From Candidatus Eiseniibacteriota bacterium (GTDB taxonomy: Bacteria > Eisenbacteria > RBG-16-71-46 > CAIMUX01 > VGJL01): 64,000 nucleotides of DNA. A program made the translations under genes and the position numbers. Positions 1-64,000 of this stretch are shown in pieces (position 1 is the stretch's first letter; the number at the start of each line of letters is the position of its first letter). The DNA lies in NCBI GenBank assembly GCA_041946735.1, contig JBHGAY010000003.1, forward strand, positions 1 through 64,000. Direction: 5' to 3'. The notes below the pieces were generated by a model that saw nothing but the letters and a program-made list of their open reading frames with translations, did no database searches and was not told where the DNA came from.

Positions 1-158
1 TGGCGAGCCTCTTCGAGGGGACGCTGCCGGCCGGTGAGCACGTGCGGACGTGGACCGGTGTGGCGGACAACGGCGCGCCGGTCGAGAGCGGGGTGTACTT
101 CGCGCGGCTGACGAGCGACGACGGTCGCGCGTCGCAGAAGCTCATCTTGCTGAAGTAA
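1..158 (+). CDS. 3' end (partial) of a CTD-bearing protein whose tail is near-identical to that of 404..2431
   Basis: Frame from nt 3 reads ASLFEGTLPAGEHVRTWTGVADNGAPVESGVYFARLTSDDGRASQKLILLK*, with TAA at 156-158. It has 8 mismatches in 158 nt versus 2274-2431. Confidence 0.9.
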   Translation, partial: ASLFEGTLPAGEHVRTWTGVADNGAPVESGVYFARLTSDDGRASQKLILLK

Positions 159-170
159 GCAGCGGCTCCG
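1..170 (+). repeat. Direct repeat copy 1 (CTD coding end plus 12 nt of 3' UTR); copy 2 is at 2274-2443
   Basis: By-eye alignment gives 8 substitutions in the coding part and an identical TAAGCAGCGGCTCCG. Confidence 0.95.
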
Positions 171-191
171 GACCGCGGAGCCTCGGCGACG

Positions 192-223
192 GGCCCGGGC
201 GCTGAGAAGCGTCCGGGCCTCTT
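192..223 (+). terminator. GC-rich hairpin, probable intrinsic terminator
   Basis: GGCCCGGGCGCT-GAGA-AGCGTCCGGGCC followed by TCTT, downstream of the stop at 158. Confidence 0.6.
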
Positions 224-293
224 CCGTAGGTGCCCGCCGCACGCGCGAGCGATGGCCCGCTCCCTTCCCTGCCCGCCGCCTCCCCGTCCGATG

Positions 294-322
294 TGGCAAA
301 TCACGAGCGATGCGCCTACAAT
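294..322 (+). promoter_or_regulatory. Putative sigma70 promoter of the selenoprotein gene
   Basis: TGGCAA(294-299)-17 nt-TACAAT(317-322), with SD GGAGGAGG at 391-398 before ATG 404. Confidence 0.55.
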
Positions 323-403
323 CCGTTCGGCGTCGTTCCACGCTCGTCTCCGCGTCGCGGGGAGCGTGGGGGGCTCGTGGCAACAACATCGGAGGAGGTC
401 CCC

Positions 404-2431
404 ATGTCCAGGAAGACGGCCGCCATGGCGGCGATCCTCGTGATCCTCGGCGGCATGTGCGCGGCGCCCGCTTGGGCGGGCGTGCCGAGGGTCGTCGTCT
501 GCGAGGACTTCGGTTACGTGAGCTGACCGTACTGCCCAGCGGCCCGGTGCGGGCTCGAGACGGTACAGCAGGAGATGGGCTTCGAGCGGGTGGTCCACTG
601 GGAGTACCACACGCAGCAGGTGTTCGCGAATCCCGAGGCGCAGGCTCGCGCGAACTGGTACGGCGTGAGCGGCGTCCCGACGGTGAAGATCGATGGACAG
701 CGGACGGTAGTGGGCGCCGGGAGCTGCGAGACAGCCGCCGCGCAGTACACCGTGAACATCAACTCGCGCCTCGCCGAGACCGGGGGCACGAGCCCGATTT
801 CGATCGACGGCAGCTACCTGGCGGCCGGCAGCACCGTGTCGGTGGAGGCGACGTTCCGTCTCGAGGATCCGGTGGTCCTGACGAACCTCCGCGCCACCCT
901 CCTCATCTACGAGAACGGAATCCTGTACGACGGCACCGTCTACGACTACATCGAGCGCGACCTCTACGACGAGAACATCACGCTCGCCGGCGCCGGAGAC
1001 GAGGCGACCGTGGCCTACGACTTCGCGATCAACCCGGCGTGGAACATCGACAACATCCGGGTCGTCGCCTTCGTCCAACAGACGGCCACGAAGGAGATCG
1101 TGCAAGGACTGATGATGGGGGCGGACGACTTCCGGTTCGACATCGCCCGGCCGATCGCCTCCCTGCCGGATGGCGATGGCATGGCCGTCTTCACGGGCAT
1201 CCTGAAGAACACCGGCGAAGCGACCGACACCTTCACCCTGGAGCCGGGAGCTCCATTCGGCGACTGGACGACCGACTTCCTCGTCTGCGGCGATCCGAAC
1301 CCGCACAGCGGACCGTTTGACGTCGTGCTCGATCCCGAGGAATCGTGCGACGTCCGGATCCGGGTCCACACCGACGCCGCGATGGAGGCGAGGTCGGGAA
1401 GCTTCCAGGTCACCTCGGCCTTCTCGGCCCGGACGTGCGAGCGCGAGATGAGGGTCTTCAACGGCAGCTACGCGGTCCTGTTCGTGGACGACGATCGGGG
1501 CCGTTCCGACGAGGTTCCCTGGATCCAGGCGCTCGACCAGCTCGGGGTCCTGCACGACGACTGGAACGTCATGACGCAGGGATACTCGCCGTGGATGGGC
1601 CAGATCCTGGGCTACGACTACATGCTCTGGGAGACCGGCTTCGACTTCCTCGACAACACGATCCTGCTCGCGAGCGACGAGGCGACGATCCGAAGCTTCC
1701 TCGACGCCGGAGGGTCGGTCTTCGTCTCGAGCCAGCACTACGTCGACACGAAGACCGAGGTGACGCCGTTCATGCGGGACTACTTCGGAATCGCGTCGTT
1801 CGTCGAAGAGGTCGACTACACGACGATGAACGGGGTGCCCGGCGATCCGATCGGCGACGGGCTTTCGTTGCACCTGACCTTCTCGATCCCTTCCTTCAAC
1901 GAGGGGGACCAGGTGCAGCCGGCGCCGGGCGCGGCCACCTGCTTCCGCGATCCGAGCAACCGGAGCACCACGCTGCGCAATCAGGTGGTGGACGGCGGCA
2001 AGTGCGTCTTCATGGCGGCCGCGTTCCATGCGGTCGACAACAATCCGTACCCGAACAACATGAGAGGCGCGCTCGAGAGGATCATGGACTGGCTCGAGCC
2101 GCAGCCGTCGGCGGGTGCGGAGGATCAGGCGGGGGCGCCGCTCTTCGGCTCGCGGATCGACGCCGCGCAGCCGAACCCGTTCCATCCTCGCACGCAGATC
2201 TCGTTCACCCTCTCGCAGGCGGGCGCCTCGGGGCCCGTCCGCCTGGAGGTGTTCGACCTGAGCGGCCGGAGGGTGGCGAGCCTCTTCGAGGGGACGCTGC
2301 CGGCCGGTGAGCACGTGCAGACGTGGACCGGAATGGCCGACAACGGCGCGCCGGTCGAGAGCGGGGTGTACTTCGCGCGGCTGACGACCGACCAAGGTCG
2401 CGCGTCGCAGAAGCTCATCTTGTTGAAGTAA
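404..2431 (+). CDS. Exported Omp28-like/thioredoxin-fold selenoprotein (Sec at codon 41, UxxC) with FlgD-Ig/Por-type CTD, 675 aa
   Basis: SD plus ATG 404 and a signal peptide (MSRKTAAMAAILVILGGMCAAPAWA), then VVVCEDFGYVS-TGA-PYCP in frame with ORF 575..2431. Omp28-like motifs: EYH, RANWYGVSGVPTVKIDG, WNIDNIRVVAFVQ. C-terminus PNPF...VFDLSGRRV...SGVYFARL...KLILLK. Confidence 0.85.
526..564 (+). promoter_or_regulatory. Bacterial SECIS-like stem-loop immediately 3' of the in-frame UGA
   Basis: Upper stem GCCC(542-545)/GGGC(551-554) with loop GGTGC, about 20 nt after UGA. Lower stem ACCGT(526-530)/ACGGT(560-564). Confidence 0.65.
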
Positions 2432-2443
2432 GCAGCGGCTCCG
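2274..2443 (+). repeat. Direct repeat copy 2 of 1-170
   Basis: See copy 1. Confidence 0.95.
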
Positions 2444-2468
2444 TACGGCGGAACCTCGAACCATCGCG

Positions 2469-2506
2469 GGCCCGGCCTCCCCGATCGGGGGGCCGGGCCT
2501 TTCTTT
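2469..2506 (+). terminator. Intrinsic terminator
   Basis: GGCCCGGCCTCCCC-GATC-GGGGGGCCGGGCC followed by TTTCTTT. Confidence 0.8.
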
Positions 2507-2534
2507 CGACCTGGCTGCGCCCTTCGTCGCGGGT

Positions 2535-3350
2535 TCAGGGACCGAGGAAGAGCCCGAGCCCGATGGCGAAGGCGGCCGCCACGATCGATTCCTGGATGCC
2601 GAGCTTCGGAATGTGCAGCTTGCCATCCTTCCGGCGAGGAACGGGCAGGACGGAGCGGACCAGATAGAGGCCGGGGAGAAGGCCGGCGACGGGGCGATGG
2701 GCGAGGACGCCGGCCACGAGCGAGACGAATAGCAGTCCCAGACTGACCGGATGGTTCGCGCGGCGATCGAAGAGCGGCCGGCGCCCGGGAACCTCGCGGG
2801 AGAGGCGCACCCGCACCCAGATCAGGCTCAGCAGGAAGTAGGAGGCGGAGCAGAGGGCGAGCAGCGCGGCGTCCACCGTCCGGCCGCCGCCGACGTAGAG
2901 CCCCGCCCCTCCCTGGACGGATGTCGCGACGATGCCGAGGATCTCGAGCTCGCTCTGTCGCGCGAGGCGGCCTCGGTGGCCGAAGAGGCCGAGGAGGGCG
3001 GCGGCCAGCGCGGGCGCGAGGGCGAGGATCGCCTCCGGCCGCGTGGCGATCCCGTCGACGAGCAGCGCGAGGCCGAGCATTCCGGTCACGAGCCCCGCGT
3101 CGCTGAAGCGGTCGCGGCGGCGCAGCGCGGCGCCGAACGCCTGGAACGACCCGAAGAGCAGGAGCGAGGCGGCGGCCCAGATCGCGGCGTCGAGGGTGTC
3201 GGGCGCGGCGATGAGCGCGGAGATCTGCGGGCCGAGCAGGTAGGCCCAGGATCCGTGCTCCTTCGGGACCAGGCCCTTCCAGTCGCGAATCGTCCAGTGG
3301 AGCCAGCGGCCGCGCAGCTTCCTCGCCGTCGCGGGGGCGCTCACCGTCAC
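2535..3350 (-). CDS. YwiC-like family membrane protein
   Basis: PKEHGSW motif, multiple TM segments and C-terminal KLGIQE. The GTG start overlaps the stop of the upstream Crp/Fnr gene (GTGA). Confidence 0.75.
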   Translation of the reverse strand: MTVSAPATARKLRGRWLHWTIRDWKGLVPKEHGSWAYLLGPQISALIAAPDTLDAAIWAAASLLLFGSFQAFGAALRRRDRFSDAGLVTGMLGLALLVDGIATRPEAILALAPALAAALLGLFGHRGRLARQSELEILGIVATSVQGGAGLYVGGGRTVDAALLALCSASYFLLSLIWVRVRLSREVPGRRPLFDRRANHPVSLGLLFVSLVAGVLAHRPVAGLLPGLYLVRSVLPVPRRKDGKLHIPKLGIQESIVAAAFAIGLGLFLGP

Positions 3351-4033
3351 TCGATCCCCTCCACTCGGTCGCGCAGGGCTTGCTCGTCGAGGATGCGGAT
3401 CTGCCGCCCCTCGATCCCGATCACCCCCTCCTGCTCGAAGCGATGGAGGTTGCGGGAGACGATCTCGCGCACCGTCCCGAGACGGTTCGCGATCTCCTGA
3501 TTCGAAAGCGTGAGAGGGAAGGAGGGGCCGCTGCGATCCGCGATCTCGAGGAGGTATTTCGCCAGGCGCTGCGGAACGCCGAGCAGGGACAGCTCCTCGA
3601 CGAGCGCGACCAAGTGGCGCAGGCGCCGGCCGACGACACGCAACACTTCGAGCGCGATCTCGGGCCGGTCGCGCAACAACTCCTCGAAGGCGGGGCGGGG
3701 AAGGAGCAGGACGCGGCTCTCTTCGAGCGCCGCGCAGGAGACCGGGTACGGCTCGCCGTCGAGGAGCGGCAGCTCGGCGATTACCGCTCCGGGCGCCTCG
3801 ATCGCGACGATCTGCTCGCGCCCGGACGGAGAGGCGCGGTAGAGCTTCATGGCGCCGCAGAGGAGCAGGTACATCCCGCGGCACGAATCGCCTTCGGCGA
3901 AGAGATCCGCCCCGCGGCTCACCTTCACGATGCGGCTCGACGTCGCGAGCGAATCGAGCCCGCGCTGGTCGATCCCGGCGAGAAACGGCACGCGCCGGAG
4001 TGCGGCCACCCGTTCTCCCTCGATACCGGTCAT
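3347..4033 (-). CDS. Crp/Fnr-family transcriptional regulator (HcpR/Dnr-like, no N-terminal FNR Cys cluster)
   Basis: cNMP-type domain (LFAEGD, SPSGREQIV, AELPLLDG) and HTH (LSNQEIANRLGTVREIVSRNL). ATG at 4033 has a GGGGAG SD. Confidence 0.92.
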   Translation of the reverse strand: MTGIEGERVAALRRVPFLAGIDQRGLDSLATSSRIVKVSRGADLFAEGDSCRGMYLLLCGAMKLYRASPSGREQIVAIEAPGAVIAELPLLDGEPYPVSCAALEESRVLLLPRPAFEELLRDRPEIALEVLRVVGRRLRHLVALVEELSLLGVPQRLAKYLLEIADRSGPSFPLTLSNQEIANRLGTVREIVSRNLHRFEQEGVIGIEGRQIRILDEQALRDRVEGIE

Positions 4034-4105
4034 CGCTCCCCCGTCCGTTCGGTCGTCCTGTCGCGAGCGTAGGGGCAGCGCGCGGATGTGAGAAGGGCGA
4101 ACGGC

Positions 4106-4119
4106 GTGACCCAGGTCAT
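4106..4119. promoter_or_regulatory. Candidate Crp/Fnr-type operator
   Basis: GTGAC-CCAG-GTCAT (TGA-N6-TCA dyad) in the divergent Crp/hemerythrin intergenic region. Confidence 0.55.
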
Positions 4120-4280
4120 CGCGCGGGGCGGGTCGGACGGCGGATCTTCGCGCGTTGCCGCGGAGTGGCGAGCCGGGACGCTTCGGCCGGTGACGATCCA
4201 GCCGGCGATGCCGGACTGGACCGGGACGAACCGGGGAGCAGGCCGGCATCGACGAGCCGGCGAAACGGGCCTAGGAGGGA

Positions 4281-4844
4281 ATGATGACCGAACGTCCGAC
4301 CGATATCCTGCGCGACGAGCACCAGCAGATCGAGGCGGTCCTGCAAGTGCTGGACGATCTGGCCGAGGAGGCGAGGCGCGGCCCGTTCGACAGGGCAAAA
4401 GCCGGCGAGATCCTGACCTTTCTCCGCGAGTTCGCCGACCGCAACCATCACGGGAAGGAAGAGCGATGCCTCTTCCCGCGCCTGGCCCAGCACGGATACG
4501 GCCCGGAGCTCGGGCCGGTGGCCGTGATGCTCCACGAGCACGAGCTGGGCAGGCAGTTCCTGCGTCAGATGGGATCCGCCCTCGACGAGCCCGAGGCGGA
4601 AGGGGCGGCGAGGCGATTCGCCGACGCGGCGAACGGCTACGTGCAGCTTCTCGCGCATCACATCGAGAAGGAGAACATGATCCTCTTCCGCATCGCGGAA
4701 TCGTTGTTCGACGAGGACGACCAGGCCGCGGTGAAGGCCGGCTTCGACGCGGTCGAGAGGGAGGAGATGGGGGACGGAGCGCGCGAGCGGCTGCAGGCTC
4801 TCGCCGGCCGGATCGTCTCCTCCTCGGGCAAGACGAGCGCCTGA
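4281..4844 (+). CDS. Hemerythrin/HHE cation-binding domain protein
   Basis: EHQQI, HHGKEERCLFP, HEHELGR and HHIEKENMILF motifs; SD AGGAGG. Confidence 0.92.
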   Translation: MMTERPTDILRDEHQQIEAVLQVLDDLAEEARRGPFDRAKAGEILTFLREFADRNHHGKEERCLFPRLAQHGYGPELGPVAVMLHEHELGRQFLRQMGSALDEPEAEGAARRFADAANGYVQLLAHHIEKENMILFRIAESLFDEDDQAAVKAGFDAVEREEMGDGARERLQALAGRIVSSSGKTSA

Positions 4845-4905
4845 CTGCCGGGGTAGGCAGCGGGGGGGGAGGGGCGGCCGGCGTTCGGCTCGCCCCCCTC
4901 CCTCG

Positions 4906-6234
4906 TCAGGCTTCGCGGATCTCGGTCCGGCTCTCGAGGAAGCGCGCGAGGAGGTGGAAGTCGGAGTCCGGCCGGATGAACCGCACCTCCGTCTTCAACG
5001 TCTCCGAATTGACCAACTCCTGGAACGGCACGTAGCGCAGGTCGAGCTGGCCGGTCGTGCTCACCATGTACCCGTCGAGGTTCTCCTCGACCAGGGCCCG
5101 ATACGCTCCGATCCCGAGCTGGCTGCCGAGCATGACGTCGAACGCGTGCGGCGGAGCGCATCGCGACTCGTAGCCGATCTGGAGTCCGATCACCTTCTTC
5201 TCGCGTCCCGTGCGCCGGTGGTACTCGTCGGAGACGAGCCGGGCGATCAGCTTTCCGATGTCGATCCGGCCGATCGAGATGTTGCCGTGCTCGTCCTTCG
5301 GGATGCTGCGGATATAGCTCTCCGGGAACAGCTCCGCGAGCCCTTCGGCGAGCACGACCGTCCCGAAGAACTTCTTCTCGCGCTTCTCGCGGATCAGGAT
5401 GAGGTTGACGATCTGATCGACGAGCGACTCGACGCGGAGGCGCCGCTCCTTGCGCGTCGCTCCCGTTTCGCGATCGACCACCTCGTCCTCGAACGTCATC
5501 TCCTCCACGACGTCCTCGACCGAGAAGACCATGTTCGCCTCGCCGGCGATCCCGACGCCGTAGGAGAGCCAACCCGCCTTTCGTCCCATGCATTCGGCGA
5601 TGTAGTAGACCCGCCCCGCTTCGGCGTCGGCCCGGAGGTTCTTCACCTCCTTGGCGAGGAAGTCGACCGCCGTGAAGTAGCCGAACGTGAAGTCGATCCC
5701 TTGATAGTCGTTGTCGATCGTTTTCGGGAGGTGGACGATCTGCACCTTCTTCGCTCCCGGGGGGAGGCGCTTCTGGTACTCGTGGAGGAAGTTCGCCGTC
5801 TTCAGCGTGTCGTCGCCGCCGATCGAGATGAGCGCGTCGATCCCCATGTCGAGGAACGCGGAGTAGACATTGCGGAGCCGCTTCGTCTTCTCCGGGTCGT
5901 CCAGGTCGGCAGGCTTCGAGATCCCTTTGCCCGGATTCGCGCGGGAGGTGCCGATCAGGATCCCTTGCGAGTTGCGGTTGCCGGTCACTTCCTTGTGGGT
6001 GAACTCGCGATAGTGCTCGTCCCGGATCAGACGGTTCGTCACGGGATGGTAGAGCTGCAGGTTCTCGTACCCGTGCATGAAGCCGATCACCTCGCGCCCG
6101 TCGTCGAGGAAGCTGACGGCCGTCGAGCTGATCACGGCGTTGGCGCCCGGCGCCGGACCGCCCGCGAAGACGATCCCGACGCGGCGGACATGATCCCCTC
6201 TCTTCTCCCGTGTGGCCCAGTGGATGCGCGACAT
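4906..6234 (-). CDS. pfp: Pyrophosphate-dependent 6-phosphofructokinase
   Basis: GGPAPGAN, GTSR, IGGDDT, PKTIDND, MGR and GYESR motifs. GGDD plus PKTIDND is the PPi-type signature. Start MSRIHW at 6234. Confidence 0.88.
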   Translation of the reverse strand: MSRIHWATREKRGDHVRRVGIVFAGGPAPGANAVISSTAVSFLDDGREVIGFMHGYENLQLYHPVTNRLIRDEHYREFTHKEVTGNRNSQGILIGTSRANPGKGISKPADLDDPEKTKRLRNVYSAFLDMGIDALISIGGDDTLKTANFLHEYQKRLPPGAKKVQIVHLPKTIDNDYQGIDFTFGYFTAVDFLAKEVKNLRADAEAGRVYYIAECMGRKAGWLSYGVGIAGEANMVFSVEDVVEEMTFEDEVVDRETGATRKERRLRVESLVDQIVNLILIREKREKKFFGTVVLAEGLAELFPESYIRSIPKDEHGNISIGRIDIGKLIARLVSDEYHRRTGREKKVIGLQIGYESRCAPPHAFDVMLGSQLGIGAYRALVEENLDGYMVSTTGQLDLRYVPFQELVNSETLKTEVRFIRPDSDFHLLARFLESRTEIREA

Positions 6235-6684
6235 GAACCTCCCCTCCCCCTGTTCGGGAGCGCCCCCCAGCCCGTGGCGGAACAGGACGATCCGGCCCGA
6301 AGCGCCCCGACCGCAAGACGGTATCGGTCCGCCGGGAAACTGTCCAGATCCCGGGCGGCGGTGTCGGGGGGGCGCGAGGAGGCGGAGGGCGTACGGCGTC
6401 GCGTCGCGTACGGAATGCCGGAAGCTGGTGGAGGCAAAGGGAGCGTCGCAGCAGCGGCCCGAGGGTCGCCCCGCGACGTCCACACAGTCGGTCGAGGCTT
6501 TCACGGGCGACGGGAATGAAAGCGCAGAGGCCCGCTCTCGCCGACATCCGGCAGAATAGGACGGCGCGAAGGCGACCCGCCAGTGAAGACTCTGTGAGCA
6601 ACGAGCGAAGCGAAGCGGAGAATGCCGGGCAGCGACGGTTCTCCGCTTCGCACTCGGGTCGTTCGTCGTTTCAGCCGCTGCGAG

Positions 6685-8592
6685 TCAGCGGATGCGGACG
6701 ATCGGACGCCGGATGACCCGCGCAGCGCCCCCCAGTGAGCTCGTCGCCTCGAGCCGCAGCACGTAGTAGCCGGCCGGGACGGTTCGCCCTGCGTCGTCCC
6801 TGCCGTCCCAGGCGACGTGTCCGACGGTGGCCGCTCCTCCGTTTCCGGCGGCGATCAGGCCTCGCACCTTCCTCCCCGACGCGTCGTAGACGGCGAGGTC
6901 GAAGGAGCTTCCCGCCGGCATCGTGAACGAGAGCTCCGCGCTGTCCCGCATCGGGTTCGGGTGCGCCTCGAGCGCGAGGGCGGACCAGCCGTCCCTGCCG
7001 CCACCCGCGCCCCCGCCCGCCGCCTCCTGCTCGGGCGCGCCCGCGGGGTCCTGGCCCTCGATCTTCATCGCGATCGAGTAGTTCGGGTAGATGAGGGTGA
7101 GGTCGCTCAGGCGGCGCATGATGCAGTGCGGGCCGCGGACGCCGACGTTCGCGCCTGCGTCGTAGGCGGGATCGTTCGCGCTCAGCCGGAGCCACCAGCG
7201 CCCCGGCTCGAGCGGCGCGTTCCACGCCTGGCTCACCCAGGCGACGGAGTCGGGACTGAAACGGTACTGGTAGTCCGCCCAGGCGATCGGCTGGTCGAGG
7301 TCGGGAAAGCCGTTGGTTCCATCGTCCGGATAGAGCGTCGCGCGGAAGCCGTCCACCTGCCAGTTGATCGTCCATCCGTCGAGGTCGATCCGGCGTGCCA
7401 CGGTCGGTTCGGTCAGGTCGAACGGCTGGAAGATCTCGTAGCCGGTCGCCGGGTCGCCGCTCAACGTGCGGCTGAGGGTGACGGTGTCGCTGCCGTTGTC
7501 GACGATCCAGTCGATCGGCCGGCATGGATCGTCCTCGCACTCGTCGGGGACGCCGTTGCCGTTGCAGTCCTCGCTCACGCCGCCCACGACGTCGTCGAGG
7601 TCGCGCACGCCGTTGCCGTTGCAGTCGGTGATCCCCTGGACGACCGGCACGTCGAAGGAGATCCCGGCCGGCGAGAGTCCGGCCGGACTGTTGTAGATCG
7701 TTTCGACCCCCGTTCCGTCGAGGTTCGCGCGGCGCACGGCGCCGGCCAGCTCGTCGGTCCACCACGCTTGCCCACGCTCCGGATCGATCCGCAGGCTGAT
7801 CAATCCCGACGAGACCCCCTCTCCGGGAGACATGTCGACCAGCACGGTGAAGCCGGTGTCGTCGAGGTTCGCGCGGCAGAGGACGTCGCTGTTCGTGTTC
7901 GCGTCGAGGAAGTAGATCCGGCCGGCCGCGGCGTCGAGCGCGATCGAGGTCACTGTGTTCACGCCCCGCACGACCGTCTCGACCCCGCCTGTTCCGTCCA
8001 TGCGGATTCGACGGATCGCGTCCTCGGCGCAGAAGTAGACGTAGCCGTTCGTCGCGTCGGCGGTCGGAGGCCCGACGTAGGAGAAGTTCGGGTCGTAGGG
8101 ATCCGCGGCGAAAACGGTCTCGAGTCCGGTGCCGTCGAGATTCGCGCGCCGGATCAGGCCGCTCGCCGTCCCTTGGGGAGGAGAGTCGGCGAAGTAGAGC
8201 TTGCCGGCATCGAGATCGAGCGACAGGCCGCGCGGCAGGCGCAGGCCGCTCAGCAGAAGCTGCGACGCCGTGCCGTCGAAGTTCGCGCGCCGGATCGTCC
8301 CCGATGTGTAGTTCCCGTTGGTCCAGTAGAGCTTCGGGAGGGACGGATCGACGTCGCAGGCGAGAGGCAGCCACTCGCTCGTGGGGGGCGAGAAGAGAAG
8401 CTGCGCGTCGCTTCCGTCGAGGTTCATCGAGCGAATCTTCGGGTTGTTGTACTGATACTCGGTCAGGATCAGCCGGGACTGCGCCCCGGCATCGGACGGA
8501 CCGAGCGCGAGCGCGAAGGCAAGGGCCAGCGACAGCAAGGCTGCCGTCATGGCGAGGGAGACGGCCCTGGGTGGGAGGCTGAGGCAGGACAT
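6685..8592 (-). CDS. Secreted YWTD (LDL-receptor class B) beta-propeller protein with DCNGNG repeats and CTD
   Basis: Signal peptide; LYWTN/LYFAD/IYFLD/WWTD blades each followed by a RANxD-type motif; two DCNGNGVxD repeats; PNP...YDASGRKV...WDGRDDAG...GYY. SD GAGAGGAG. Confidence 0.85.
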   Translation of the reverse strand: MSCLSLPPRAVSLAMTAALLSLALAFALALGPSDAGAQSRLILTEYQYNNPKIRSMNLDGSDAQLLFSPPTSEWLPLACDVDPSLPKLYWTNGNYTSGTIRRANFDGTASQLLLSGLRLPRGLSLDLDAGKLYFADSPPQGTASGLIRRANLDGTGLETVFAADPYDPNFSYVGPPTADATNGYVYFCAEDAIRRIRMDGTGGVETVVRGVNTVTSIALDAAAGRIYFLDANTNSDVLCRANLDDTGFTVLVDMSPGEGVSSGLISLRIDPERGQAWWTDELAGAVRRANLDGTGVETIYNSPAGLSPAGISFDVPVVQGITDCNGNGVRDLDDVVGGVSEDCNGNGVPDECEDDPCRPIDWIVDNGSDTVTLSRTLSGDPATGYEIFQPFDLTEPTVARRIDLDGWTINWQVDGFRATLYPDDGTNGFPDLDQPIAWADYQYRFSPDSVAWVSQAWNAPLEPGRWWLRLSANDPAYDAGANVGVRGPHCIMRRLSDLTLIYPNYSIAMKIEGQDPAGAPEQEAAGGGAGGGRDGWSALALEAHPNPMRDSAELSFTMPAGSSFDLAVYDASGRKVRGLIAAGNGGAATVGHVAWDGRDDAGRTVPAGYYVLRLEATSSLGGAARVIRRPIVRIR

Positions 8593-8789
8593 TTCGACTC
8601 CTCTCGTTGGTGTGTTGCGCCTCGGGAGAATCGGTGCGCAACGAGGATAGCGGGTCGGGGAGGAGCGGGGCAATCGTCGCGGAGTGGGGGTTGCCGGGGA
8701 GAGGACGAAGCGGCCGCCCTCCCGGAGGAGAGCGGCCGCCGTTCGCACGAAACCCGCCCGATAGGCGAGCGTCCCTGCGATCTGCGTCT

Positions 8790-10604
8790 CTACTCGATCT
8801 TCTGCACGCGCCCCGTCAACGGCGTCGCCCCGGCATCGCCGGTCTCGACGCGGAAGAAGTAGATGCCGCTGCCGAGGGTGCGGCCGGCGTCGTCGCGCCC
8901 GCTCCACAGGACGCTTTGCGGTCCGGCGGAGAGAGAGCGAGGCGCCAAGCTCGCGACACGGCGGCCCGCCGCATCGAAGAAGAGGACGCGCGCCGCGCCC
9001 GCCTGCGGCATGTCGAAGCGGATCGCGACCTGCGAGTGGAACGGATTCGGATAGGCGCGCCCAGCGAAGGTGGGGGCGCTCGCGCCGCCCGCCTCCGGCA
9101 CGCCGGCGGCGAGCGCCAGGACGGCGGCGGAGGCCGGACCGAGGTTCGGCCGCGGGCCGATCAGCCGCGGGCCGTTCTGCGGCGTGCCCGTGTCGTGCAG
9201 GATCGAGCGCAGCTGCAGCGGTGTGAGCGGCCGGCCGGTCAGGGCGGCGAAGATCCCCTGGAGGCAGAGCGTGGAGCCGACGACCATCGGAGAGGCGCCC
9301 GAAGTCCCGCTGAACGCGGCTGTGTACTCCGTCTCGTAGCCGCCTCCGCTGTACAGGTCGCCATAGCCGGTCGAGACGATCGAGGAGCCCCAGCCCTGGA
9401 CGTCCATCCGGGTGCCGTAGTTCGTGAACCACTCGGCGTCGAGTCCGTTCGGCGTGCCGGCGCCGACCATGATCGCTCCCGAGTCCCGGACGTTGCGATC
9501 GAACAGGCCGCCCCAGCTCGCGTCATCGAGGTTCTGGCTGCCGTTCGCTCCCGCCTCGACGCAGACGACGCCGCGCGCCCACACGCTCGTCCAGATCACG
9601 TCGTAGTTCACCTGCAGGTACTCCATCGGCGTCGCGCTGTGGCCGGGAGGATACATCTGCAGCTCGATCAGCCAGACGCCCCCTTCGGGCAGATTGTCGA
9701 GGGCCTCCTGGAAGCGATGCGGGACGTTGGGCCACTCGGACTCGAGCACCGCCACGACGCCCCACTCGGTGTCGGCCGCGAATCCGTTCACCCCGTAAGC
9801 ATTGTGCATCCCGATCACCTCGCCGAGCACGGCCGTCCCGTGGTCGATGTAGGCGGGGTTCGTGCTCTGGCCCGCGCCGCCGACGTGGAACAGCTTCGCC
9901 TGATCGAAGTCCTCGTGCTGCTCCGTCCAGGCGAGCTCGACGTCGATGAACTTCTGGCCGGCCCCCTTGCCTCCGGGGAGCGCCCAGGCGGCGGCAGCGT
10001 CGAACCCGGTCGGCGGGGCGTAGAGGTATCCCTGCTGGCCGGTGAAGTCCGGGGTGCGGAGATCGCGGGGAGCGTTCGCCCGGGTCGCGAGCCCGGCGGG
10101 CGCGACGGTGGCGGACGCGGCGGGAAGGGCCGCAGGCTCGACGATCGGCGCGGGGTGCGCGATCTCGACCTGCGGCAGCGCGTTCAGCTCGTTGATCGCG
10201 CGCGCCAGCTCCGCCTTCCCGGCCGCGATCCGGACGTCGAACCAGAGCGAGAGATCGGGGCCGACGGCGCCGCTCTTCGCTTCGCCCGCGGCCTTCCAGG
10301 CGCGGACGGTGGCGCGGTCCCACGTGAACGTCGGCCGGATCTCGAGGGCGCTCGCGCGGGCGAGCGCGGCGCGGACGGGGGAGAGGTCGAGCCGGTCGTC
10401 CTCCAACCGCCCGCTCTCCAGGCGGACGTTCGATCCCTCGACGAACTTCACGTGAAGCCATTGGCCATCGAAGCGATCCAGGTCGGCCGCCGTCCACGAA
10501 TGAATCGGTCCGACCGGGCGGGCCGTGTCGCGCGCATGGCAGACGCGGGCGGACGTCACGCCGAGCGCGAGCAGGAGGACGAGCAGATACGGGATGCGAG
10601 TCAT
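8790..10604 (-). CDS. S8 (subtilase) serine peptidase with CTD
   Basis: Signal peptide and prodomain; catalytic D (FIDVE), H (DHGTAV), N (AGANG) and S (SGTSGASP); PNPF...WSGRDDAG...SGIYF. Confidence 0.92.
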   Translation of the reverse strand: MTRIPYLLVLLLALGVTSARVCHARDTARPVGPIHSWTAADLDRFDGQWLHVKFVEGSNVRLESGRLEDDRLDLSPVRAALARASALEIRPTFTWDRATVRAWKAAGEAKSGAVGPDLSLWFDVRIAAGKAELARAINELNALPQVEIAHPAPIVEPAALPAASATVAPAGLATRANAPRDLRTPDFTGQQGYLYAPPTGFDAAAAWALPGGKGAGQKFIDVELAWTEQHEDFDQAKLFHVGGAGQSTNPAYIDHGTAVLGEVIGMHNAYGVNGFAADTEWGVVAVLESEWPNVPHRFQEALDNLPEGGVWLIELQMYPPGHSATPMEYLQVNYDVIWTSVWARGVVCVEAGANGSQNLDDASWGGLFDRNVRDSGAIMVGAGTPNGLDAEWFTNYGTRMDVQGWGSSIVSTGYGDLYSGGGYETEYTAAFSGTSGASPMVVGSTLCLQGIFAALTGRPLTPLQLRSILHDTGTPQNGPRLIGPRPNLGPASAAVLALAAGVPEAGGASAPTFAGRAYPNPFHSQVAIRFDMPQAGAARVLFFDAAGRRVASLAPRSLSAGPQSVLWSGRDDAGRTLGSGIYFFRVETGDAGATPLTGRVQKIE

Positions 10605-10717
10605 GTACCCCTCCGGGATGCAGGTGGAAGCCAAACGACGTCGCTAGAGGCGGAAGAAACCGCATCGATGGTACCACGGAGCGGCGGGCGGGCGGGAGCG
10701 GGCTTCCGAGCCGCGCT

Positions 10718-12505
10718 TCAGCGAATCTTCACCGCCCGTGCGGCGGGCGGCGGGATCCCGGCATCGGTCTCGACGCGCAGCAGATAGAGCCCGCTGGCCG
10801 CCTCACGGCCGGCATCGTCGCGGCCATCCCATGCGAGCGTTCGCGGGCCGGCGCGGAGCGGGCCGTGGAACGGCTGGGCGATCCTCCGTCCGGAGGAATC
10901 GAGGACGCGCAGATCGACCCCCGCGTCGCGCGCGAGCCAGAACCGGATCGTGAGACCGGAGCGGAATGGATTGGGGGAGGCGAGCAGGCGTGCGACCGGG
11001 GGAGCGGGGAGCGAGTCGGCCGGAAGGAGCGAGGGGTCGAGCGTGGCGGGGATCGCCGCTGCCAGGTTCGGCCGCGGGCCGATCGGGAGCGGCCCCGCGT
11101 GCGGAGTGCCGGTCTCGCGGAGGATCGCGCGCAGCCGGATCGGGTCGAGTGGAGCGCCGCGCCACGCGCGGTAGGCCGAAGCGGCGCAGAGGGCGGCGCC
11201 GCTGACCATCGCCGCGGCGCCCGAAGTCCCGTTGAACGTGGCGGTGTACTCGATCTCCGGGGAGCCGAGCCCGTGGAGATCGCCGAAGCCGGTCGTCACG
11301 ATCTGCGAGCCCCAGCCGTGCAGGTCCACGCGGCTTCCGTGGTTCGTGAACGACTCGGCGGTGAGATCGGCGGGCTTGCCGGCCGCGACCAGGATCGCGC
11401 CGGAGTCGCGGATGTGGCGGTCGAAGAGGCCTTCCCAGGAGGGATCGTCGAGGTCCTGGCCCCCATTGCCGGCCGCCTCGACGACCGCGATGCCGAGCCC
11501 GTAGACGATCGTCTCGATCGCGTCGTAGTTCGCCTGCAGCCACTCGATCGGCGTCGCGCCGCGCCCATCGGGGAACATCTGGAGCTCGACCAAGAGGAGA
11601 TCGCCCGGGCGGAGCTGGGTCGCCGCTTCGAGTAGGCGATCGGCGGCGAAGGGATGCTCGGCCGGCGCCAGAGCCTCCACGCCCCACGAGGCGCGCGGCG
11701 CGAAGCCGTCAATGCCGCGGCCGTCGTGCTTCGCGATCACGATGCCGAGGTCGGCCGTCCCGTGGTCCGAGTAGAGCGGGAGGCCGTCCTGCGGCGCGCC
11801 TCCGTCGAAGAAGAGGAGGTCGGGATCGAAGTCGACGTGCTCCTCCGTCCAGGCGACCTCGACGTCGACGATCCGCGCGCCGTCGCCGTCGCCGCCGGGC
11901 AGCCACCATGCGGCGGGAGCGTCGAGGCCGAGCGGAGCGGCGTAGAGGTATCCCTGCCTCGGGGAGAAGTCGGGGATCTCCGCGGCTGGCGCGGTTCGCG
12001 AGCGCGCCGCCGGTGCCGTTGCGCCGGCGGGACGTGCGATGCCGGCCGGGTGCGCGATCTCGACGACGTCGAGCCGGTTCAGCTCGCGAAGCAGCCGTGC
12101 GGCGGCGTCCGGACCGCCTGCTCGGTCCAGGCGCAGATCGAACCAGAGGGAGAGGTCGGGCAGCGGGCGCTTCGTCGCCGAGCGCATCGCGCGCAGCGTT
12201 GCACGATCGGCCGAGAAGCTCGGCCGGACCTCGACGACGCCGTACCGTTCGAGGACGGCGCGCAGGCGCGAGAGATCGAATCGGTCGTCGACCAGCCGTC
12301 GGTCCTCGACACGCGCCTCGGATCCCTCGATCAGCTTCACCTGGATCCAGGAGGGATCGAAGCGCGCCGGATCCAGATCGGCGGCCTCCCAGCGGACCCG
12401 AGGCCCGACCGTCCGCGCGAGGCAGGAGGTGACCGCGAGCGGCGTCGCATGGCACGCCACGAGCAGAATCGCGACGGCCGCCGTCCTGTAGATCTTGCGG
12501 GACAT
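10718..12505 (-). CDS. S8 (subtilase) serine peptidase with CTD, paralog of 8790..10604
   Basis: IVDVE, DHGTAD, AAGNG and NGTSGAAA motifs; PNPF...WDGRDDAG...SGLY. Start MSRKIY at 12505. Confidence 0.9.
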   Translation of the reverse strand: MSRKIYRTAAVAILLVACHATPLAVTSCLARTVGPRVRWEAADLDPARFDPSWIQVKLIEGSEARVEDRRLVDDRFDLSRLRAVLERYGVVEVRPSFSADRATLRAMRSATKRPLPDLSLWFDLRLDRAGGPDAAARLLRELNRLDVVEIAHPAGIARPAGATAPAARSRTAPAAEIPDFSPRQGYLYAAPLGLDAPAAWWLPGGDGDGARIVDVEVAWTEEHVDFDPDLLFFDGGAPQDGLPLYSDHGTADLGIVIAKHDGRGIDGFAPRASWGVEALAPAEHPFAADRLLEAATQLRPGDLLLVELQMFPDGRGATPIEWLQANYDAIETIVYGLGIAVVEAAGNGGQDLDDPSWEGLFDRHIRDSGAILVAAGKPADLTAESFTNHGSRVDLHGWGSQIVTTGFGDLHGLGSPEIEYTATFNGTSGAAAMVSGAALCAASAYRAWRGAPLDPIRLRAILRETGTPHAGPLPIGPRPNLAAAIPATLDPSLLPADSLPAPPVARLLASPNPFRSGLTIRFWLARDAGVDLRVLDSSGRRIAQPFHGPLRAGPRTLAWDGRDDAGREAASGLYLLRVETDAGIPPPAARAVKIR

Positions 12506-12516
12506 CGCCCTCGAGG

Positions 12517-14841
12517 CTACTCCGCGATCGTCAGTCCCAGGAACGGTACGATCGGGATCCCGCCGACAACATCGCGCTCGTCCAGGTCGTCGTTCCACTC
12601 GATCGAGGTGGTGTTCGTCCGGTTCGTGACGTTCAGGACCTCGAGGAAGGCGCAGCCGTTGCGCCCGAAGAGGTGGATCGTTCGCTCGAAGCGCAGGTCG
12701 AGGCGCGCGTAGGGCGCCATCCGCGCGGAGAGCGGACGGCCCCACAAGGGCACGACGACCTCCTCGCCGCTGTCCCACGGCGTCAGCCGTCCGACGAGCG
12801 GGGTGTACGGCGCGCCGCTCGTCGCCCGGAACGTCGCGATGAACCAGGAGGACGATCCGGCGGGCAGCCGCACGTTGGCGAGGAAGCTGTGCGTCCGCTC
12901 GGTCGAGACCGGGGTGCCGGACGGGAAGACGCCTCCCTCGAAGCGGCTGCGAAGCCACCCGTGGGCCAGGCGCGCCTCCATCTTGCGGAAGAGGCTACCC
13001 TGGCCGCCGTCGATGGCCGGCACGAGCCGCACCTCCGCCTCGATGCCGCGCGCGTGGGCGCGTCCGTTCGAGACCGCCTCGTACGTCTCGCGGTCCGCCG
13101 GAACGAGAAGGTCCTCGGTCGTCCGGTCGTAGGCCTCGACGTCCCATCGAAAACGGCCTGCTCCGCCGCTCAGCCCGGCGCTCGCCAGGAAGGCGCGCTC
13201 GGGACGGAGGTCCTTCGCCGAGGAGATGACGAGCGTCGCTTCGCGCGAGAACCCCTGCACGCCGTCCGCGTACTGCAGGAACAGGCCGGTCCCGAGGCGG
13301 GCGTGAAGGCCGTGCGGCAGCTCGCCGCGCAGCGCCACGCGCGGACTCGCCTGCAGCGGCGTCGGACCGCCGGTGTCGTCGAAGCGGATTCCGGGTGACA
13401 GGTACCAGCCGTCGCGCAGGGCGGTCACGTCCTCGAGATAGAACGCGCGGTAGGTGAGATCCCCGTCGATGTCGATCGAGGCGGGACGGGGGAACGGGTC
13501 GGGATTCGGGTCGTGGGTCTTGCTCCAGACGGTCCGGCACGAGTACCGGTCGATCTGTCCCCCGATGCGGACGACGTGAGGGGACGTGACGACCTCCAAC
13601 TCCTGCGAGAGGGAGAAGCGGTTGGAGCGGATGCTCCCGTCCGCCCAGACGACGTCACCCTCCTCGTTGTGGATCTCGATGCGGTTTCGGTCGTGCAGCC
13701 CCGCGAAGCGCGTCGTCAGGCTCGTCCGCCGCCCGAGCGCCCAGCGGTGCTCGATCGACCCGGTGGTCGTGCCGCATCCGGCGTCGGTCACCACCTCGCC
13801 GGTGTCGCTCTCGTCGGGAAGGATCAGGTTCACCCCTTCGTCGCTTCCCGAAGCTCGGAGCGTCAGCCTGTGGCCGGGCGCCAGATCCCAATCGATTCGC
13901 CCTTGCCCTTCCTGCAGGAACGGGTACTGCCGCCCCTCGCCGGCGGGCGGATGGATGAAGAGGTCGTAGTAGGTGCGGCGGGCCCCGACGATCCAGCTCC
14001 CCGAGCCGCCGGGAAGCGGCCCTTCGATCGCGCCCGACGCGGCGAGCAGCGAGAGGGTGCCGCGGCTGCGCAGATGGTTGCGGTCCCCCTCACGCGTGCG
14101 GAGGTGGACCATCCCCGAGGTGCGGTTGCCGTAGCGGGCGGAGAAGCCGCCCGCATACAGCTCGACCGATTCGACGACGTCGGGATTGGCGAGCGACAAG
14201 CCGCCCCCGAGGACGATCCGCAGGCGGTACGGGTTGTACGCGTCGAAGCCATCGACGAGGAACAGCACCTGATCCGGCTCGCCGCCCCGGATCGAGAGGA
14301 TCGTGGCGAACTCGTTCATCGACTCGACCGAGCGGCTCTCCGACAGCACCCGCACCGGATCCTGGAAGCCGCCCGGCGCCCGTCGGATCTCGGAGTCGAG
14401 GAGCCGCCTCGTCGGGGGCCGGGCGATATCGGTGGGGACCCGTTCACCGCGCACCTCCACCGTCGGCACGCGGTAGAGCTGCGGCTCGATCCGGATCGTG
14501 AGCGCGGCGCGCGCCGTCCCCTCGTGGAGCGATACACGCTCCCATGCGGACGCTTCGTAGCCACCCGCGAGCGCGCGCACTCGGTAGGAGCCGGCCGCCG
14601 GGACGGTCAGGCGGAAGCGGCCGAGAGAGTCGACGAAGCCGACGTAGGAGATCTCCTCGACCTCGATGCGGGCCGCGGGGACAGGCCGCTCCGTCAGCCG
14701 ATCGAGGACGAGGCCCTCGATCTCGAACGACGGCGGATGCGGATCGGCGGCCTGGGCGCCGCGCGAGACGAGAAGCGAGAGCGCGAAGACCGCGAAAGTA
14801 AGCGCTCGAAGTGCAGCGCGAGAGGAGGCGACCCGCTTCAC
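12517..14841 (-). CDS. TonB-dependent receptor with N-terminal carboxypeptidase-regulatory-like domain
   Basis: IEGLVLD...DSLGRF N-domain; plug (IRGG, VELYAGGFSARYGNRTSG); barrel with SPRVAL and EVLNVTN. GTG start overlaps the upstream stop. Confidence 0.88.
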   Translation of the reverse strand: MKRVASSRAALRALTFAVFALSLLVSRGAQAADPHPPSFEIEGLVLDRLTERPVPAARIEVEEISYVGFVDSLGRFRLTVPAAGSYRVRALAGGYEASAWERVSLHEGTARAALTIRIEPQLYRVPTVEVRGERVPTDIARPPTRRLLDSEIRRAPGGFQDPVRVLSESRSVESMNEFATILSIRGGEPDQVLFLVDGFDAYNPYRLRIVLGGGLSLANPDVVESVELYAGGFSARYGNRTSGMVHLRTREGDRNHLRSRGTLSLLAASGAIEGPLPGGSGSWIVGARRTYYDLFIHPPAGEGRQYPFLQEGQGRIDWDLAPGHRLTLRASGSDEGVNLILPDESDTGEVVTDAGCGTTTGSIEHRWALGRRTSLTTRFAGLHDRNRIEIHNEEGDVVWADGSIRSNRFSLSQELEVVTSPHVVRIGGQIDRYSCRTVWSKTHDPNPDPFPRPASIDIDGDLTYRAFYLEDVTALRDGWYLSPGIRFDDTGGPTPLQASPRVALRGELPHGLHARLGTGLFLQYADGVQGFSREATLVISSAKDLRPERAFLASAGLSGGAGRFRWDVEAYDRTTEDLLVPADRETYEAVSNGRAHARGIEAEVRLVPAIDGGQGSLFRKMEARLAHGWLRSRFEGGVFPSGTPVSTERTHSFLANVRLPAGSSSWFIATFRATSGAPYTPLVGRLTPWDSGEEVVVPLWGRPLSARMAPYARLDLRFERTIHLFGRNGCAFLEVLNVTNRTNTTSIEWNDDLDERDVVGGIPIVPFLGLTIAE

Positions 14842-15866
14842 CGGTCGTCCTGGATCTTGTGCAGCACGAGCCCTTGCCCCGTCGGGTTGGTGAAGACCCA
14901 GCGGCCGTCGGGCGTGAGGTCGTAGTCGGAGACGGTGGTGGCGAAGATCGGGAACCGCTCGCCGGTCGCTCGCCGCAAGGCGATGAGATGATGGAACCGG
15001 TCGAGGTACATCAGTCCCTCCTCGTTGCCCGCCGCTGTCCAGAACGTAGGGATCGTGCCGTCGACCATCTCGATCAGGCGGGGGGGAGCCTCGTCGATCG
15101 CGCACAGGAGCACCCAGCGGACGCCATCGATGTCCCTCCCTTCCTGGCACAGCACCCTTCCGGAGGGATCGACGGCAGCGCGCCCGCCCAACCACTGCGG
15201 AAAGCCGGCCTTGATGTCGACCGCCACCGGTCGGATCGCCTGCGTCGTCGCGTCGCAGGCATAGACGCCGCGGCCGACCGGTCCGTCCGCCCCGAACAGG
15301 AACTCCTGCGCGTCGAGCCATCGAGGCGCCCCGGTCGCCCGATATCCACTCGGAAGCTGCACGAGCAGGTGGCTCCCCGACGCGGGGCGGATGAGCAGAA
15401 CCGAGTAGGAGTCGTTCCCATTCCATGCGATCAGGTCGCCGGCGGGCGAGATGTCGAGCGATTCCATCGCGATCGAGGACACATAGAGGGTGTCGGTCCG
15501 TAGGAGCGCGCGGTCGCGACGCAGGAGGAGATAGGGTGGATGGGGCACTCCCAACGCGTGCCGCCACCAGGCGAGAAACCGCGTGTCGTCCGAGAGCGTC
15601 GGACTGGCGTCGATCTCCCCCGCCGGGGCCTGGATCCTTTCGTCCTCGTCGTCGTTCCCCCCGGGATAGAGAAGGCTCGAGTCTTCCCGGCAGGAAAGCA
15701 GCAGCAGCGCCGCGGCGGCGAGGGCGGAGGCGATGGTTGCGACGCGGGCGAGCGCCGGGCGGGCGAGCTCCGGGAAAGGGAACGCCGGGCGTGAAGGCGC
15801 CGGGCGTGCGAGCGCCGGGCCGGCCACGCCGCTAGAACCCGAGAAGGACGGATCGCGCCGCCGCAC
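14838..15866 (-). CDS. Lipoprotein with TolB-like/beta-propeller repeats (start uncertain)
   Basis: Lipobox LLLLSC; propeller-type motifs SPTLSDD, ISPAGDLIA and LTPDGRWVF; coupled to the TBDR. Confidence 0.65.
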   Translation of the reverse strand: MRRRDPSFSGSSGVAGPALARPAPSRPAFPFPELARPALARVATIASALAAAALLLLSCREDSSLLYPGGNDDEDERIQAPAGEIDASPTLSDDTRFLAWWRHALGVPHPPYLLLRRDRALLRTDTLYVSSIAMESLDISPAGDLIAWNGNDSYSVLLIRPASGSHLLVQLPSGYRATGAPRWLDAQEFLFGADGPVGRGVYACDATTQAIRPVAVDIKAGFPQWLGGRAAVDPSGRVLCQEGRDIDGVRWVLLCAIDEAPPRLIEMVDGTIPTFWTAAGNEEGLMYLDRFHHLIALRRATGERFPIFATTVSDYDLTPDGRWVFTNPTGQGLVLHKIQDDR

Positions 15867-18444
15867 GTCCTCCTCCTTCGATTTTCAAGAAGTAGATGCC
15901 GCGCGCGATCCGCCGGCCGAAGGGGGCGGCCGCGACCGGGAAGTCGACCCAGCGACCGCCCGCGACCTCTTCCATCCGGCTCCACAGCCTGCGGCCTGCG
16001 ACGTCGACGAGGGTGAGCCGGACTCGATCCGTCTCGGCGAGGCGAAGGCTCACGCGGGGTGGCTGACCGGGCGCCGCGGGCGACACGAGCCGCACCCAAT
16101 CGGGAGCCGCACCGCGGCCGGCGCCATCCGGGCCACGAAAGATCGGGTTCCAGTGGACGCGGACCTTGTCCCGGCAGAGCACGGCGAGATCGAGGTCTCC
16201 GTCGCCATCGAGATCCTCCCACCCCGGATAGGCCGCGGACTCGACCTGGCAGTACTCGCTCTCTTCGGGAGCGAGCAGGAAGTGGCGCGGGTAGCCCAGG
16301 GGATCCAGGATCAGGTGGACTGTCGAGCCGCTCAGGATCACGTCCATCGTTCCGTCGCTGTCGACGTCCTGGACGGAGGCGATCCTGCTGACGTCGGTGA
16401 CGTCGAGCTGAAGAATCCAGCGGGTGGTCACGAGATTCGTGGAGTCGTATTCCGCAGCCAGCAGTCCGGCCGGAGTCAGGACCAGAAGCTCCTGCCGCTC
16501 GTCCCCGTCGAGATCCGCTGCGAGGCTCGAGGCATAATTGCGCCATGTTTCGGGGACGCCCCAGCGGCCGGTGATTCCGCCGGCGGCGAGGTCCGCATGG
16601 ACCATGACGAGTTCTCTCCAGTTACGGTCCACGAGAAGCTCGTCGGCTCCATCGCCGTCCATGTCCCAGGAGTCGCGCAGCCACCCGACCGGTTCCCAGG
16701 AGCGCAGGACGATGCCGCCATCGCTCCACTGCGCGACGATCATCTCCGCGTAGGTGCTCAGGATCGCCTCGTCGATCCCGTCCCCATCGAGGTCCGCGAC
16801 GATCAGTCTTCCTATCAAGCCGTCATTCTCCTCGAGATCGATCGTGACTGCCCCTGCGTCGTCGAGCCGCCATTCCTTCCAGACGAAGAATCGGAGAGTG
16901 AGGGCACGTTCCTCCTCCTCAAGAACGGCGACATCCACGCCACCGCCGGGCACCAGGTTTCCGCATGCGACGGCCGACTGGGCGTGGGCGTAGGGCGAGG
17001 ATCCGGCGAACGGGACGGGTCGATCGAACCACGGCGGGCGAGGCAGGCCACGGGCGAGGGCGAATGACTCCACCTCGCCGTCCTTGTGAACCACGAGGTC
17101 GTTCCGGCCATCGCCGGTCACGTCTGCGACGCGCAGCGGAAGGAGGGCCCCATCGGAGGCGCCAGCCGTCTCGGCGGGCCGCCATCTCTCCTCGGGGATC
17201 GACCAGAGGTGAACCAGGTCGTGCACGAGGAGATCGAGACCGCCGCCGGCTGTCTGCAGGAACCCGTCGAGGAGGAGGCCGTGGCTCGGCAGCCAGCCGA
17301 TCGACGTGGCGTGACCGGACCGGTCGATCCGCGCGACATGGATCCCCTCGTTGTCCTCGCCGCCGAGCCCGAGGAGGACATCGCCGTCGGGGAGGAGATG
17401 CTGGCGAACGTTGGACACCGCGAACCGCGCGCCTTCCGGCAGATCGGCGATCGCGATCTCTTTCCAGCGATAGCTCCGCGTCGCTCGATCGGTCTCGAAA
17501 TGCCACAGGCCGTCGCGCCCCGGATTCACGCTCCACAGCTCGAAACGGTCCCCTCGATCGACGGCGAAAGGATAGAGAACGGCCGGCGCTGGGAAGGACC
17601 ACTCCTCGCCCAGCCCGAAGTCCTCGATCGATCGCGCGAGCCAGAACGAAGAGGTGTCGGACCAGCAGCGGAACAGGGCGTTCGGCGGATCGGTCGAGAG
17701 ATCGAGGCCGACCCAGCCGAAGCTCTCCCCGACGTCCTCCCGCCACAGTTCCGTCCAGGCGGAGCCGGGGCGCCGGGCATCGATCAGGCGGCAGAGGCAC
17801 GCGCCCGCCTTCGTTTGGTACCACTGGAGCAGTTTCCCCGACGCGTCGGGAAAGGGGACATCGTATCCGTAGGAGTAGGAGTCGGGATACGGGAACGTCT
17901 GCGTCAGCTCGAAGCTCCGATCCGCCCTCTGCCGCCACATTCTCGTGCCGTTCGCCCAATGTCCGAGGAGATCCTCGAGGCCGTCGCCATCCAGATCGAC
18001 GACGATCGCGCTGCCGCCGAGGACGTCGGCGAAACCTCCGAGGCAGTCCCAGCCCTCTCCCGAGGGAGATCGCGCGAGCACCGCCCGATAGTCGAGGAGG
18101 ACTTCGCCGTTCAGGAATCCGGGGCCGGCGATGACGTCACTGATGCCGTCCCCGCCTAAGTCGACGACGAGAGGGGGCATGTTGCTGGGGACCACCAGGA
18201 TCGGCTTCCGGAGCCCGGGGACCGCATGGATCGTCGAGGTGACGCCCGACGCGCCGGAGAGTGCGGCGGAGCTGCCGAGCAGGAGAAGAAGGAGCAGGGG
18301 GAGGTGGAGGAGCGGGAGAACGCGAAGCTGCAACGGCGCCAAAGGCACCGGGCGCCGCAACGCCGGCGCCGCGTTCCGCTCCTTGTCGCGATCGATCCGC
18401 GTCATCCGCACCGCTCCCCGCAGGCTCGAGAAGAACAACCGCAT
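15832..18444 (-). CDS. FG-GAP/VCBS-repeat protein with degenerate CTD (start may be 18405)
   Basis: Many DLDGDG/DVTGDG/DMDGDG motifs; hydrophobic signal region; C-terminal LVDVAGRR...RGIYFLKI. Confidence 0.8.
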   Translation of the reverse strand: MRLFFSSLRGAVRMTRIDRDKERNAAPALRRPVPLAPLQLRVLPLLHLPLLLLLLLGSSAALSGASGVTSTIHAVPGLRKPILVVPSNMPPLVVDLGGDGISDVIAGPGFLNGEVLLDYRAVLARSPSGEGWDCLGGFADVLGGSAIVVDLDGDGLEDLLGHWANGTRMWRQRADRSFELTQTFPYPDSYSYGYDVPFPDASGKLLQWYQTKAGACLCRLIDARRPGSAWTELWREDVGESFGWVGLDLSTDPPNALFRCWSDTSSFWLARSIEDFGLGEEWSFPAPAVLYPFAVDRGDRFELWSVNPGRDGLWHFETDRATRSYRWKEIAIADLPEGARFAVSNVRQHLLPDGDVLLGLGGEDNEGIHVARIDRSGHATSIGWLPSHGLLLDGFLQTAGGGLDLLVHDLVHLWSIPEERWRPAETAGASDGALLPLRVADVTGDGRNDLVVHKDGEVESFALARGLPRPPWFDRPVPFAGSSPYAHAQSAVACGNLVPGGGVDVAVLEEEERALTLRFFVWKEWRLDDAGAVTIDLEENDGLIGRLIVADLDGDGIDEAILSTYAEMIVAQWSDGGIVLRSWEPVGWLRDSWDMDGDGADELLVDRNWRELVMVHADLAAGGITGRWGVPETWRNYASSLAADLDGDERQELLVLTPAGLLAAEYDSTNLVTTRWILQLDVTDVSRIASVQDVDSDGTMDVILSGSTVHLILDPLGYPRHFLLAPEESEYCQVESAAYPGWEDLDGDGDLDLAVLCRDKVRVHWNPIFRGPDGAGRGAAPDWVRLVSPAAPGQPPRVSLRLAETDRVRLTLVDVAGRRLWSRMEEVAGGRWVDFPVAAAPFGRRIARGIYFLKIEGGGRAAARSVLLGF

Positions 18445-18516
18445 CGATTCTATCGGAATCCGCGCGGAGGGGCGAGCTTCCAGCGCTGCGGCGAGCTTCC
18501 AACCCAGCGGCGAGCT

Positions 18517-19176
18517 TCAGAGCCGGGCGAGGCGCGAGAGCACGCGGGCATCGGTCGGGAAGGCGAGCGGCAGGCCGGGTGCGGCCGGGTCGACGAAGCG
18601 GAGCGCGTCGGCGTCGTCGCCGGCGCGCAGAGTCCCGCCGCGCGGCTCGGCGCGGAACCAGATGCCGACCGTCTGGCGGTCCGGATCGTGGAAGTTCGAC
18701 TCGACGGCGAAGGGATTGCCCACGGCGACGAGGAGTCCCGTCTCTTCGGCCACCTCGCGGGCGAGCGCCTCCCGCACCTCCTCGTCGTACTCCACGTAGC
18801 CGCAGGGCAAGCACCAGAGCCCGGAGCCGAAGGCGACGCGCGCGCGTCGCACGAGCAGGACGCGCGAGCGTGCGCCGCCCTGCTCCGGCGCGTCGCCGCC
18901 GGTCGGCGGGCTGCCGCCGGTCGCCTGCTCGATCGCCGCGGTCCCCACGATCGCGGCGACCGCCGCTTCTTCGAGGATCGCGGCGACGCCGACCGCCGGG
19001 TTCCGATACTGCACGAAGCCGCAGGCGGGGCAGGTGGGACGGAAGCGGCCCTGCCTCTCGCGCGCCTCGAGCCGCCCGCCGCACCGCGGGCAGAAGCGGA
19101 AGAGGCTGGCGCCGGTCGATCGCGGGCGGCGCGGGCTTCGGTCGTCCTTTTCGTCGTCGCTTCGGTCGTCGCTCAC
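18517..19176 (-). CDS. NUDIX hydrolase with N-terminal zinc ribbon
   Basis: FCPRCG...CPACGFVQYRNP; Nudix box GYVEYDEEVREALAREVAEETGL; LAFPTD. GTG start overlaps the rhomboid stop. Confidence 0.9.
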   Translation of the reverse strand: MSDDRSDDEKDDRSPRRPRSTGASLFRFCPRCGGRLEARERQGRFRPTCPACGFVQYRNPAVGVAAILEEAAVAAIVGTAAIEQATGGSPPTGGDAPEQGGARSRVLLVRRARVAFGSGLWCLPCGYVEYDEEVREALAREVAEETGLLVAVGNPFAVESNFHDPDRQTVGIWFRAEPRGGTLRAGDDADALRFVDPAAPGLPLAFPTDARVLSRLARL

Positions 19177-20024
19177 GATGCCGCAGCCTCCTCGCCGTCC
19201 CGCCGCTCCTCGAACAGCACCGCGGCTCGCGACCCGGGGTGCAGGAAGAGCGCGACCGCGCAGCCGGTCAGGAAGCCGCCGACGTGCGCGAAGAGATCGG
19301 CGCCGAAGATCGCCGGCACCGTGGCGATCAGCATCAGCGGCAGGTAGACGCGCGCTGCCTTCCAGCGCTGGCGCGGCGTGAAGCGCCGTGAGTGGAGCAG
19401 CAGGAAGACGAGCGTGACGCCGTAGAGGCCGAAGATCGCGCCGCTCGCGCCGACCGACAGGACCGGCTTCGGCCGCAGGTAGAGCGAGAGAGCCGCGCCG
19501 CCGTAGCCGGAGAGGATGTACGCGAAGAGGAGCTTCCATCGCCCGTAGAAGTACTCGACCACGGCGCCCGAAGCGACGAGCGAGACCATGTTGAAGAAGA
19601 AGTGCTGCGGGCCGGCGTGGAGGAACATGGGCACGAGCGCCGCGAAGAATCCCTTGCCGGATCCGACGAACGTACGCAGGAAGCGCGCGAACCAGAAGAG
19701 GTGCTCCTCGTACGCGCCCTTCCAGACGAGATAGAGGACGGCGATCACCACGGTGTTGGCGAGGACGAGCATCTCCGTCATCGACAGTCCGCCGCGCGGG
19801 AAGATCGTCGCGGCGAGGCCGGGCGCGCGGGCGCGCGGCACGGGGCGGGGCGCCGGGAGGTAGAGGTGGTAGACCTCGAGCGTGTCGGCCAGGCGCCAGA
19901 CCCCCTGCGTCCACACCGGGGAGAGCACCCAGGCGTCGGCCGGGATGCGACCGGATCGGACCCACATCTCCCAGCTCTCGTCCGGGATGTCGATCTGCGT
20001 CTCGCCGATCCGGATCCTCGTCAA
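19173..20024 (-). CDS. Rhomboid-family intramembrane serine protease with small N-terminal soluble domain
   Basis: FLHAGPQHFFFNM, VGASGAIFG and AHVGGF motifs; TTG start with SD GGAGAGGGG. Confidence 0.9.
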   Translation of the reverse strand: MTRIRIGETQIDIPDESWEMWVRSGRIPADAWVLSPVWTQGVWRLADTLEVYHLYLPAPRPVPRARAPGLAATIFPRGGLSMTEMLVLANTVVIAVLYLVWKGAYEEHLFWFARFLRTFVGSGKGFFAALVPMFLHAGPQHFFFNMVSLVASGAVVEYFYGRWKLLFAYILSGYGGAALSLYLRPKPVLSVGASGAIFGLYGVTLVFLLLHSRRFTPRQRWKAARVYLPLMLIATVPAIFGADLFAHVGGFLTGCAVALFLHPGSRAAVLFEERRDGEEAAAS

Positions 20025-20196
20025 CCGGCCCCCTCTCCGGCTCGCGTCCGCCGCTCCGTTCCCGGCGCGGCCCGTTCTCGGCTTCGCGCCGTTTCCGGGC
20101 GGCTTCGTTCGCGGCGCCGCTCCCTTTCCGGTCGGATGGCGGCATGGTAGGCTCGCGCCGGTCATGGTAGCACAGGGCGCACAAAGTCCCGGCGGG

Positions 20197-20871
20197 ATGG
20201 CGGAACGCGCGGAAAGCCGCCGGCTGAAGATCGCGTTCCTCGGGTCGCACGGCGTCGGCAAGACCACGCTCTGCTTCGAGCTGGCGGCCCGTCTGAAGCG
20301 GCGCGACCTGAGCGTCGACATGGTGAAGGAGGTGGCGCGCGCCTGTCCGCTGCCGCTCAATCGCGACACGACGCCCGACGCGCAGGCCTGGATCCTCCAC
20401 ACGCAGATCGCGAACGAGATCGAGGCGATGTGCCGGCACGACGTTCTCGTCTGCGATCGATCGGTGCTCGACAACTACGCCTACATGGTCCACAAGTACG
20501 GCCGCACGCGCGTTTTCGACCAGCTCGTCTCCTCCTGGATCCCGACCTACGATCTGCTCGTCAAGGTCCCGATCCTCTCGCCGCCGCGCTTCGACGGCAT
20601 CCGCGATACGGGAGGCGAGTACCAGCTCGAGATCGACCGGCAGATCGAGACGCTGCTGAAGGACTTCCGGGTGGATTGCGTCCGCTTGCCGGCGTGGTCG
20701 CGCGACACGTGGATCGATCAGGTCCTCGCGAGCCTGCCGATCGCGGCCGAGCAGCTCGGCCTCTTCGAGGAGACGTCGTCCGGTCCGGGCGCGCGGCCCG
20801 AAGCGCCCGCGGGCGGCGGCGGCGGCGGACGTCCCGAGGCGGGGCCGCGTCCGGGCACCTCGAAGGGCTAG
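20197..20871 (+). CDS. AAA_28/NadR-like P-loop NTPase
   Basis: KIAFLGSHGVGKTT, EVAR, CDRSVLDNYAY and FDGIRD motifs. Confidence 0.8.
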   Translation: MAERAESRRLKIAFLGSHGVGKTTLCFELAARLKRRDLSVDMVKEVARACPLPLNRDTTPDAQAWILHTQIANEIEAMCRHDVLVCDRSVLDNYAYMVHKYGRTRVFDQLVSSWIPTYDLLVKVPILSPPRFDGIRDTGGEYQLEIDRQIETLLKDFRVDCVRLPAWSRDTWIDQVLASLPIAAEQLGLFEETSSGPGARPEAPAGGGGGGRPEAGPRPGTSKG

Positions 20872-20880
20872 GACGATTCC

Positions 20881-21249
20881 ATGGGCCGCCCCTTCGTCTT
20901 CCTTGGAGCGGCGCTCCTGCTGAACGCCTTCGCCAACGTCCTGATCAAGTACTCGATGACGCGAGGGGTACGCCCGCTCGTCTCTCTCCAGGGCACGACG
21001 CTCGCGCCGCTCTCCGGCTTCCTCACGCCGACCTACCTGCTCGCCATCCTCTGCTTCGCGGCGAACCTCGCCTGCTACTCGATCGCCCTGAAGTCGCTGA
21101 AGATCTCCCTCGCCTACCCGTTGATGGTGAGCCTCGGGTATCTCGTCATCCTCGCCTTCGGATGGACGCTCTTCGGCGAGCGGCTCGGCGCGGTGCAGTA
21201 CGTGGGGATCGGGTTGATCCTCCTCGGGCTCTGGCTCGTCGTCCGCTGA
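20881..21249 (+). CDS. SMR/DMT-family small membrane transporter
   Basis: 122 aa, 4 TM segments, ISLAYP and LFGERL motifs. Confidence 0.85.
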   Translation: MGRPFVFLGAALLLNAFANVLIKYSMTRGVRPLVSLQGTTLAPLSGFLTPTYLLAILCFAANLACYSIALKSLKISLAYPLMVSLGYLVILAFGWTLFGERLGAVQYVGIGLILLGLWLVVR

Positions 21250-21693
21250 CCGGTTGACCGCCTGACCGGGCGGAAGCCGGGGGGCCGCGCGGTGTTCGCA
21301 AGTCCCTCGCCTGCCTGCTCGTTGGTCATGCAGCCGTCGCCAGAATCGCTGCCCCAAGAAATGATCGTCTCCCTGGGTTTGGGCCCACTTCCGTGGGCAC
21401 CTGAACTTGGCGCAACGCGGGGAGGGTAGCGGAGGCAGCCCGACGTGCCCAGAGGCGCGCGGTGATCGGGCACCCCACCGAACGCCCGAACACGGGACGC
21501 AGCGCCCGCGAGGAACGCACACGGACCGCAGAACTTGTGTTGATCGTGTCCTGGGACTATGGGATCGTCATCGGTTGCGTTTTTTGCAGGTGCCTCTGCT
21601 CGGCCCAGCGCTATCGCCACGATCTTGAGATCGAACACGGCCGGCATGCCACAGCCAACATTGCAGAGGCGATCTGACGACCGGGGGGCACGC

Positions 21694-24600
21694 ATGCATG
21701 AATCCGTCCGCGACATCCAACGGGGCAGTCCAGCGCTGCTCCTTTTCGCTTTGCTGTTGCCGGTCTCGGCAGATGGAGGCACACCAGCGACGACCGGAGG
21801 GTGCGATCTGCGGGCGCTCCATGACGGCGCTTCTGGCCTCGATCCGACTGCCCGGCAAGCAGGCGCCGACGAAAGCTGGTTGCAGGTCGTAGCGGCGCAG
21901 CTCGCCCGGGATGAGTACAACGCGACACTAACGCCCGAAGGCATCCAGGCGCCCAACCGCGCGCACAACCTCCGCACGCAGTTCCGCGCGGGAGGGATCG
22001 AGGTCGCCCCGCGGCATGTCGGAACGCCGACCTCCGTTTGGCGCTTCGCCTGGACGACATCCCACTTCGGGCGCCCCGGCGTCCTCCGCGCTGTCGAAGC
22101 CGCTGACCCGGAGCAGGGCGGATCGCGCGTGTCCTATCGTCGCGCCGACTTCGATGAGTGGTACGAGAACTCCCCTCAGGGTCTCGAGCAGGGCTTCACC
22201 GTTCATCACCCTCCTCCCGGCCGAGGTCCCCTCTGTCTCGCAGGACGGATCGACGGCTTCCTTAGCGCCAATCTTCAGACAGACGGAGCGGCGGTGGATC
22301 TGCTGGACGCTGACGGGTCGGTGGCTCTCCGTTATGGCGAACTTCGCGTCCTCGACGCGGGCGGCAACGAGGTCCCCGCACGTCTGGCCCTCGATGGGAC
22401 GGAACTCAGGATCGTTGTCGAGGACGAGGGCGCGCTCTACCCGCTGACCATCGACCCGCTCCTGACCTCGCCCGCCTGGAGCGAGGGGAGCGACCAGGAT
22501 GCCGCCCACTTCGGCTGCTCTGTGGCAACTGGGGGAGACGTGAATGGCGACGGCTTCTCTGACGTCATCGTCGGGGCGCGTGGTTACGACAACGGTCAGT
22601 TCGGGGAGGGGAGCGCCTTCGTCTATCTCGGCTCGGCGTCAGGATTGGCGACGACCGCGGCGTGGAGCGCCGAGGGCAATCAGGACACCGCATACTTCGG
22701 AACCTCGGTTTCGACGGCAGGTGATGTCAACGGGGACGGCTTCTCCGACGTCATCGTCGGCGCCCTGTACTACAACGATCCCGAGCCCGACGAAGGGCAG
22801 GCCTTCGTGTACTACGGCTCTGCGGAAGGACTCAGCACCACCCCGGCTTGGACCGCCGGGAGCGGTCAAGCCGACGCGCACTTCGGCAACGCGGTCTCCA
22901 CCGCGGGTGACGTGAATGGCGATGGGTTCTCCGACGTCATCGTCGGAGCCGATGGCTGGGACAACAACGAGTTTGCCGAAGGTCGCGCCTACGTTTTCCA
23001 TGGGTCGGCGGGAGGCCTCTCCACGACCCCGGCCTGGACTGTCGAGGGGAATCAGGCAGAGGCCGCATACGGCGGCTCGGTGGCGATGGCAGGCGACGTG
23101 AACGGCGACGGCTTCTCGGATGTGATCGTGGGGGCCGCTCGATACGACAACGGGCAGAGCAACGAGGGACGGGCCTACGTCTACCACGGCTCGGCAGCAG
23201 GTCTCGCGACCACCGCCGCCTGGACCGCCGAGAGCAACCAGGCGAACTCCTGGTTTGGGGGATCCGTGGCGACAGCGGGCGACGTGAACGGCGACGGCTT
23301 TTCCGACGTGATCGTCGGCGCGGCATTGTACGACTTCATCCAGACCGATGAGGGACGAGCGTATGTCTATCACGGGTCGCCTTCCGGGCTCGCCGCGACT
23401 GCCGCCTGGACCGTGGAGAGCAATCAGGATCTCGCCTACTTCGGGATGTCCGTCGCGGCCGCCGGCGACGTGAACGGTGACGGCTTCTCGGATGTCATCG
23501 TCGGCGCGAGCGGCGACAGCGACAGCCGCGGCCGGGCCTTCGCCTATCACGGCTCAGCGGAGGGCCTCGCCACAGCCTCCGCCTGGACTGTCGGTGGTCC
23601 GCAGACCGGCGGCCAGTTCGGGATCTCGGTGGCGACGGCAGGCGACGTGAATGGGGACGGTCTGTCCGATGTCATCGTCGGCGCCGACGGCATCGACTTC
23701 GTCGGCGAGGACGACGGATGGGCCTTCGTGTACCACGGTTCGCCGGCCAGCCTCGCCACCAGCGCCGGCTGGATGGCCGAGAGCAACCAAGCCGGCGCGG
23801 GGCTTGGCATGTCGGTGGCGGCAGCAGGGGACGTCAATGGCGACGGCTATGCTGACGTCATCGTCGGCGCGCATGAGTATGACAACGGCCAACTCGACGA
23901 GGGGCGGGCCTTCGTCTTTCACGGTTCGGCAACGGGACTTGCGACCGGCCCCGCCTGGACGGCCGAGGGCGACCAGGCCGCCGCCCTCTTCGGAATCTCC
24001 GTGGCTACAGCAGGCGACGTCAACGGCGATGGGTTCTCCGACGTCATCGTCGGCGCGTATCAGTACGACAACGGCGAGAGCGACGAAGGGCGGGTTTTCG
24101 TCTTTCACGGGTCGGCAGCAGGGCTCGTCGCCACCGCCGTCTGGACCGCGGAGAGCGACCAGGCTGACGCCCACCTCGGCTCATCCGTGGCGACAGCCGG
24201 GGATGTCAACGGCGATGGCTACTCCGATGTGATTGTCGGCGCTCCCGGCTACAGCAACGGCCAGAACGGCGAGGGGCGCGTCTACGTCTATCACGGCTCC
24301 GCGACGGGACTCGGCGCTTCCCCCGTTTGGATCGGCGAGAGCAACCAGGCCGGCGCGCTCTTCGGCATATCGGTGGCGACAGCCGGGGACGTGAACGGCG
24401 ACGGCAACTCCGACGTCGTCATTGGAGCCTATCAGTTCGACAACGGCCAGAGCGACGAGGGCCGTGCGTTCGTCTACCACGGCTCGCCGACCGGACTCGC
24501 GGCCACGGCCGCATGGACGGCCGAGAGCAACCAGGCGAGCTCCCTCTTCGGCGAGGTGGCAGGAGCGGGCGATGTGAATGGCGACGGCTTCTCGGACGTC

Positions 24601-25761
24601 ATCGTCGGAGCTTTCCTTTACGGCAACGGCGAGGCTGGCGAGGGCCGTGCCTTCGTCTATCACGGCTCCCCCGCCGGGCTTGGGCTCACGGCAGCATGGA
24701 CCGCGGAGAGTGATCAGGTCGGCGCCAGGTTCGGCTCCTCGGTGGCCTCCGCTGGAGACGTGAACGGCGATGGGTTCTCCGACGTCATCGTGGGCGCCTA
24801 CCTGTACACCAATGGTCAGAGCGACGAGGGTCGCGTCTACGCTTACCAGGGCTCTGCCGCGGGACTCGCAACCACCCCGGCGTGGACCGCGGAGAGCAAT
24901 CAGGCCAGCGCGAAGATGGGAATCTCCGTGGCGGCGGCCGGAGACGTCAACGGCGATGGGTTCTCGGACGTCATTGCCGGCGCCCGCGACTACGACAATG
25001 GCCAGACCGACGAGGGCCGCAGCTTTGTCTACTACGGCAACGGCGGACCGGGCCGCCGGACGTTGCCGCGCCAGCAGCGCACCGACGCCGCGACGACCAT
25101 CGCTCTCCTCGGATGCTCCGACAGCGAGACGCAGTTCCGGATACGGGCCGTCATGCTCTCGGTCTACGGACGGACGCGTCTGCAGATGGAACAGGAAGTG
25201 AAGCCGCGCGGCGTTGTCTTCGACGGTCTGAATACGGTCTCCGGCAACCCGTTCGACATCGGAAGCGACGGTGAGATCTCCTTCAACCGTTTGGTCAGCG
25301 GCCTCAACGCCGGCACGCAGTATCACTGGCGTGTCCGGGCGAAGTACGACCTCGCCAAGAGCCCGTTTCAGCGCAACGGCCCATGGCTGCAGATCCCGGT
25401 CAACGGCTGGAACGAAACCGACCTGAGCACGGCAGGTGGGACGGCGAGCGCAGCGCAGAGTTCAGGGATCGAGCGGGAGACGTTGTTCGATCTGCTGCCG
25501 GCCGGCGCCAACCCCGCGCGCGGGCCATGCGAAGTGATGCTCTCGCTAAGCCAGAAGGCCCTCATCCAGGCAGAGGTCGTCGATGTCTTCGGTCGCCGGG
25601 TAGCGATCCTGGTCGAGAACGCGGTCTACGAAGAAGGATCCCACATCCTGCGCTGGGACGGACGAGGTGAACACGATTCGAACGCGGCTGCAGGGGTGTA
25701 TTTCATCCGCGTGCGATCGGGCGTGGACGTCGGCGTTCGCAAGGTGATCCTGATGCGCTAG
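21694..25761 (+). CDS. Large secreted integrin-alpha-like FG-GAP protein (14 repeats) with CTD
   Basis: 14 x GDVNGDGxxDV(I/V)xGA; N-domain with EWYEN..GLEQGF...YPLTIDP; C-terminal DVFGRRV...WDGR...GVYF...RKVILMR. Start taken at MHESV. Confidence 0.9.
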   Translation: MHESVRDIQRGSPALLLFALLLPVSADGGTPATTGGCDLRALHDGASGLDPTARQAGADESWLQVVAAQLARDEYNATLTPEGIQAPNRAHNLRTQFRAGGIEVAPRHVGTPTSVWRFAWTTSHFGRPGVLRAVEAADPEQGGSRVSYRRADFDEWYENSPQGLEQGFTVHHPPPGRGPLCLAGRIDGFLSANLQTDGAAVDLLDADGSVALRYGELRVLDAGGNEVPARLALDGTELRIVVEDEGALYPLTIDPLLTSPAWSEGSDQDAAHFGCSVATGGDVNGDGFSDVIVGARGYDNGQFGEGSAFVYLGSASGLATTAAWSAEGNQDTAYFGTSVSTAGDVNGDGFSDVIVGALYYNDPEPDEGQAFVYYGSAEGLSTTPAWTAGSGQADAHFGNAVSTAGDVNGDGFSDVIVGADGWDNNEFAEGRAYVFHGSAGGLSTTPAWTVEGNQAEAAYGGSVAMAGDVNGDGFSDVIVGAARYDNGQSNEGRAYVYHGSAAGLATTAAWTAESNQANSWFGGSVATAGDVNGDGFSDVIVGAALYDFIQTDEGRAYVYHGSPSGLAATAAWTVESNQDLAYFGMSVAAAGDVNGDGFSDVIVGASGDSDSRGRAFAYHGSAEGLATASAWTVGGPQTGGQFGISVATAGDVNGDGLSDVIVGADGIDFVGEDDGWAFVYHGSPASLATSAGWMAESNQAGAGLGMSVAAAGDVNGDGYADVIVGAHEYDNGQLDEGRAFVFHGSATGLATGPAWTAEGDQAAALFGISVATAGDVNGDGFSDVIVGAYQYDNGESDEGRVFVFHGSAAGLVATAVWTAESDQADAHLGSSVATAGDVNGDGYSDVIVGAPGYSNGQNGEGRVYVYHGSATGLGASPVWIGESNQAGALFGISVATAGDVNGDGNSDVVIGAYQFDNGQSDEGRAFVYHGSPTGLAATAAWTAESNQASSLFGEVAGAGDVNGDGFSDVIVGAFLYGNGEAGEGRAFVYHGSPAGLGLTAAWTAESDQVGARFGSSVASAGDVNGDGFSDVIVGAYLYTNGQSDEGRVYAYQGSAAGLATTPAWTAESNQASAKMGISVAAAGDVNGDGFSDVIAGARDYDNGQTDEGRSFVYYGNGGPGRRTLPRQQRTDAATTIALLGCSDSETQFRIRAVMLSVYGRTRLQMEQEVKPRGVVFDGLNTVSGNPFDIGSDGEISFNRLVSGLNAGTQYHWRVRAKYDLAKSPFQRNGPWLQIPVNGWNETDLSTAGGTASAAQSSGIERETLFDLLPAGANPARGPCEVMLSLSQKALIQAEVVDVFGRRVAILVENAVYEEGSHILRWDGRGEHDSNAAAGVYFIRVRSGVDVGVRKVILMR

Positions 25762-25922
25762 CACGATCACCTGAGTTCCGTCCAAGAGCGCGAGCGCGAG
25801 TCGTCGACCTACGCGGCGGCGCTCCGGTCGCGCAACAGGTGCAGGCCGAAGCTGGACTTTGCGGCGGGAGAGGATGCCCGACTGACGAACCCGGGAAACC
25901 GGTCGGGCGGAAGCGGGCGATC

Positions 25923-27110
25923 CTACTGGTACATCCAGGACGCCGCCGTATTCAGCACGAGCACCCGTTCCTCGGGCTTGATCCGCTCTTCGATGAGCAG
26001 GCGCCGGATCGCCGTGACCGCCGCCGCCCCCTCCGGCGCCAGATCGAGCCCCTCCGTGCGGGCGGCGAGGCGCATCGCGGGCAGGATCGTCTCCTCCGGG
26101 ACGTCGATCGCCCAGCCCCGGCTGTCGTAGAGCACGCGCAGGATCTCGACGTCGGCGAAGGGAGCGGGGACGCGAAGCCCCCAGCAGCGGGTGCGCGCGT
26201 CGGTGGCGGGGATCGCCCTCTGCGCGACCGCGCGGAACGCGTCGACGATCGGCCGGCAGCCCTCCACCTGGACGGCGACCATCCTCGGGCGCTTGCCGCC
26301 AATCCAGCCGAGGGCTCGCATCTCCTCGAACGCCTTCCAGATCCCGATCAGTCCGGTGCCTCCGCCCGTCGGATAGACGATCACGTCCGGCATCTCGGGG
26401 AGCGCGAGACCGATCTCGTAGCCCATCGTCTTCTTCCCCTCGACCCGGTACGGCTCCTTCAACGTCGACAGGTCGAACGCCTCGCTCCAGGTGTTCCCCT
26501 TCTCGATCTGCGCGTGGAGGGCCGCGGCCGCCTCGCGGATCGTCGAGCCCTCGACGATCACCTCCGCGCCCTGAGCGCGGGCCTGGCGCACGAAGGCGGG
26601 AGGCGTCTCGGACGGAAAGGCGACCAGCGCGCGAAGGCCGTGGCGTGCCGCATAGGCGGCGAGAGCGACTCCCGCGTTGCCGGCCGACGGAGCGTAGACG
26701 GCGGAGGCTCCCAGCTCGGCGGCCCGCGCGACGGCGACCGCCATCCCGCGCGCTTTGAACGATGCGGTCGGATTCACCCCTTCGTCCTTCACCCACAGAT
26801 CCGCCATGCCGAGCTCGCGGGCGAGGCGAGGGACGGAGAGGATCGGGGTCATCCCTTCCCCGAGCCCGATCCGGTAGCGCGCGGCGCGGACCGGTAGCAG
26901 CTCGGAGAAGCGCCACAGATCGCAGGGGCGCGTGAGCAGATCCCACACCATGCCGGGCAGGTCCTCGCGGGCCAGGTCGTAGCGCGCGAGCAGGGGACCG
27001 CCGCATGCGGAGCAGACGGTTTGAAGGCGATCGGGTTCCTCGCGGCGCCCGCAGCGCGCGCATTCGAGGTGGCTCAGTGCGGATCCAAGGATGAAAGGGC
27101 TCAGGAGCAC
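25923..27110 (-). CDS. thrC: Threonine synthase
   Basis: Zn-ribbon CxxC; LGEGMTP; PLP lysine in NPTASFKARG; SAGNAG; EGKKTMG; PTGGGTG. Confidence 0.9.
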   Translation of the reverse strand: MLLSPFILGSALSHLECARCGRREEPDRLQTVCSACGGPLLARYDLAREDLPGMVWDLLTRPCDLWRFSELLPVRAARYRIGLGEGMTPILSVPRLARELGMADLWVKDEGVNPTASFKARGMAVAVARAAELGASAVYAPSAGNAGVALAAYAARHGLRALVAFPSETPPAFVRQARAQGAEVIVEGSTIREAAAALHAQIEKGNTWSEAFDLSTLKEPYRVEGKKTMGYEIGLALPEMPDVIVYPTGGGTGLIGIWKAFEEMRALGWIGGKRPRMVAVQVEGCRPIVDAFRAVAQRAIPATDARTRCWGLRVPAPFADVEILRVLYDSRGWAIDVPEETILPAMRLAARTEGLDLAPEGAAAVTAIRRLLIEERIKPEERVLVLNTAASWMYQ

Positions 27111-27346
27111 GGGGAACAGAGTAGCAGAGCGCGGACGCCTCCGACCTGGGCCAACCGATCGTTCCTACGGTTCTGCCCGGCCCCGGCCCGGGGACCATCG
27201 AGCGAGCGCCGTTCCTTGCGTGGCGCGGCGCGCGCATTCGTAGCATCCTCACACCGGTCCGTGTCCGCTCCGGCCGCCGCCGCCTTCGAAGCGCAGGGGC
27301 ATCCGGTACGGAGCGCCGTTACGCCGTCCCCGGAGGAACAGGAGAG

Positions 27347-28750
<1,404 letters not shown>

Positions 28751-28768
28751 AGGAGGAGGGGAGGGAAG

Positions 28769-29815
28769 ATGGAGACGGCCTGGTTCCTCTTGATCGCGGG
28801 GTTCCTGATCGCCTACGTCGTCCTCGACGGCTTCGACCTGGGCGCGGGGATCGTGAGCTGGCTCGTCGCTCGCGGACACGACGAACGCCGCACCGTCCTG
28901 CGGGCGATCGGGCCCGTCTGGAACGGCAACGAGGTCTGGATCGTGGCGGCGGGCGGGGCGCTCTTCTTCGCGTTCCCGATCCTGTACGCGGCGAGCTTCA
29001 GCGGCTTCTACCTGTCGCTGATCATGGTGCTGTGGCTGCTGATGCTGCGGGGCATCGGGGTCGAGCTGCGCTCTCACGTGGAGAGCCCGCTCTGGTGGTC
29101 CTTCTGCGATTTCCTCTTCGCACTCTCGGGGCTCTTGCTCGCGCTCTTTTACGGGGTCGCGATCGGCAACGTGGTGCGCGGCGTTCCGCTCGACGCCGAT
29201 CACTTCTTCTTCGAGCCGCTCTGGACCGACTTTCGCGTCGGGCCGCACCCCGGAATCCTCGACTGGTACACGGTGCTGACAGGCCTGGTCGCCGTCGCCG
29301 CCCTGGCGGTCCATGGCGCGACCTACGTTGCGACGAAAACCGAGGGTGTGTTGAACGGACGGGCGAGGCGGGTTGCGTTGCGGGCGTGGGGAGCGGTCGT
29401 CGCGCTGACGGTTGTCAGCCTCCTCGGCACGCTGTCGATTCGTGACGACGTGATGGACGCGTTCGCCTCCCGTCCATGGGGATGGATCATCCCGGTCGCC
29501 GTCGCGGCGGCGCTGGCAGCGGTTCCCTACTTCCTGCGCCGGGAGCGCGATGGCGCGGCGTTCCTCGCGTCGGCGGCGTACCTGGCGGCGATGCTCGGCG
29601 GCGCGGCCTTCGTGCAATACCCGAAGCTGCTGCCTTCGAGCATCGACCCTGCCTACACGCTGACGATCGACAATGCGCGCACGGGCGCCTACAGCATGAG
29701 GGTCGGGCTCATCTGGTGGCTCCTGGGGACGCTTCTCGCGATCGCCTACTTCGTCCATCTCTACCGGTCGTTCCGGGGGAAGGTGAGGCCGGCTGAGGAG
29801 GGCGAGGCGTACTGA
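28769..29815 (+). CDS. cydB: Cytochrome bd ubiquinol oxidase subunit II
   Basis: LDGFDLGAG, GPVWNGNEVW and FSGFY motifs; follows cydA. Confidence 0.97.
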   Translation: METAWFLLIAGFLIAYVVLDGFDLGAGIVSWLVARGHDERRTVLRAIGPVWNGNEVWIVAAGGALFFAFPILYAASFSGFYLSLIMVLWLLMLRGIGVELRSHVESPLWWSFCDFLFALSGLLLALFYGVAIGNVVRGVPLDADHFFFEPLWTDFRVGPHPGILDWYTVLTGLVAVAALAVHGATYVATKTEGVLNGRARRVALRAWGAVVALTVVSLLGTLSIRDDVMDAFASRPWGWIIPVAVAAALAAVPYFLRRERDGAAFLASAAYLAAMLGGAAFVQYPKLLPSSIDPAYTLTIDNARTGAYSMRVGLIWWLLGTLLAIAYFVHLYRSFRGKVRPAEEGEAY

Positions 29816-29878
29816 GGCCCGCCGCTCCTCGTTCCTCGTTCGGATGACAGAGGTAAAGCCGCGGCGTCCTCCGGAGGA

Positions 29879-31426
29879 TCAGCGCGCCGGAATCGCTGCC
29901 TCGGGCTCCGCGGCCAGGATCCGGCGAGCCGCGTCCACTCCTGATCGCAGGCCCCCCTCCATGTAGCCGACGAAGGCGTAGCAGGTGTGCTCGCCGGCGA
30001 AATGCAGCCGGCCGCTCCCCCTCTCGAACATGGGACCGATCGACGTCACCTGCCCGGGGGCCGGGAACGAGTAGCCTGCCATCACCCAGGGATCGGACGG
30101 CCAGTCCATGAAACGAGACGAAGTGCGCTGCTCCATGTAGCCGGGGTAGAGCGCCTGCAAGTGCTTCGCGATCCTCGCTTCGCGCTCGGCCGCGGGCATC
30201 GCGCGGAGGCGGTCCGCCGGAGGCCCTCCGGAGAAGCCGACGATGGCGGCGCCCGCGCCGTCCAACTGGTTGTCCGTCCCTTCCCACGTCATGCTGACCT
30301 CGGAGTCGGACAGGCTGTCCGGCGCGCGGTCGAGCGATCGCCAGAAGCGATCCCGCACGCCGGCGAGGACTTTCACATTCGTCCCCATTTGAGGAGCGAG
30401 GCCCGGAGGCAGCGGAGGAGTGAAGCGGATCTTCGACCAGACGCTCGCGGGGACGGCCAGCACGGCTTCGTCGGCGCGATGGACCTCGCCGGCGCTCGTG
30501 AGCGCGACGATCTCCGCCTCTTCTTCGCGGACCTCGAGCACAGGACTCGCCAGGCGGATGCGCTCGGAGCCGATCGCGTGGGCGAGGGCGAGCGCGAGGC
30601 CCTGGTTCCCGCCGCGGCAGCGGTAGACCTCGCTGTCGGTCCAGTACCGCTCGACCCCTCCCCCCTTCACCTGCGCGAGATTGCCGAGGTAGCTCTGCCT
30701 CTCGAGGGCGACGCCGTTGTCCGCGGTGAACTGGACCTCGAGCGCCCGGCGCGTGAGCGGGCTCACGGAGAGCGAGCGTAGCCAATCGGAGGTCGGCCGA
30801 AGGTCGAGAGCGCGCGCGCCGGGCGAAAGCCACGGCCTCTCTGCATCCACACGCCGCGCGTCGGCGTTCATCGTCGCGAGGGCGCTTGTCATCTCCTCGT
30901 AGAGCGCCTCCTCCTCGTTCCAGGCCAGGATCCTGCCGTCGAGGAGGATCGGCGCCTGGGCTTCGTCCTCGGTGACGTCGAGGAACTCGAGGCCGAAGCG
31001 ATCCGCGTAGGCGATCCAAATCGGATGATTCGAGCCGATCAGCTCCGCCCCTCCTTCGACCGTCTTCCCGGGCACCAGATCGTGGAAGCTCAAGACGCGG
31101 CCGCCCACCCGATTGCGGGCCTCGAGGATCGTGACGTCGTAGCCGCTCTGGAGCAGCTCCCAAGCGCATGCGAGCCCGGCGAAGCCGCCGCCGAGCACCA
31201 GGATCCTGCGGCCGGCTTCACGCCGGCGCCTCAAGGTCGACCCGCGCATCCCCCAGCCCTCGTTCGCGCCGCGGGTGCGCGTCCCCGACGGAAGGCTCGT
31301 CGCGCAAGAGGCGGCGAGCAGACCGGCCGAGGCGGAGAGCATCGTCTTCAAGACCTGGCGGCGTGTGACGGCCGACTCGCGCGGTCCGTGCCGTCGATGA
31401 AGGCGGGCGTAGAGGGAGCGGGACAT
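29879..31426 (-). CDS. Flavin monoamine oxidase family protein, Tat-type signal
   Basis: TRRQVLK twin-Arg; GGGFAGL; EARNRVGGR; FAGEHT; GYMEGG. Confidence 0.9.
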   Translation of the reverse strand: MSRSLYARLHRRHGPRESAVTRRQVLKTMLSASAGLLAASCATSLPSGTRTRGANEGWGMRGSTLRRRREAGRRILVLGGGFAGLACAWELLQSGYDVTILEARNRVGGRVLSFHDLVPGKTVEGGAELIGSNHPIWIAYADRFGLEFLDVTEDEAQAPILLDGRILAWNEEEALYEEMTSALATMNADARRVDAERPWLSPGARALDLRPTSDWLRSLSVSPLTRRALEVQFTADNGVALERQSYLGNLAQVKGGGVERYWTDSEVYRCRGGNQGLALALAHAIGSERIRLASPVLEVREEEAEIVALTSAGEVHRADEAVLAVPASVWSKIRFTPPLPPGLAPQMGTNVKVLAGVRDRFWRSLDRAPDSLSDSEVSMTWEGTDNQLDGAGAAIVGFSGGPPADRLRAMPAAEREARIAKHLQALYPGYMEQRTSSRFMDWPSDPWVMAGYSFPAPGQVTSIGPMFERGSGRLHFAGEHTCYAFVGYMEGGLRSGVDAARRILAAEPEAAIPAR

Positions 31427-31630
31427 TCGGCTGCCAATCCTTTCCGATTTGAGGCGGCGGGCTCGCGGGGGCGGCCGCCGGCTCTTGCCGTTCGTCGTCC
31501 TCCGGAAGACGGAGCCGGAAGAAGGAGCCGGCAGGCTAGCACGCGGACGAAGGAACGCACAGGACCGACATCCTTTCGGCGCCCGGCCGCCGGGGGGGCG
31601 GGCGTCGCGGACAGCGGACCTCGCGACGAA

Positions 31631-32533
31631 TCAGACGACGGTCGGATAGAGGCGCGCGCCGAGCACGATCAGCGCGACCGTGATCCCGCCGAGCATGAGG
31701 AAGTCGAGGCCGAGCCCGAACTGGCTGGTGCCGCCGGCGAGCATCAGGGCGCGGAGGGCGTCGACTTCGTACGTCAGCGGATTGCCGTGGGCGATCACCT
31801 GCAGCCAGCGCGGCATCATCGCGATCGGGTAGATGGCGTTGCTCGCGAAGAAGAGAGGCATCGTCAGGACCTGGCCGATCCCCATGAAGCGCTCACGGGT
31901 CTTTACGATGCACGCGATGATGAGCGAGAAGGTCGAGAAGCAGGCGGCCCCGAGGATCACCGCTATCAGCACGCCAAGCAGGGCGAGCGGATTCCATCGC
32001 AGATCCACGCCGAGAAGGACGGCGAGCACGTAGATCAGGATCGTCTGCGAGCAGCCCCGAACGCCGGCGGACAGCGCCTTTCCGAGGACGAGCGCACCGC
32101 GCGGCGTCGGAGAGGCGAGAAACTTGTGCACGATCCCGAGGTCGCGCTCCCAGATGATCGCGATCCCGTAGAAGATCGCGATGAAGAGAACCCCCTGAGC
32201 GAGGATTCCGGGGGTCATGAAGTCGATGTAGCGCAGCCCGCCCGTCGGGATCGCGCGGGTGCGTCCCAGGACCTGGCCGAAGACGAGCAGCCACAGCACG
32301 GGCTGGACGGCGCGAGTGATCAGCTCCGTCGGTTCATGCCGGAGCTTACGCGCCTCCAGCTCGACGATCGCGAAGGTCTTGACCGTGAACTCGCGGAAGG
32401 CGCCCGCGGCGCGCGCCGCGATTCCCGCCGGCCGCCCGCCTGAGGCCTCCGGGGATGCGCCGGCGGAACCGGGCGCGGGTCTCGTCCGCTCAGCCGAGCC
32501 TTCGCGCAGTGCGTCTTGCCCGTGAGGTGTCAC
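31631..32533 (-). CDS. ABC-2 type permease
   Basis: YIDFMTPGILAQ, IIWERDLG, FFASNAIYP and NPLTY motifs. Confidence 0.92.
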   Translation of the reverse strand: MTPHGQDALREGSAERTRPAPGSAGASPEASGGRPAGIAARAAGAFREFTVKTFAIVELEARKLRHEPTELITRAVQPVLWLLVFGQVLGRTRAIPTGGLRYIDFMTPGILAQGVLFIAIFYGIAIIWERDLGIVHKFLASPTPRGALVLGKALSAGVRGCSQTILIYVLAVLLGVDLRWNPLALLGVLIAVILGAACFSTFSLIIACIVKTRERFMGIGQVLTMPLFFASNAIYPIAMMPRWLQVIAHGNPLTYEVDALRALMLAGGTSQFGLGLDFLMLGGITVALIVLGARLYPTVV

Positions 32534-33314
32534 GATAGCTTCCTCCCGTTTCGCCGTTGCCCAGCGCGGCCCCGGTGTAGTGCGCGAAGACGTCGTCGAG
32601 GGTCAGGACGGCGCTCTCCCCGGCGCCCCGTTCCCGCCGCACCGCTTCCTTCAGCTCCTCGGGGCTTCCGACGGCGACTTTCCGGCCGAGGTGCAGGATC
32701 GCCACCCGCCCGCAATACTCGTCGGCCTCCTCCATCGCGTGCGTCGTCAACAGGATCGTCGTCCCGTACTGAGCGCGAAGTCGCTCGACGTGCTCCCAGA
32801 CCGTCCTTCGCGCGGTCGGATCGAGCCCTACCGTCGGCTCGTCGAGGAACAGGAGGGCGGGACGGTGAAGCATCGAGCCGGCGACCTCGAGCCGCCGGAT
32901 CATCCCGCCCGAATAGGTGCGGACGAGCCGGTCGGCGGCGTCCGCGAGCCCGGTCATCTCCAGCGCCTCGCCGATCCGCGCGGTCCGCTCGGATCTCGGG
33001 ACGTCGTAGAGCTTCGAGAAGATGAGAAGATTCTCGCGGCCGGTCAGGGTGCCGTCTGCGGAGAGGAGCTGCGGAACGTAGCCGATCACGCGCCTGACTC
33101 GAGAGGGCTGCCGGACGATGTCGAATCCCGCGACCTCGGCCGTTCCCGCTGAAGGGGGCAGAAGCGTCGTGAGCATCTTGATGGCCGTCGTCTTGCCCGC
33201 GCCGTTCGGCCCGAGGAGCCCGAAAATCTCCCCCGCCTCGATGCTGATCGTCAGGCCGTCGACCGCCGTGATGGAACCGAACCGCCGCGTGAGCCCCTCG
33301 GTTCGCAGGATCAT
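32490..33314 (-). CDS. ABC transporter ATP-binding protein (DrrA-like)
   Basis: GPNGAGKTT, YSGGM, LFLDEPT and TTH motifs; start MILRTE overlaps the MarR stop. Confidence 0.93.
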   Translation of the reverse strand: MILRTEGLTRRFGSITAVDGLTISIEAGEIFGLLGPNGAGKTTAIKMLTTLLPPSAGTAEVAGFDIVRQPSRVRRVIGYVPQLLSADGTLTGRENLLIFSKLYDVPRSERTARIGEALEMTGLADAADRLVRTYSGGMIRRLEVAGSMLHRPALLFLDEPTVGLDPTARRTVWEHVERLRAQYGTTILLTTHAMEEADEYCGRVAILHLGRKVAVGSPEELKEAVRRERGAGESAVLTLDDVFAHYTGAALGNGETGGSYRDTSRARRTARRLG

Positions 33315-33754
33315 GCCCGATCCTCCTCGAACAGGCCGCGAAGCGCCTGCATCGCTCGAAGCATCTCGCCTCTCGCCTCCTGCGGCAGCGGGGAGAGACG
33401 GCGAGCGATCGATCGCCTCCCCGCCGCTCGGACGCGGCGCACCAGGTCCGCTCCCTCGCGGGTGAGGGACAGAGCGACCCGGCGACGGTCGTCGCGCGAC
33501 TCGACGCGGCGAACCAGGCCGCGGTCGACGAGTCCGTCCACAAGCTTCGACATCGACGGGAGGGTCAGGCCGATGTGGTCCGCCACTCGGGAAAGCGAGG
33601 ATTCGGGTTTCCTGCCGATATAGAGAAGGGTCCGGAACTGGGGGATCGTCAGGTCGGAGCCGCGGATGCGGCGCATTTCGCTGCGGATCGCCGCCATCAC
33701 GAGAGGCACCGTTTCGAGGATCTCCCGCGCGCAGGTTTCGGGCGTAGCCGGCAT
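33311..33754 (-). CDS. MarR-family transcriptional regulator
   Basis: LTIPQFRTL; wHTH SKLVDGLVDRGLVRR...DDRR...LTREG. Confidence 0.93.
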   Translation of the reverse strand: MPATPETCAREILETVPLVMAAIRSEMRRIRGSDLTIPQFRTLLYIGRKPESSLSRVADHIGLTLPSMSKLVDGLVDRGLVRRVESRDDRRRVALSLTREGADLVRRVRAAGRRSIARRLSPLPQEARGEMLRAMQALRGLFEEDRA

Positions 33755-33768
33755 GCTTCGTTCTCCTA

Positions 33769-33789
33769 ATGGTTCGACATTCGAACCAT
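33769..33789. promoter_or_regulatory. Candidate MarR operator overlapping the marR -10 element
   Basis: Perfect dyad ATGGTTCGA-CAT-TCGAACCAT; overlaps the minus-strand extended -10 TGcTATGGT (hexamer 33785-33790). Confidence 0.75.
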
Positions 33790-33964
33790 AGCACGGCGCG
33801 GGGCGTGCTTCCGCGTCGCTCCTCCGGATGCGCGCGCGCCCGGCTCCGCTCGCGCGTCGCCGGAGCGGGCGGTTGCGCGGGCGTGCGCGCGCAGCCCCCG
33901 GCGGAGTACCATGGGGCGCCAGCGCCGGGGCGGGCTGCCAGGGCGGGCTTCCGAGCCGCCGCCG

Positions 33965-34019
33965 GCCGCTGCCGGGCCGCTGTCGGGCGGCTGCCGAGTC
34001 GCTGCCGAGCCGTTGCGGA
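33965..34019 (+). repeat. Degenerate 11-bp tandem repeat x5 (consensus GCCGCTGCCGA)
   Basis: gccgctgccgg|gccgctgtcgg|gcggctgccga|gtcgctgccga|gccgttgcgga. Confidence 0.75.
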
Positions 34020-34077
34020 ACGGCCTGGGTGGGGAAGACTTCCCCGGAAACCGAAGACAGCGCGGAGATCGTCGAAG

Positions 34078-35358
34078 ATGAAACGAAAGCATTGGGTCGT
34101 CCTTCTCGCGATCGTGGTCGTCGCCGGCGGCGCGGGGGCCGGCGCCGCTCTACGCGGCCGCGGCGACAAGGCGCTCGAGGTCCAGACCTCCACCGCGGAC
34201 CGGGGCAAGATCGTGCAGAAGGTCAGCGCGACGGGGAAGATCCAACCGAAGACCAAGGTGGAGATCAGCGCGGACGTGAGCGCGAAGATCACCCAGCTCC
34301 CGGTCGTCGAAGGGCAGTGGGTCGAGAAGGGAGCGTTCCTCGTCGGGCTCGACCGCGAGCGGTACACGGCCGCGGTCGAGAGCGCGGAGGCGAACGTTCG
34401 CTCCGCCGAGGCTTCGGCGGAGCTGGTTCGCAGGACGATGGAACGCACCGAGAAGGAGTTCAAGCGAGCCCAACAGCTCCAGGGAACCGGGCTGCAGTCG
34501 GACTCCGACTACGAGGCGAAGGAGTCCGCCTATCAGGTCGAGGCGGCCCGCTACCAGTCCGTCCTCGATCAGGTCGCTCAGGCCAAGGCGGCATTGAAGC
34601 AGGCGAAGGACGATCTTTCGAAGACGAGCATCTACGCTCCGATGGCGGGAACGATCAGCGCCTTGAACAAGGAGCTGGGGGAAATCGCCCTCGGCTCGCA
34701 GTTCCAGAAGGACGTGATCATGATCGTCGCCGACCTGTCGGCGATGGAGGCGCAGGTCAACGTCGACGAGAACGACATCGTGTCGATCGACCTCGGCCAG
34801 GATGCCGAGATCGCGGTCGATGCGATGCCCGGGACGACGCTGCACGGGCAGGTCAGCGAAATCTCGAACAGCGCCAACCTGTCCTCGTCCGGGACGTTGG
34901 AGCAGAAGACGGAATTCGAGATCAAGATCGCGATCGCCGATCCTCCGCAGGCCTTGCGGCCGGGAATGACGGCAAGCGCGGAGATCCTGACGAAGACGAG
35001 CGAGAACGCGCTGCGCGTCCCGCTCCAAAGCGTCGCCGTCCGGACCATCGATCAACTCCTGAAGAGAGGGGAGAAGCGCGAGGATCTCGAGAAGCGCTTC
35101 CGGACGGACGAAGACGGTTTCGCCGAGATCGTCTTTCGCGTCGAGAAGGGCAAAGCGATCGCCGTCCCGGTGAAGACCGGCATCCAGAGCGACGAGTACA
35201 TCGAGATCCTGGACGGCCTTGCCGAAGGCGACGCGGTCGTTTCGGGCAGCTATCGAGCGATCTCCCGGGACCTGGAAAACGGGGGCGCCGTGACGGTGAG
35301 CAAGGAACGCAAGACGGTCCGCGAGCGGGAGGTCGCCGGTGATCCTCGGACGATGTGA
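34078..35358 (+). CDS. MacA-like efflux periplasmic adaptor subunit
   Basis: N-terminal TM anchor; VSATGKIQP, IYAPMAGTI, VDENDI and LRPGMTA motifs. Confidence 0.92.
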   Translation: MKRKHWVVLLAIVVVAGGAGAGAALRGRGDKALEVQTSTADRGKIVQKVSATGKIQPKTKVEISADVSAKITQLPVVEGQWVEKGAFLVGLDRERYTAAVESAEANVRSAEASAELVRRTMERTEKEFKRAQQLQGTGLQSDSDYEAKESAYQVEAARYQSVLDQVAQAKAALKQAKDDLSKTSIYAPMAGTISALNKELGEIALGSQFQKDVIMIVADLSAMEAQVNVDENDIVSIDLGQDAEIAVDAMPGTTLHGQVSEISNSANLSSSGTLEQKTEFEIKIAIADPPQALRPGMTASAEILTKTSENALRVPLQSVAVRTIDQLLKRGEKREDLEKRFRTDEDGFAEIVFRVEKGKAIAVPVKTGIQSDEYIEILDGLAEGDAVVSGSYRAISRDLENGGAVTVSKERKTVREREVAGDPRTM

Positions 35359-35411
35359 CGCCCGGCGCTCCACCCCGGGTCGCGCCTGAACGAGACCGGG
35401 ATGGCCCGCCG

Positions 35412-36650
35412 ATGAGACTCGCCACCGATCTCGGGACGGCCCTCGGCATCGCCTACGACGCCGTCCGAGCCAACAAAGTCCGCGGCGCGTTGACCACGCT
35501 CGGAATCATCATCGGCATCGTCGCCGTCGTGCTCACCATGACCGCCGCCAATGGGCTTCGCGATCGCTTTCGGGAGAGCTTCTCCGCCGTCGGCACCGAC
35601 GTCCTCTACGTCTCCCGGATCCCCTGGGTGACGATGAACGACTTCTTCCTCTATCGGAACCGGCCGAACATCGATCTCCGGGAGGCGCGGGCGCTCGAGA
35701 GGAACCTGCGAGGCAAGGCGCTGGTCAATCCATCCATCGAGGGGCGCCTCGATCTGAAGTACCGCTCGGAGGTCATGGAGGACGTCAGCATCATCGGGAC
35801 GACCGACAAGCAGACGCGAATGTCCAGCGCGCAGCCGCAGACCGGCCGCTTCCTGATCGCCTCGGACGTCGCCTTCAAGAAGAGGGTGTGCGTCATCGGC
35901 ACCGACGTGCGGGAAGGGTTGTTCGGAACGGCGGATCCGATCCAGAAGTCGATCAGGATCGGCCGGGCCGAGTTCCGTGTGATCGGCGTGATGGAGAAGC
36001 AGGGCGGCAGCTTCCTCGGCGGACCGAACTTCGACCGGCAGATCTTCATTCCGATCACCTCCTACTTGAGTGCCTTCGGCGGCGGCCACCGGCGGGAGGA
36101 CGTGAACGTCGCCGTGAAAGCGCCCTCGCCGGAGGCGCTGGCCGATCTGGAGTACGAAGTGACGGGGGAGATGCGAAAGATCCGCTCCCTCCGTCCGGCC
36201 GAACCGGACAACTTCGCAATCAACAAGCTTGACACGCTCGTCGGGTCGTTCAACAACGTGATGGGGATCGTCCTGCTGGTCGGCCTGCTCGTCACCAGCA
36301 TCTCCCTGTTCGTCGGCGCGATCGGGGTGATGAACATCATGTTCGTCTCGGTTACCGAGCGCACGCGCGAAATCGGGATCCGGAAGGCGATTGGCGCCAC
36401 CCGGAAGAGCATCCTGCTGCAGTTCCTGTTCGAGTCGGCGTCGATCTGCCTGCTCGGTGGGATCCTCGGCATCTGCCTCGCGGCGGTCCTGACCGCCGTC
36501 ATCGATGCGGTGCTCATGCCGGCGAGCCTGTCGATCCCGATCCTGATCGTCGCCGTCGTCATTTCGGTCAGCGTCGGAGTCTTGGCCGGCGTGGCGCCAG
36601 CCTACCGGGGCGCACGCATGGATCCGATCGAGGCGCTGCGCTATGAGTAG
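35412..36650 (+). CDS. MacB/FtsX-type ABC permease
   Basis: LTTLGIIIGI, MNIMFVSVTERTREIGIRKAIGA and DPIEALRYE motifs. Confidence 0.93.
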   Translation: MRLATDLGTALGIAYDAVRANKVRGALTTLGIIIGIVAVVLTMTAANGLRDRFRESFSAVGTDVLYVSRIPWVTMNDFFLYRNRPNIDLREARALERNLRGKALVNPSIEGRLDLKYRSEVMEDVSIIGTTDKQTRMSSAQPQTGRFLIASDVAFKKRVCVIGTDVREGLFGTADPIQKSIRIGRAEFRVIGVMEKQGGSFLGGPNFDRQIFIPITSYLSAFGGGHRREDVNVAVKAPSPEALADLEYEVTGEMRKIRSLRPAEPDNFAINKLDTLVGSFNNVMGIVLLVGLLVTSISLFVGAIGVMNIMFVSVTERTREIGIRKAIGATRKSILLQFLFESASICLLGGILGICLAAVLTAVIDAVLMPASLSIPILIVAVVISVSVGVLAGVAPAYRGARMDPIEALRYE

Positions 36651-36694
36651 GTCGAGTCGTTCCGCCATCGGTTCCTCTTCCCCGAGGGGTCGCC

Positions 36695-37942
36695 ATGCTC
36701 TTCCGTGACATCTTCGGGATGGCTTGGGCTGCGCTCGTCACGAACAAGCTCCGGTCCTTGCTGACCCTTGTCGGCATCATCGCAGGCGTTGCGTCGATCA
36801 TCGCCGTCATGACGGCGATCTCGGTCGTGCAGGGGACGATGGAGAAGGAGATGAGCGTCCTGGGCGCCCAGGTCTTCCAGGTGCAGAAGTGGCCGGCCGG
36901 CGGCTTCCACTCGGATCGCGAGCGGCGGAGAGCGCGCAATCGTCCTCCGATTACGCTGGAGAACGCGCAGGCGATTCGCGAACAGGTCTCCTCGGTGGAT
37001 CTGGTCGGCTGCGAGATCTGGGACTTCGGATTTCGTGCGGAGTACAAGGGGGAGAGCACCAACCCGAACATCGCGATCGTCGGCGGAACGCCGGAGTACG
37101 CCCCGAACAATACGCACTCGGTCGGGATCGGGCGAAACGTCTCGCAGATGGACGTGCGAAGCGCGCGAAACGTCGCCGTCATCGGTTACGCCATCGGCAG
37201 GAAGCTCTTTCCCTTCATCGATCCGATCGGGAAAAGCATCCGTGTCGATGGCCGCAAGTACGAGGTCATCGGGGTGTTCGACGAGAAGAAGTCGGCCTTC
37301 GGGGGGAACTTCGACAACTACGTCCTGATCCCCGTCTCGACGTTCGTCAAGACCTACGGGATGGTGGGGAGGGACGGCTTCACCCGCTCGGTGAACATTA
37401 CCGTGCGAGCGAAGACGCCGGCGCTGATCGAAGACGCCATGGAGCAGACGCGCCAGGTCATGCGCCACGAACGCCGCCTGAAGCCGAGCGAGCCCGATAA
37501 CTTCGACTTCTTCAGCAGCCAAAGCCTGATCACGCAGTTCAACCGGATGAGCCAGGGAGTCAAGATCGCGGCCTTCCTGATTGGGACGATCGCCCTGGTC
37601 GTGGCCGGCGTCGGGATCATGAACATCATGCTCGTGGCAGTCACGGAGCGGACCCGGGAGATCGGGATCCGCAAGGCGCTGGGAGCGAAACGGCGGAGTA
37701 TCCTCGCGCAGTTTCTTCTCGAGGCGGTCATCCTCTGCAACCTCGGCGGGGCGGTCGGTGTCGCGATCGGATTCGGGCTGGGCAACGCGGTGACGATGTT
37801 CACGCAGTTCCAGGCGCGCGTCCCGCTCGAATGGGCCGGGATCGGCCTGCTTTTCTGCAGCGCTGTCGGCGTCGCCTTCGGCTTCCTGCCGGCCCTCCGG
37901 GCGGCGCGCCTGCACCCGGTCGAGGCCCTCCGTTACGAGTGA
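36695..37942 (+). CDS. MacB/FtsX-type ABC permease (second copy)
   Basis: RSLLTLVGII, MNIMLVAVTERTREIGIRKALGA and HPVEALRYE motifs. Confidence 0.93.
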   Translation: MLFRDIFGMAWAALVTNKLRSLLTLVGIIAGVASIIAVMTAISVVQGTMEKEMSVLGAQVFQVQKWPAGGFHSDRERRRARNRPPITLENAQAIREQVSSVDLVGCEIWDFGFRAEYKGESTNPNIAIVGGTPEYAPNNTHSVGIGRNVSQMDVRSARNVAVIGYAIGRKLFPFIDPIGKSIRVDGRKYEVIGVFDEKKSAFGGNFDNYVLIPVSTFVKTYGMVGRDGFTRSVNITVRAKTPALIEDAMEQTRQVMRHERRLKPSEPDNFDFFSSQSLITQFNRMSQGVKIAAFLIGTIALVVAGVGIMNIMLVAVTERTREIGIRKALGAKRRSILAQFLLEAVILCNLGGAVGVAIGFGLGNAVTMFTQFQARVPLEWAGIGLLFCSAVGVAFGFLPALRAARLHPVEALRYE

Positions 37943-38007
37943 TTCGCCCGGGCGGGTGATTCGCTGGACGGGCGTGCCGGCGCGCATGGCGGCGCGCGTC
38001 CCGGCGC

Positions 38008-38036
38008 TTGACCCGCGGTCTTCCGGCGCCTACCGT
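38008..38036 (+). promoter_or_regulatory. sigma70 promoter giving a probably leaderless mRNA
   Basis: TTGACC-17 nt-TACCGT, then 8 nt to ATG 38045; no SD. Confidence 0.65.
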
Positions 38037-38044
38037 CCCGCCCG

Positions 38045-39121
38045 ATGAGCAGCCGCCCGACCGTCTACCTGCGTCGCGTCCCCCTGGGGGAACCCGCCTC
38101 CTGGCCGCATGCCGTCGAGTCGCTCCTCGACGCCTCCGGCCTCCTCGCCGATCTCGTAGAGCCCGAAGCCGAGGTGGCGATCAAGGTGCATGTCGGCGAG
38201 CCCGGCGTCGCCACGGCGCTGCCGGCCGTCGTCGCCGGAGCCGCGGCCGGCAAGGTTCGCGCTCTCGGCGGGCGCCCGTTCTTCACCGACACGGCGGTCC
38301 TCTACGGCGGTCCCCGGAGCACCGGTGTCGGGCACGCCGAAGTGGCGGCGAAGCATGGCTTCACGCTCGAAGATGCCGGAGCGATCTTCGTCCCCGCCGA
38401 CGGCATGCTCGGGAACCTCGAGATCGAGGTCGCGGTCGACGGCCGCCACTATGCGAGCGTCGGCGTCGCCGAGGCGGTCGCGGAGGCGAACGCCATGCTC
38501 GTCGTCTCCCACGCGACGGGCCACCTGCTGTCGGGATTCGGGGCGACGTTGAAGAACATCGGAATGGGTTGCTCCTCGAAGAAGGGGAAGCTCCTTCAGC
38601 ACAGCGAGACGAAGCCGTTCGTGAAGCAGGACCTCTGCGGATCCTGCGGACTCTGCGTCGTCCATTGCCCGACCGGCGCCCTCTCGCTCAACGGCGGCCC
38701 GGCGCGGATCGACGAGTCGCTCTGCAGCGGCTGCGGCGAATGCCTCGCCCAGTGCCGATCCGGCGCCATCGGATTCCGATGGGACATCGGCCCGGCCACC
38801 ATGCAGGAAAAGATGGTCGAGCACGCGCTCGGCACGATCCGCTCGCTCGATGGCAAGCTCCTCTACCTGACCGGGATCGTCAACGTGACGCAGCATTGCG
38901 ATTGCCTGCCCTCCGGCTCGCCGGTGATCGCCTCCGACGTCGGTTTCGCGCTCTCCAGCGATCCGGTCGCCCTCGACCAGGCCACCGTGGACCTCGTCGA
39001 AGAGGTGGCCGGAACCCGCCTGGACCGGCTGGCCTTCCCGCACCTCGATGGCTCCGTGCAGCTCGCGTACGCGGAACAGCTCGGGCTCGGCAGCCGGGAG
39101 TACGAGCTCTCCGTCCTCTAG
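38045..39121 (+). CDS. DUF362 domain protein with 2x[4Fe-4S] ferredoxin insert
   Basis: VAIKVHVGEPG, GATLKNIGMGC, two CxxCxxCxxxC motifs, CDC and DPVALDQA. Confidence 0.88.
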   Translation: MSSRPTVYLRRVPLGEPASWPHAVESLLDASGLLADLVEPEAEVAIKVHVGEPGVATALPAVVAGAAAGKVRALGGRPFFTDTAVLYGGPRSTGVGHAEVAAKHGFTLEDAGAIFVPADGMLGNLEIEVAVDGRHYASVGVAEAVAEANAMLVVSHATGHLLSGFGATLKNIGMGCSSKKGKLLQHSETKPFVKQDLCGSCGLCVVHCPTGALSLNGGPARIDESLCSGCGECLAQCRSGAIGFRWDIGPATMQEKMVEHALGTIRSLDGKLLYLTGIVNVTQHCDCLPSGSPVIASDVGFALSSDPVALDQATVDLVEEVAGTRLDRLAFPHLDGSVQLAYAEQLGLGSREYELSVL

Positions 39122-39165
39122 CCCGCCGTTAGCCCCGCCGCCGAAGTACGAGCTCTGCGTCCTCT
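39099..39165 (+). repeat. 21-bp direct repeat duplicating the 3' end of the DUF362 gene
   Basis: AGTACGAGCTCT(C/G)CGTCCTCT at 39099-39119 and 39145-39165. Confidence 0.85.
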
Positions 39166-39239
39166 GAATCCTGGCGCAGCTTCTGCTATCCTTGTCGCCG
39201 GCTTCCGGCTGCTCGAGCCGCAAGCAGAAGGAGGAGCCG

Positions 39240-39719
39240 ATGAGCATGGAAATCGTGCAAAGGGCGGCCGCGCAGGTGGTCGGGATCGCGGCCCGCATCG
39301 ATCCGACGAAGGCGGACTACGGCGAGCTGTGGGGAAAGCGGTTCGCCCCCCGCGAGGAAGAGGTCCGCTCTTTGACGGGCGCCCAGGGCTGCTGCGGGAT
39401 CTACTACGGCACCGGAGAGCCGGGCCAGGTGGACTTCGTCGCCGGCATGCTCGACACGAGGCCGTCGCAGGCCGCCGCGGGCGGCGCGGTCGCTTTGGCG
39501 AACGATCTGGTGCGTCGCGAAGTTCCAGGCGGCCAGTACGCCCACTTCCGCTGCACCCTGGCGACGATCGGATCGACGTGGCACCGCATCTACGGGCAGG
39601 AGCTCCCCGGTTCGGACTATGCCGAAGACGAGGGACGTCCCTGCCTGGAGGAGTATCCGCCGGACGCGCGCGGGCCGGACACGCCGGTCTCGATCTACGT
39701 CCCGATCCGGCCGAAGTAG
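39240..39719 (+). CDS. GyrI-like small-molecule-binding domain protein
   Basis: VVGIAAR, LW..F, VPGGQYAHF, IYGQELP, LEEY and SIYVPI motifs; SD AAGGAGG. Confidence 0.85.
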   Translation: MSMEIVQRAAAQVVGIAARIDPTKADYGELWGKRFAPREEEVRSLTGAQGCCGIYYGTGEPGQVDFVAGMLDTRPSQAAAGGAVALANDLVRREVPGGQYAHFRCTLATIGSTWHRIYGQELPGSDYAEDEGRPCLEEYPPDARGPDTPVSIYVPIRPK

Positions 39720-39747
39720 GCCGATCCGGACGAGATAGCCGGCGAGC

Positions 39748-40827
39748 CTACTCGCGGGCGGGCGCCAGCGCGCGCTCGAAGAACTGCGCGACGCGCACGA
39801 AGAACGCCGGGTAGTCGACGAACTCCGGGCCGTTCGCGCCGCCGTGCTCGGCGCCCGGAACGATCCACACCTCCTTCGGTCCCGCGAGCTTCTCCGCGAT
39901 GCGCTCGCTCATCCATGGCGGTGTCCGTACGTCCTTCTCGCCGACGATGAGCAGGACGGGGATGCGCACGCGCTCCGCCGCGCGGATCGGTAGCAGCGAG
40001 TCCGGGTAGGCTTCGGGAGCCTGGAACGCGCGATCGGGCATGACCGTCCGGAGGATCGGCAGGATGTCTTCGAAGGACGTAAGCAGCGCGCGCCCCGCGA
40101 AGGCCGCGATCTCCGGACGGTCGGCGGCCGTCGAGAACGAGAGGTACGCGCCGGTCGAGTACCCGAAGAGCCCGATTCGCGCCGGATCTACATCCGGGCG
40201 TTGCTCGATCGCGTCGAGCACCGCGGCGTAGTCGGTCAGGAACTCCGCGTAGCAGAGGCGATCCCGTTCCATCTCCCCTTCGGCCGGCCAGAGGTCGCTC
40301 TCGCCGAAGCCGCGCCAGTCGAACGTCACCGCGTTCATCCCCCTCGTGCAGAGGTGATACGCGTAGAGAATGTTCTGCGTCATGTTGCCGGCGTCGCCGC
40401 TCGCGATGACGACGGTCGGCGGTCGATCCGCCGGTGCGCGCCGCGCCGTGCCCGGCGCCCCGCCCAGCGGCGCTCGGGCCGGAGCGCGCTTCAGGGAATC
40501 GGGCACCGGGACGAGGCGCCCCACCAGATCGTTCGCGATCCCGGCCGTGTCCTGAGCGGGATAGAACCAGACGCAAAGCCCCACGCCGTCGGGCGTCCGG
40601 ACCGACAGCGGCTCATAGACGATCCCGTAGTCGGAAGGAACGGCCGGATAGCCATGCATCGGCTTCAGCGCTGCCGCGGGATGCGCCGCGGCGAGAAGCA
40701 GGAGTGCGAGGAGGATCGAGACGGCGGCATCGCCCGCGAGCGGAGGCAGGAGACGACGGAGCGGCGAGACGTCCGCCGGCGAGCCGGCGGAAACGAAGTG
40801 AGACAACGTGGAGCAATTGCGGCCCAT
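39748..40827 (-). CDS. Secreted alpha/beta-fold hydrolase (start uncertain)
   Basis: FDWRGFGES, GYSTG nucleophile elbow, GEKD and GAEH motifs; signal-like LLALLLLAAAHPAAA. Confidence 0.85.
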   Translation of the reverse strand: MGRNCSTLSHFVSAGSPADVSPLRRLLPPLAGDAAVSILLALLLLAAAHPAAALKPMHGYPAVPSDYGIVYEPLSVRTPDGVGLCVWFYPAQDTAGIANDLVGRLVPVPDSLKRAPARAPLGGAPGTARRAPADRPPTVVIASGDAGNMTQNILYAYHLCTRGMNAVTFDWRGFGESDLWPAEGEMERDRLCYAEFLTDYAAVLDAIEQRPDVDPARIGLFGYSTGAYLSFSTAADRPEIAAFAGRALLTSFEDILPILRTVMPDRAFQAPEAYPDSLLPIRAAERVRIPVLLIVGEKDVRTPPWMSERIAEKLAGPKEVWIVPGAEHGGANGPEFVDYPAFFVRVAQFFERALAPARE

Positions 40828-40964
40828 GGAAGGTTCCCCCTTTCCCGTCGCGCACCGTACTCCCTCGGGCTGCAGGGTGCCAAGGGGATCGACGGAACGG
40901 CACGATACCGCGTGGACGAGCGCCGGCTTGCGGTCGCCCGGCGCGCGCTCCTAAGCTCGCTGCC

Positions 40965-41918
40965 ATGCCCATGCTCGACAAGCGCCCGCAGTCGATCGCG
41001 ACGGCCCTGCCCCTGCCGGTCGCGGCGAGGAACCTGACAAAGTCGTACGACGGTTTGACCGCCGTCGCCGGCATCGACTTCGACGTGCGCCCCGGCGAGT
41101 GTCTCGGCTTTCTCGGTCCCAATGGAGCGGGCAAGACGACGACCGTGCGGATGGTTTCCTGCTTCACACCGATCACGTCGGGGATGGTCCGCGTGTTCGG
41201 TCTCGATGTGACGCGGAGCCCGCGCGCGATCAAGGCGCTCCTCGGCATCTGCCCGCAAGAGGACAATCTCGACCCGGACTTCAGCGTTCGGAAGAACCTC
41301 CTCACCTATGCCCGCTACTACGGGATACCGCCGGCCGAGGCGCGGAGTCGCGCGGACGGCCTTCTGGCGATGATGCAGCTCGAGGAGCGGGCAAGCTCGA
41401 AGATCCAGGAGCTTTCCGGGGGAATGAAGAGGCGCCTCGTCCTCGCGCGCGCGCTGCTGAACCATCCACGGCTCCTGATCCTCGACGAACCGACGACCGG
41501 CCTGGATCCTCCGGCGCGTCACATGATCTGGCAGCGCGTTCGCCAACTCCAGGCGCAGGGGACGAGCATCCTCATCACGACGCACTACATGGAGGAGGCG
41601 TCGCAGCTCTGCGATCGTGTGATCCTGATGGATCAGGGGAAGATCCTGCTCGAGGGGACGCCGGAGGATCTGGTGCGCCGGGAGGTCGGCGCGGAGGTGA
41701 TGGAGGTCTGGAACTACGAGCCCGAGGTCCTCGCCTTCCTGAAGGAGCAGGGATGGCCGCACGAGCTGCTCGAGGATCGCGTGCACGTCTACCTGCCTCC
41801 CGAGGAGGATGGAGCGCATCGCTTCGGCGAACGGTTCCCGCATCAGGAACGTCTGCTGCGCCGGGCGACGCTCGAGGACGTGTTCCTCAGGCGCGCCGGG
41901 CGCGGACTGCGCGACTGA
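40965..41918 (+). CDS. ABC transporter ATP-binding protein (NodI-like)
   Basis: GPNGAGKTT, PQEDNLD, LSGGMKRR, LDEPTTGLDP and LEDVF motifs. Confidence 0.93.
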   Translation: MPMLDKRPQSIATALPLPVAARNLTKSYDGLTAVAGIDFDVRPGECLGFLGPNGAGKTTTVRMVSCFTPITSGMVRVFGLDVTRSPRAIKALLGICPQEDNLDPDFSVRKNLLTYARYYGIPPAEARSRADGLLAMMQLEERASSKIQELSGGMKRRLVLARALLNHPRLLILDEPTTGLDPPARHMIWQRVRQLQAQGTSILITTHYMEEASQLCDRVILMDQGKILLEGTPEDLVRREVGAEVMEVWNYEPEVLAFLKEQGWPHELLEDRVHVYLPPEEDGAHRFGERFPHQERLLRRATLEDVFLRRAGRGLRD

Positions 41919-41950
41919 GCGAACGGAGCAAACTGAGCGAACCGAGCGAG
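41915..41950 (+). repeat. 9-bp tandem repeat x4
   Basis: ctgagcgaa|cggagcaaa|ctgagcgaa|ccgagcgag. Confidence 0.75.
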
Positions 41951-41961
41951 AGGAGGAGCGG

Positions 41962-42750
41962 GTGTTGCAGGTTCTTTCGAACGTCTCGGGGCGGGCGCTC
42001 CACGTCTGGCGCCGCGACTTCGACGTCTATCTCACGACGTGGAAGACGAACTTCCTTCCGCCGCTGCTCGAGCCGGTCTTCTACGTGCTGGCGTTTGGGC
42101 TCGGCCTCGGGTCGCTGATCGGAAGCCTCACCTATCAGGGGAGGCCGGTCGGCTATCTCGAGTTCATGGCGCCCGGCGTCGTGGCGGTCGCGATCATGTT
42201 CTGGGCGTTTTTCGAGACCACCTACTCCTCGTTCGTCCGCATGTACTTCCAGAAGACCTTCGACGCGATCATTGCCACCCCTCTTCTCGTCGAGGACGTC
42301 ATCGTGGGCGAGCTGCTCTGGGGAATGACGAAGTCCGTGCTCGCCTCGTCGATCATGATTGTGATCCTGAGCCTCTTCGGGCTCGTCTCCTATCCCTCGG
42401 CGCTCGTGGTGCTGCCGCTGGCGTTCCTCGGCGGGTTGCTGTTCGCCGCGCTCGGGCTCATCACCACGGCGCTCGTCCCGAGCATCGACACGTTCAACCT
42501 GCCGATCTTCCTCTTTGTCTTTCCGATGTTCATGTTCAGCGGCACTTTCTTCCCGATCGATATCCTTCCGCTCTGGGCGCGCGCCATCGCGTGGGTGTTG
42601 CCGCTCACCCATGTCTCCTTCCTCGTTCGCGGGGCGTTCCTCGGGTGGCCGGTGCCGCAGGCGCTGGGTCACGTCGCCTATCTCGTCGCCTTGACCGCCG
42701 CCGCCTTCGTGCTCGCGCTCGTGCTCATGAAGAGACGGCTGGTCAAGTAG
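41962..42750 (+). CDS. ABC-2 permease (NodJ-like)
   Basis: LLEPVFYVLAFGLGLG, YLEFMAPG, QKTFDAI and FSGTFFP motifs; GTG start with SD GAGGAGG. Confidence 0.92.
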   Translation: MLQVLSNVSGRALHVWRRDFDVYLTTWKTNFLPPLLEPVFYVLAFGLGLGSLIGSLTYQGRPVGYLEFMAPGVVAVAIMFWAFFETTYSSFVRMYFQKTFDAIIATPLLVEDVIVGELLWGMTKSVLASSIMIVILSLFGLVSYPSALVVLPLAFLGGLLFAALGLITTALVPSIDTFNLPIFLFVFPMFMFSGTFFPIDILPLWARAIAWVLPLTHVSFLVRGAFLGWPVPQALGHVAYLVALTAAAFVLALVLMKRRLVK

Positions 42751-42752
42751 CC

Positions 42753-42820
42753 GGCAGGCTTATAGGCAGGCCGGCCGGCAGGCTGGTAGGCAGGCCTAGG
42801 CAGGAAGGCAGGCAGGCAGG
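42753..42820 (+). repeat. GGCAGG repeat array (8 copies) between convergent genes
   Basis: GGCAGG at 42753, 42765, 42777, 42789, 42799, 42807, 42811 and 42815. Confidence 0.8.
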
Positions 42821-42830
42821 AAGGCTTCGA

Positions 42831-44309
42831 CTACCGGACTCGCTCGAAATCGATGAAACCGTTCTCGACGTCGGTCGAGACGAGCCGCACGTGCACCCGG
42901 TCGCCGACGTCCAGGCCCTTCACGCCGGCCACGACCTTTCCTTCAACCGGGGGATGGAAGATGCGCACCCACGTTCCCTTCGCCGCCGCGCCGGTGACGA
43001 TCCCTTCGAACGTGTCGCCGATCCGCTTCTCGAGAACGAGCGCCGCCGCGGACTTGCGCAGCGCGCGCTCCACCTTCTCCGCGTCGTTCTCCTTCGTCGT
43101 GCAGTGGCGGGCGAGAGCGGCGAGCGGTCCTTCGGCGTAAGGCTGCGGCGATCCCGCCAGCGCGGACTTGAGGAGACGCTGGGTGAGGAGATCCGGGAAG
43201 CGGCGGTTCGGCGCGGTCGAATGGGTGTAGTCCTGCACGGCGAGACCGAAGTGGCCCTCGGCCGCTTCGCCGGGCGATTCCACCACGTACTCCCCGCGTC
43301 CCAGTAGCTTGATTACGGCGAGCGAGAGATCGGGGAAGCCGAGCGGGTCGGCCGCCTTCCGGCTCATCAGAAACTCCTCGAGGCGGGCGGCGTCGGGCTC
43401 GGACGGCAGCCACTCGCCGTGCTCGCGCGCGAGATCGACAATGCGTCCCCAGCGATCAGGGGAGCGCACGACCCTTCGGATCGAGGGGACCCCCTTTCGC
43501 ATCAGGAAGCGGGCGGTGGCGCCGTTGGCGGCGATCATGAAGTCCTCGATGAGATCCTTGGCGGCGTTGCGCATCTCGATCGACAGGTCTCGAATGTCCT
43601 CACCGTGGAAGATCGAGCGTGTCTGCACGGTCTCGAGATCGAGCGCCCCGTGCTCGTGGCGCGACTCGCGCAGCCTGCCGGCCACCTCGTCCTGAATGCG
43701 CAGGTTCGCGGCGAGGTCGGGGAGGCCGGTCAGCCGGTCCGGAGGGGGAGCGGTCCCGGCGAGCCAGGCGCCCACGCTGTCGTAGGCGAGCTTCGCATGG
43801 TTGCGGACGAGGGCGGGGTAGATCTCCGCGTCCCGGACGACCCCTGCGCCGTCGACCACCATCTCGACCACGATTGCGGAACGGTCCTCGTTCTCGTTCA
43901 GGGAGGTCATGTCGGTCGAGAGCGCCTCGGGGAGCATCGGAAAGATGACCGCCGGGGTGTAGACCGAGGTCGTGTTTCGTTCGGCGTGATCGTCGACCGC
44001 GGAGTCCTTGCGGACGAGGCGATCCACATTGGCGACGGCGACGAGGATCGTGGTATCGCCATCGCTCGTCTCCGCCGCGACGGTCAGCTGATCGAGGTCG
44101 CGCGAGTCGTCGTTGTCGATCGAAGCCCACAGGAGATGCCGGAGATCCCGCTCTCCGTCCCCGTTGGATGCGACGGGGCGTTCCCGTTCGAGCTGCTGGA
44201 CCTCTCGCTGGGCCGAATCGGAGAAATCGGGGAAGAACCCGCGCTCGAGCATCGCCCGACGCGCGATCGCCCGCAGGCGGGCACGATGGGACAGTTCCTG
44301 TGGTGACAT
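42831..44309 (-). CDS. RNB-domain (RNase II/R family) exoribonuclease
   Basis: SIDNDDSRDLDQ, TSVY, LIEDFMIAAN and HFGLA...YTHSTAPNRRFPDL motifs; C-terminal S1-like domain. Confidence 0.92.
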   Translation of the reverse strand: MSPQELSHRARLRAIARRAMLERGFFPDFSDSAQREVQQLERERPVASNGDGERDLRHLLWASIDNDDSRDLDQLTVAAETSDGDTTILVAVANVDRLVRKDSAVDDHAERNTTSVYTPAVIFPMLPEALSTDMTSLNENEDRSAIVVEMVVDGAGVVRDAEIYPALVRNHAKLAYDSVGAWLAGTAPPPDRLTGLPDLAANLRIQDEVAGRLRESRHEHGALDLETVQTRSIFHGEDIRDLSIEMRNAAKDLIEDFMIAANGATARFLMRKGVPSIRRVVRSPDRWGRIVDLAREHGEWLPSEPDAARLEEFLMSRKAADPLGFPDLSLAVIKLLGRGEYVVESPGEAAEGHFGLAVQDYTHSTAPNRRFPDLLTQRLLKSALAGSPQPYAEGPLAALARHCTTKENDAEKVERALRKSAAALVLEKRIGDTFEGIVTGAAAKGTWVRIFHPPVEGKVVAGVKGLDVGDRVHVRLVSTDVENGFIDFERVR

Positions 44310-44447
44310 GCGCGGATTCTAGCTTCTCGGCGGGCTCGGCCTATAGCTCTCTCCAAGCCTCCAAGCCCTCCGAGTCCTCTTCTTGCCGTCTTCTGGTCCT
44401 CTTCCGGCCCCCTCCCGGCCCTTGGCCGGCTTCTCGCTTTCGACGAT

Positions 44448-45572
44448 CTACTCGGCGCCGCAAGGGAAGCGATCCGGCATCGCAGCCAGGCGGTCCAGAG
44501 CTTCGGCCGGCACCTGCTGGAGGAAGGCAGTCTTCGCGTACGAGCGACCGATCAGCTGCCGGTTGGCGTCGAGCGAGTAGTCGGTCCAGCGGTCGCGCAA
44601 GTCCCCGGATCCTTTCTCGTTCACATCGAGAATCCGGACCGGGGAGGAGCACGAGAAGTCCAGATCGGCCAGGAGGATCGTCTTCACGCCCCGGCTCTCT
44701 TTGGTCCGGAACTGGATCGCCAGGGTCACCGGGTCGTAGACGATGCTCCACTGTGTTCGCGCCTTCTGAGACACGTCGTCGAGCAGGCGGAAGAGGTCCG
44801 CGGCTTCCGCGCGGCGCGCGCCCGAGGCGAGAGCCCGGCAGCCGGACGCCGCCCGCGCGAACCGGCCGAGCGACGACTCGGAGCGCGGCAGCCGCTCGTG
44901 GCCGCCGAATCCTTCGTGCCTTTGCAGGAAACGCTCGGAGTCGGTGTAGGTGTCGTTCGTCAACACCGGCGTCTCCATCGGCGCGACCTGCGTCCGCCCA
45001 TCGCCCGCCGGGCTCCGAGCATGGGTGCGATGCACGACCGCCTTGCCGTCGAGATACTCCACGGACGCGGTCTCGCCGGTCCGGTCCGCCACGAAGAAGT
45101 GCAGCTCGACCGAGCCGGAGCAACGAACCCGATCGAGGCTGGCGATGACTTCCTCGACCGTCGCGGAGGAGTCGAGCTGGTACTGGATCCATTGGACGGC
45201 GGGAAGGCTCAGCCTTTCGTCCTCCGAGGGAAAGACCGTCCCTTCGAGCCATAGAACCTCGACGACGAGCCCGGCCTCGTTCATCCCTCCCTGAGGAAAA
45301 TCGCGACCATACTGGTTGAACGTCACGCTTCCATGCTGGGACGTCCAGACGCCGGCCTGCGATGACGCGTCGTAGCCCGCGACCTTCGTCGCTCCCCGCT
45401 TGTTGACGAGAACGAGGCCGTCCGAGAAGTCCCAATCGTAGTTGCGCCCGACCAGGACCTGCCCGCGAGCGTCGACCGTGAAGCAGGTGCAGGCGGCCGC
45501 GAGGGAGCTCGCACCGGCCACGCCGCAGGCGAAGGCGAAGAGGGCTGCGATCCGGATCGAACGAACACGCAT
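44448..45572 (-). CDS. Linear amide C-N hydrolase (choloylglycine hydrolase/penicillin V acylase family), secreted
   Basis: Signal peptide then CT nucleophile; GRNYDW, GGMNEAGL, LHFFVAD, LTND and TQWSIVYD motifs. Confidence 0.9.
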   Translation of the reverse strand: MRVRSIRIAALFAFACGVAGASSLAAACTCFTVDARGQVLVGRNYDWDFSDGLVLVNKRGATKVAGYDASSQAGVWTSQHGSVTFNQYGRDFPQGGMNEAGLVVEVLWLEGTVFPSEDERLSLPAVQWIQYQLDSSATVEEVIASLDRVRCSGSVELHFFVADRTGETASVEYLDGKAVVHRTHARSPAGDGRTQVAPMETPVLTNDTYTDSERFLQRHEGFGGHERLPRSESSLGRFARAASGCRALASGARRAEAADLFRLLDDVSQKARTQWSIVYDPVTLAIQFRTKESRGVKTILLADLDFSCSSPVRILDVNEKGSGDLRDRWTDYSLDANRQLIGRSYAKTAFLQQVPAEALDRLAAMPDRFPCGAE

Positions 45573-45684
45573 CTCGCACCTCCCCGCATTCGGCGGCCTG
45601 TGAGGCCGGCCTGTGAGGCGGATGCCGGGCGGCTGGGCCGCCGCCCGGCGCTTCGATTCTCCGTCCCTGCTTCTGACCGGGCGA

Positions 45685-48015
45685 TCAGCGAACCAGGACC
45701 CAGCGCCCCGTTTCGCGTATTCCCTCCCCGGTCACCTCATAGTAGTAGGTCCCGTTGGGAGCGAGCGATCCGTCCGCCTTCCGGCCGTCCCACCGCCAGG
45801 AGAGCCCGCTCTCGGCGGCGATCGTCTGCGCTGACAAGACGTTCCTGCCCGCTGCGTCGAGAATGCGGATGGAGACGCGACCCGTGACGGGCAGCGAAAG
45901 CTGGAGCTGCGAGCTCGTCGCGAACGGATTCGGGTAGGCGCGCGCGGCGAGGCGCTCGCTCCCGGGAACCGGCTCCACTGCGGCTGGATCGAGAGAGATC
46001 CTTCGGACTCCGTGGCCGCGTGACGAGCAGAAGAGGTGGTTCGTGTCCTGGCCGTAGCAGATTCCCCAGATCACGCCGGTCTCGATCCCCGTGTTCAACG
46101 CGCTCCAGTTGAGCCCATCATCGTGGCTGACGTAGACGCCGAGGCGGTTGCGGCCGGCGTAGACGTCCGTCGTCAGATAGCCCAGACCGGACCAGATGAC
46201 GCCGCTCAAGCCCACGTACGACCAGGTCTGGCCATAGTCCGTCGACTTGAACTCGCCCGTATCGGTTCCGACGAAGAGGGTCGATGGATCGAAGTCGCGG
46301 GCGACCATGCCCGAGATGACGGTCGGCGCTCCGAGACCTGTCGACGGCGTGAACGTGGCGCCGAAGTCATCGGAGTAGTAGGTCTGGGTCGTCAGCTGCT
46401 GATAGACCGCGTGGAGGCGTAGCCCGCCGCCGGGCTTCTGGCCGATCACGAGAGCCGGGAAGAGGCCTGCCGTGATTCCCTGGCCGCCGAGAGTCCAGTG
46501 ATCGCCTCCGTCATCGGAACGCCAGATCCTCGTGGAAGCTCCTTCGCCGGCCCACACCCGCAGAGGATTCGTGGGATCGACGACCACCCCCTGGATGTAG
46601 GTGCCGCCGAAGCCGACGAGCTGCCAGCTCTCTCCATGATCGATCGAGCGATACAATCCCTCCCACGTGGAAGCGAACATGGTGTCGCTCGAGTACTGGA
46701 AGTGGTTGTCCGGGGAGAATGTGTATAAGGACCAGTTTTGCAGGCCGTTGGACTTCATCTCCCAGGTGATGCCTCGGTCGGTGCTCCGCCAGATGCCGCT
46801 AGCGTCGGAACCTGCCCACAGCTCGTCGCGGTCGGCATAGTAGGCGAGGGCGTAGACGTAGGAGTCATCGATTCCGGTCTGCGAGACGTACCAGGGCGAA
46901 GCCGGGCCCGGCGAGCGATAGACCCCACCCCAATGGCCGTAGAGGATGCCCGCCGACGAGATTCCTCCCGCCTGCCAGAAGCTTGCGACGATCCCTTCGT
47001 TGTAGTTCGTCCAAGTGGCCCCGTCGTCGGTGCTCTGATAGACGCCGCCACCGCTCGGACCGTCCGCGATGATCGCCGCATAGAGCACGCCGTCCTTGTA
47101 CAGCGGCGGACCGTAGCCGGCGCCTGTCAGGACCAGGGTCCAGTCGGTGCCGCCGTTCGTGGTCTTGTAGACGCCGTCGGTCGTCTGCATGAAGACGTGG
47201 TCCGGGTTCTGCGGGTCGACCCACAGTCCCCAAGCATCCGTGTTCGGACCCTGGGGCGTCCAAGTAAGCCCGGCATCGTCGCTGCGATAGATCGGTGGCA
47301 CCGTGCCGCTCATCACCACATACATGCGGTTGGGGTTGGCAGCGCTCGTGCCGAATCCCTTCATGAAGCCGGCGTTGACCCCGACCGTCTGCCAGGTCGC
47401 GCCACGGTCCGTGGAGCGACGGATTCCTCCGTTACTGGGCAGACCTGCGATCAGGATGTTCGGATCATCGTATTGGACGCCGACACCAAGGACGATCTGG
47501 CCTGCGAGAGACACGAACGTCCAGGTCGTGCCCGAGTCGGTGGAGCGGTAGAGGCCGTCATAGACGGCGGCGTAGAAGACACCCTGCTCGGATGGCGAAA
47601 CGCACACCGCCTGGATCGGCTTGCCGAGGATCGCGCCATCGTACCAGTGGATTCCTCCATCGTCGCTCAGCCAGATCCCGCCAGCCTCGCGAGCGCCTGT
47701 GTATCCGGCGCCGCAGATCACGCGGGAAGGATTGTGAGGGTCGGCGACGAGGGCTCGGATGTTCCCGCCCCACGGACCCCGGCCGTCCCACAGCCCGGCG
47801 CCGCGATCGCCTTGTGGGATGGCGCTCTCCGCCTCGAGGTACCCCGGGCGAAGCGGCGAGTCGGACGGAGTGGGAGTGAAGCTCTCCTCGACGACCGCGT
47901 GTCCCGCCGCGGTCCTCGTGACAGCGAAGGAGTGCGCGGGCAGCATCAGGAAGAGCGCGCAAGCCAAGGCGCTCCACAGCACGGCAGTGGAGACAGAGAC
48001 GATCCCAATGCGCAT
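45685..48015 (-). CDS. Secreted BNR/Asp-box (Vps10/sortilin-like) beta-propeller protein with CTD
   Basis: More than ten S-x-D-x-G-x-x-W type repeats; PNPF...LDAAGR...WDGR...GTYY. Start MRIGIV. Confidence 0.88.
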   Translation of the reverse strand: MRIGIVSVSTAVLWSALACALFLMLPAHSFAVTRTAAGHAVVEESFTPTPSDSPLRPGYLEAESAIPQGDRGAGLWDGRGPWGGNIRALVADPHNPSRVICGAGYTGAREAGGIWLSDDGGIHWYDGAILGKPIQAVCVSPSEQGVFYAAVYDGLYRSTDSGTTWTFVSLAGQIVLGVGVQYDDPNILIAGLPSNGGIRRSTDRGATWQTVGVNAGFMKGFGTSAANPNRMYVVMSGTVPPIYRSDDAGLTWTPQGPNTDAWGLWVDPQNPDHVFMQTTDGVYKTTNGGTDWTLVLTGAGYGPPLYKDGVLYAAIIADGPSGGGVYQSTDDGATWTNYNEGIVASFWQAGGISSAGILYGHWGGVYRSPGPASPWYVSQTGIDDSYVYALAYYADRDELWAGSDASGIWRSTDRGITWEMKSNGLQNWSLYTFSPDNHFQYSSDTMFASTWEGLYRSIDHGESWQLVGFGGTYIQGVVVDPTNPLRVWAGEGASTRIWRSDDGGDHWTLGGQGITAGLFPALVIGQKPGGGLRLHAVYQQLTTQTYYSDDFGATFTPSTGLGAPTVISGMVARDFDPSTLFVGTDTGEFKSTDYGQTWSYVGLSGVIWSGLGYLTTDVYAGRNRLGVYVSHDDGLNWSALNTGIETGVIWGICYGQDTNHLFCSSRGHGVRRISLDPAAVEPVPGSERLAARAYPNPFATSSQLQLSLPVTGRVSIRILDAAGRNVLSAQTIAAESGLSWRWDGRKADGSLAPNGTYYYEVTGEGIRETGRWVLVR

Positions 48016-48183
48016 CTTGAAGACTCCTTTCTTCCGCCAGTCGCACATCACGACTGGACGACCGCGGTGGAGGCTACGCTCGTCGGCGGGCGCGTTCAAG
48101 CATCGAACCGGTTGATGGGCGGCGAACGAATCGAGGTGTCGTCGGCGAGAGGCTGGCGCGAAAAGCGGAGCGCGCCTTCCGTC

Positions 48184-49446
48184 TCACCTGCGGTGGCGCG
48201 AGACCGCCAATCCAACGAGCGCCATCGTCGCGAATGCGGCGCCGAGATGGAACGTCGCCGCAGGCCCGTAGGCGCTCCACAACGCTCCGGCGAAGACGCT
48301 GGCGAGTAGCAACGCGCCGCCCGTAACGAGATTGAAGACACCGAAGGCGCTGCCGAGAAGATCGGGGGGGGCAGTGTCGGCGACCAGCTTCGAGAAGAGT
48401 CCCTGCGTGAGACCGAGGTGCGCGCCCCACAGAGCGGCGCCGGCGAACGCGAGCAGGGGAGACTTCGCGGCGCCGAGTACGAGGTCGGCCCCGATCAGCA
48501 TTCCCAGGCCGAAGATGAGGAGCGTCCGCGCGCGGAATCGATCCGCGGCAGCTCCCGCTGGATAGGCGACGGCCGTGTAGACGACGTTCATCACGATCAG
48601 CACGAGCGGCACGTGGCCCAGGCTGAGTCCGACGTTCTGAGCGCGCAGGACGAGGAACGCTTCGCTGAATCGCGCCAACGTGAACAATCCTCCGACGACG
48701 ACCACCAGCCAGTAGCGCAGGCCGAGGCGGCGGGCATGAGCGACGGTCAATCCGGACCTCGCGCCCGGCTGCGCTCCTTCCGGCTCGTGCACTCCGAAGA
48801 CGAGGAGCGCCACCGAAACGAACGCGGGCACGACGGCGATCCAGAGGACGGATCGGATGTCGTCGGCGAACCACGCCATCGCGAGGAGCGCCAGCAGAGG
48901 ACCGACGAACGCTCCGACCGAGTCGAGCGACTGTCGCAACCCGTATGCAGCGCCCCGCAGCTCGCGCGGGGCGATCTCCGCGACGAGCGCGTCTCGGGGC
49001 GCTCCGCGAATGCCTTTTCCGACCCGGTCGACGAAGCGCGCTCCGAACACCCAGCCGACCGATTGCGCGAGCGGGAAGATCGGCTTCGTGAGGGCCGCGA
49101 CTCCGTAGCCGAGCGCCGCAAGCAGCTTCCGCTTGCCGAGGTAGTCGCTGATCGCTCCCGAGAAGACCTTGGTGACCGCGGCGGTCGCCTCCGCAACTCC
49201 CTCGATGACGCCGACCGTCGTCATCGAAGCCCCGAGCACGGAGACCAGGAAGACGGGAAGCAGGCTATGGATCAGCTCGGAGGAGGTGTCCATGAACATC
49301 GAGACGAGCCCAAGAGCCCAGATACCTCCGGGGAGGGCTCGCAGGCCGCCACGGCGCGTTCCGGAATCAGGTGGTGTATCCGGCGGCTGGGAGGGGGCCG
49401 ACCCGGGAGTCGGTCCGGCGTCCTTGGGAGGGAGCTTCGGCCTCAT
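48184..49446 (-). CDS. MFS transporter
   Basis: SMFMDTSSE, GAISDYLGKRK and DRVGKGIRGAPRDAL motifs; about 12 TM segments. Confidence 0.92.
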   Translation of the reverse strand: MRPKLPPKDAGPTPGSAPSQPPDTPPDSGTRRGGLRALPGGIWALGLVSMFMDTSSELIHSLLPVFLVSVLGASMTTVGVIEGVAEATAAVTKVFSGAISDYLGKRKLLAALGYGVAALTKPIFPLAQSVGWVFGARFVDRVGKGIRGAPRDALVAEIAPRELRGAAYGLRQSLDSVGAFVGPLLALLAMAWFADDIRSVLWIAVVPAFVSVALLVFGVHEPEGAQPGARSGLTVAHARRLGLRYWLVVVVGGLFTLARFSEAFLVLRAQNVGLSLGHVPLVLIVMNVVYTAVAYPAGAAADRFRARTLLIFGLGMLIGADLVLGAAKSPLLAFAGAALWGAHLGLTQGLFSKLVADTAPPDLLGSAFGVFNLVTGGALLLASVFAGALWSAYGPAATFHLGAAFATMALVGLAVSRHRR

Positions 49447-49476
49447 GCAGTGGGCGACGGCTGGGAGGGCGTTCTT

Positions 49477-51285
49477 CTAGACGAAGTACGCCTTGACCAC
49501 GTATTGCTGCAGCATCCGCTGAGCGTTGAAGAAGGATCCGTTCAAGGCGATCGCGTGACGCATCACGTCGATGTAGCGATCTCTCTCGCGATAGAACTGC
49601 GGGACGATCAGCTGCTCCAGGCGATCGTACAACGACTCCGCATCCGCGGCCGACCGTTCCTGATCTCCCAGGGCCGCTGTTGCCCCGTCCCCGATCGACC
49701 ATCCGGTCCGTCCCTCGATGCAGCCTTCGATCCACCAGCCGTCGAGGATGCTGAGGCTCGGCACACCGTTGACCGCGGCCTTCATGCCGCTCGTCCCCGA
49801 GGCTTCCATCGGAGGCTGGGGAGTGTTCAGCCATAGATCGACGCCTGAGGTGATCCGCTGGCCGAGCTCCCAGTCGTAATCCGGCAGGTAGACCACCGGA
49901 ACGGCATCACCGAGCGCCGACTTGGCGGCGAAGACCCGCTTGATCAGCTCCTTCCCCGGGTAGTCCTGCGGATGCGCCTTGCCCGCGTACACGATCTGGA
50001 CCTTGCCGATCTTGCTGGCGATCGCGCGCAAACGATCGAGATTCTGGAACAGGAGATCTGCCCGCTTGTACGTCGCGGCCCTCCGCGCGAAGCCGATCGT
50101 GAGGACATCAGGGGACAGGCGGGTCCCGGTATCGATCGCGATCCTGTCGAGCAGCGCTTGCTTCGCCTGCCTGTGGGCGTCCCAGATCTCATAGGTCGGG
50201 ATGCCGAGCGCATAGCGAAGGCTGAACGGATCCTCCCGCCACCCGGGGATGTAGCGGTCGAACAGCTCGTGAAACGACGGAGCGGCCCACGTCGCAGCGT
50301 GCACTCCGTTCGTGATGGCGTCGATCCGGTAGCCGGCGAACAGAAGGCGGGAGATCTCGCCGTGCCGCTTGGCGACGCCGTTGACGTAGTGGCTGAGACT
50401 GAGAGCGAGGTAGGTCATGTTCAGCTTGTGACCGCCGGCGAGGAGCGCTGGAAGGCTGGTTTCTCCCGTAGCCTGAAACAGTTCGGCGGCCAGCTTGAGG
50501 CTGATCGGGTCCTTCATCTCCAGGAACATCTCCGGCATCCCGAACTTTGCGTGGATCAGCTCGGTGGGGAACTGATCCTGCCCGGCGGCCACCGGGGTGT
50601 GCGTCGTGAAGATGCACTTGGCGCGAACCGCCTCGATGTCGGCTGTCACGGCAGTCTGCCGGTCGGACTTGCCGACTTCTTCGCGGAGCAGCTCGACGGT
50701 CAGGAACGCCGCGTGGCCCTCATTCATATGGAAGCGGCCGATCTCGGAATACCCGAGAGCGCGGAGCATCCGCACGCCGCCGATGCCGAGAATCACCTCC
50801 TGGCAGAGTCGATAGGTGAGGTCGCCGCCGTAGAGATAGTCGGTGAGCGTACGATCCGACTCGGCATTTTCGGGGAGATCGACATCGAGCAGATAGACGG
50901 GGACGTAGAACTCCGAGCCCGCCTGCGCCGTCGCCCTGTACTTCCACGCGCGGATCCAGACCGGCCGTCCCTCGAGATTGATCGAGACGCGCGCCGGCAT
51001 CTCCTCGGCGTGCTCCTCGACCTTCCATCGGGCCGGCTCCTCCGTCTGCCATCCGGACGGATCGAGGCGCTGGCGGAAGTAGCCTTTGTGGTGGACGAGC
51101 GAAACGGCGACCATCGGCAGCTGGAGATCGACCGCCGCCCGAATCGTATCCCCGGCCAGCATCCCGAGCCCGCCGCTATAGGTGGGGATCTCCGGCCGCA
51201 ACGCGATCTCCATCGAGAAGTATGCCACGAGGGGCATCCGGTGGATGGGAGACCGCGGCAAGGTTTGCGACTCCTGCGCATCCAT
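49477..51285 (-). CDS. glgP: Alpha-glucan (glycogen) phosphorylase
   Basis: [40 protein letters not shown] and EASGTSGMK (PLP Lys). Confidence 0.95.
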
Positions 51286-51354
51286 CAGGCAAGCAGCTTA
51301 GTCGATGGTCCGCGCCGCGTCAGCATCGTTCTTTGGGACGCCGCCGAGGCGGTA

Positions 51355-51430
51355 GAGCGGGCGCGGGCGAGCGGGCGGCGAGGCGAGCGGGTGCGAGCGA
51401 GCGGATGCCGGGGCGAGCAGGTGCTGAGGC
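51355..51430 (+). repeat. Degenerate 14-16 bp tandem repeat x5 (GAGCGG...GGC)
   Basis: gagcgggcgcgggc|gagcgggcggcgaggc|gagcgggtgcgagc|gagcggatgccggggc|gagcaggtgctgaggc. Confidence 0.65.
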
Positions 51431-51453
51431 GGGCGACCGCGATTCGGGACTGG

Positions 51454-52017
51454 CTACGGGAGACGACGACCCTCGAGATCGGCCAGCAATGCCTCGGCGT
51501 CGCGCGGATGGCGGAGGCGATGGACCGTCGTATCGACTCGCTCCGTCCCGTTCCCTTTGCTCACCAGGATCCGCTCATACTCGACGTGATTCCTGCGATG
51601 AGTCGTGATCACCCAGACGAGAATCGACTCTCGGCTGAAGAACGAGGCGCGGAAGCTCTCGCGATTGCCGCTGAACAGCTCCTCCTTGGTCAGAGCTCGC
51701 GCGATCGTGCGACGGAGGGCGCGCAAGAAGACGAGCGGGAACGAGTAGTCGAGCCAGACGATCGCGGTGGCGCGCGGCCAGCAGAGGTGCCTCACGCGGG
51801 AGTAGTTACCATCGATCACCCACCGTTCCTCGGCCCCTGCCGCTGCCACGCGCTCCTGGAAGACCTCCGCGGGAACCGGGGTCCAGTCGGGTCCCCAGAA
51901 GAGGGCGTCGAGTTCCACGTGGGCGGATCCGGTCGCGGCGGAGAGGCGCCGGGCGAACGAAGTCTTGCCGGAGCAGCTTGTTCCGATCACGACGGTTCTA
52001 CGGAAGTCGGAGGACAT
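51454..52017 (-). CDS. Adenylate-kinase-like / FlaR (topology modulation) family P-loop protein
   Basis: GTSCSGKTS, ELDALFWGPDW, WVIDGNY and GNRES motifs. Confidence 0.85.
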   Translation of the reverse strand: MSSDFRRTVVIGTSCSGKTSFARRLSAATGSAHVELDALFWGPDWTPVPAEVFQERVAAAGAEERWVIDGNYSRVRHLCWPRATAIVWLDYSFPLVFLRALRRTIARALTKEELFSGNRESFRASFFSRESILVWVITTHRRNHVEYERILVSKGNGTERVDTTVHRLRHPRDAEALLADLEGRRLP

Positions 52018-52144
52018 GGCGCGAAAGTGTACACCAGTCCAGGCGGCCGCTTGGCGTCGCCGTGCGTCGGCGGCTCTCGAGGGGGGGAGCCCGATGCGGG
52101 CGAAAGATCCGTCCTTTCATCGCCGGCTTTCGCTATCCCGAATC

Positions 52145-52408
52145 ATGCGGCGATCCCCCTGGGACGACCACCTTGCCGATATCACGACCCCGATCCTTTA
52201 CGTCGAGGCTGTGGGAGGTGGCGGGCCCTACGGGAAACACACCCTCGATCTCATCTCCAGCACCGACGTCACGATCCTGAGCTTCGGCTTCCATCCGCCG
52301 GAGGAGATCCTGCTCGAGTTCGCGCACATCGACCTGTTCTTGGCGAGGGACAACGCCTCCTTCGTCTGGACGCCGGTCTGCGACTGGGTCCTCGACCACA
52401 CGCCCTGA
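52145..52408 (+). pseudogene. Probable C-terminal remnant of an alpha/beta hydrolase
   Basis: PWDDHLADITTPILYV...FAHIDLF...VWTPVCDWV looks protein-like, with no N-terminal part present; followed by a strong hairpin. Confidence 0.5.
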
Positions 52409-52435
52409 CATCTTCTCGGCCTCCGTTTCACGCAT

Positions 52436-52470
52436 CGACCCCGCCCCGGCTCTCGGCCGGGGCGGGGTCG
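52436..52470. terminator. 15-bp perfect hairpin between convergent genes
   Basis: CGACCCCGCCCCGGC-TCTCG-GCCGGGGCGGGGTCG. Confidence 0.65.
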
Positions 52471-52561
52471 CCGTGATCGCCGAGCGGCCCGGCCCGGCGG
52501 CCGCCGGCCCGTTTCCGCCGGGTGCGACGAGGTCGGAACCCGCTGGACTACGATCAGCATG

Positions 52562-53680
52562 TCACTGCACCCGTCCGATCTCAACCTCGCGCGATCCCAG
52601 CGGAAGTGTGTAGAGGCTTCCGTCATCGGCCATCGTCCAGCCGTCCCGCCGGACCTCGTTGACGCCGCGAGTGAAGAGCCGCCGCGGAAGGAATCCGTCC
52701 GGAGCCGGCAGGAGATGGTAGAAGACGAGAAGTCGGACGTTGGCATCGTTCGCGATCTGCGCCGCTTCCTCGGGAGAGATGTGGTAGTCCTGCACGTCGT
52801 GCATGATCGCCGCCGTCCGGTCCCGCTGGACGGAGCGCGCCGCCGTCTCGAGAGACTGGGTCATCGAACGCGAGATGGCCTCGGACACGAGGATGTCCGC
52901 GTTCTCTGCGCTTTTCACCAGCGGAGGATGGTACTTCAAATCCCCGGTGATCACCGCGGATCTGCCCCTGTAATCGAATCGATAGGCGTATGCGGGAGAG
53001 ATCGGGGCATGATCCACCTCGATGGCCGTGATGCGAAGCGCCCCGTCGTCGTAAACCAGTGCGGTTCGATCCTTCGCCGGGGTCGATGGTCCATCGAGAG
53101 TGACCGTGTGCGCGACCATGCCCCAGGCGGCCGAGGGCATCACCTCTTCGCCGTGATGCTCGGTCCGGTATCCCTGGTCGGGACCGTAGGCCGTGTTGAA
53201 TCCCTGGACGACCGTCTCGACGCCGGGCCCTCCATAGACCGCGAGCGGCTGCTGGCGGCCGCCCGCCCAGGTCTGCAACTGCAACTCTCCCAGGTCGCCG
53301 ATGTGATCCGAGTGGAAGTGGGTCAGGAGGACGCCTGCGATCTCCGACATGGGGATTCCCCAGAGGAGGAGGTTCTCCACCGACTCCGGGCCGGAGTCGA
53401 CGACCCAGAACTTCCCCTCGGCGAAGACGACGACGCTCGCCTTCGCCCGAGAGGCGCTGGGAAGAGGCGCGGAAGATCCGGCGATGGCAATCCGAAGGGC
53501 GTCGTCTTCGAGCGGCTCGGAGTTGGTCCGCGCGCTCAACTGGACGGCGGCACGATCGAAGATCGCCTGCTGGAAGGCCGGGGTCAGGAGGGCCGCTGCG
53601 GATCCGGGGATCAGGATCGCGAGCGCGACGAGAGCGATCTTCAGGGACCTGTGAGCGAGGGCTCGGCGCATCTTCTTCAT
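52562..53680 (-). CDS. MBL-fold metallo-hydrolase (RNase Z/AtsA-like) with N-terminal signal or anchor
   Basis: GSSAPLP, VVDSG, THFHSDHIGD, VDH, ITGD and YHI motifs; start MKKMRR. Confidence 0.9.
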   Translation of the reverse strand: MKKMRRALAHRSLKIALVALAILIPGSAAALLTPAFQQAIFDRAAVQLSARTNSEPLEDDALRIAIAGSSAPLPSASRAKASVVVFAEGKFWVVDSGPESVENLLLWGIPMSEIAGVLLTHFHSDHIGDLGELQLQTWAGGRQQPLAVYGGPGVETVVQGFNTAYGPDQGYRTEHHGEEVMPSAAWGMVAHTVTLDGPSTPAKDRTALVYDDGALRITAIEVDHAPISPAYAYRFDYRGRSAVITGDLKYHPPLVKSAENADILVSEAISRSMTQSLETAARSVQRDRTAAIMHDVQDYHISPEEAAQIANDANVRLLVFYHLLPAPDGFLPRRLFTRGVNEVRRDGWTMADDGSLYTLPLGSREVEIGRVQ

Positions 53681-53733
53681 CTTGGGTTCCTCTCTTTCCT
53701 GCTTCCTGGGTCGGAGGCGGGGTTCGGTCTTGT

Positions 53734-54603
53734 TCAGTTCCGGGCGGCGACCGTGGCGGAGGGGATCGAGACGATCGGACGCTTGGTCGCTGGCTTCGCG
53801 AGCACGAGCTCCATCATGCGGCGCGCGACGACCGGCCCCGCGTTCTGGTTCTGGCCGGTAACCAGGTCGCCGTCGACCACGTAGTGATTGGCGAAGAAGT
53901 CGCGGATCGGGTGATGCGCGCACTCGAAGTTCGCGCCGGCGGCGCGCAGCGCGGATTCCGGATGCAGAGGAGTGATGGACACTCCGAGCTGGCGAATCTG
54001 GCGATCCGTGACCGCAGTGAGACGCCTGCCCTCCACGAGCGGTCTTCCTTCGATGTCGCGGGCGCGTAGCAACCCGAGCGGTCCATGGCAGATGCCTCCG
54101 AGCACACGGCGGGCGGCGTACGCGGCGCTCACCTGCTCTCCCAGCTCTTCCGATTGGCCCAGATCGAACGCGGCGCCCCATCCGCCCGCGAAGTAGACGA
54201 GGTCGTAGGACGCGAATTCGATCTCGGAAATGGCGAGAGACCGGGTGAGCTTCCCGCGCAGCACGTCGTCGCCGAGCATTCGGTCGTCCTCGGGCGTCCG
54301 CAGCGCTTCTTTCAGTGACAGAGGGTCGATCGGAACGATCCCGCCCTTTGGGCTCGCCACGTCCACGCGCATCCCGGCGTCGGCGAAACGGTAGTAGGGG
54401 ATGGTCAGCTCGGAGCCGAAGACACCGGTCGGGACGCCGATGTCGAGCACGCCATGGTTCGTCGCGACGCAGAGCGCGGAGCGGCCGGATAGATTGAGAG
54501 ACGGGGCGCGCCGGTCCTCGGGGTGCAGCCCAAGCCCTCGCAGGAGGGCGCGGCCGGCTCGGTTCGGCAAAGACGGTGATGGAGTGAGCAGTCGATCGGA
54601 CAT
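53734..54603 (-). CDS. DJ-1/PfpI (type 1 glutamine amidotransferase-like) protein
   Basis: TGVFGSELTIPY, ASPKGG, AGGWGA, GICHGP and TGQN motifs. Confidence 0.9.
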   Translation of the reverse strand: MSDRLLTPSPSLPNRAGRALLRGLGLHPEDRRAPSLNLSGRSALCVATNHGVLDIGVPTGVFGSELTIPYYRFADAGMRVDVASPKGGIVPIDPLSLKEALRTPEDDRMLGDDVLRGKLTRSLAISEIEFASYDLVYFAGGWGAAFDLGQSEELGEQVSAAYAARRVLGGICHGPLGLLRARDIEGRPLVEGRRLTAVTDRQIRQLGVSITPLHPESALRAAGANFECAHHPIRDFFANHYVVDGDLVTGQNQNAGPVVARRMMELVLAKPATKRPIVSIPSATVAARN

Positions 54604-54676
54604 TGGACTCTCCTTGCCTCTTGGACGGGTCGTCCTGGTGGCGGCTATGGATCAGGTCGGTTGAGGGGGGCGCTAG

Positions 54677-55477
54677 CTAGATCGAGGCGCGGATGCCGAG
54701 GAGGAATCCCGAGAGGGTCATGTCGGCGTCGAAGCCATGATCCTCCTCGAAATCAGCTTTCAGGATGCGGTAGCCGGCACTGATGCCGTAATGACCGGTC
54801 TTCCCGAACGAGTAGCTGACCGCCGGCGCGAGACTCCATGTGTAGTCCGTGCCGCCGGTCGAGATGTCCGCCTGCGCTTCCACTCCCCAATGGCCCGTCA
54901 ACCGGCCTCGGAAGCGCAGCCCCACGAGCGCATCGATGATCGTGTCGTCCGCTTCATAGCTCCGGGTGCTCGCCACCTCGCTGCCGGGATGGATCGTCGC
55001 ATCGACGGTCGTGCGCTCGTCGAGAAGACGGATGCCGGCGAGAAGCCCGAGTCCCTCGACCGGCTGCGGGAGATCGTAGGTGGCAGCGAAGTCGAAGATC
55101 GTCATGCCGAAGTCGGTCTTCAGATCGGTCGTGCCGGCACCTTCCGGCAAGGCAACGCCGGTCCGCTCGTCCGACAGCGTGACGTCGAAGAGGTCCGCGG
55201 CCGCTCCAAACCGTCCGTACTGCACCTCGGCGCGTGTCTGGAAGATCGTGTCGAGCACGTCCACCAGCTCGCTGACCGGGATGTCCTCGTCGACCACCTG
55301 GCGTCCATCGAGCCTCGCCTCGACGCTGACGTCGGTCGCCCAGACGTAGGGAGTGAGGCGGAAGCTCCACGGCGCGCCGCCGGCAGGCGCGGCCCCGAGG
55401 AGGCAAGCCAGGCTGGCGGAGGCGAGCGCGGCGCGAAGACCGGCCGCGAGATGGTAGCGAAGGGCGCGAGCATTCAT
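54677..55477 (-). CDS. Outer-membrane beta-barrel protein
   Basis: Signal peptide; WSFRLTPYVWA; alternating beta-strands; AGYR; C-terminal LSGFLLGIRASI. Confidence 0.75.
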   Translation of the reverse strand: MNARALRYHLAAGLRAALASASLACLLGAAPAGGAPWSFRLTPYVWATDVSVEARLDGRQVVDEDIPVSELVDVLDTIFQTRAEVQYGRFGAAADLFDVTLSDERTGVALPEGAGTTDLKTDFGMTIFDFAATYDLPQPVEGLGLLAGIRLLDERTTVDATIHPGSEVASTRSYEADDTIIDALVGLRFRGRLTGHWGVEAQADISTGGTDYTWSLAPAVSYSFGKTGHYGISAGYRILKADFEEDHGFDADMTLSGFLLGIRASI

Positions 55478-55518
55478 GGTTGGATCTCCTTCCAAACGGA
55501 CTGTTCTTCCCTGGAACC

Positions 55519-55746
55519 TCACGACTCGATCTCGAGCGTGAGGGTCGCCTTGCGAAGGCGGGCGTCGAGGGCGGCGCTGAACGCGCGGAAGGCATCGCTG
55601 CCGGTGGCGATCAGAGCGTCGATCTCGACCGCATTGAGGTCGAGACCCTGCTCGCGCACTACCTCGTGCGGCTGCTTCGCGAATCGAACCTGCAGCGCGG
55701 CATCGGTAGCGAGTCTTCCGATGAGTACCTCGACGTGCTTGTGCAT
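55519..55746 (-). CDS. Os1348-family / NHLP-clan small protein
   Basis: VEVLIGRLATDAALQVRFAKQP...GLDLNAVEIDAL...LDARLRKA resembles NHLP/Franean1_4349 leader-like proteins. Confidence 0.75.
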   Translation of the reverse strand: MHKHVEVLIGRLATDAALQVRFAKQPHEVVREQGLDLNAVEIDALIATGSDAFRAFSAALDARLRKATLTLEIES

Positions 55747-55758
55747 GCCGGGCCCTGA

Positions 55759-55774
55759 TGCGTCTTTCGTACCA
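55759..55774 (-). promoter_or_regulatory. sigma54 (-24/-12) promoter
   Basis: Minus strand TGGTACGAAAGACGCA (GG-N10-GC); predicted +1 near 55748, 2 nt before ATG 55746; divergent from a bEBP gene. Confidence 0.7.
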
Positions 55775-55873
55775 GGAAGGGATAGAAGGCCGACGGATCG
55801 TTAACGCTTCGAGAGAACGGAGCTTGCGTGCGAAGATGTGCCGGCCGGCGAGCCGGCCCGGGTGATTCGATCG

Positions 55874-55937
55874 GGACATTCGTCCAGAAGCGGACAAGGG
55901 GAGACGGACAGCGCGGACAGGGGGGACGGCTCGGACA
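55874..55937. promoter_or_regulatory. Candidate bEBP upstream activating sequences
   Basis: Five GGACA copies (55874, 55892, 55906, 55915, 55933), including the dyad GTCC-N6-GGAC at 55882-55895, 100-165 bp from the sigma54 site. Confidence 0.45.
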
Positions 55938-56062
55938 GTGGCGCGGCCCCTGGAGGATGCGCGGAGCGCGAACACCGCGTCGCCTCACGACTGGCGAACG
56001 CCGTCCGCAGGCGCGGTTACCGGATGGACAGACGCGCCGGTTTCTGCTCTATTGTGCGGCCC

Positions 56063-58204
56063 ATGTCGATCTCCACTCCTGACTCCTGGGGCCGTACGAA
56101 TTCCGATTCGGGTCAGCCGGCGGAGCATCTCGCGTTCGGCGATCTGTTCGCACACGCAGCATCGATGCTCGCGGAAAGCCTCGCATTCGATCGTGCCGAA
56201 CTTGTACTACTGGAGGGCGAGGAGACCGTACGATCCATCGCGTGGGGACCAGGGGAGTTGGCCGAGACGAGCGAGACATTCCTGGCCCGGCGAGACTATT
56301 CCGAGCGGTTGTGGCCATCGGCGCCTGGGCAGCCGATTCACTTTCTCGCGGATGTCGCCGGGCTCCTCCGTTCGGATCTCGCGGCGGACCGGCGCCTGCT
56401 CGATGGCGGTGCGCGCGCCGCGCTGACCGTCCCGATCGATCGGCGAGATCGGGTGGAAGCGCTACTGATCCTGTCGACGCAGGAGGCGGGGAGCCTTCGC
56501 GAGCCCGCTCCGTCGGCGGTGACGATGCTGAGGCAGGCGGCCCGGTTCCTTGCGAGTGCCGCGGAGCACGAGAGAGCATGGGCGGTCGAGCAGGATCGCC
56601 AACGTCGCCGTGCGAAGCTCGAGGCCCTTCTGCCCGCGATCGCCGGGTCGCTCGACGTCCGCAAGGTGTTTCTCGCCCTCTCCGAGGTAGTCCAGGAAGT
56701 CGTTCCGCACGATGTCATGGCATTCGCTCTCCTCACAGAGGATCGAGGTGGAGTGCGAATCCAGGCGGCGACGCATCAGGGAGTGCTCGAACTTCCCGAG
56801 TATCGGTTCAGCAACCCGGAGGAGGCGCTCGATGCCAACTGGAAGTTCCTGCTCGCCTACGACCTCACGCCGGTGGACGAGGCGGCCGTCCGGTGCCGCA
56901 TCTCTCCGCGCTTCGCAGCCGTACCGGTCGAGGTGATCGTTCGTCCGGGGCCTGCCTGGATGCGATTCATCGAACAGGTGGGAGTGCGATCGACGCTCCG
57001 CGTGCCGATCCGCTCCAAGGACCGGCCGATCGGCGGCGTGGTCTTCCTGGCAACGAAGAGCGACGCCTACGACGAGGAGGATGGAATCCTCGCGTCCCGC
57101 ATCGCCGACCATGTCGCTCTCGCGATCGCGCATCAGGAGCTGGCCGAGGAGGAGCGCCTCATCGCGCTGGCGGAGGAGCGGGCGTTCCTGCTCGAGAAGC
57201 GCATCGATGCGCTTTCGAGCGAGCTGGACCGGTTCAGCGCGCACCGGGCGATCGGGCAGTCGGCGAGCTGGAGGAAAGCCCTGGCCGACGCCACTCAGGT
57301 GGCCGCGACGGACACGACCGTTCTCGTCACCGGGGAGTCGGGAACCGGCAAGGAGGTGCTTGCTCGCTTCATTCACCGAGGCTCGAGGCGTGCGAAGGGG
57401 CCGTTCGTGGCCTTGAACTGCGCGGCGCTCCCCGAGCAGCTTCTCGAGTCGGAGCTGTTCGGGCATGAGCGCGGCGCGTTCACGGGAGCGGTCGAGGCGC
57501 GGCCCGGGAAGATCGAGCAGGCGTCGGGCGGATCGCTCTTCCTCGACGAGGTGGGAGAGATGTCCCCCGCGGTGCAGGCGAAGTTCCTGCGCGTGCTGCA
57601 GGAGCGCGAATTCCAGCGCGTCGGGGGCTCGAAGACGATCCGGGCCGATGTTCGGATCATCGCGGCGACGAATCGCGACCCTCGCGCGGGCGTCGCGGGG
57701 GGTTCCTTCCGCGAGGATCTCTACTACCGTCTCGCGGTCTTCGAAATCCACCTGCCGCCTCTTCGGGAGCGGCCGGAGGATATCCTCGTTCTTGCCGAGG
57801 CCTTTCTCGAGGAGGTCGGCCGGACGATCGGGCGGCCGGCGGCCGGAGTCTCGGAGGACGCGCGCGAGCAGTTGCTCGTCCACGCGTGGCCGGGAAACGT
57901 TCGCGAGCTACGCAATGCGATCGAGCGAGCCGTGATCCTCTGCCAGGGCGGACTGATCACGCGCGACCACCTGCCGATCTCGATCGCCCGTCCGCCTGCC
58001 GACCGAGTCGCGATCGCCGCTCCTCGAGCCGCCGACTTCCCGATCGAGGGAGTAGCTCTCGATGAGGTCGAGCGGGAGCTGCTACAGAAGGCGATGGCGA
58101 AGGCGGGGAACAACAAGTCCCAGGCCGCGAAGCTGCTCGGCGTTTCGCGCGGGCAGCTTTACTCGCTGCTCCGTCGTCATGGCTTGACGGAAGCGCGTCG
58201 CTGA
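56063..58204 (+). CDS. sigma54-dependent enhancer-binding protein with two GAF-like domains and Fis HTH
   Basis: [47 protein letters not shown] and [13 protein letters not shown] motifs. Confidence 0.95.
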
Positions 58205-58270
58205 TCGAGCCGGCCGGATGCGACGCTCTCGTCTCACGTGAATCGCCGCGGGCCGTGCGAGATCAGCGCA

Positions 58271-60208
58271 TCAGATCACTGCGGAGGAGCGGGGCGGGAC
58301 GAAGGGTTTCCGCAGGAGGCGCCGCAGCCGGCCGAAGCGTCCGGCGCGTCCGGGCTCCGACGCCGGCGCGGCGCCCATGCTTGCGCGGGCCGCCATCTTC
58401 CGCGTCATTTCCACGAGCTCGGGCTGGTCGGGCATCAGAGCGAGCGACGCGGCGGCCATCTCCCGCGCCTCCTGAGGAAAGCCGGCCTGCACAAGCGAGA
58501 CCGCCGCGTTCCGCAAGATCCGCGCGTTCTGCGGCGCCAGGGCCGCCGCGCGGTGATGCGCCTGCGCTGCGCCCGGCGCATCTCCCGCCTCGAACCGCGC
58601 CCGCGCCAGGAGATCGAGGATCAGCGCGTCGTCCTCCTCGTTGGCGGCCTGCTCGAGATGGGGCAGCGCCTCGCGCATCCGGCCGAGCCGCTCGAGGGCC
58701 GAGGCGAGCAGGAAGCGCGCCTGCGCGAACGAAGGCTCCTCGCGTACGACATCCGCGAAGAAGGCGCGCGCCGCCTCGGCGTCCCCTTGGACTGCGTCGG
58801 CGACCGCTTTCTCCCATCGCGAGTCGAAGTCCTCCATGCGAGATTCCAGCAGGACGGCATAGGCCGCGCGCCGGACCTCCGGCCGCGAAGCGACCTCGAG
58901 CAGCTTTCGCGCGGTGGCCGCTCCTGCAGCGAGTCCGTCGATCTCGACGCTCACCCGCATCAGCTTCTCCAGGACCGACTCGTCCTCGCTCCCCTCGCTG
59001 ATCCGTCCGCGAAGAATCGCCCGGGCGCTCGCCCCGGCCAATCCGGGTCGCTCCGCGATCTCGGACAGCAGGTCGAGCTGATCGGGTTCGGGACTTTGCA
59101 TCCACCCTGCCTGGGCAACCTCCAGCGCTTCGTCGTCCCGGCCGAGGCTCAGCAGGGCGCGGGCGAGGTTCGTGTACGCGGTCGCCGGGCCGGCCGCTTT
59201 TACCGCCCGGCGGAACAAGGGCTCGGCGGCCTCCGTCCTTCCCTGATTCGCGAGGAGGCAGCCGGCATGATCGAGCAGATTGCCGTCGAATCCGGTCCTG
59301 CCGACCGCCCGCGTCAACAGGTCGACCGACTGATCGAGGAAGCCGTGGGAGGCGAGCCATTCCGCGTATCCCTGCAGCGAGGGAAGGTAGAACGGGTCGC
59401 GGAGGAGCGATTCCGTGTAGGCGCCACGGGCCCCCTCGGCGTCGCCCGCCTGCTGCTTGAGGACCGCCATGTGGAAGAGCGGAACGGGGGAGTGCGGGGC
59501 CAGCTCCGCCCATCTCCCGATCGCGTGGAATGCCGCCTGCCGGTCGCCCTCCGCCGTCGACAGCGCGAGGCTCGCGGCGATCCGCGTCATGCATTCGCGC
59601 GCGATCGGATGGGACGGCTCCCTCTCGAGGCATTGGAGAATCGGCTCGAACAGCCGGTTCGGATCGTCCCGGCCGACACCGAAGCGGAACGCCACGAACC
59701 GCTCGAGAGCGTAGAGGGCGGCGATCGCCGTCCGGCCATCCTCGGTCTTGAACAGCTCCTTCCCGGTGAGCGGGGAGTGAGGCCGGTCGAGCGCGCCGAG
59801 GAGCTGATCGAGCGTGTCCGGCAGGACGGAAAGCAGGTCTTCGGGAACGAGGCGGATCACGGAAGCGGCGAGCGAGTCGCCCCGCCTGTCGAGCAGCCGG
59901 ATGCGGGAGCGATCCGCTTCGAAATCCAGGGTGACGATCGCGTCGGCAGTCGGGACGAGCTGGATCTTGTGGCGCAGGTCGGTCGGCTTCCAAGGCGTGG
60001 GGCGAAGGATGAAGTGGCGAAGGCCGCGCGCATCGGTGACCGTCTCGGGCCAGAGCGAGGAGTGAACGCCCCGGCTTTCCAGCCACAGGCGCAGCCACTC
60101 CAACAGCCCGATGGCGAGCGACACTCGCTGGGGATCGCTGCTGCCGGCGGGGTGGAGCAGGACCAGGTCGGGTTCGCAGGCGACGGCCGGATTCCGTTCA
60201 GGACTCAT
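58271..60208 (-). CDS. Tetratricopeptide repeat protein
   Basis: Repeated helical motifs (AEPLFRRAV, AYTNLARAL, ARFLLASAL, AAALAPQNA). Confidence 0.8.
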   Translation of the reverse strand: MSPERNPAVACEPDLVLLHPAGSSDPQRVSLAIGLLEWLRLWLESRGVHSSLWPETVTDARGLRHFILRPTPWKPTDLRHKIQLVPTADAIVTLDFEADRSRIRLLDRRGDSLAASVIRLVPEDLLSVLPDTLDQLLGALDRPHSPLTGKELFKTEDGRTAIAALYALERFVAFRFGVGRDDPNRLFEPILQCLEREPSHPIARECMTRIAASLALSTAEGDRQAAFHAIGRWAELAPHSPVPLFHMAVLKQQAGDAEGARGAYTESLLRDPFYLPSLQGYAEWLASHGFLDQSVDLLTRAVGRTGFDGNLLDHAGCLLANQGRTEAAEPLFRRAVKAAGPATAYTNLARALLSLGRDDEALEVAQAGWMQSPEPDQLDLLSEIAERPGLAGASARAILRGRISEGSEDESVLEKLMRVSVEIDGLAAGAATARKLLEVASRPEVRRAAYAVLLESRMEDFDSRWEKAVADAVQGDAEAARAFFADVVREEPSFAQARFLLASALERLGRMREALPHLEQAANEEDDALILDLLARARFEAGDAPGAAQAHHRAAALAPQNARILRNAAVSLVQAGFPQEAREMAAASLALMPDQPELVEMTRKMAARASMGAAPASEPGRAGRFGRLRRLLRKPFVPPRSSAVI

Positions 60209-60285
60209 GGCGCGCCTCCCTTATTTCCCCGGGCTTCGTCCTCAACGTAGCACGGAACCGGGGAGATGCGCTCGCGCCTTCGCCG

Positions 60286-63200
60286 CTACCCGGTCGAAAT
60301 CCGGGGGGAAGGAGGGTTGCCGACGCGAAGGCTGGCTGCTTCGGGGACGCCGGCCGGGCCGGCGCCTCCCGCCCCGATCCCTGCCTCTGCCTCGCCCTCT
60401 GCCGCGCGCCCCGCCTCCGCGGCTCGCGCCCTCCCGCCACGCAGCTCCCGTATCCAGACTTGGAGCCGGTCCATCGTCACGTAGAAGACCGGGGTGACGA
60501 AGAGCGTGAGGAGCTGCGAGAAGAGCAGACCGCCGACCACCGCGAGGCCCAGCGGCCGCCGCGACTCGCTTCCCGCTCCGAAGCCGATCGCGATCGGAAG
60601 GGTTCCCATCAGCGCTGCCATCGTCGTCATCATGATCGGCCGGAAACGGACGAGGCACGCCTCGAGGATCGCCTGCTCCGCGGTGCACCGTTCGGCCCGC
60701 TGCGCGTCGAGCGCGAAGTCGATCATCATGATCCCATTCTTCTTCACGAGCCCGACGAGCATGATCACGCCGACGAATGCATAGATCGAGAGATCGACGC
60801 GGAAGAGAAGCAGCGTGAGCAGGGCGCCGAAGCCCGCGAACGGAAGCGCCGACAGGATCGTGAGCGGGTGGATGAACGATTCGTAGAGAATCCCGAGGAC
60901 GAGATAGATGACAAGCACGGCCAGGATCAGCAGGACGCCGAGCCCCTTCATCGACGACTGGAACGCCTGCGCCGTCCCCTGGAAGCTCGTCGTGATCGTC
61001 CCCGGCAGCGTCTCCTGCGCGACGCGGCCGACCTCGGTCACGGCCGATCCGAGCGAGAAGCCGGGCTTCAGGTTGAACGAAAGCGTGACGGCGGGAAGCT
61101 GTCCCGAGTGGTTCACGCTGAGCGGGCCGAGGCTCGGGCGCACGGTCGCGACCGAGCCGAGCGGCACGAGCGATCCCGACAGGGAGGGGATGTAGAGGGA
61201 GGAGAGCGCCGAAGGATCGAGACGATGCTCGGGCAGCAGCTCCAGCAGGACCGCGTAATCGTTGCTGGGAGTGAAGATCGTCGAGATCTGCCGCGAGCCG
61301 AACGCGTTGTACAACGTCTCCTGCACCTGCTCCGAAGTGACGCCGAGCGACGCCGCGCGGTCACGATCGATGTCGACGCTCACCTGCGGATTGCGAATCT
61401 GCAGATCGCTGCTCACGTCGACGATCCCCGGCAGCTCGCGCATCTTCTCGAGCAGGGCCGGGGCGGCGGCGTAGAGCTCCTCGGTGTCCACCCCTTGGAG
61501 CGTCAGCTGATACTGGCTGCGGCTCATGCGGCCTCCGACGTTGATCGGAGGCGGGTTCTGCAGATAGGCGCGGACGCCGGGGACCTTCGCCAGACGGGGT
61601 CGTAGCGCCGTGAGGAACTCGTCGGCCGAAAGGTCACGCTCATCGCGCGGCTTCAGCCGGACGGTCATTCCGCCGCTGCTCGATCCCCCGCGGCCGCCTC
61701 CTCCCGCGCGCGACATGAACGACTCGACGTTCGGGTCGGCGGCGACGATGTCCGCGACCGCTTGCTGATGCTTCACGAACGCGGCGAACGAGGTTCCCTC
61801 GGCCGCCTCGGTCGAAATGCTCACCATCCCGGTGTCTTCGCTCGGCAGGAATCCCTTCGGGATCGTGCGGAACAGGACGCCGGTCGCGACGAGAACGAGG
61901 AGCGAGAAGCCGAGGACAAGGCCGCGATGCGAGAGGCTGAAGCGGAGTCCGCGCTCGTACGCGTGCAGCATCGACTGGAAGACGCGCTCCGAGACGACGA
62001 ATGCATGGCTGTGACGCATCGCCGCCCCATGCGGGCGGAGGAACCGGCTGCAGAGCATCGGCGTCAGCGTGAGGGAGACGAATCCGGAGATGAGGATCGC
62101 GGCGGCGATCGTGACGGCGAACTCGTGGAACAGGCGCCCCACGATCCCGCCCATGAACAGCACCGGGATGAAGACCGCCGCGAGCGAGAGAGTCATCGAA
62201 AGGATCGTGAAGCCGATCTCGCGCGATCCGCGCAACGCCGCTTCCCGGACCCCTTCCCCCTTCTCGATGTGACGAACGATGTTCTCGAGCATCACGATCG
62301 CGTCGTCGACGACGAATCCCACCGACAGCGTCAACGCCATCAGGGAGAGGTTGTCGAGGCTGTAGCCGAGCATGTACATCACGGCGAACGTCCCGATCAG
62401 CGACATCGGCAGCGCGAGGCTCGGGATGATCGTGGCGGAGAGGTTCCTGAGGAAGAGGAAGATCACCAGGACGACGAGGCAGAGGGTCAGGAAGAGGGTG
62501 AACTTCACGTCCTCGACCGATGCGCGGATCGACTCCGACCGATCGATCAGGACGTGGAGCGAGACCGAGGCGGGCAGCTTCGATTCGAAGGTCGGGAGGA
62601 GCGCGCGGACCGACTGCGCGACCTCGACCGTGTTCGTCCCCGGTTGGCGCATGACGGCGACGATCACGGAGCGCTGGTCGTTGTACCAGGCGGCGTTGTT
62701 GTCGTTCTCGACGCTGTCGAGGACGTTCGCCACCTGCTCGAGCCGAACCGGCTGCCCGTTCTTGTAAGCGAGGATCAGCGGGCGGAAAGCACTCGCCTGC
62801 TCCATCTGCCCGGTCGCCTCGATCGTCAGCGACCGGTTCGGACCTTCGAGGGTCCCGGTCGGGAGGCTCACGTTCTCGCGACGCACCGCAGCCGCAACAT
62901 CGTCGAGCGAGATCCCCATGGAAGAGAGCGCCTCGGGATCGACCTGCACGCGCACTGCGTACTTCTGCGCTCCGAAGACCTGCACCTGCGCGACGCCCGG
63001 GACCATCGAGATCCGTTGCGCGATCATCGTCTCGCCGTATTCGTCGAGCTGCGGGAGCGGCAGCGTCGGGGAGGTGAGCGCGAGAAAGAGGATCGGCGCG
63101 TCCGCCGGGTTCACCTTGCGCAGCGACGGCGGCGAAGGCATGTCGGCCGGCAGGCGGCGCAGCGTCGCGGAGATGGCCGCCTGGACGTCCTGCGCCGCGG

Positions 63201-63507
63201 CGTCGAGGTCGCGCGAAAGCTCGAACTGCAGTGTGATCGACGTCGAGCCGAGGCTGCTCGAAGAGGTCATGGAGGAGATCCCGGCGATCGTCGAGAACTG
63301 CTTCTCGAGCGGCGTCGCGACCGAGGAGGCCATCGTCTCCGGGCTCGCGCCGGGCAGCGAGGCGGAGACGGAGATCGTCGGGAAGTCCACGTTCGGCAGG
63401 TTGCTGACCGGCAGCTCGCGATAGCCGAGCACGCCGAACAGGAGGATCGCCAGCATGACCAGGGTGGTCATGACCGGGCGGCGGATGAAGAGCGCGGAAA
63501 TGCTCAC
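60286..63507 (-). CDS. RND efflux permease (MdtB/MdtC-like, HAE1)
   Basis: FIRRPVMTT, PGASPETMASSVATPLE, GFVVDDAIVMLENI, GLVKKNGIMMIDFA and RFRPIMMTT motifs. Confidence 0.96.
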   Translation of the reverse strand: MSISALFIRRPVMTTLVMLAILLFGVLGYRELPVSNLPNVDFPTISVSASLPGASPETMASSVATPLEKQFSTIAGISSMTSSSSLGSTSITLQFELSRDLDAAAQDVQAAISATLRRLPADMPSPPSLRKVNPADAPILFLALTSPTLPLPQLDEYGETMIAQRISMVPGVAQVQVFGAQKYAVRVQVDPEALSSMGISLDDVAAAVRRENVSLPTGTLEGPNRSLTIEATGQMEQASAFRPLILAYKNGQPVRLEQVANVLDSVENDNNAAWYNDQRSVIVAVMRQPGTNTVEVAQSVRALLPTFESKLPASVSLHVLIDRSESIRASVEDVKFTLFLTLCLVVLVIFLFLRNLSATIIPSLALPMSLIGTFAVMYMLGYSLDNLSLMALTLSVGFVVDDAIVMLENIVRHIEKGEGVREAALRGSREIGFTILSMTLSLAAVFIPVLFMGGIVGRLFHEFAVTIAAAILISGFVSLTLTPMLCSRFLRPHGAAMRHSHAFVVSERVFQSMLHAYERGLRFSLSHRGLVLGFSLLVLVATGVLFRTIPKGFLPSEDTGMVSISTEAAEGTSFAAFVKHQQAVADIVAADPNVESFMSRAGGGGRGGSSSGGMTVRLKPRDERDLSADEFLTALRPRLAKVPGVRAYLQNPPPINVGGRMSRSQYQLTLQGVDTEELYAAAPALLEKMRELPGIVDVSSDLQIRNPQVSVDIDRDRAASLGVTSEQVQETLYNAFGSRQISTIFTPSNDYAVLLELLPEHRLDPSALSSLYIPSLSGSLVPLGSVATVRPSLGPLSVNHSGQLPAVTLSFNLKPGFSLGSAVTEVGRVAQETLPGTITTSFQGTAQAFQSSMKGLGVLLILAVLVIYLVLGILYESFIHPLTILSALPFAGFGALLTLLLFRVDLSIYAFVGVIMLVGLVKKNGIMMIDFALDAQRAERCTAEQAILEACLVRFRPIMMTTMAALMGTLPIAIGFGAGSESRRPLGLAVVGGLLFSQLLTLFVTPVFYVTMDRLQVWIRELRGGRARAAEAGRAAEGEAEAGIGAGGAGPAGVPEAASLRVGNPPSPRISTG

Positions 63508-64000
63508 CGGGTCGTCGTCTCCCGTGCGCGGGCGTCGTCGCCGTCACCGGCGCCCGCTCCGCTCCGTCCGGATCGCTGTCCTGCGGCCTCTTCAAGCGAA
63601 GACCGGACCGCTACGCGCGCGCCCGGCACGAGGCGAAGCTGCCCGTCTGTGACGACGGTCGCGCCGGGCAGGACGCCCTCGGCGATCACCGCCTGCTCCG
63701 CGCTGCGCGCCGCGACGCGCACCGGCTGCATCACGGCCTTCTGGTCCGCCCCAACGACATAGACGAACTCCCCGTCCTGCCCGGTCTGCACGGCTGTTTC
63801 GGGCACGACGACCGCCTGCTTCAGCGTCGAGAGGACGAGGTTCACGTCGACGAACTGGCCGGGCCAGAGTGCGTCGGGCTCGTTGGGAAACTCGGCTTTG
63901 AGCAGCACAGTCCCGCTGCCGCGGTCGACCTGGTTGTCGACGAAGACGAGCCGTCCGAGGGACCCCGCCGCCGTCGTTCCGGGCGGCTTCGCCTCCACCG
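63504..64000 (-). CDS. RND periplasmic adaptor subunit (MdtA-like), 3' part only
   Basis: FVDNQVDRGSGTVLLKAEFPN, LWPGQFV and VVTDGQLRL motifs. Confidence 0.92.
   Translation of the reverse strand, partial: VEAKPPGTTAAGSLGRLVFVDNQVDRGSGTVLLKAEFPNEPDALWPGQFVDVNLVLSTLKQAVVVPETAVQTGQDGEFVYVVGADQKAVMQPVRVAARSAEQAVIAEGVLPGATVVTDGQLRLVPGARVAVRSSLEEAAGQRSGRSGAGAGDGDDARARETTTR

Follow-up and report, generated by a model that had tools for sequence, protein, structure and literature searches.

A predicted exported selenocysteine-containing protein with an HBP35-like head and a type A sorting domain in a Candidatus Eiseniibacteriota bacterium

The window analysed here, 64,000 nucleotides long, comprises positions 1–64,000 of contig JBHGAY010000003.1 (Candidatus Eiseniibacteriota bacterium, assembly GCA_041946735.1, forward strand). 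Close to its beginning, the list of open reading frames contains two entries on the plus strand, 230..526 and 575..2431, which share one frame. As the initial annotation of this DNA had proposed, translated read-through of positions 404–2431 unites them into a single frame with a lone TGA at 524–526. The complete predicted selenoprotein coding sequence (404..2431, plus strand) specifies 675 aa and is closed by a TAA stop codon. The Shine-Dalgarno sequence GGAGGAGG (391..398, plus strand) can be read directly 5 nt upstream of the ATG at 404, and a weak match to the sigma-70-like promoter consensus, GTGGCA-18-TACAAT, is located at 293..322 of the same strand (9 of 12 positions agree; one site found, with 0.1 expected from shuffled sequences). 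An intrinsic-terminator-like hairpin of 14 pairs followed by a T-run is present on the plus strand at 2468..2506, 37 nt past the stop codon. The very start of the window (3..158, plus strand) encodes the C-terminal end of an upstream tandem paralog, the body of which is on contig C24; the two contigs join through an exact overlap of 46 nt, and the combined frame closes at 677 aa. The gene described here is the third of three Sec-form paralogs in this tandem array.

The predicted signal peptide (residues 1–25; 404..478, plus strand) was recognized by eye from its RK n-region, hydrophobic core and A-W-A motif followed by G; the AF2 model has a helix at residues 2–18 of this region, with low pLDDT. 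A lipoprotein signal, considered since Omp28 is a lipoprotein family, was discarded on inspection by eye: G-G-M-C fits the lipobox consensus poorly, while A-W-A followed by G suits signal peptidase I. Around the TGA the protein text reads VVVCEDFGYVS-TGA-PYCPAARCGLETVQQE-M, the methionine codon being at 575. The read-through frame, the columns of paralogs and homologs and a contig comparison assign the TGA (524..526, plus strand) to residue U41 of a putative redox motif, U41-P-Y-C44 (524..535, plus strand), that aligns with the motifs of HBP35 and MJ0307 thioredoxin. The fragment beginning at M58 contains neither a hydrophobic N-terminus nor CxxC. The Shine-Dalgarno sequence, start codon, signal peptide and residues before the TGA are exactly as first described, and translation from ATG 404 reproduces both the 675-aa product with U at residue 41 and the lack of a signal peptide or CxxC of its own in the downstream reading frame.

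Other sequencing data agree with the TGA. Contig X2 of an independent run (535 nt, corresponding to window positions 336–870) shows 0 differences from the window, and no variant, TGC, TGT and TGG included, is listed at 524–526 in any of four runs. Only one read could be placed from the raw-read run X10, which makes that run uninformative on these positions. A sequencing error at the TGA was ruled out by the paralogs, the homologs from other genomes and the identical independent contig.

The genome encodes the whole machinery that the initial annotation had suggested looking for: selA (407 bits), selB (349 bits; cut-off 242), selD (388 bits), which carries an in-frame TGA of its own, and tRNA-Sec (selC) with the anticodon tca. 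A lone TGA occupies the UxxC column in six of the seven paralogs of this genome, the seventh having C-Q-Y-C, and UxxC stands at the equal position in all 29 best-per-genome loci from the 29 other genomes fetched; these six paralogs and 29 loci make up the 35 Sec forms compared below. Cys, encoded by TGC or TGT, occupies the aligned column in all 21 homologs without a TGA that were compared, 20 of them fetched and one the C12 copy of this genome, a pairing that had been anticipated. To judge from these alignments, the recurrence of a single TGA in one column is far in excess of chance.

Read with translation table 11, the TGA would be a true stop, leaving a 40-residue leader ORF and a separate 618-aa gene that starts at ATG 575, or a pseudogene. 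Public gene calls agree with this: of the 38 top database entries, 35 begin after the TGA. Both signal peptide and active site are missing from these truncated entries, which bear no other name than “T9SS type A sorting domain-containing protein” or “hypothetical protein,” so the expectation that annotation pipelines would miss the gene was correct. The hairpin downstream of the TGA, taken by itself, is likewise not unusually stable. The 618-aa piece, however, would have a secretion CTD without a signal peptide. The 5' piece has a protein sequence that is conserved in 30 genomes, with the TGA always at the column that is Cys in the TGA-free homologs. Moreover, residues 25–57 are modelled with high confidence within the HBP35-like domain, and a full Sec machinery is encoded. 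True termination at this codon is thus highly improbable.

The same holds, to the same degree, for decoding of UGA by other means, either by reassignment to Trp or Gly or by near-cognate read-through with Cys or Trp. An organism using code 4 or code 25 would likewise show an open frame over the TGA, but TGA is a real terminator in three of the seven paralogs of this genome and in 8 of the 29 listed family genes elsewhere, each gene has one internal TGA, always in the redox Cys column, and tRNA-Sec is encoded together with selA, selB and selD. Furthermore, the hairpin beside the UGA is conserved and is mostly lost in Cys forms. The reading of the codon as Sec41 in a UxxC head of thioredoxin/Omp28-like type, put forward in the initial annotation, is supported by the Sec machinery, the Sec/Cys pairing and the SECIS-like hairpin; on this evidence TGA 524–526 almost certainly encodes selenocysteine U41 of U-P-Y-C.

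The SECIS-like hairpin GCCCG-GUG-CGGGC (542..554, plus strand), identified by comparison across genes, lies 15 nt after the UGA and codes for the conserved residues A-R-C-G-L; a G541–U555 pair could lengthen its stem. Given a gap-free alignment of the 35 Sec forms that starts at the TGA, RNAalifold found unprompted a 5-bp hairpin (columns 19–23/27–31) with 96% of the cells of the consensus stem paired. Two of the five stem pairs show compensatory changes (C-G to G-C in four sequences, G-C to A-U in one), GCGCG/CGCGC being a natural variant of the stem, and none of 500 shuffles attained the covariation score of the stem. The full stem is present in 33 of the 35 Sec forms vs. only two of the 21 Cys forms; the other two Sec forms are off the consensus register, with the stem CGCCA-GGUG-UGGCG shifted by one base, as read by eye. 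A GC-rich hairpin also follows the UGA of the genome's selD gene; its loop, rich in G, starts 20 nt past that codon, the same distance as here. A G in the apical loop is reportedly a criterion of bSECISearch, and the GUG loop at 542–554 contains it. Judged by its sequence, the hairpin, located just 3' of the UGA and with G in its loop, has the form of a SECIS-like stem-loop. Its stem of 5–6 bp is short for a bacterial SECIS. Folded singly, positions 515–600 show no stability beyond that of shuffled sequence (z 0.13), so single-sequence stability gives the SECIS no support, which comes from the comparison across genes. No family reached the gathering threshold in an Rfam scan of the whole window; hence no curated SECIS family matches.

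The AF2 model of the full protein (mean pLDDT 86.3) and profile and structure searches revealed all the parts named in the initial annotation: an Ig-like segment, an alpha/beta domain with the sequence VLFVDDD and a FlgD/Por-type tail. Residues 25–242 (476..1129, plus strand) form an HBP35-like/Omp28-like module, a thioredoxin fold with a beta-sandwich, as indicated by the match to 5y1a and by profile. A second, Ig-like beta-sandwich, to which no family match was assigned, is seen in the AF2 secondary structure at residues of about 243–353 (1130..1462, plus strand). It is followed by an alpha/beta domain of GATase1-like type (ThuA / GH42 domain B / IFT52-N-like; residues 356–567; 1469..2104, plus strand; Z 15–18), which matches 3soz, 2gk3, 3rht, 1t0b, GH42 domain B and IFT52-N with Z-scores of 14.8–18.1. 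Class I glutamine amidotransferases use a Cys-His-Glu triad. An alignment of 31 sequences contains no Cys, His or Glu that is invariant or 90% conserved within residues 354–567; the domain has the GATase1 fold but, judged by this conservation, lacks a conserved catalytic triad and is non-catalytic. The C-terminal beta-sandwich (residues 584–675; 2153..2428, plus strand) is a predicted sorting domain of the T9SS type A / FlgD Ig-like kind, supported by the AF2 model, by TIGR04183 (37 bits vs. cut-off 23, residues 590–672) and by PF13860 (FlgD_ig; 36.6 bits vs. cut-off 27), whereas PF18962 (Por_Secre_tail) remains below its cut-off (18.5 vs. 27).

The fold of the head is shared with HBP35 of Porphyromonas gingivalis (5y1a): model residues 25–242 superimpose with Z 23.1 and an rmsd of 2.3 over 209 aligned residues, and Foldseek gives a TM score of 0.58, normalized to the target. 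The family profile matches HBP35 at E 1.7e-6, with an identity of just 17%, and W-C48-G-Y-C51-P of HBP35 aligns column by column with w-U41-x-Y-C44-P here. Both proteins have a signal peptide, predicted in the Eisenbacteria protein, and a C-terminal sorting domain, and HBP35 (344 aa) resembles in length and layout the short Eisenbacteria paralogs of 340–360 aa. The Eisenbacteria protein differs in having Sec in place of Cys48, in the additional Ig-like and GATase1-like domains between head and CTD, and in its occurrence in another phylum and in multi-copy tandem arrays. According to the parts of the HBP35 study that bear on these points, C48 and C51 are needed for its insulin-disulfide reductase activity, the CTD is required for reaching the outer membrane, and the protein binds hemin and supports growth under hemin scarcity, a smaller truncated form of 27 kDa being also hemin-binding (PMC2907840).

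A selenoprotein family with the same kind of head has been described before. “Hypothetical protein GOS_C” (Zhang and Gladyshev, 2008; PMC2398784) corresponds to NCBIfam NF045500, “Omp28-related selenoprotein” (Table 1 of PMC13188914); in the relevant passages of these two papers it is a protein defined from marine reads, with a Trx-like fold, a UxxC Sec motif, many Cys homologs and a function that is not known. The likeness to the Eisenbacteria protein, namely the Trx-like fold and UxxC, is seen from the family description and from the NF045500 model, which covers residues 29–246 (E 1.5e-16). The Eisenbacteria protein reaches 60.8 bits, far under the cut-off of 200, which indicates a new multi-domain branch, and a six-frame search of the genome with NF045500 found no copy at that cut-off (best 53.9 bits). 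In contrast to the Eisenbacteria protein, GOS_C is described in those passages with no mention of a sorting domain or of extra domains.

Matches to the Omp28 families are marginal or weak. PF11551 aligns with residues 83–230 of the head (E 2.9e-8) and narrowly misses its cut-off (34.2 bits vs. 34.9), and NF033782 reaches 28.1 bits (E 1.1e-6; cut-off 150). These families comprise Cys forms that are outer-membrane (lipo)proteins, such as the Bacteroidales “Omp28-related outer membrane protein” P0047 with W-C-P-Y-C and a Por tail, whereas the predicted active site of the Eisenbacteria protein has Sec and its signal is, by eye, not of the lipoprotein type. Within the PDB, direct sequence comparison gives MJ0307 thioredoxin (1fo5; E 1e-5) as the best match, its catalytic C-P-H-C falling on U-P-Y-C; this is, however, a cytosolic archaeal protein of 85 aa, and the TIGR00411 score of the Eisenbacteria protein is 30.8 vs. 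a cut-off of 92.75. The C-terminal half has other relatives, the T9SS-dependent M6-like metalloproteases (NF052323; the PF05547-bearing P0042, P0044 and P0048). Query residues from 321, 346 or 354 to 675 align with the C-terminal 330–355 residues of P0042, P0044 and P0048 at 24–27% identity; the shared part consists of the GATase1-like domain and the CTD, with the end of the second beta-sandwich included in P0042 and P0048. At the N terminus these proteins carry a protease instead of the thioredoxin-like selenoprotein head.

The novelty claimed in the initial annotation for an exported, CTD-tagged selenoprotein was overstated, as both the UxxC family NF045500/GOS_C and the CTD-exported Cys form HBP35 are known; the multi-domain branch is new. 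Literature searches retrieved no published work linking Omp28 with a selenoprotein or Eisenbacteria with selenocysteine or selenoproteins, and nothing relevant on selenoproteins together with type IX secretion; neither “Omp28” nor “T9SS” occurs in the text of Haft's 2022 preprint.

The protein most likely functions as a selenol/thiol-disulfide oxidoreductase. Selenolates bind soft metals tightly, and it is conceivable, though unlikely, that Sec is inserted and U-x-x-C mainly binds a ligand (heme, metal or metalloid) at the surface, the arrays then being capture or detoxification proteins. A Pfam search of the 12 neighbouring ORFs in 2535–18444 revealed no DsbD/CcdA-type or selenium-related partner and no electron donor, consistent with such a role, and a TonB-dependent receptor is encoded 10 kb from the gene. 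Likewise, HBP35, the closest characterized homolog, binds hemin and aids growth when it is scarce; on the other hand, the protein has the motif and the fold of a catalytic thioredoxin, HBP35 reduces insulin disulfides by the aligned cysteines, and its truncated form still binds hemin (PMC2907840), so that hemin binding may be independent of the redox motif.

Homologs of some components of a type IX secretion system were found in the genome. PorU (596 bits vs. cut-off 420) and SprA have homologs above their cut-offs, and the CTD is matched by about 50 other ORFs. A subtilase encoded in the window ends in the same CTD. PorV-like (111 bits at most vs. cut-off 250) and GldK-like (79 at most vs. 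cut-off 350) matches are weak, and the GldM model has no match in the genome, being likewise silent in all control genomes. These gaps, and a Por_Secre_tail score under threshold where FlgD_ig is over it, would suit a protein that passes the inner membrane and stays periplasmic or in the outer membrane, with a FlgD-like Ig domain that is no T9SS signal in this lineage. This reading is improbable, although less so than a true stop: TIGR04183, the PorU sortase and the SprA translocon homologs are all above their cut-offs, and the same terminal domain on some 50 ORFs, the subtilase among them, is the pattern that T9SS cargo would be expected to show. Since the genome is 94.8% complete, components that were not found cannot be counted as absent.

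Taken as a whole, the explanation that positions 404–2431 are one gene, in which UGA is decoded as Sec through SelB and the hairpin and which encodes an exported HBP35-like oxidoreductase with a CTD, is very probably correct. The ribosome would read UGA 524–526 as Sec, aided by SelB and by the GC-rich hairpin within the coding region, 15 nt downstream, to give a precursor of 675 aa, headed by a signal peptide. In its mature form the protein would open with the HBP35-like thioredoxin-fold module, in which Sec41 would replace the N-terminal, attacking cysteine, and continue with the second beta-sandwich, the putatively non-catalytic GATase1-like domain and the type A sorting CTD. The Sec pathway would probably carry it through the inner membrane, after which the CTD would deliver it to the cell surface, as in HBP35. 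It is also possible, more tentatively and with the odds somewhat against it, that Eisenbacteria display arrays of Sec enzymes at the surface via a type IX-like pathway, as a system for redox reactions or capture that depends on selenium and works outside the cell, and that the hairpin fixes the residues A-R-C-G-L that follow the active site.

If this is correct, these proteins would be the first T9SS cargo to contain selenocysteine, and the use of selenium by soil bacteria would reach beyond the cytoplasm on a scale masked by annotation. Because gene callers end a frame at UGA, uncultured phyla are credited with too few selenoproteins; read correctly, this gene no longer encodes an anonymous cargo protein but a redox enzyme amenable to testing. 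The uncharacterized GOS_C/NF045500 type is now tied to a biochemically studied homolog, HBP35, and this homology offers ready assays, namely insulin reduction, hemin binding and CTD-dependent export. If the protein reaches the surface, it may be asked how a selenol enzyme stays reduced outside the cytoplasm and why the lineage spends selenium on many copies. With a minimal SECIS gained or lost along with Sec, the family is an unusually clean natural set of Sec/Cys switches, useful for training selenoprotein predictors. A whole-protein pattern search of the genome contigs matched 20 stretches, none of them confirmed. All sampled genomes of its Candidatus Eisenbacteria order contain the family, and as many as 11 loci match it in a single one.

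Under translation table 11 the locus is rendered as two open reading frames in the same frame, 230..526 and 575..2431, which the initial annotation had taken for parts of one gene. This is borne out: the TGA at 524-526 is the sole in-frame TGA, and read-through yields a single open frame of 675 residues from ATG 404, with U at position 41. A Shine-Dalgarno sequence, GGAGGAGG (391-398, plus strand), lies 5 nt upstream of the ATG. The N terminus, consisting of M-S-R-K, a hydrophobic core and A-W-A followed by G, is signal-peptide-like as judged by eye, while the piece beginning at M58, as had been noted, lacks both a signal peptide and a CxxC motif. A 535-nt contig from an independent metagenome run (X2), belonging to a study different from the probable source of the window, is identical to window positions 336-870. 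No variant is listed at 524-526 in any of the four runs compared with the window, these data being assembled contigs and not raw reads; the one raw-read run placed a single read. A terminator-like hairpin (2468-2506) is located 3' of the gene. Overall, the selenoprotein gene is real and has good support.

The genome (4.89 Mb, 72 contigs, 94.8% complete, 68% G+C) contains selA, selB, selC and selD, the four genes that the initial annotation proposed to look for: selA (407 bits), selB (349 bits, cut-off 242), selD (388 bits; it too contains an in-frame TGA) and tRNA-SeC with anticodon tca. The selD product (locus L010, G000:C2:108941-109867, minus strand) is itself a selenoprotein with the motif G-U-A-S-K. 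A six-frame search with the first 249 residues revealed seven paralog loci in the genome, six with exactly one in-frame TGA and one with none. In translation all six TGAs share one U-x-x-C column, and the seventh paralog carries W-C-Q-Y-C. Reassignment of UGA in the genetic code is disfavoured, since three of the seven paralogs terminate ordinarily at TGA.

Matches were obtained in 45 of 201 sampled genomes of the phylum, this one included. Within the order they occur in all five sampled genomes of the window's own family and in 1/1, 12/12 and 14/14 sampled genomes of the three other families, and the largest other family has them in only 4 of 87 sampled genomes. Among the 150 matches listed (58 more exist), a hand count gives one in-frame TGA in 111, none in 38, and a TGA plus a TAG in one. 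The position of the Sec/Cys column was checked in a subset comprising the 29 best loci (one per other genome) and 21 TGA-free homologs (20 of 38 listed hits in rank order, skipping two partial matches, plus the genome's own copy on contig C12). U-x-x-C is found at the same place in 29/29 of the former, and the aligned codon is TGC or TGT in 21/21 of the latter, the cysteine that the annotation had expected opposite the TGA. UGA 524-526 is almost certainly a selenocysteine codon.

The element CCCGGUGCGGG begins 16 nt after the UGA in 6/6 local Sec forms. Independently, RNAalifold predicts one 5-bp hairpin (columns 19-23/27-31) in a gap-free alignment (A1) of the 60 nt from the TGA in 35 Sec forms; in the window it corresponds to the SECIS-like GCCCG-GUG-CGGGC at 542-554. 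Paired cells amount to 96%, and two of the five pairs show both-sided changes, C-G to G-C in four sequences and G-C to A-U in one. The covariation score is reached by 0/500 shuffles, a figure that is not a probability, the sequences being related, and all slid registers are far worse than the observed one. On one side the C-G to G-C switch leaves the Ala codon synonymous (GCC to GCG), and on the other it replaces Gly by Ala (GGG to GCG), a combination not easily attributed to selection on the protein alone. Two Sec forms, L037 and L053, are off the consensus register and carry CGCCA-GGUG-UGGCG in columns 18-31, shifted by one base; the GGUG kept at the apex suggests that recognition involves the loop rather than the sequence of the stem. 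All five pairs are present at the consensus offset in 33/35 Sec forms versus 2/21 Cys forms. The Cys forms L055 (G156:C172) and L057 (G170:C271) contain a perfect GCGCG-CUG-CGCGC, with the loop CUG, not GUG, and look like recent Sec-to-Cys conversions with a vestigial SECIS. The peptide after the motif is A-R-C-G-L in Sec forms, where the hairpin accounts for its conservation by constraining the peptide, versus A-Y-x-G-L in more distant Cys forms. The hairpin of selD is GC-rich, with 8 bp, and the distance from the UGA to the start of its G-rich loop is 20 nt, as in the window gene. Against the SECIS reading stand the short stem, the lack of a match to any Rfam family, and a stability of the window hairpin, folded alone, that does not exceed that of shuffles (z 0.13). 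The comparative evidence supports the proposed decoding mechanism.

An AlphaFold2 model (mean pLDDT 86.3) was built on 31 full-length sequences, comprising 28 read-through Sec forms and three Cys forms, in which C41 (standing in for U) and C44 are invariant. The head (residues 25-242) matches HBP35, the surface thioredoxin of Porphyromonas gingivalis (PDB 5y1a; Z 23.1, rmsd 2.3 Å, 209 residues). HBP35 was also found by the family sequence profile (E 1.7e-6), with its C48 and C51 aligned opposite U41 and C44; by analogy, the window protein probably has a redox function. The Ig-like segment of the initial annotation corresponds to a second beta-sandwich (residues 243-353). Residues 356-567 match GATase1-like folds (Z 14.8-18.1), those of STM1381, STM3548, a Planctomyces GATase1-like protein, ThuA-like proteins, GH42 domain B and the IFT52 N-terminal domain. 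Across the 31 sequences this part conserves neither Cys nor His nor Glu, and it is therefore read as a putative non-catalytic scaffold or binding domain. M6-like metalloproteases (P0042, P0044, P0048) have the same GATase1-like half and C-terminal sorting domain (CTD). The tail beta-sandwich occupies residues 584-675, and the proposed FlgD/Por-type tail is recovered by FlgD_ig (PF13860, 36.6 bits, cut-off 27) and the T9SS type A sorting domain (TIGR04183, 37 bits, cut-off 23). The other Pfam and NCBIfam matches are Omp28 (PF11551), just below its cut-off (34.2 bits, 34.9), and, further below, MJ0307 thioredoxin (TIGR00411; 30.8 bits, 92.75) and the Omp28-related selenoprotein NF045500 (60.8 bits, 200).

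NF045500 is listed as "Hypothetical protein GOS_C", a UxxC protein with one Sec, in Table 1 of a 2026 review (PMC13188914). The 2008 GOS paper, where it describes GOS_C, gives 74 Sec sequences, 312 Cys homologs, a fold of the Trx-like type and no evidence on function (PMC2398784). On these two descriptions, the novelty claimed initially is overstated, the kind having already been catalogued, and the family does not represent a system of a new kind. Its score misses the NF045500 cut-off, and it carries additional domains as well as a sorting tail; it is therefore filed as a variant rather than a member. It is of moderate interest, being a large family that had stayed hidden and one that connects GOS_C with a characterised protein. 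Literature outside subscription journals yielded nothing linking selenoproteins to Eisenbacteria, Omp28 or T9SS.

Going by the names given to public relatives, the lineage belongs to Candidatus Eisenbacteria. Of the 38 best database entries, 35 start downstream of the TGA (query start 51-119), so that annotation pipelines do miss the gene, as had been anticipated; one is a contig-edge fragment, and the two beginning upstream are Cys forms with W-C-T-Y-C. The first residues of one entry, P0003 (99% identical over query residues 163-675), end in D-V-Y-K-R-Q, which we take to be the Nextera mosaic-end adapter in translation. Run X2 has a dangling end with these same adapter-like letters at window position 899, and the public contig of P0003 probably starts with adapter sequence.

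The presence of a signal peptide and a CTD argues for export of the window protein. The genome encodes PorU (596 bits, cut-off 420) and SprA (above cut-off), and about 50 other ORFs share the CTD match. PorV-like and GldK-like matches fall below their cut-offs and GldM has no match in the genome, its model being silent in control genomes too, so we can only infer surface delivery by T9SS. A surface location is likewise suggested by analogy with HBP35.

The end of contig C24 (reverse complement) is identical to the start of C23, the contig of the window, over 46 nt inside repeated CTD sequence, where the assembly break falls. Joining the contigs completes the frame of a 677-aa paralog, which makes the window gene the last in a tandem of three Sec-form genes (677, 677 and 675 aa); besides the window gene itself, the stretches concerned are window 1-158 and C24 (reverse strand, ~1-4146). 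Comparable clusters occur by coordinates in other genomes, e.g., five matches within 13 kb on G110:C10. Two architectures exist, a long one of ~650-716 aa and a short one of 340-360 aa with head and CTD only. Short Sec paralogs of 360 aa (G000:C71:58416-59450) and 346 aa (G000:C18:15556-16245), both with TGA as the true stop, resemble HBP35 in layout and size. No redox partner is evident among the 12 neighbouring ORFs scanned. The products of the neighbours (10718-12958, 6685-9432, 12517-15567, 15832-18444 and 2535-3884, all on the minus strand) include an S8 subtilase whose tail is FlgD_ig, a further protein bearing a CTD, a TonB-dependent receptor that has a CarboxypepD_reg domain, a protein with FG-GAP repeats and a membrane protein that is YwiC-like. 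In two runs, contig depth is raised three- to four-fold across the CTD-coding part of the window gene (2150-2445) and variant letters are numerous there, which reflects how many near-identical copies of the CTD the genome contains. In another genome, the last ~120 residues of the homolog L026 (G140:C6:968345-972064) are Arg/Gly-rich nonsense that looks like a frameshift, and the adjacent copy (G140:C6:972070-972839) is split into two matches; both may be copies in decay, or errors of assembly, inside a tandem array.
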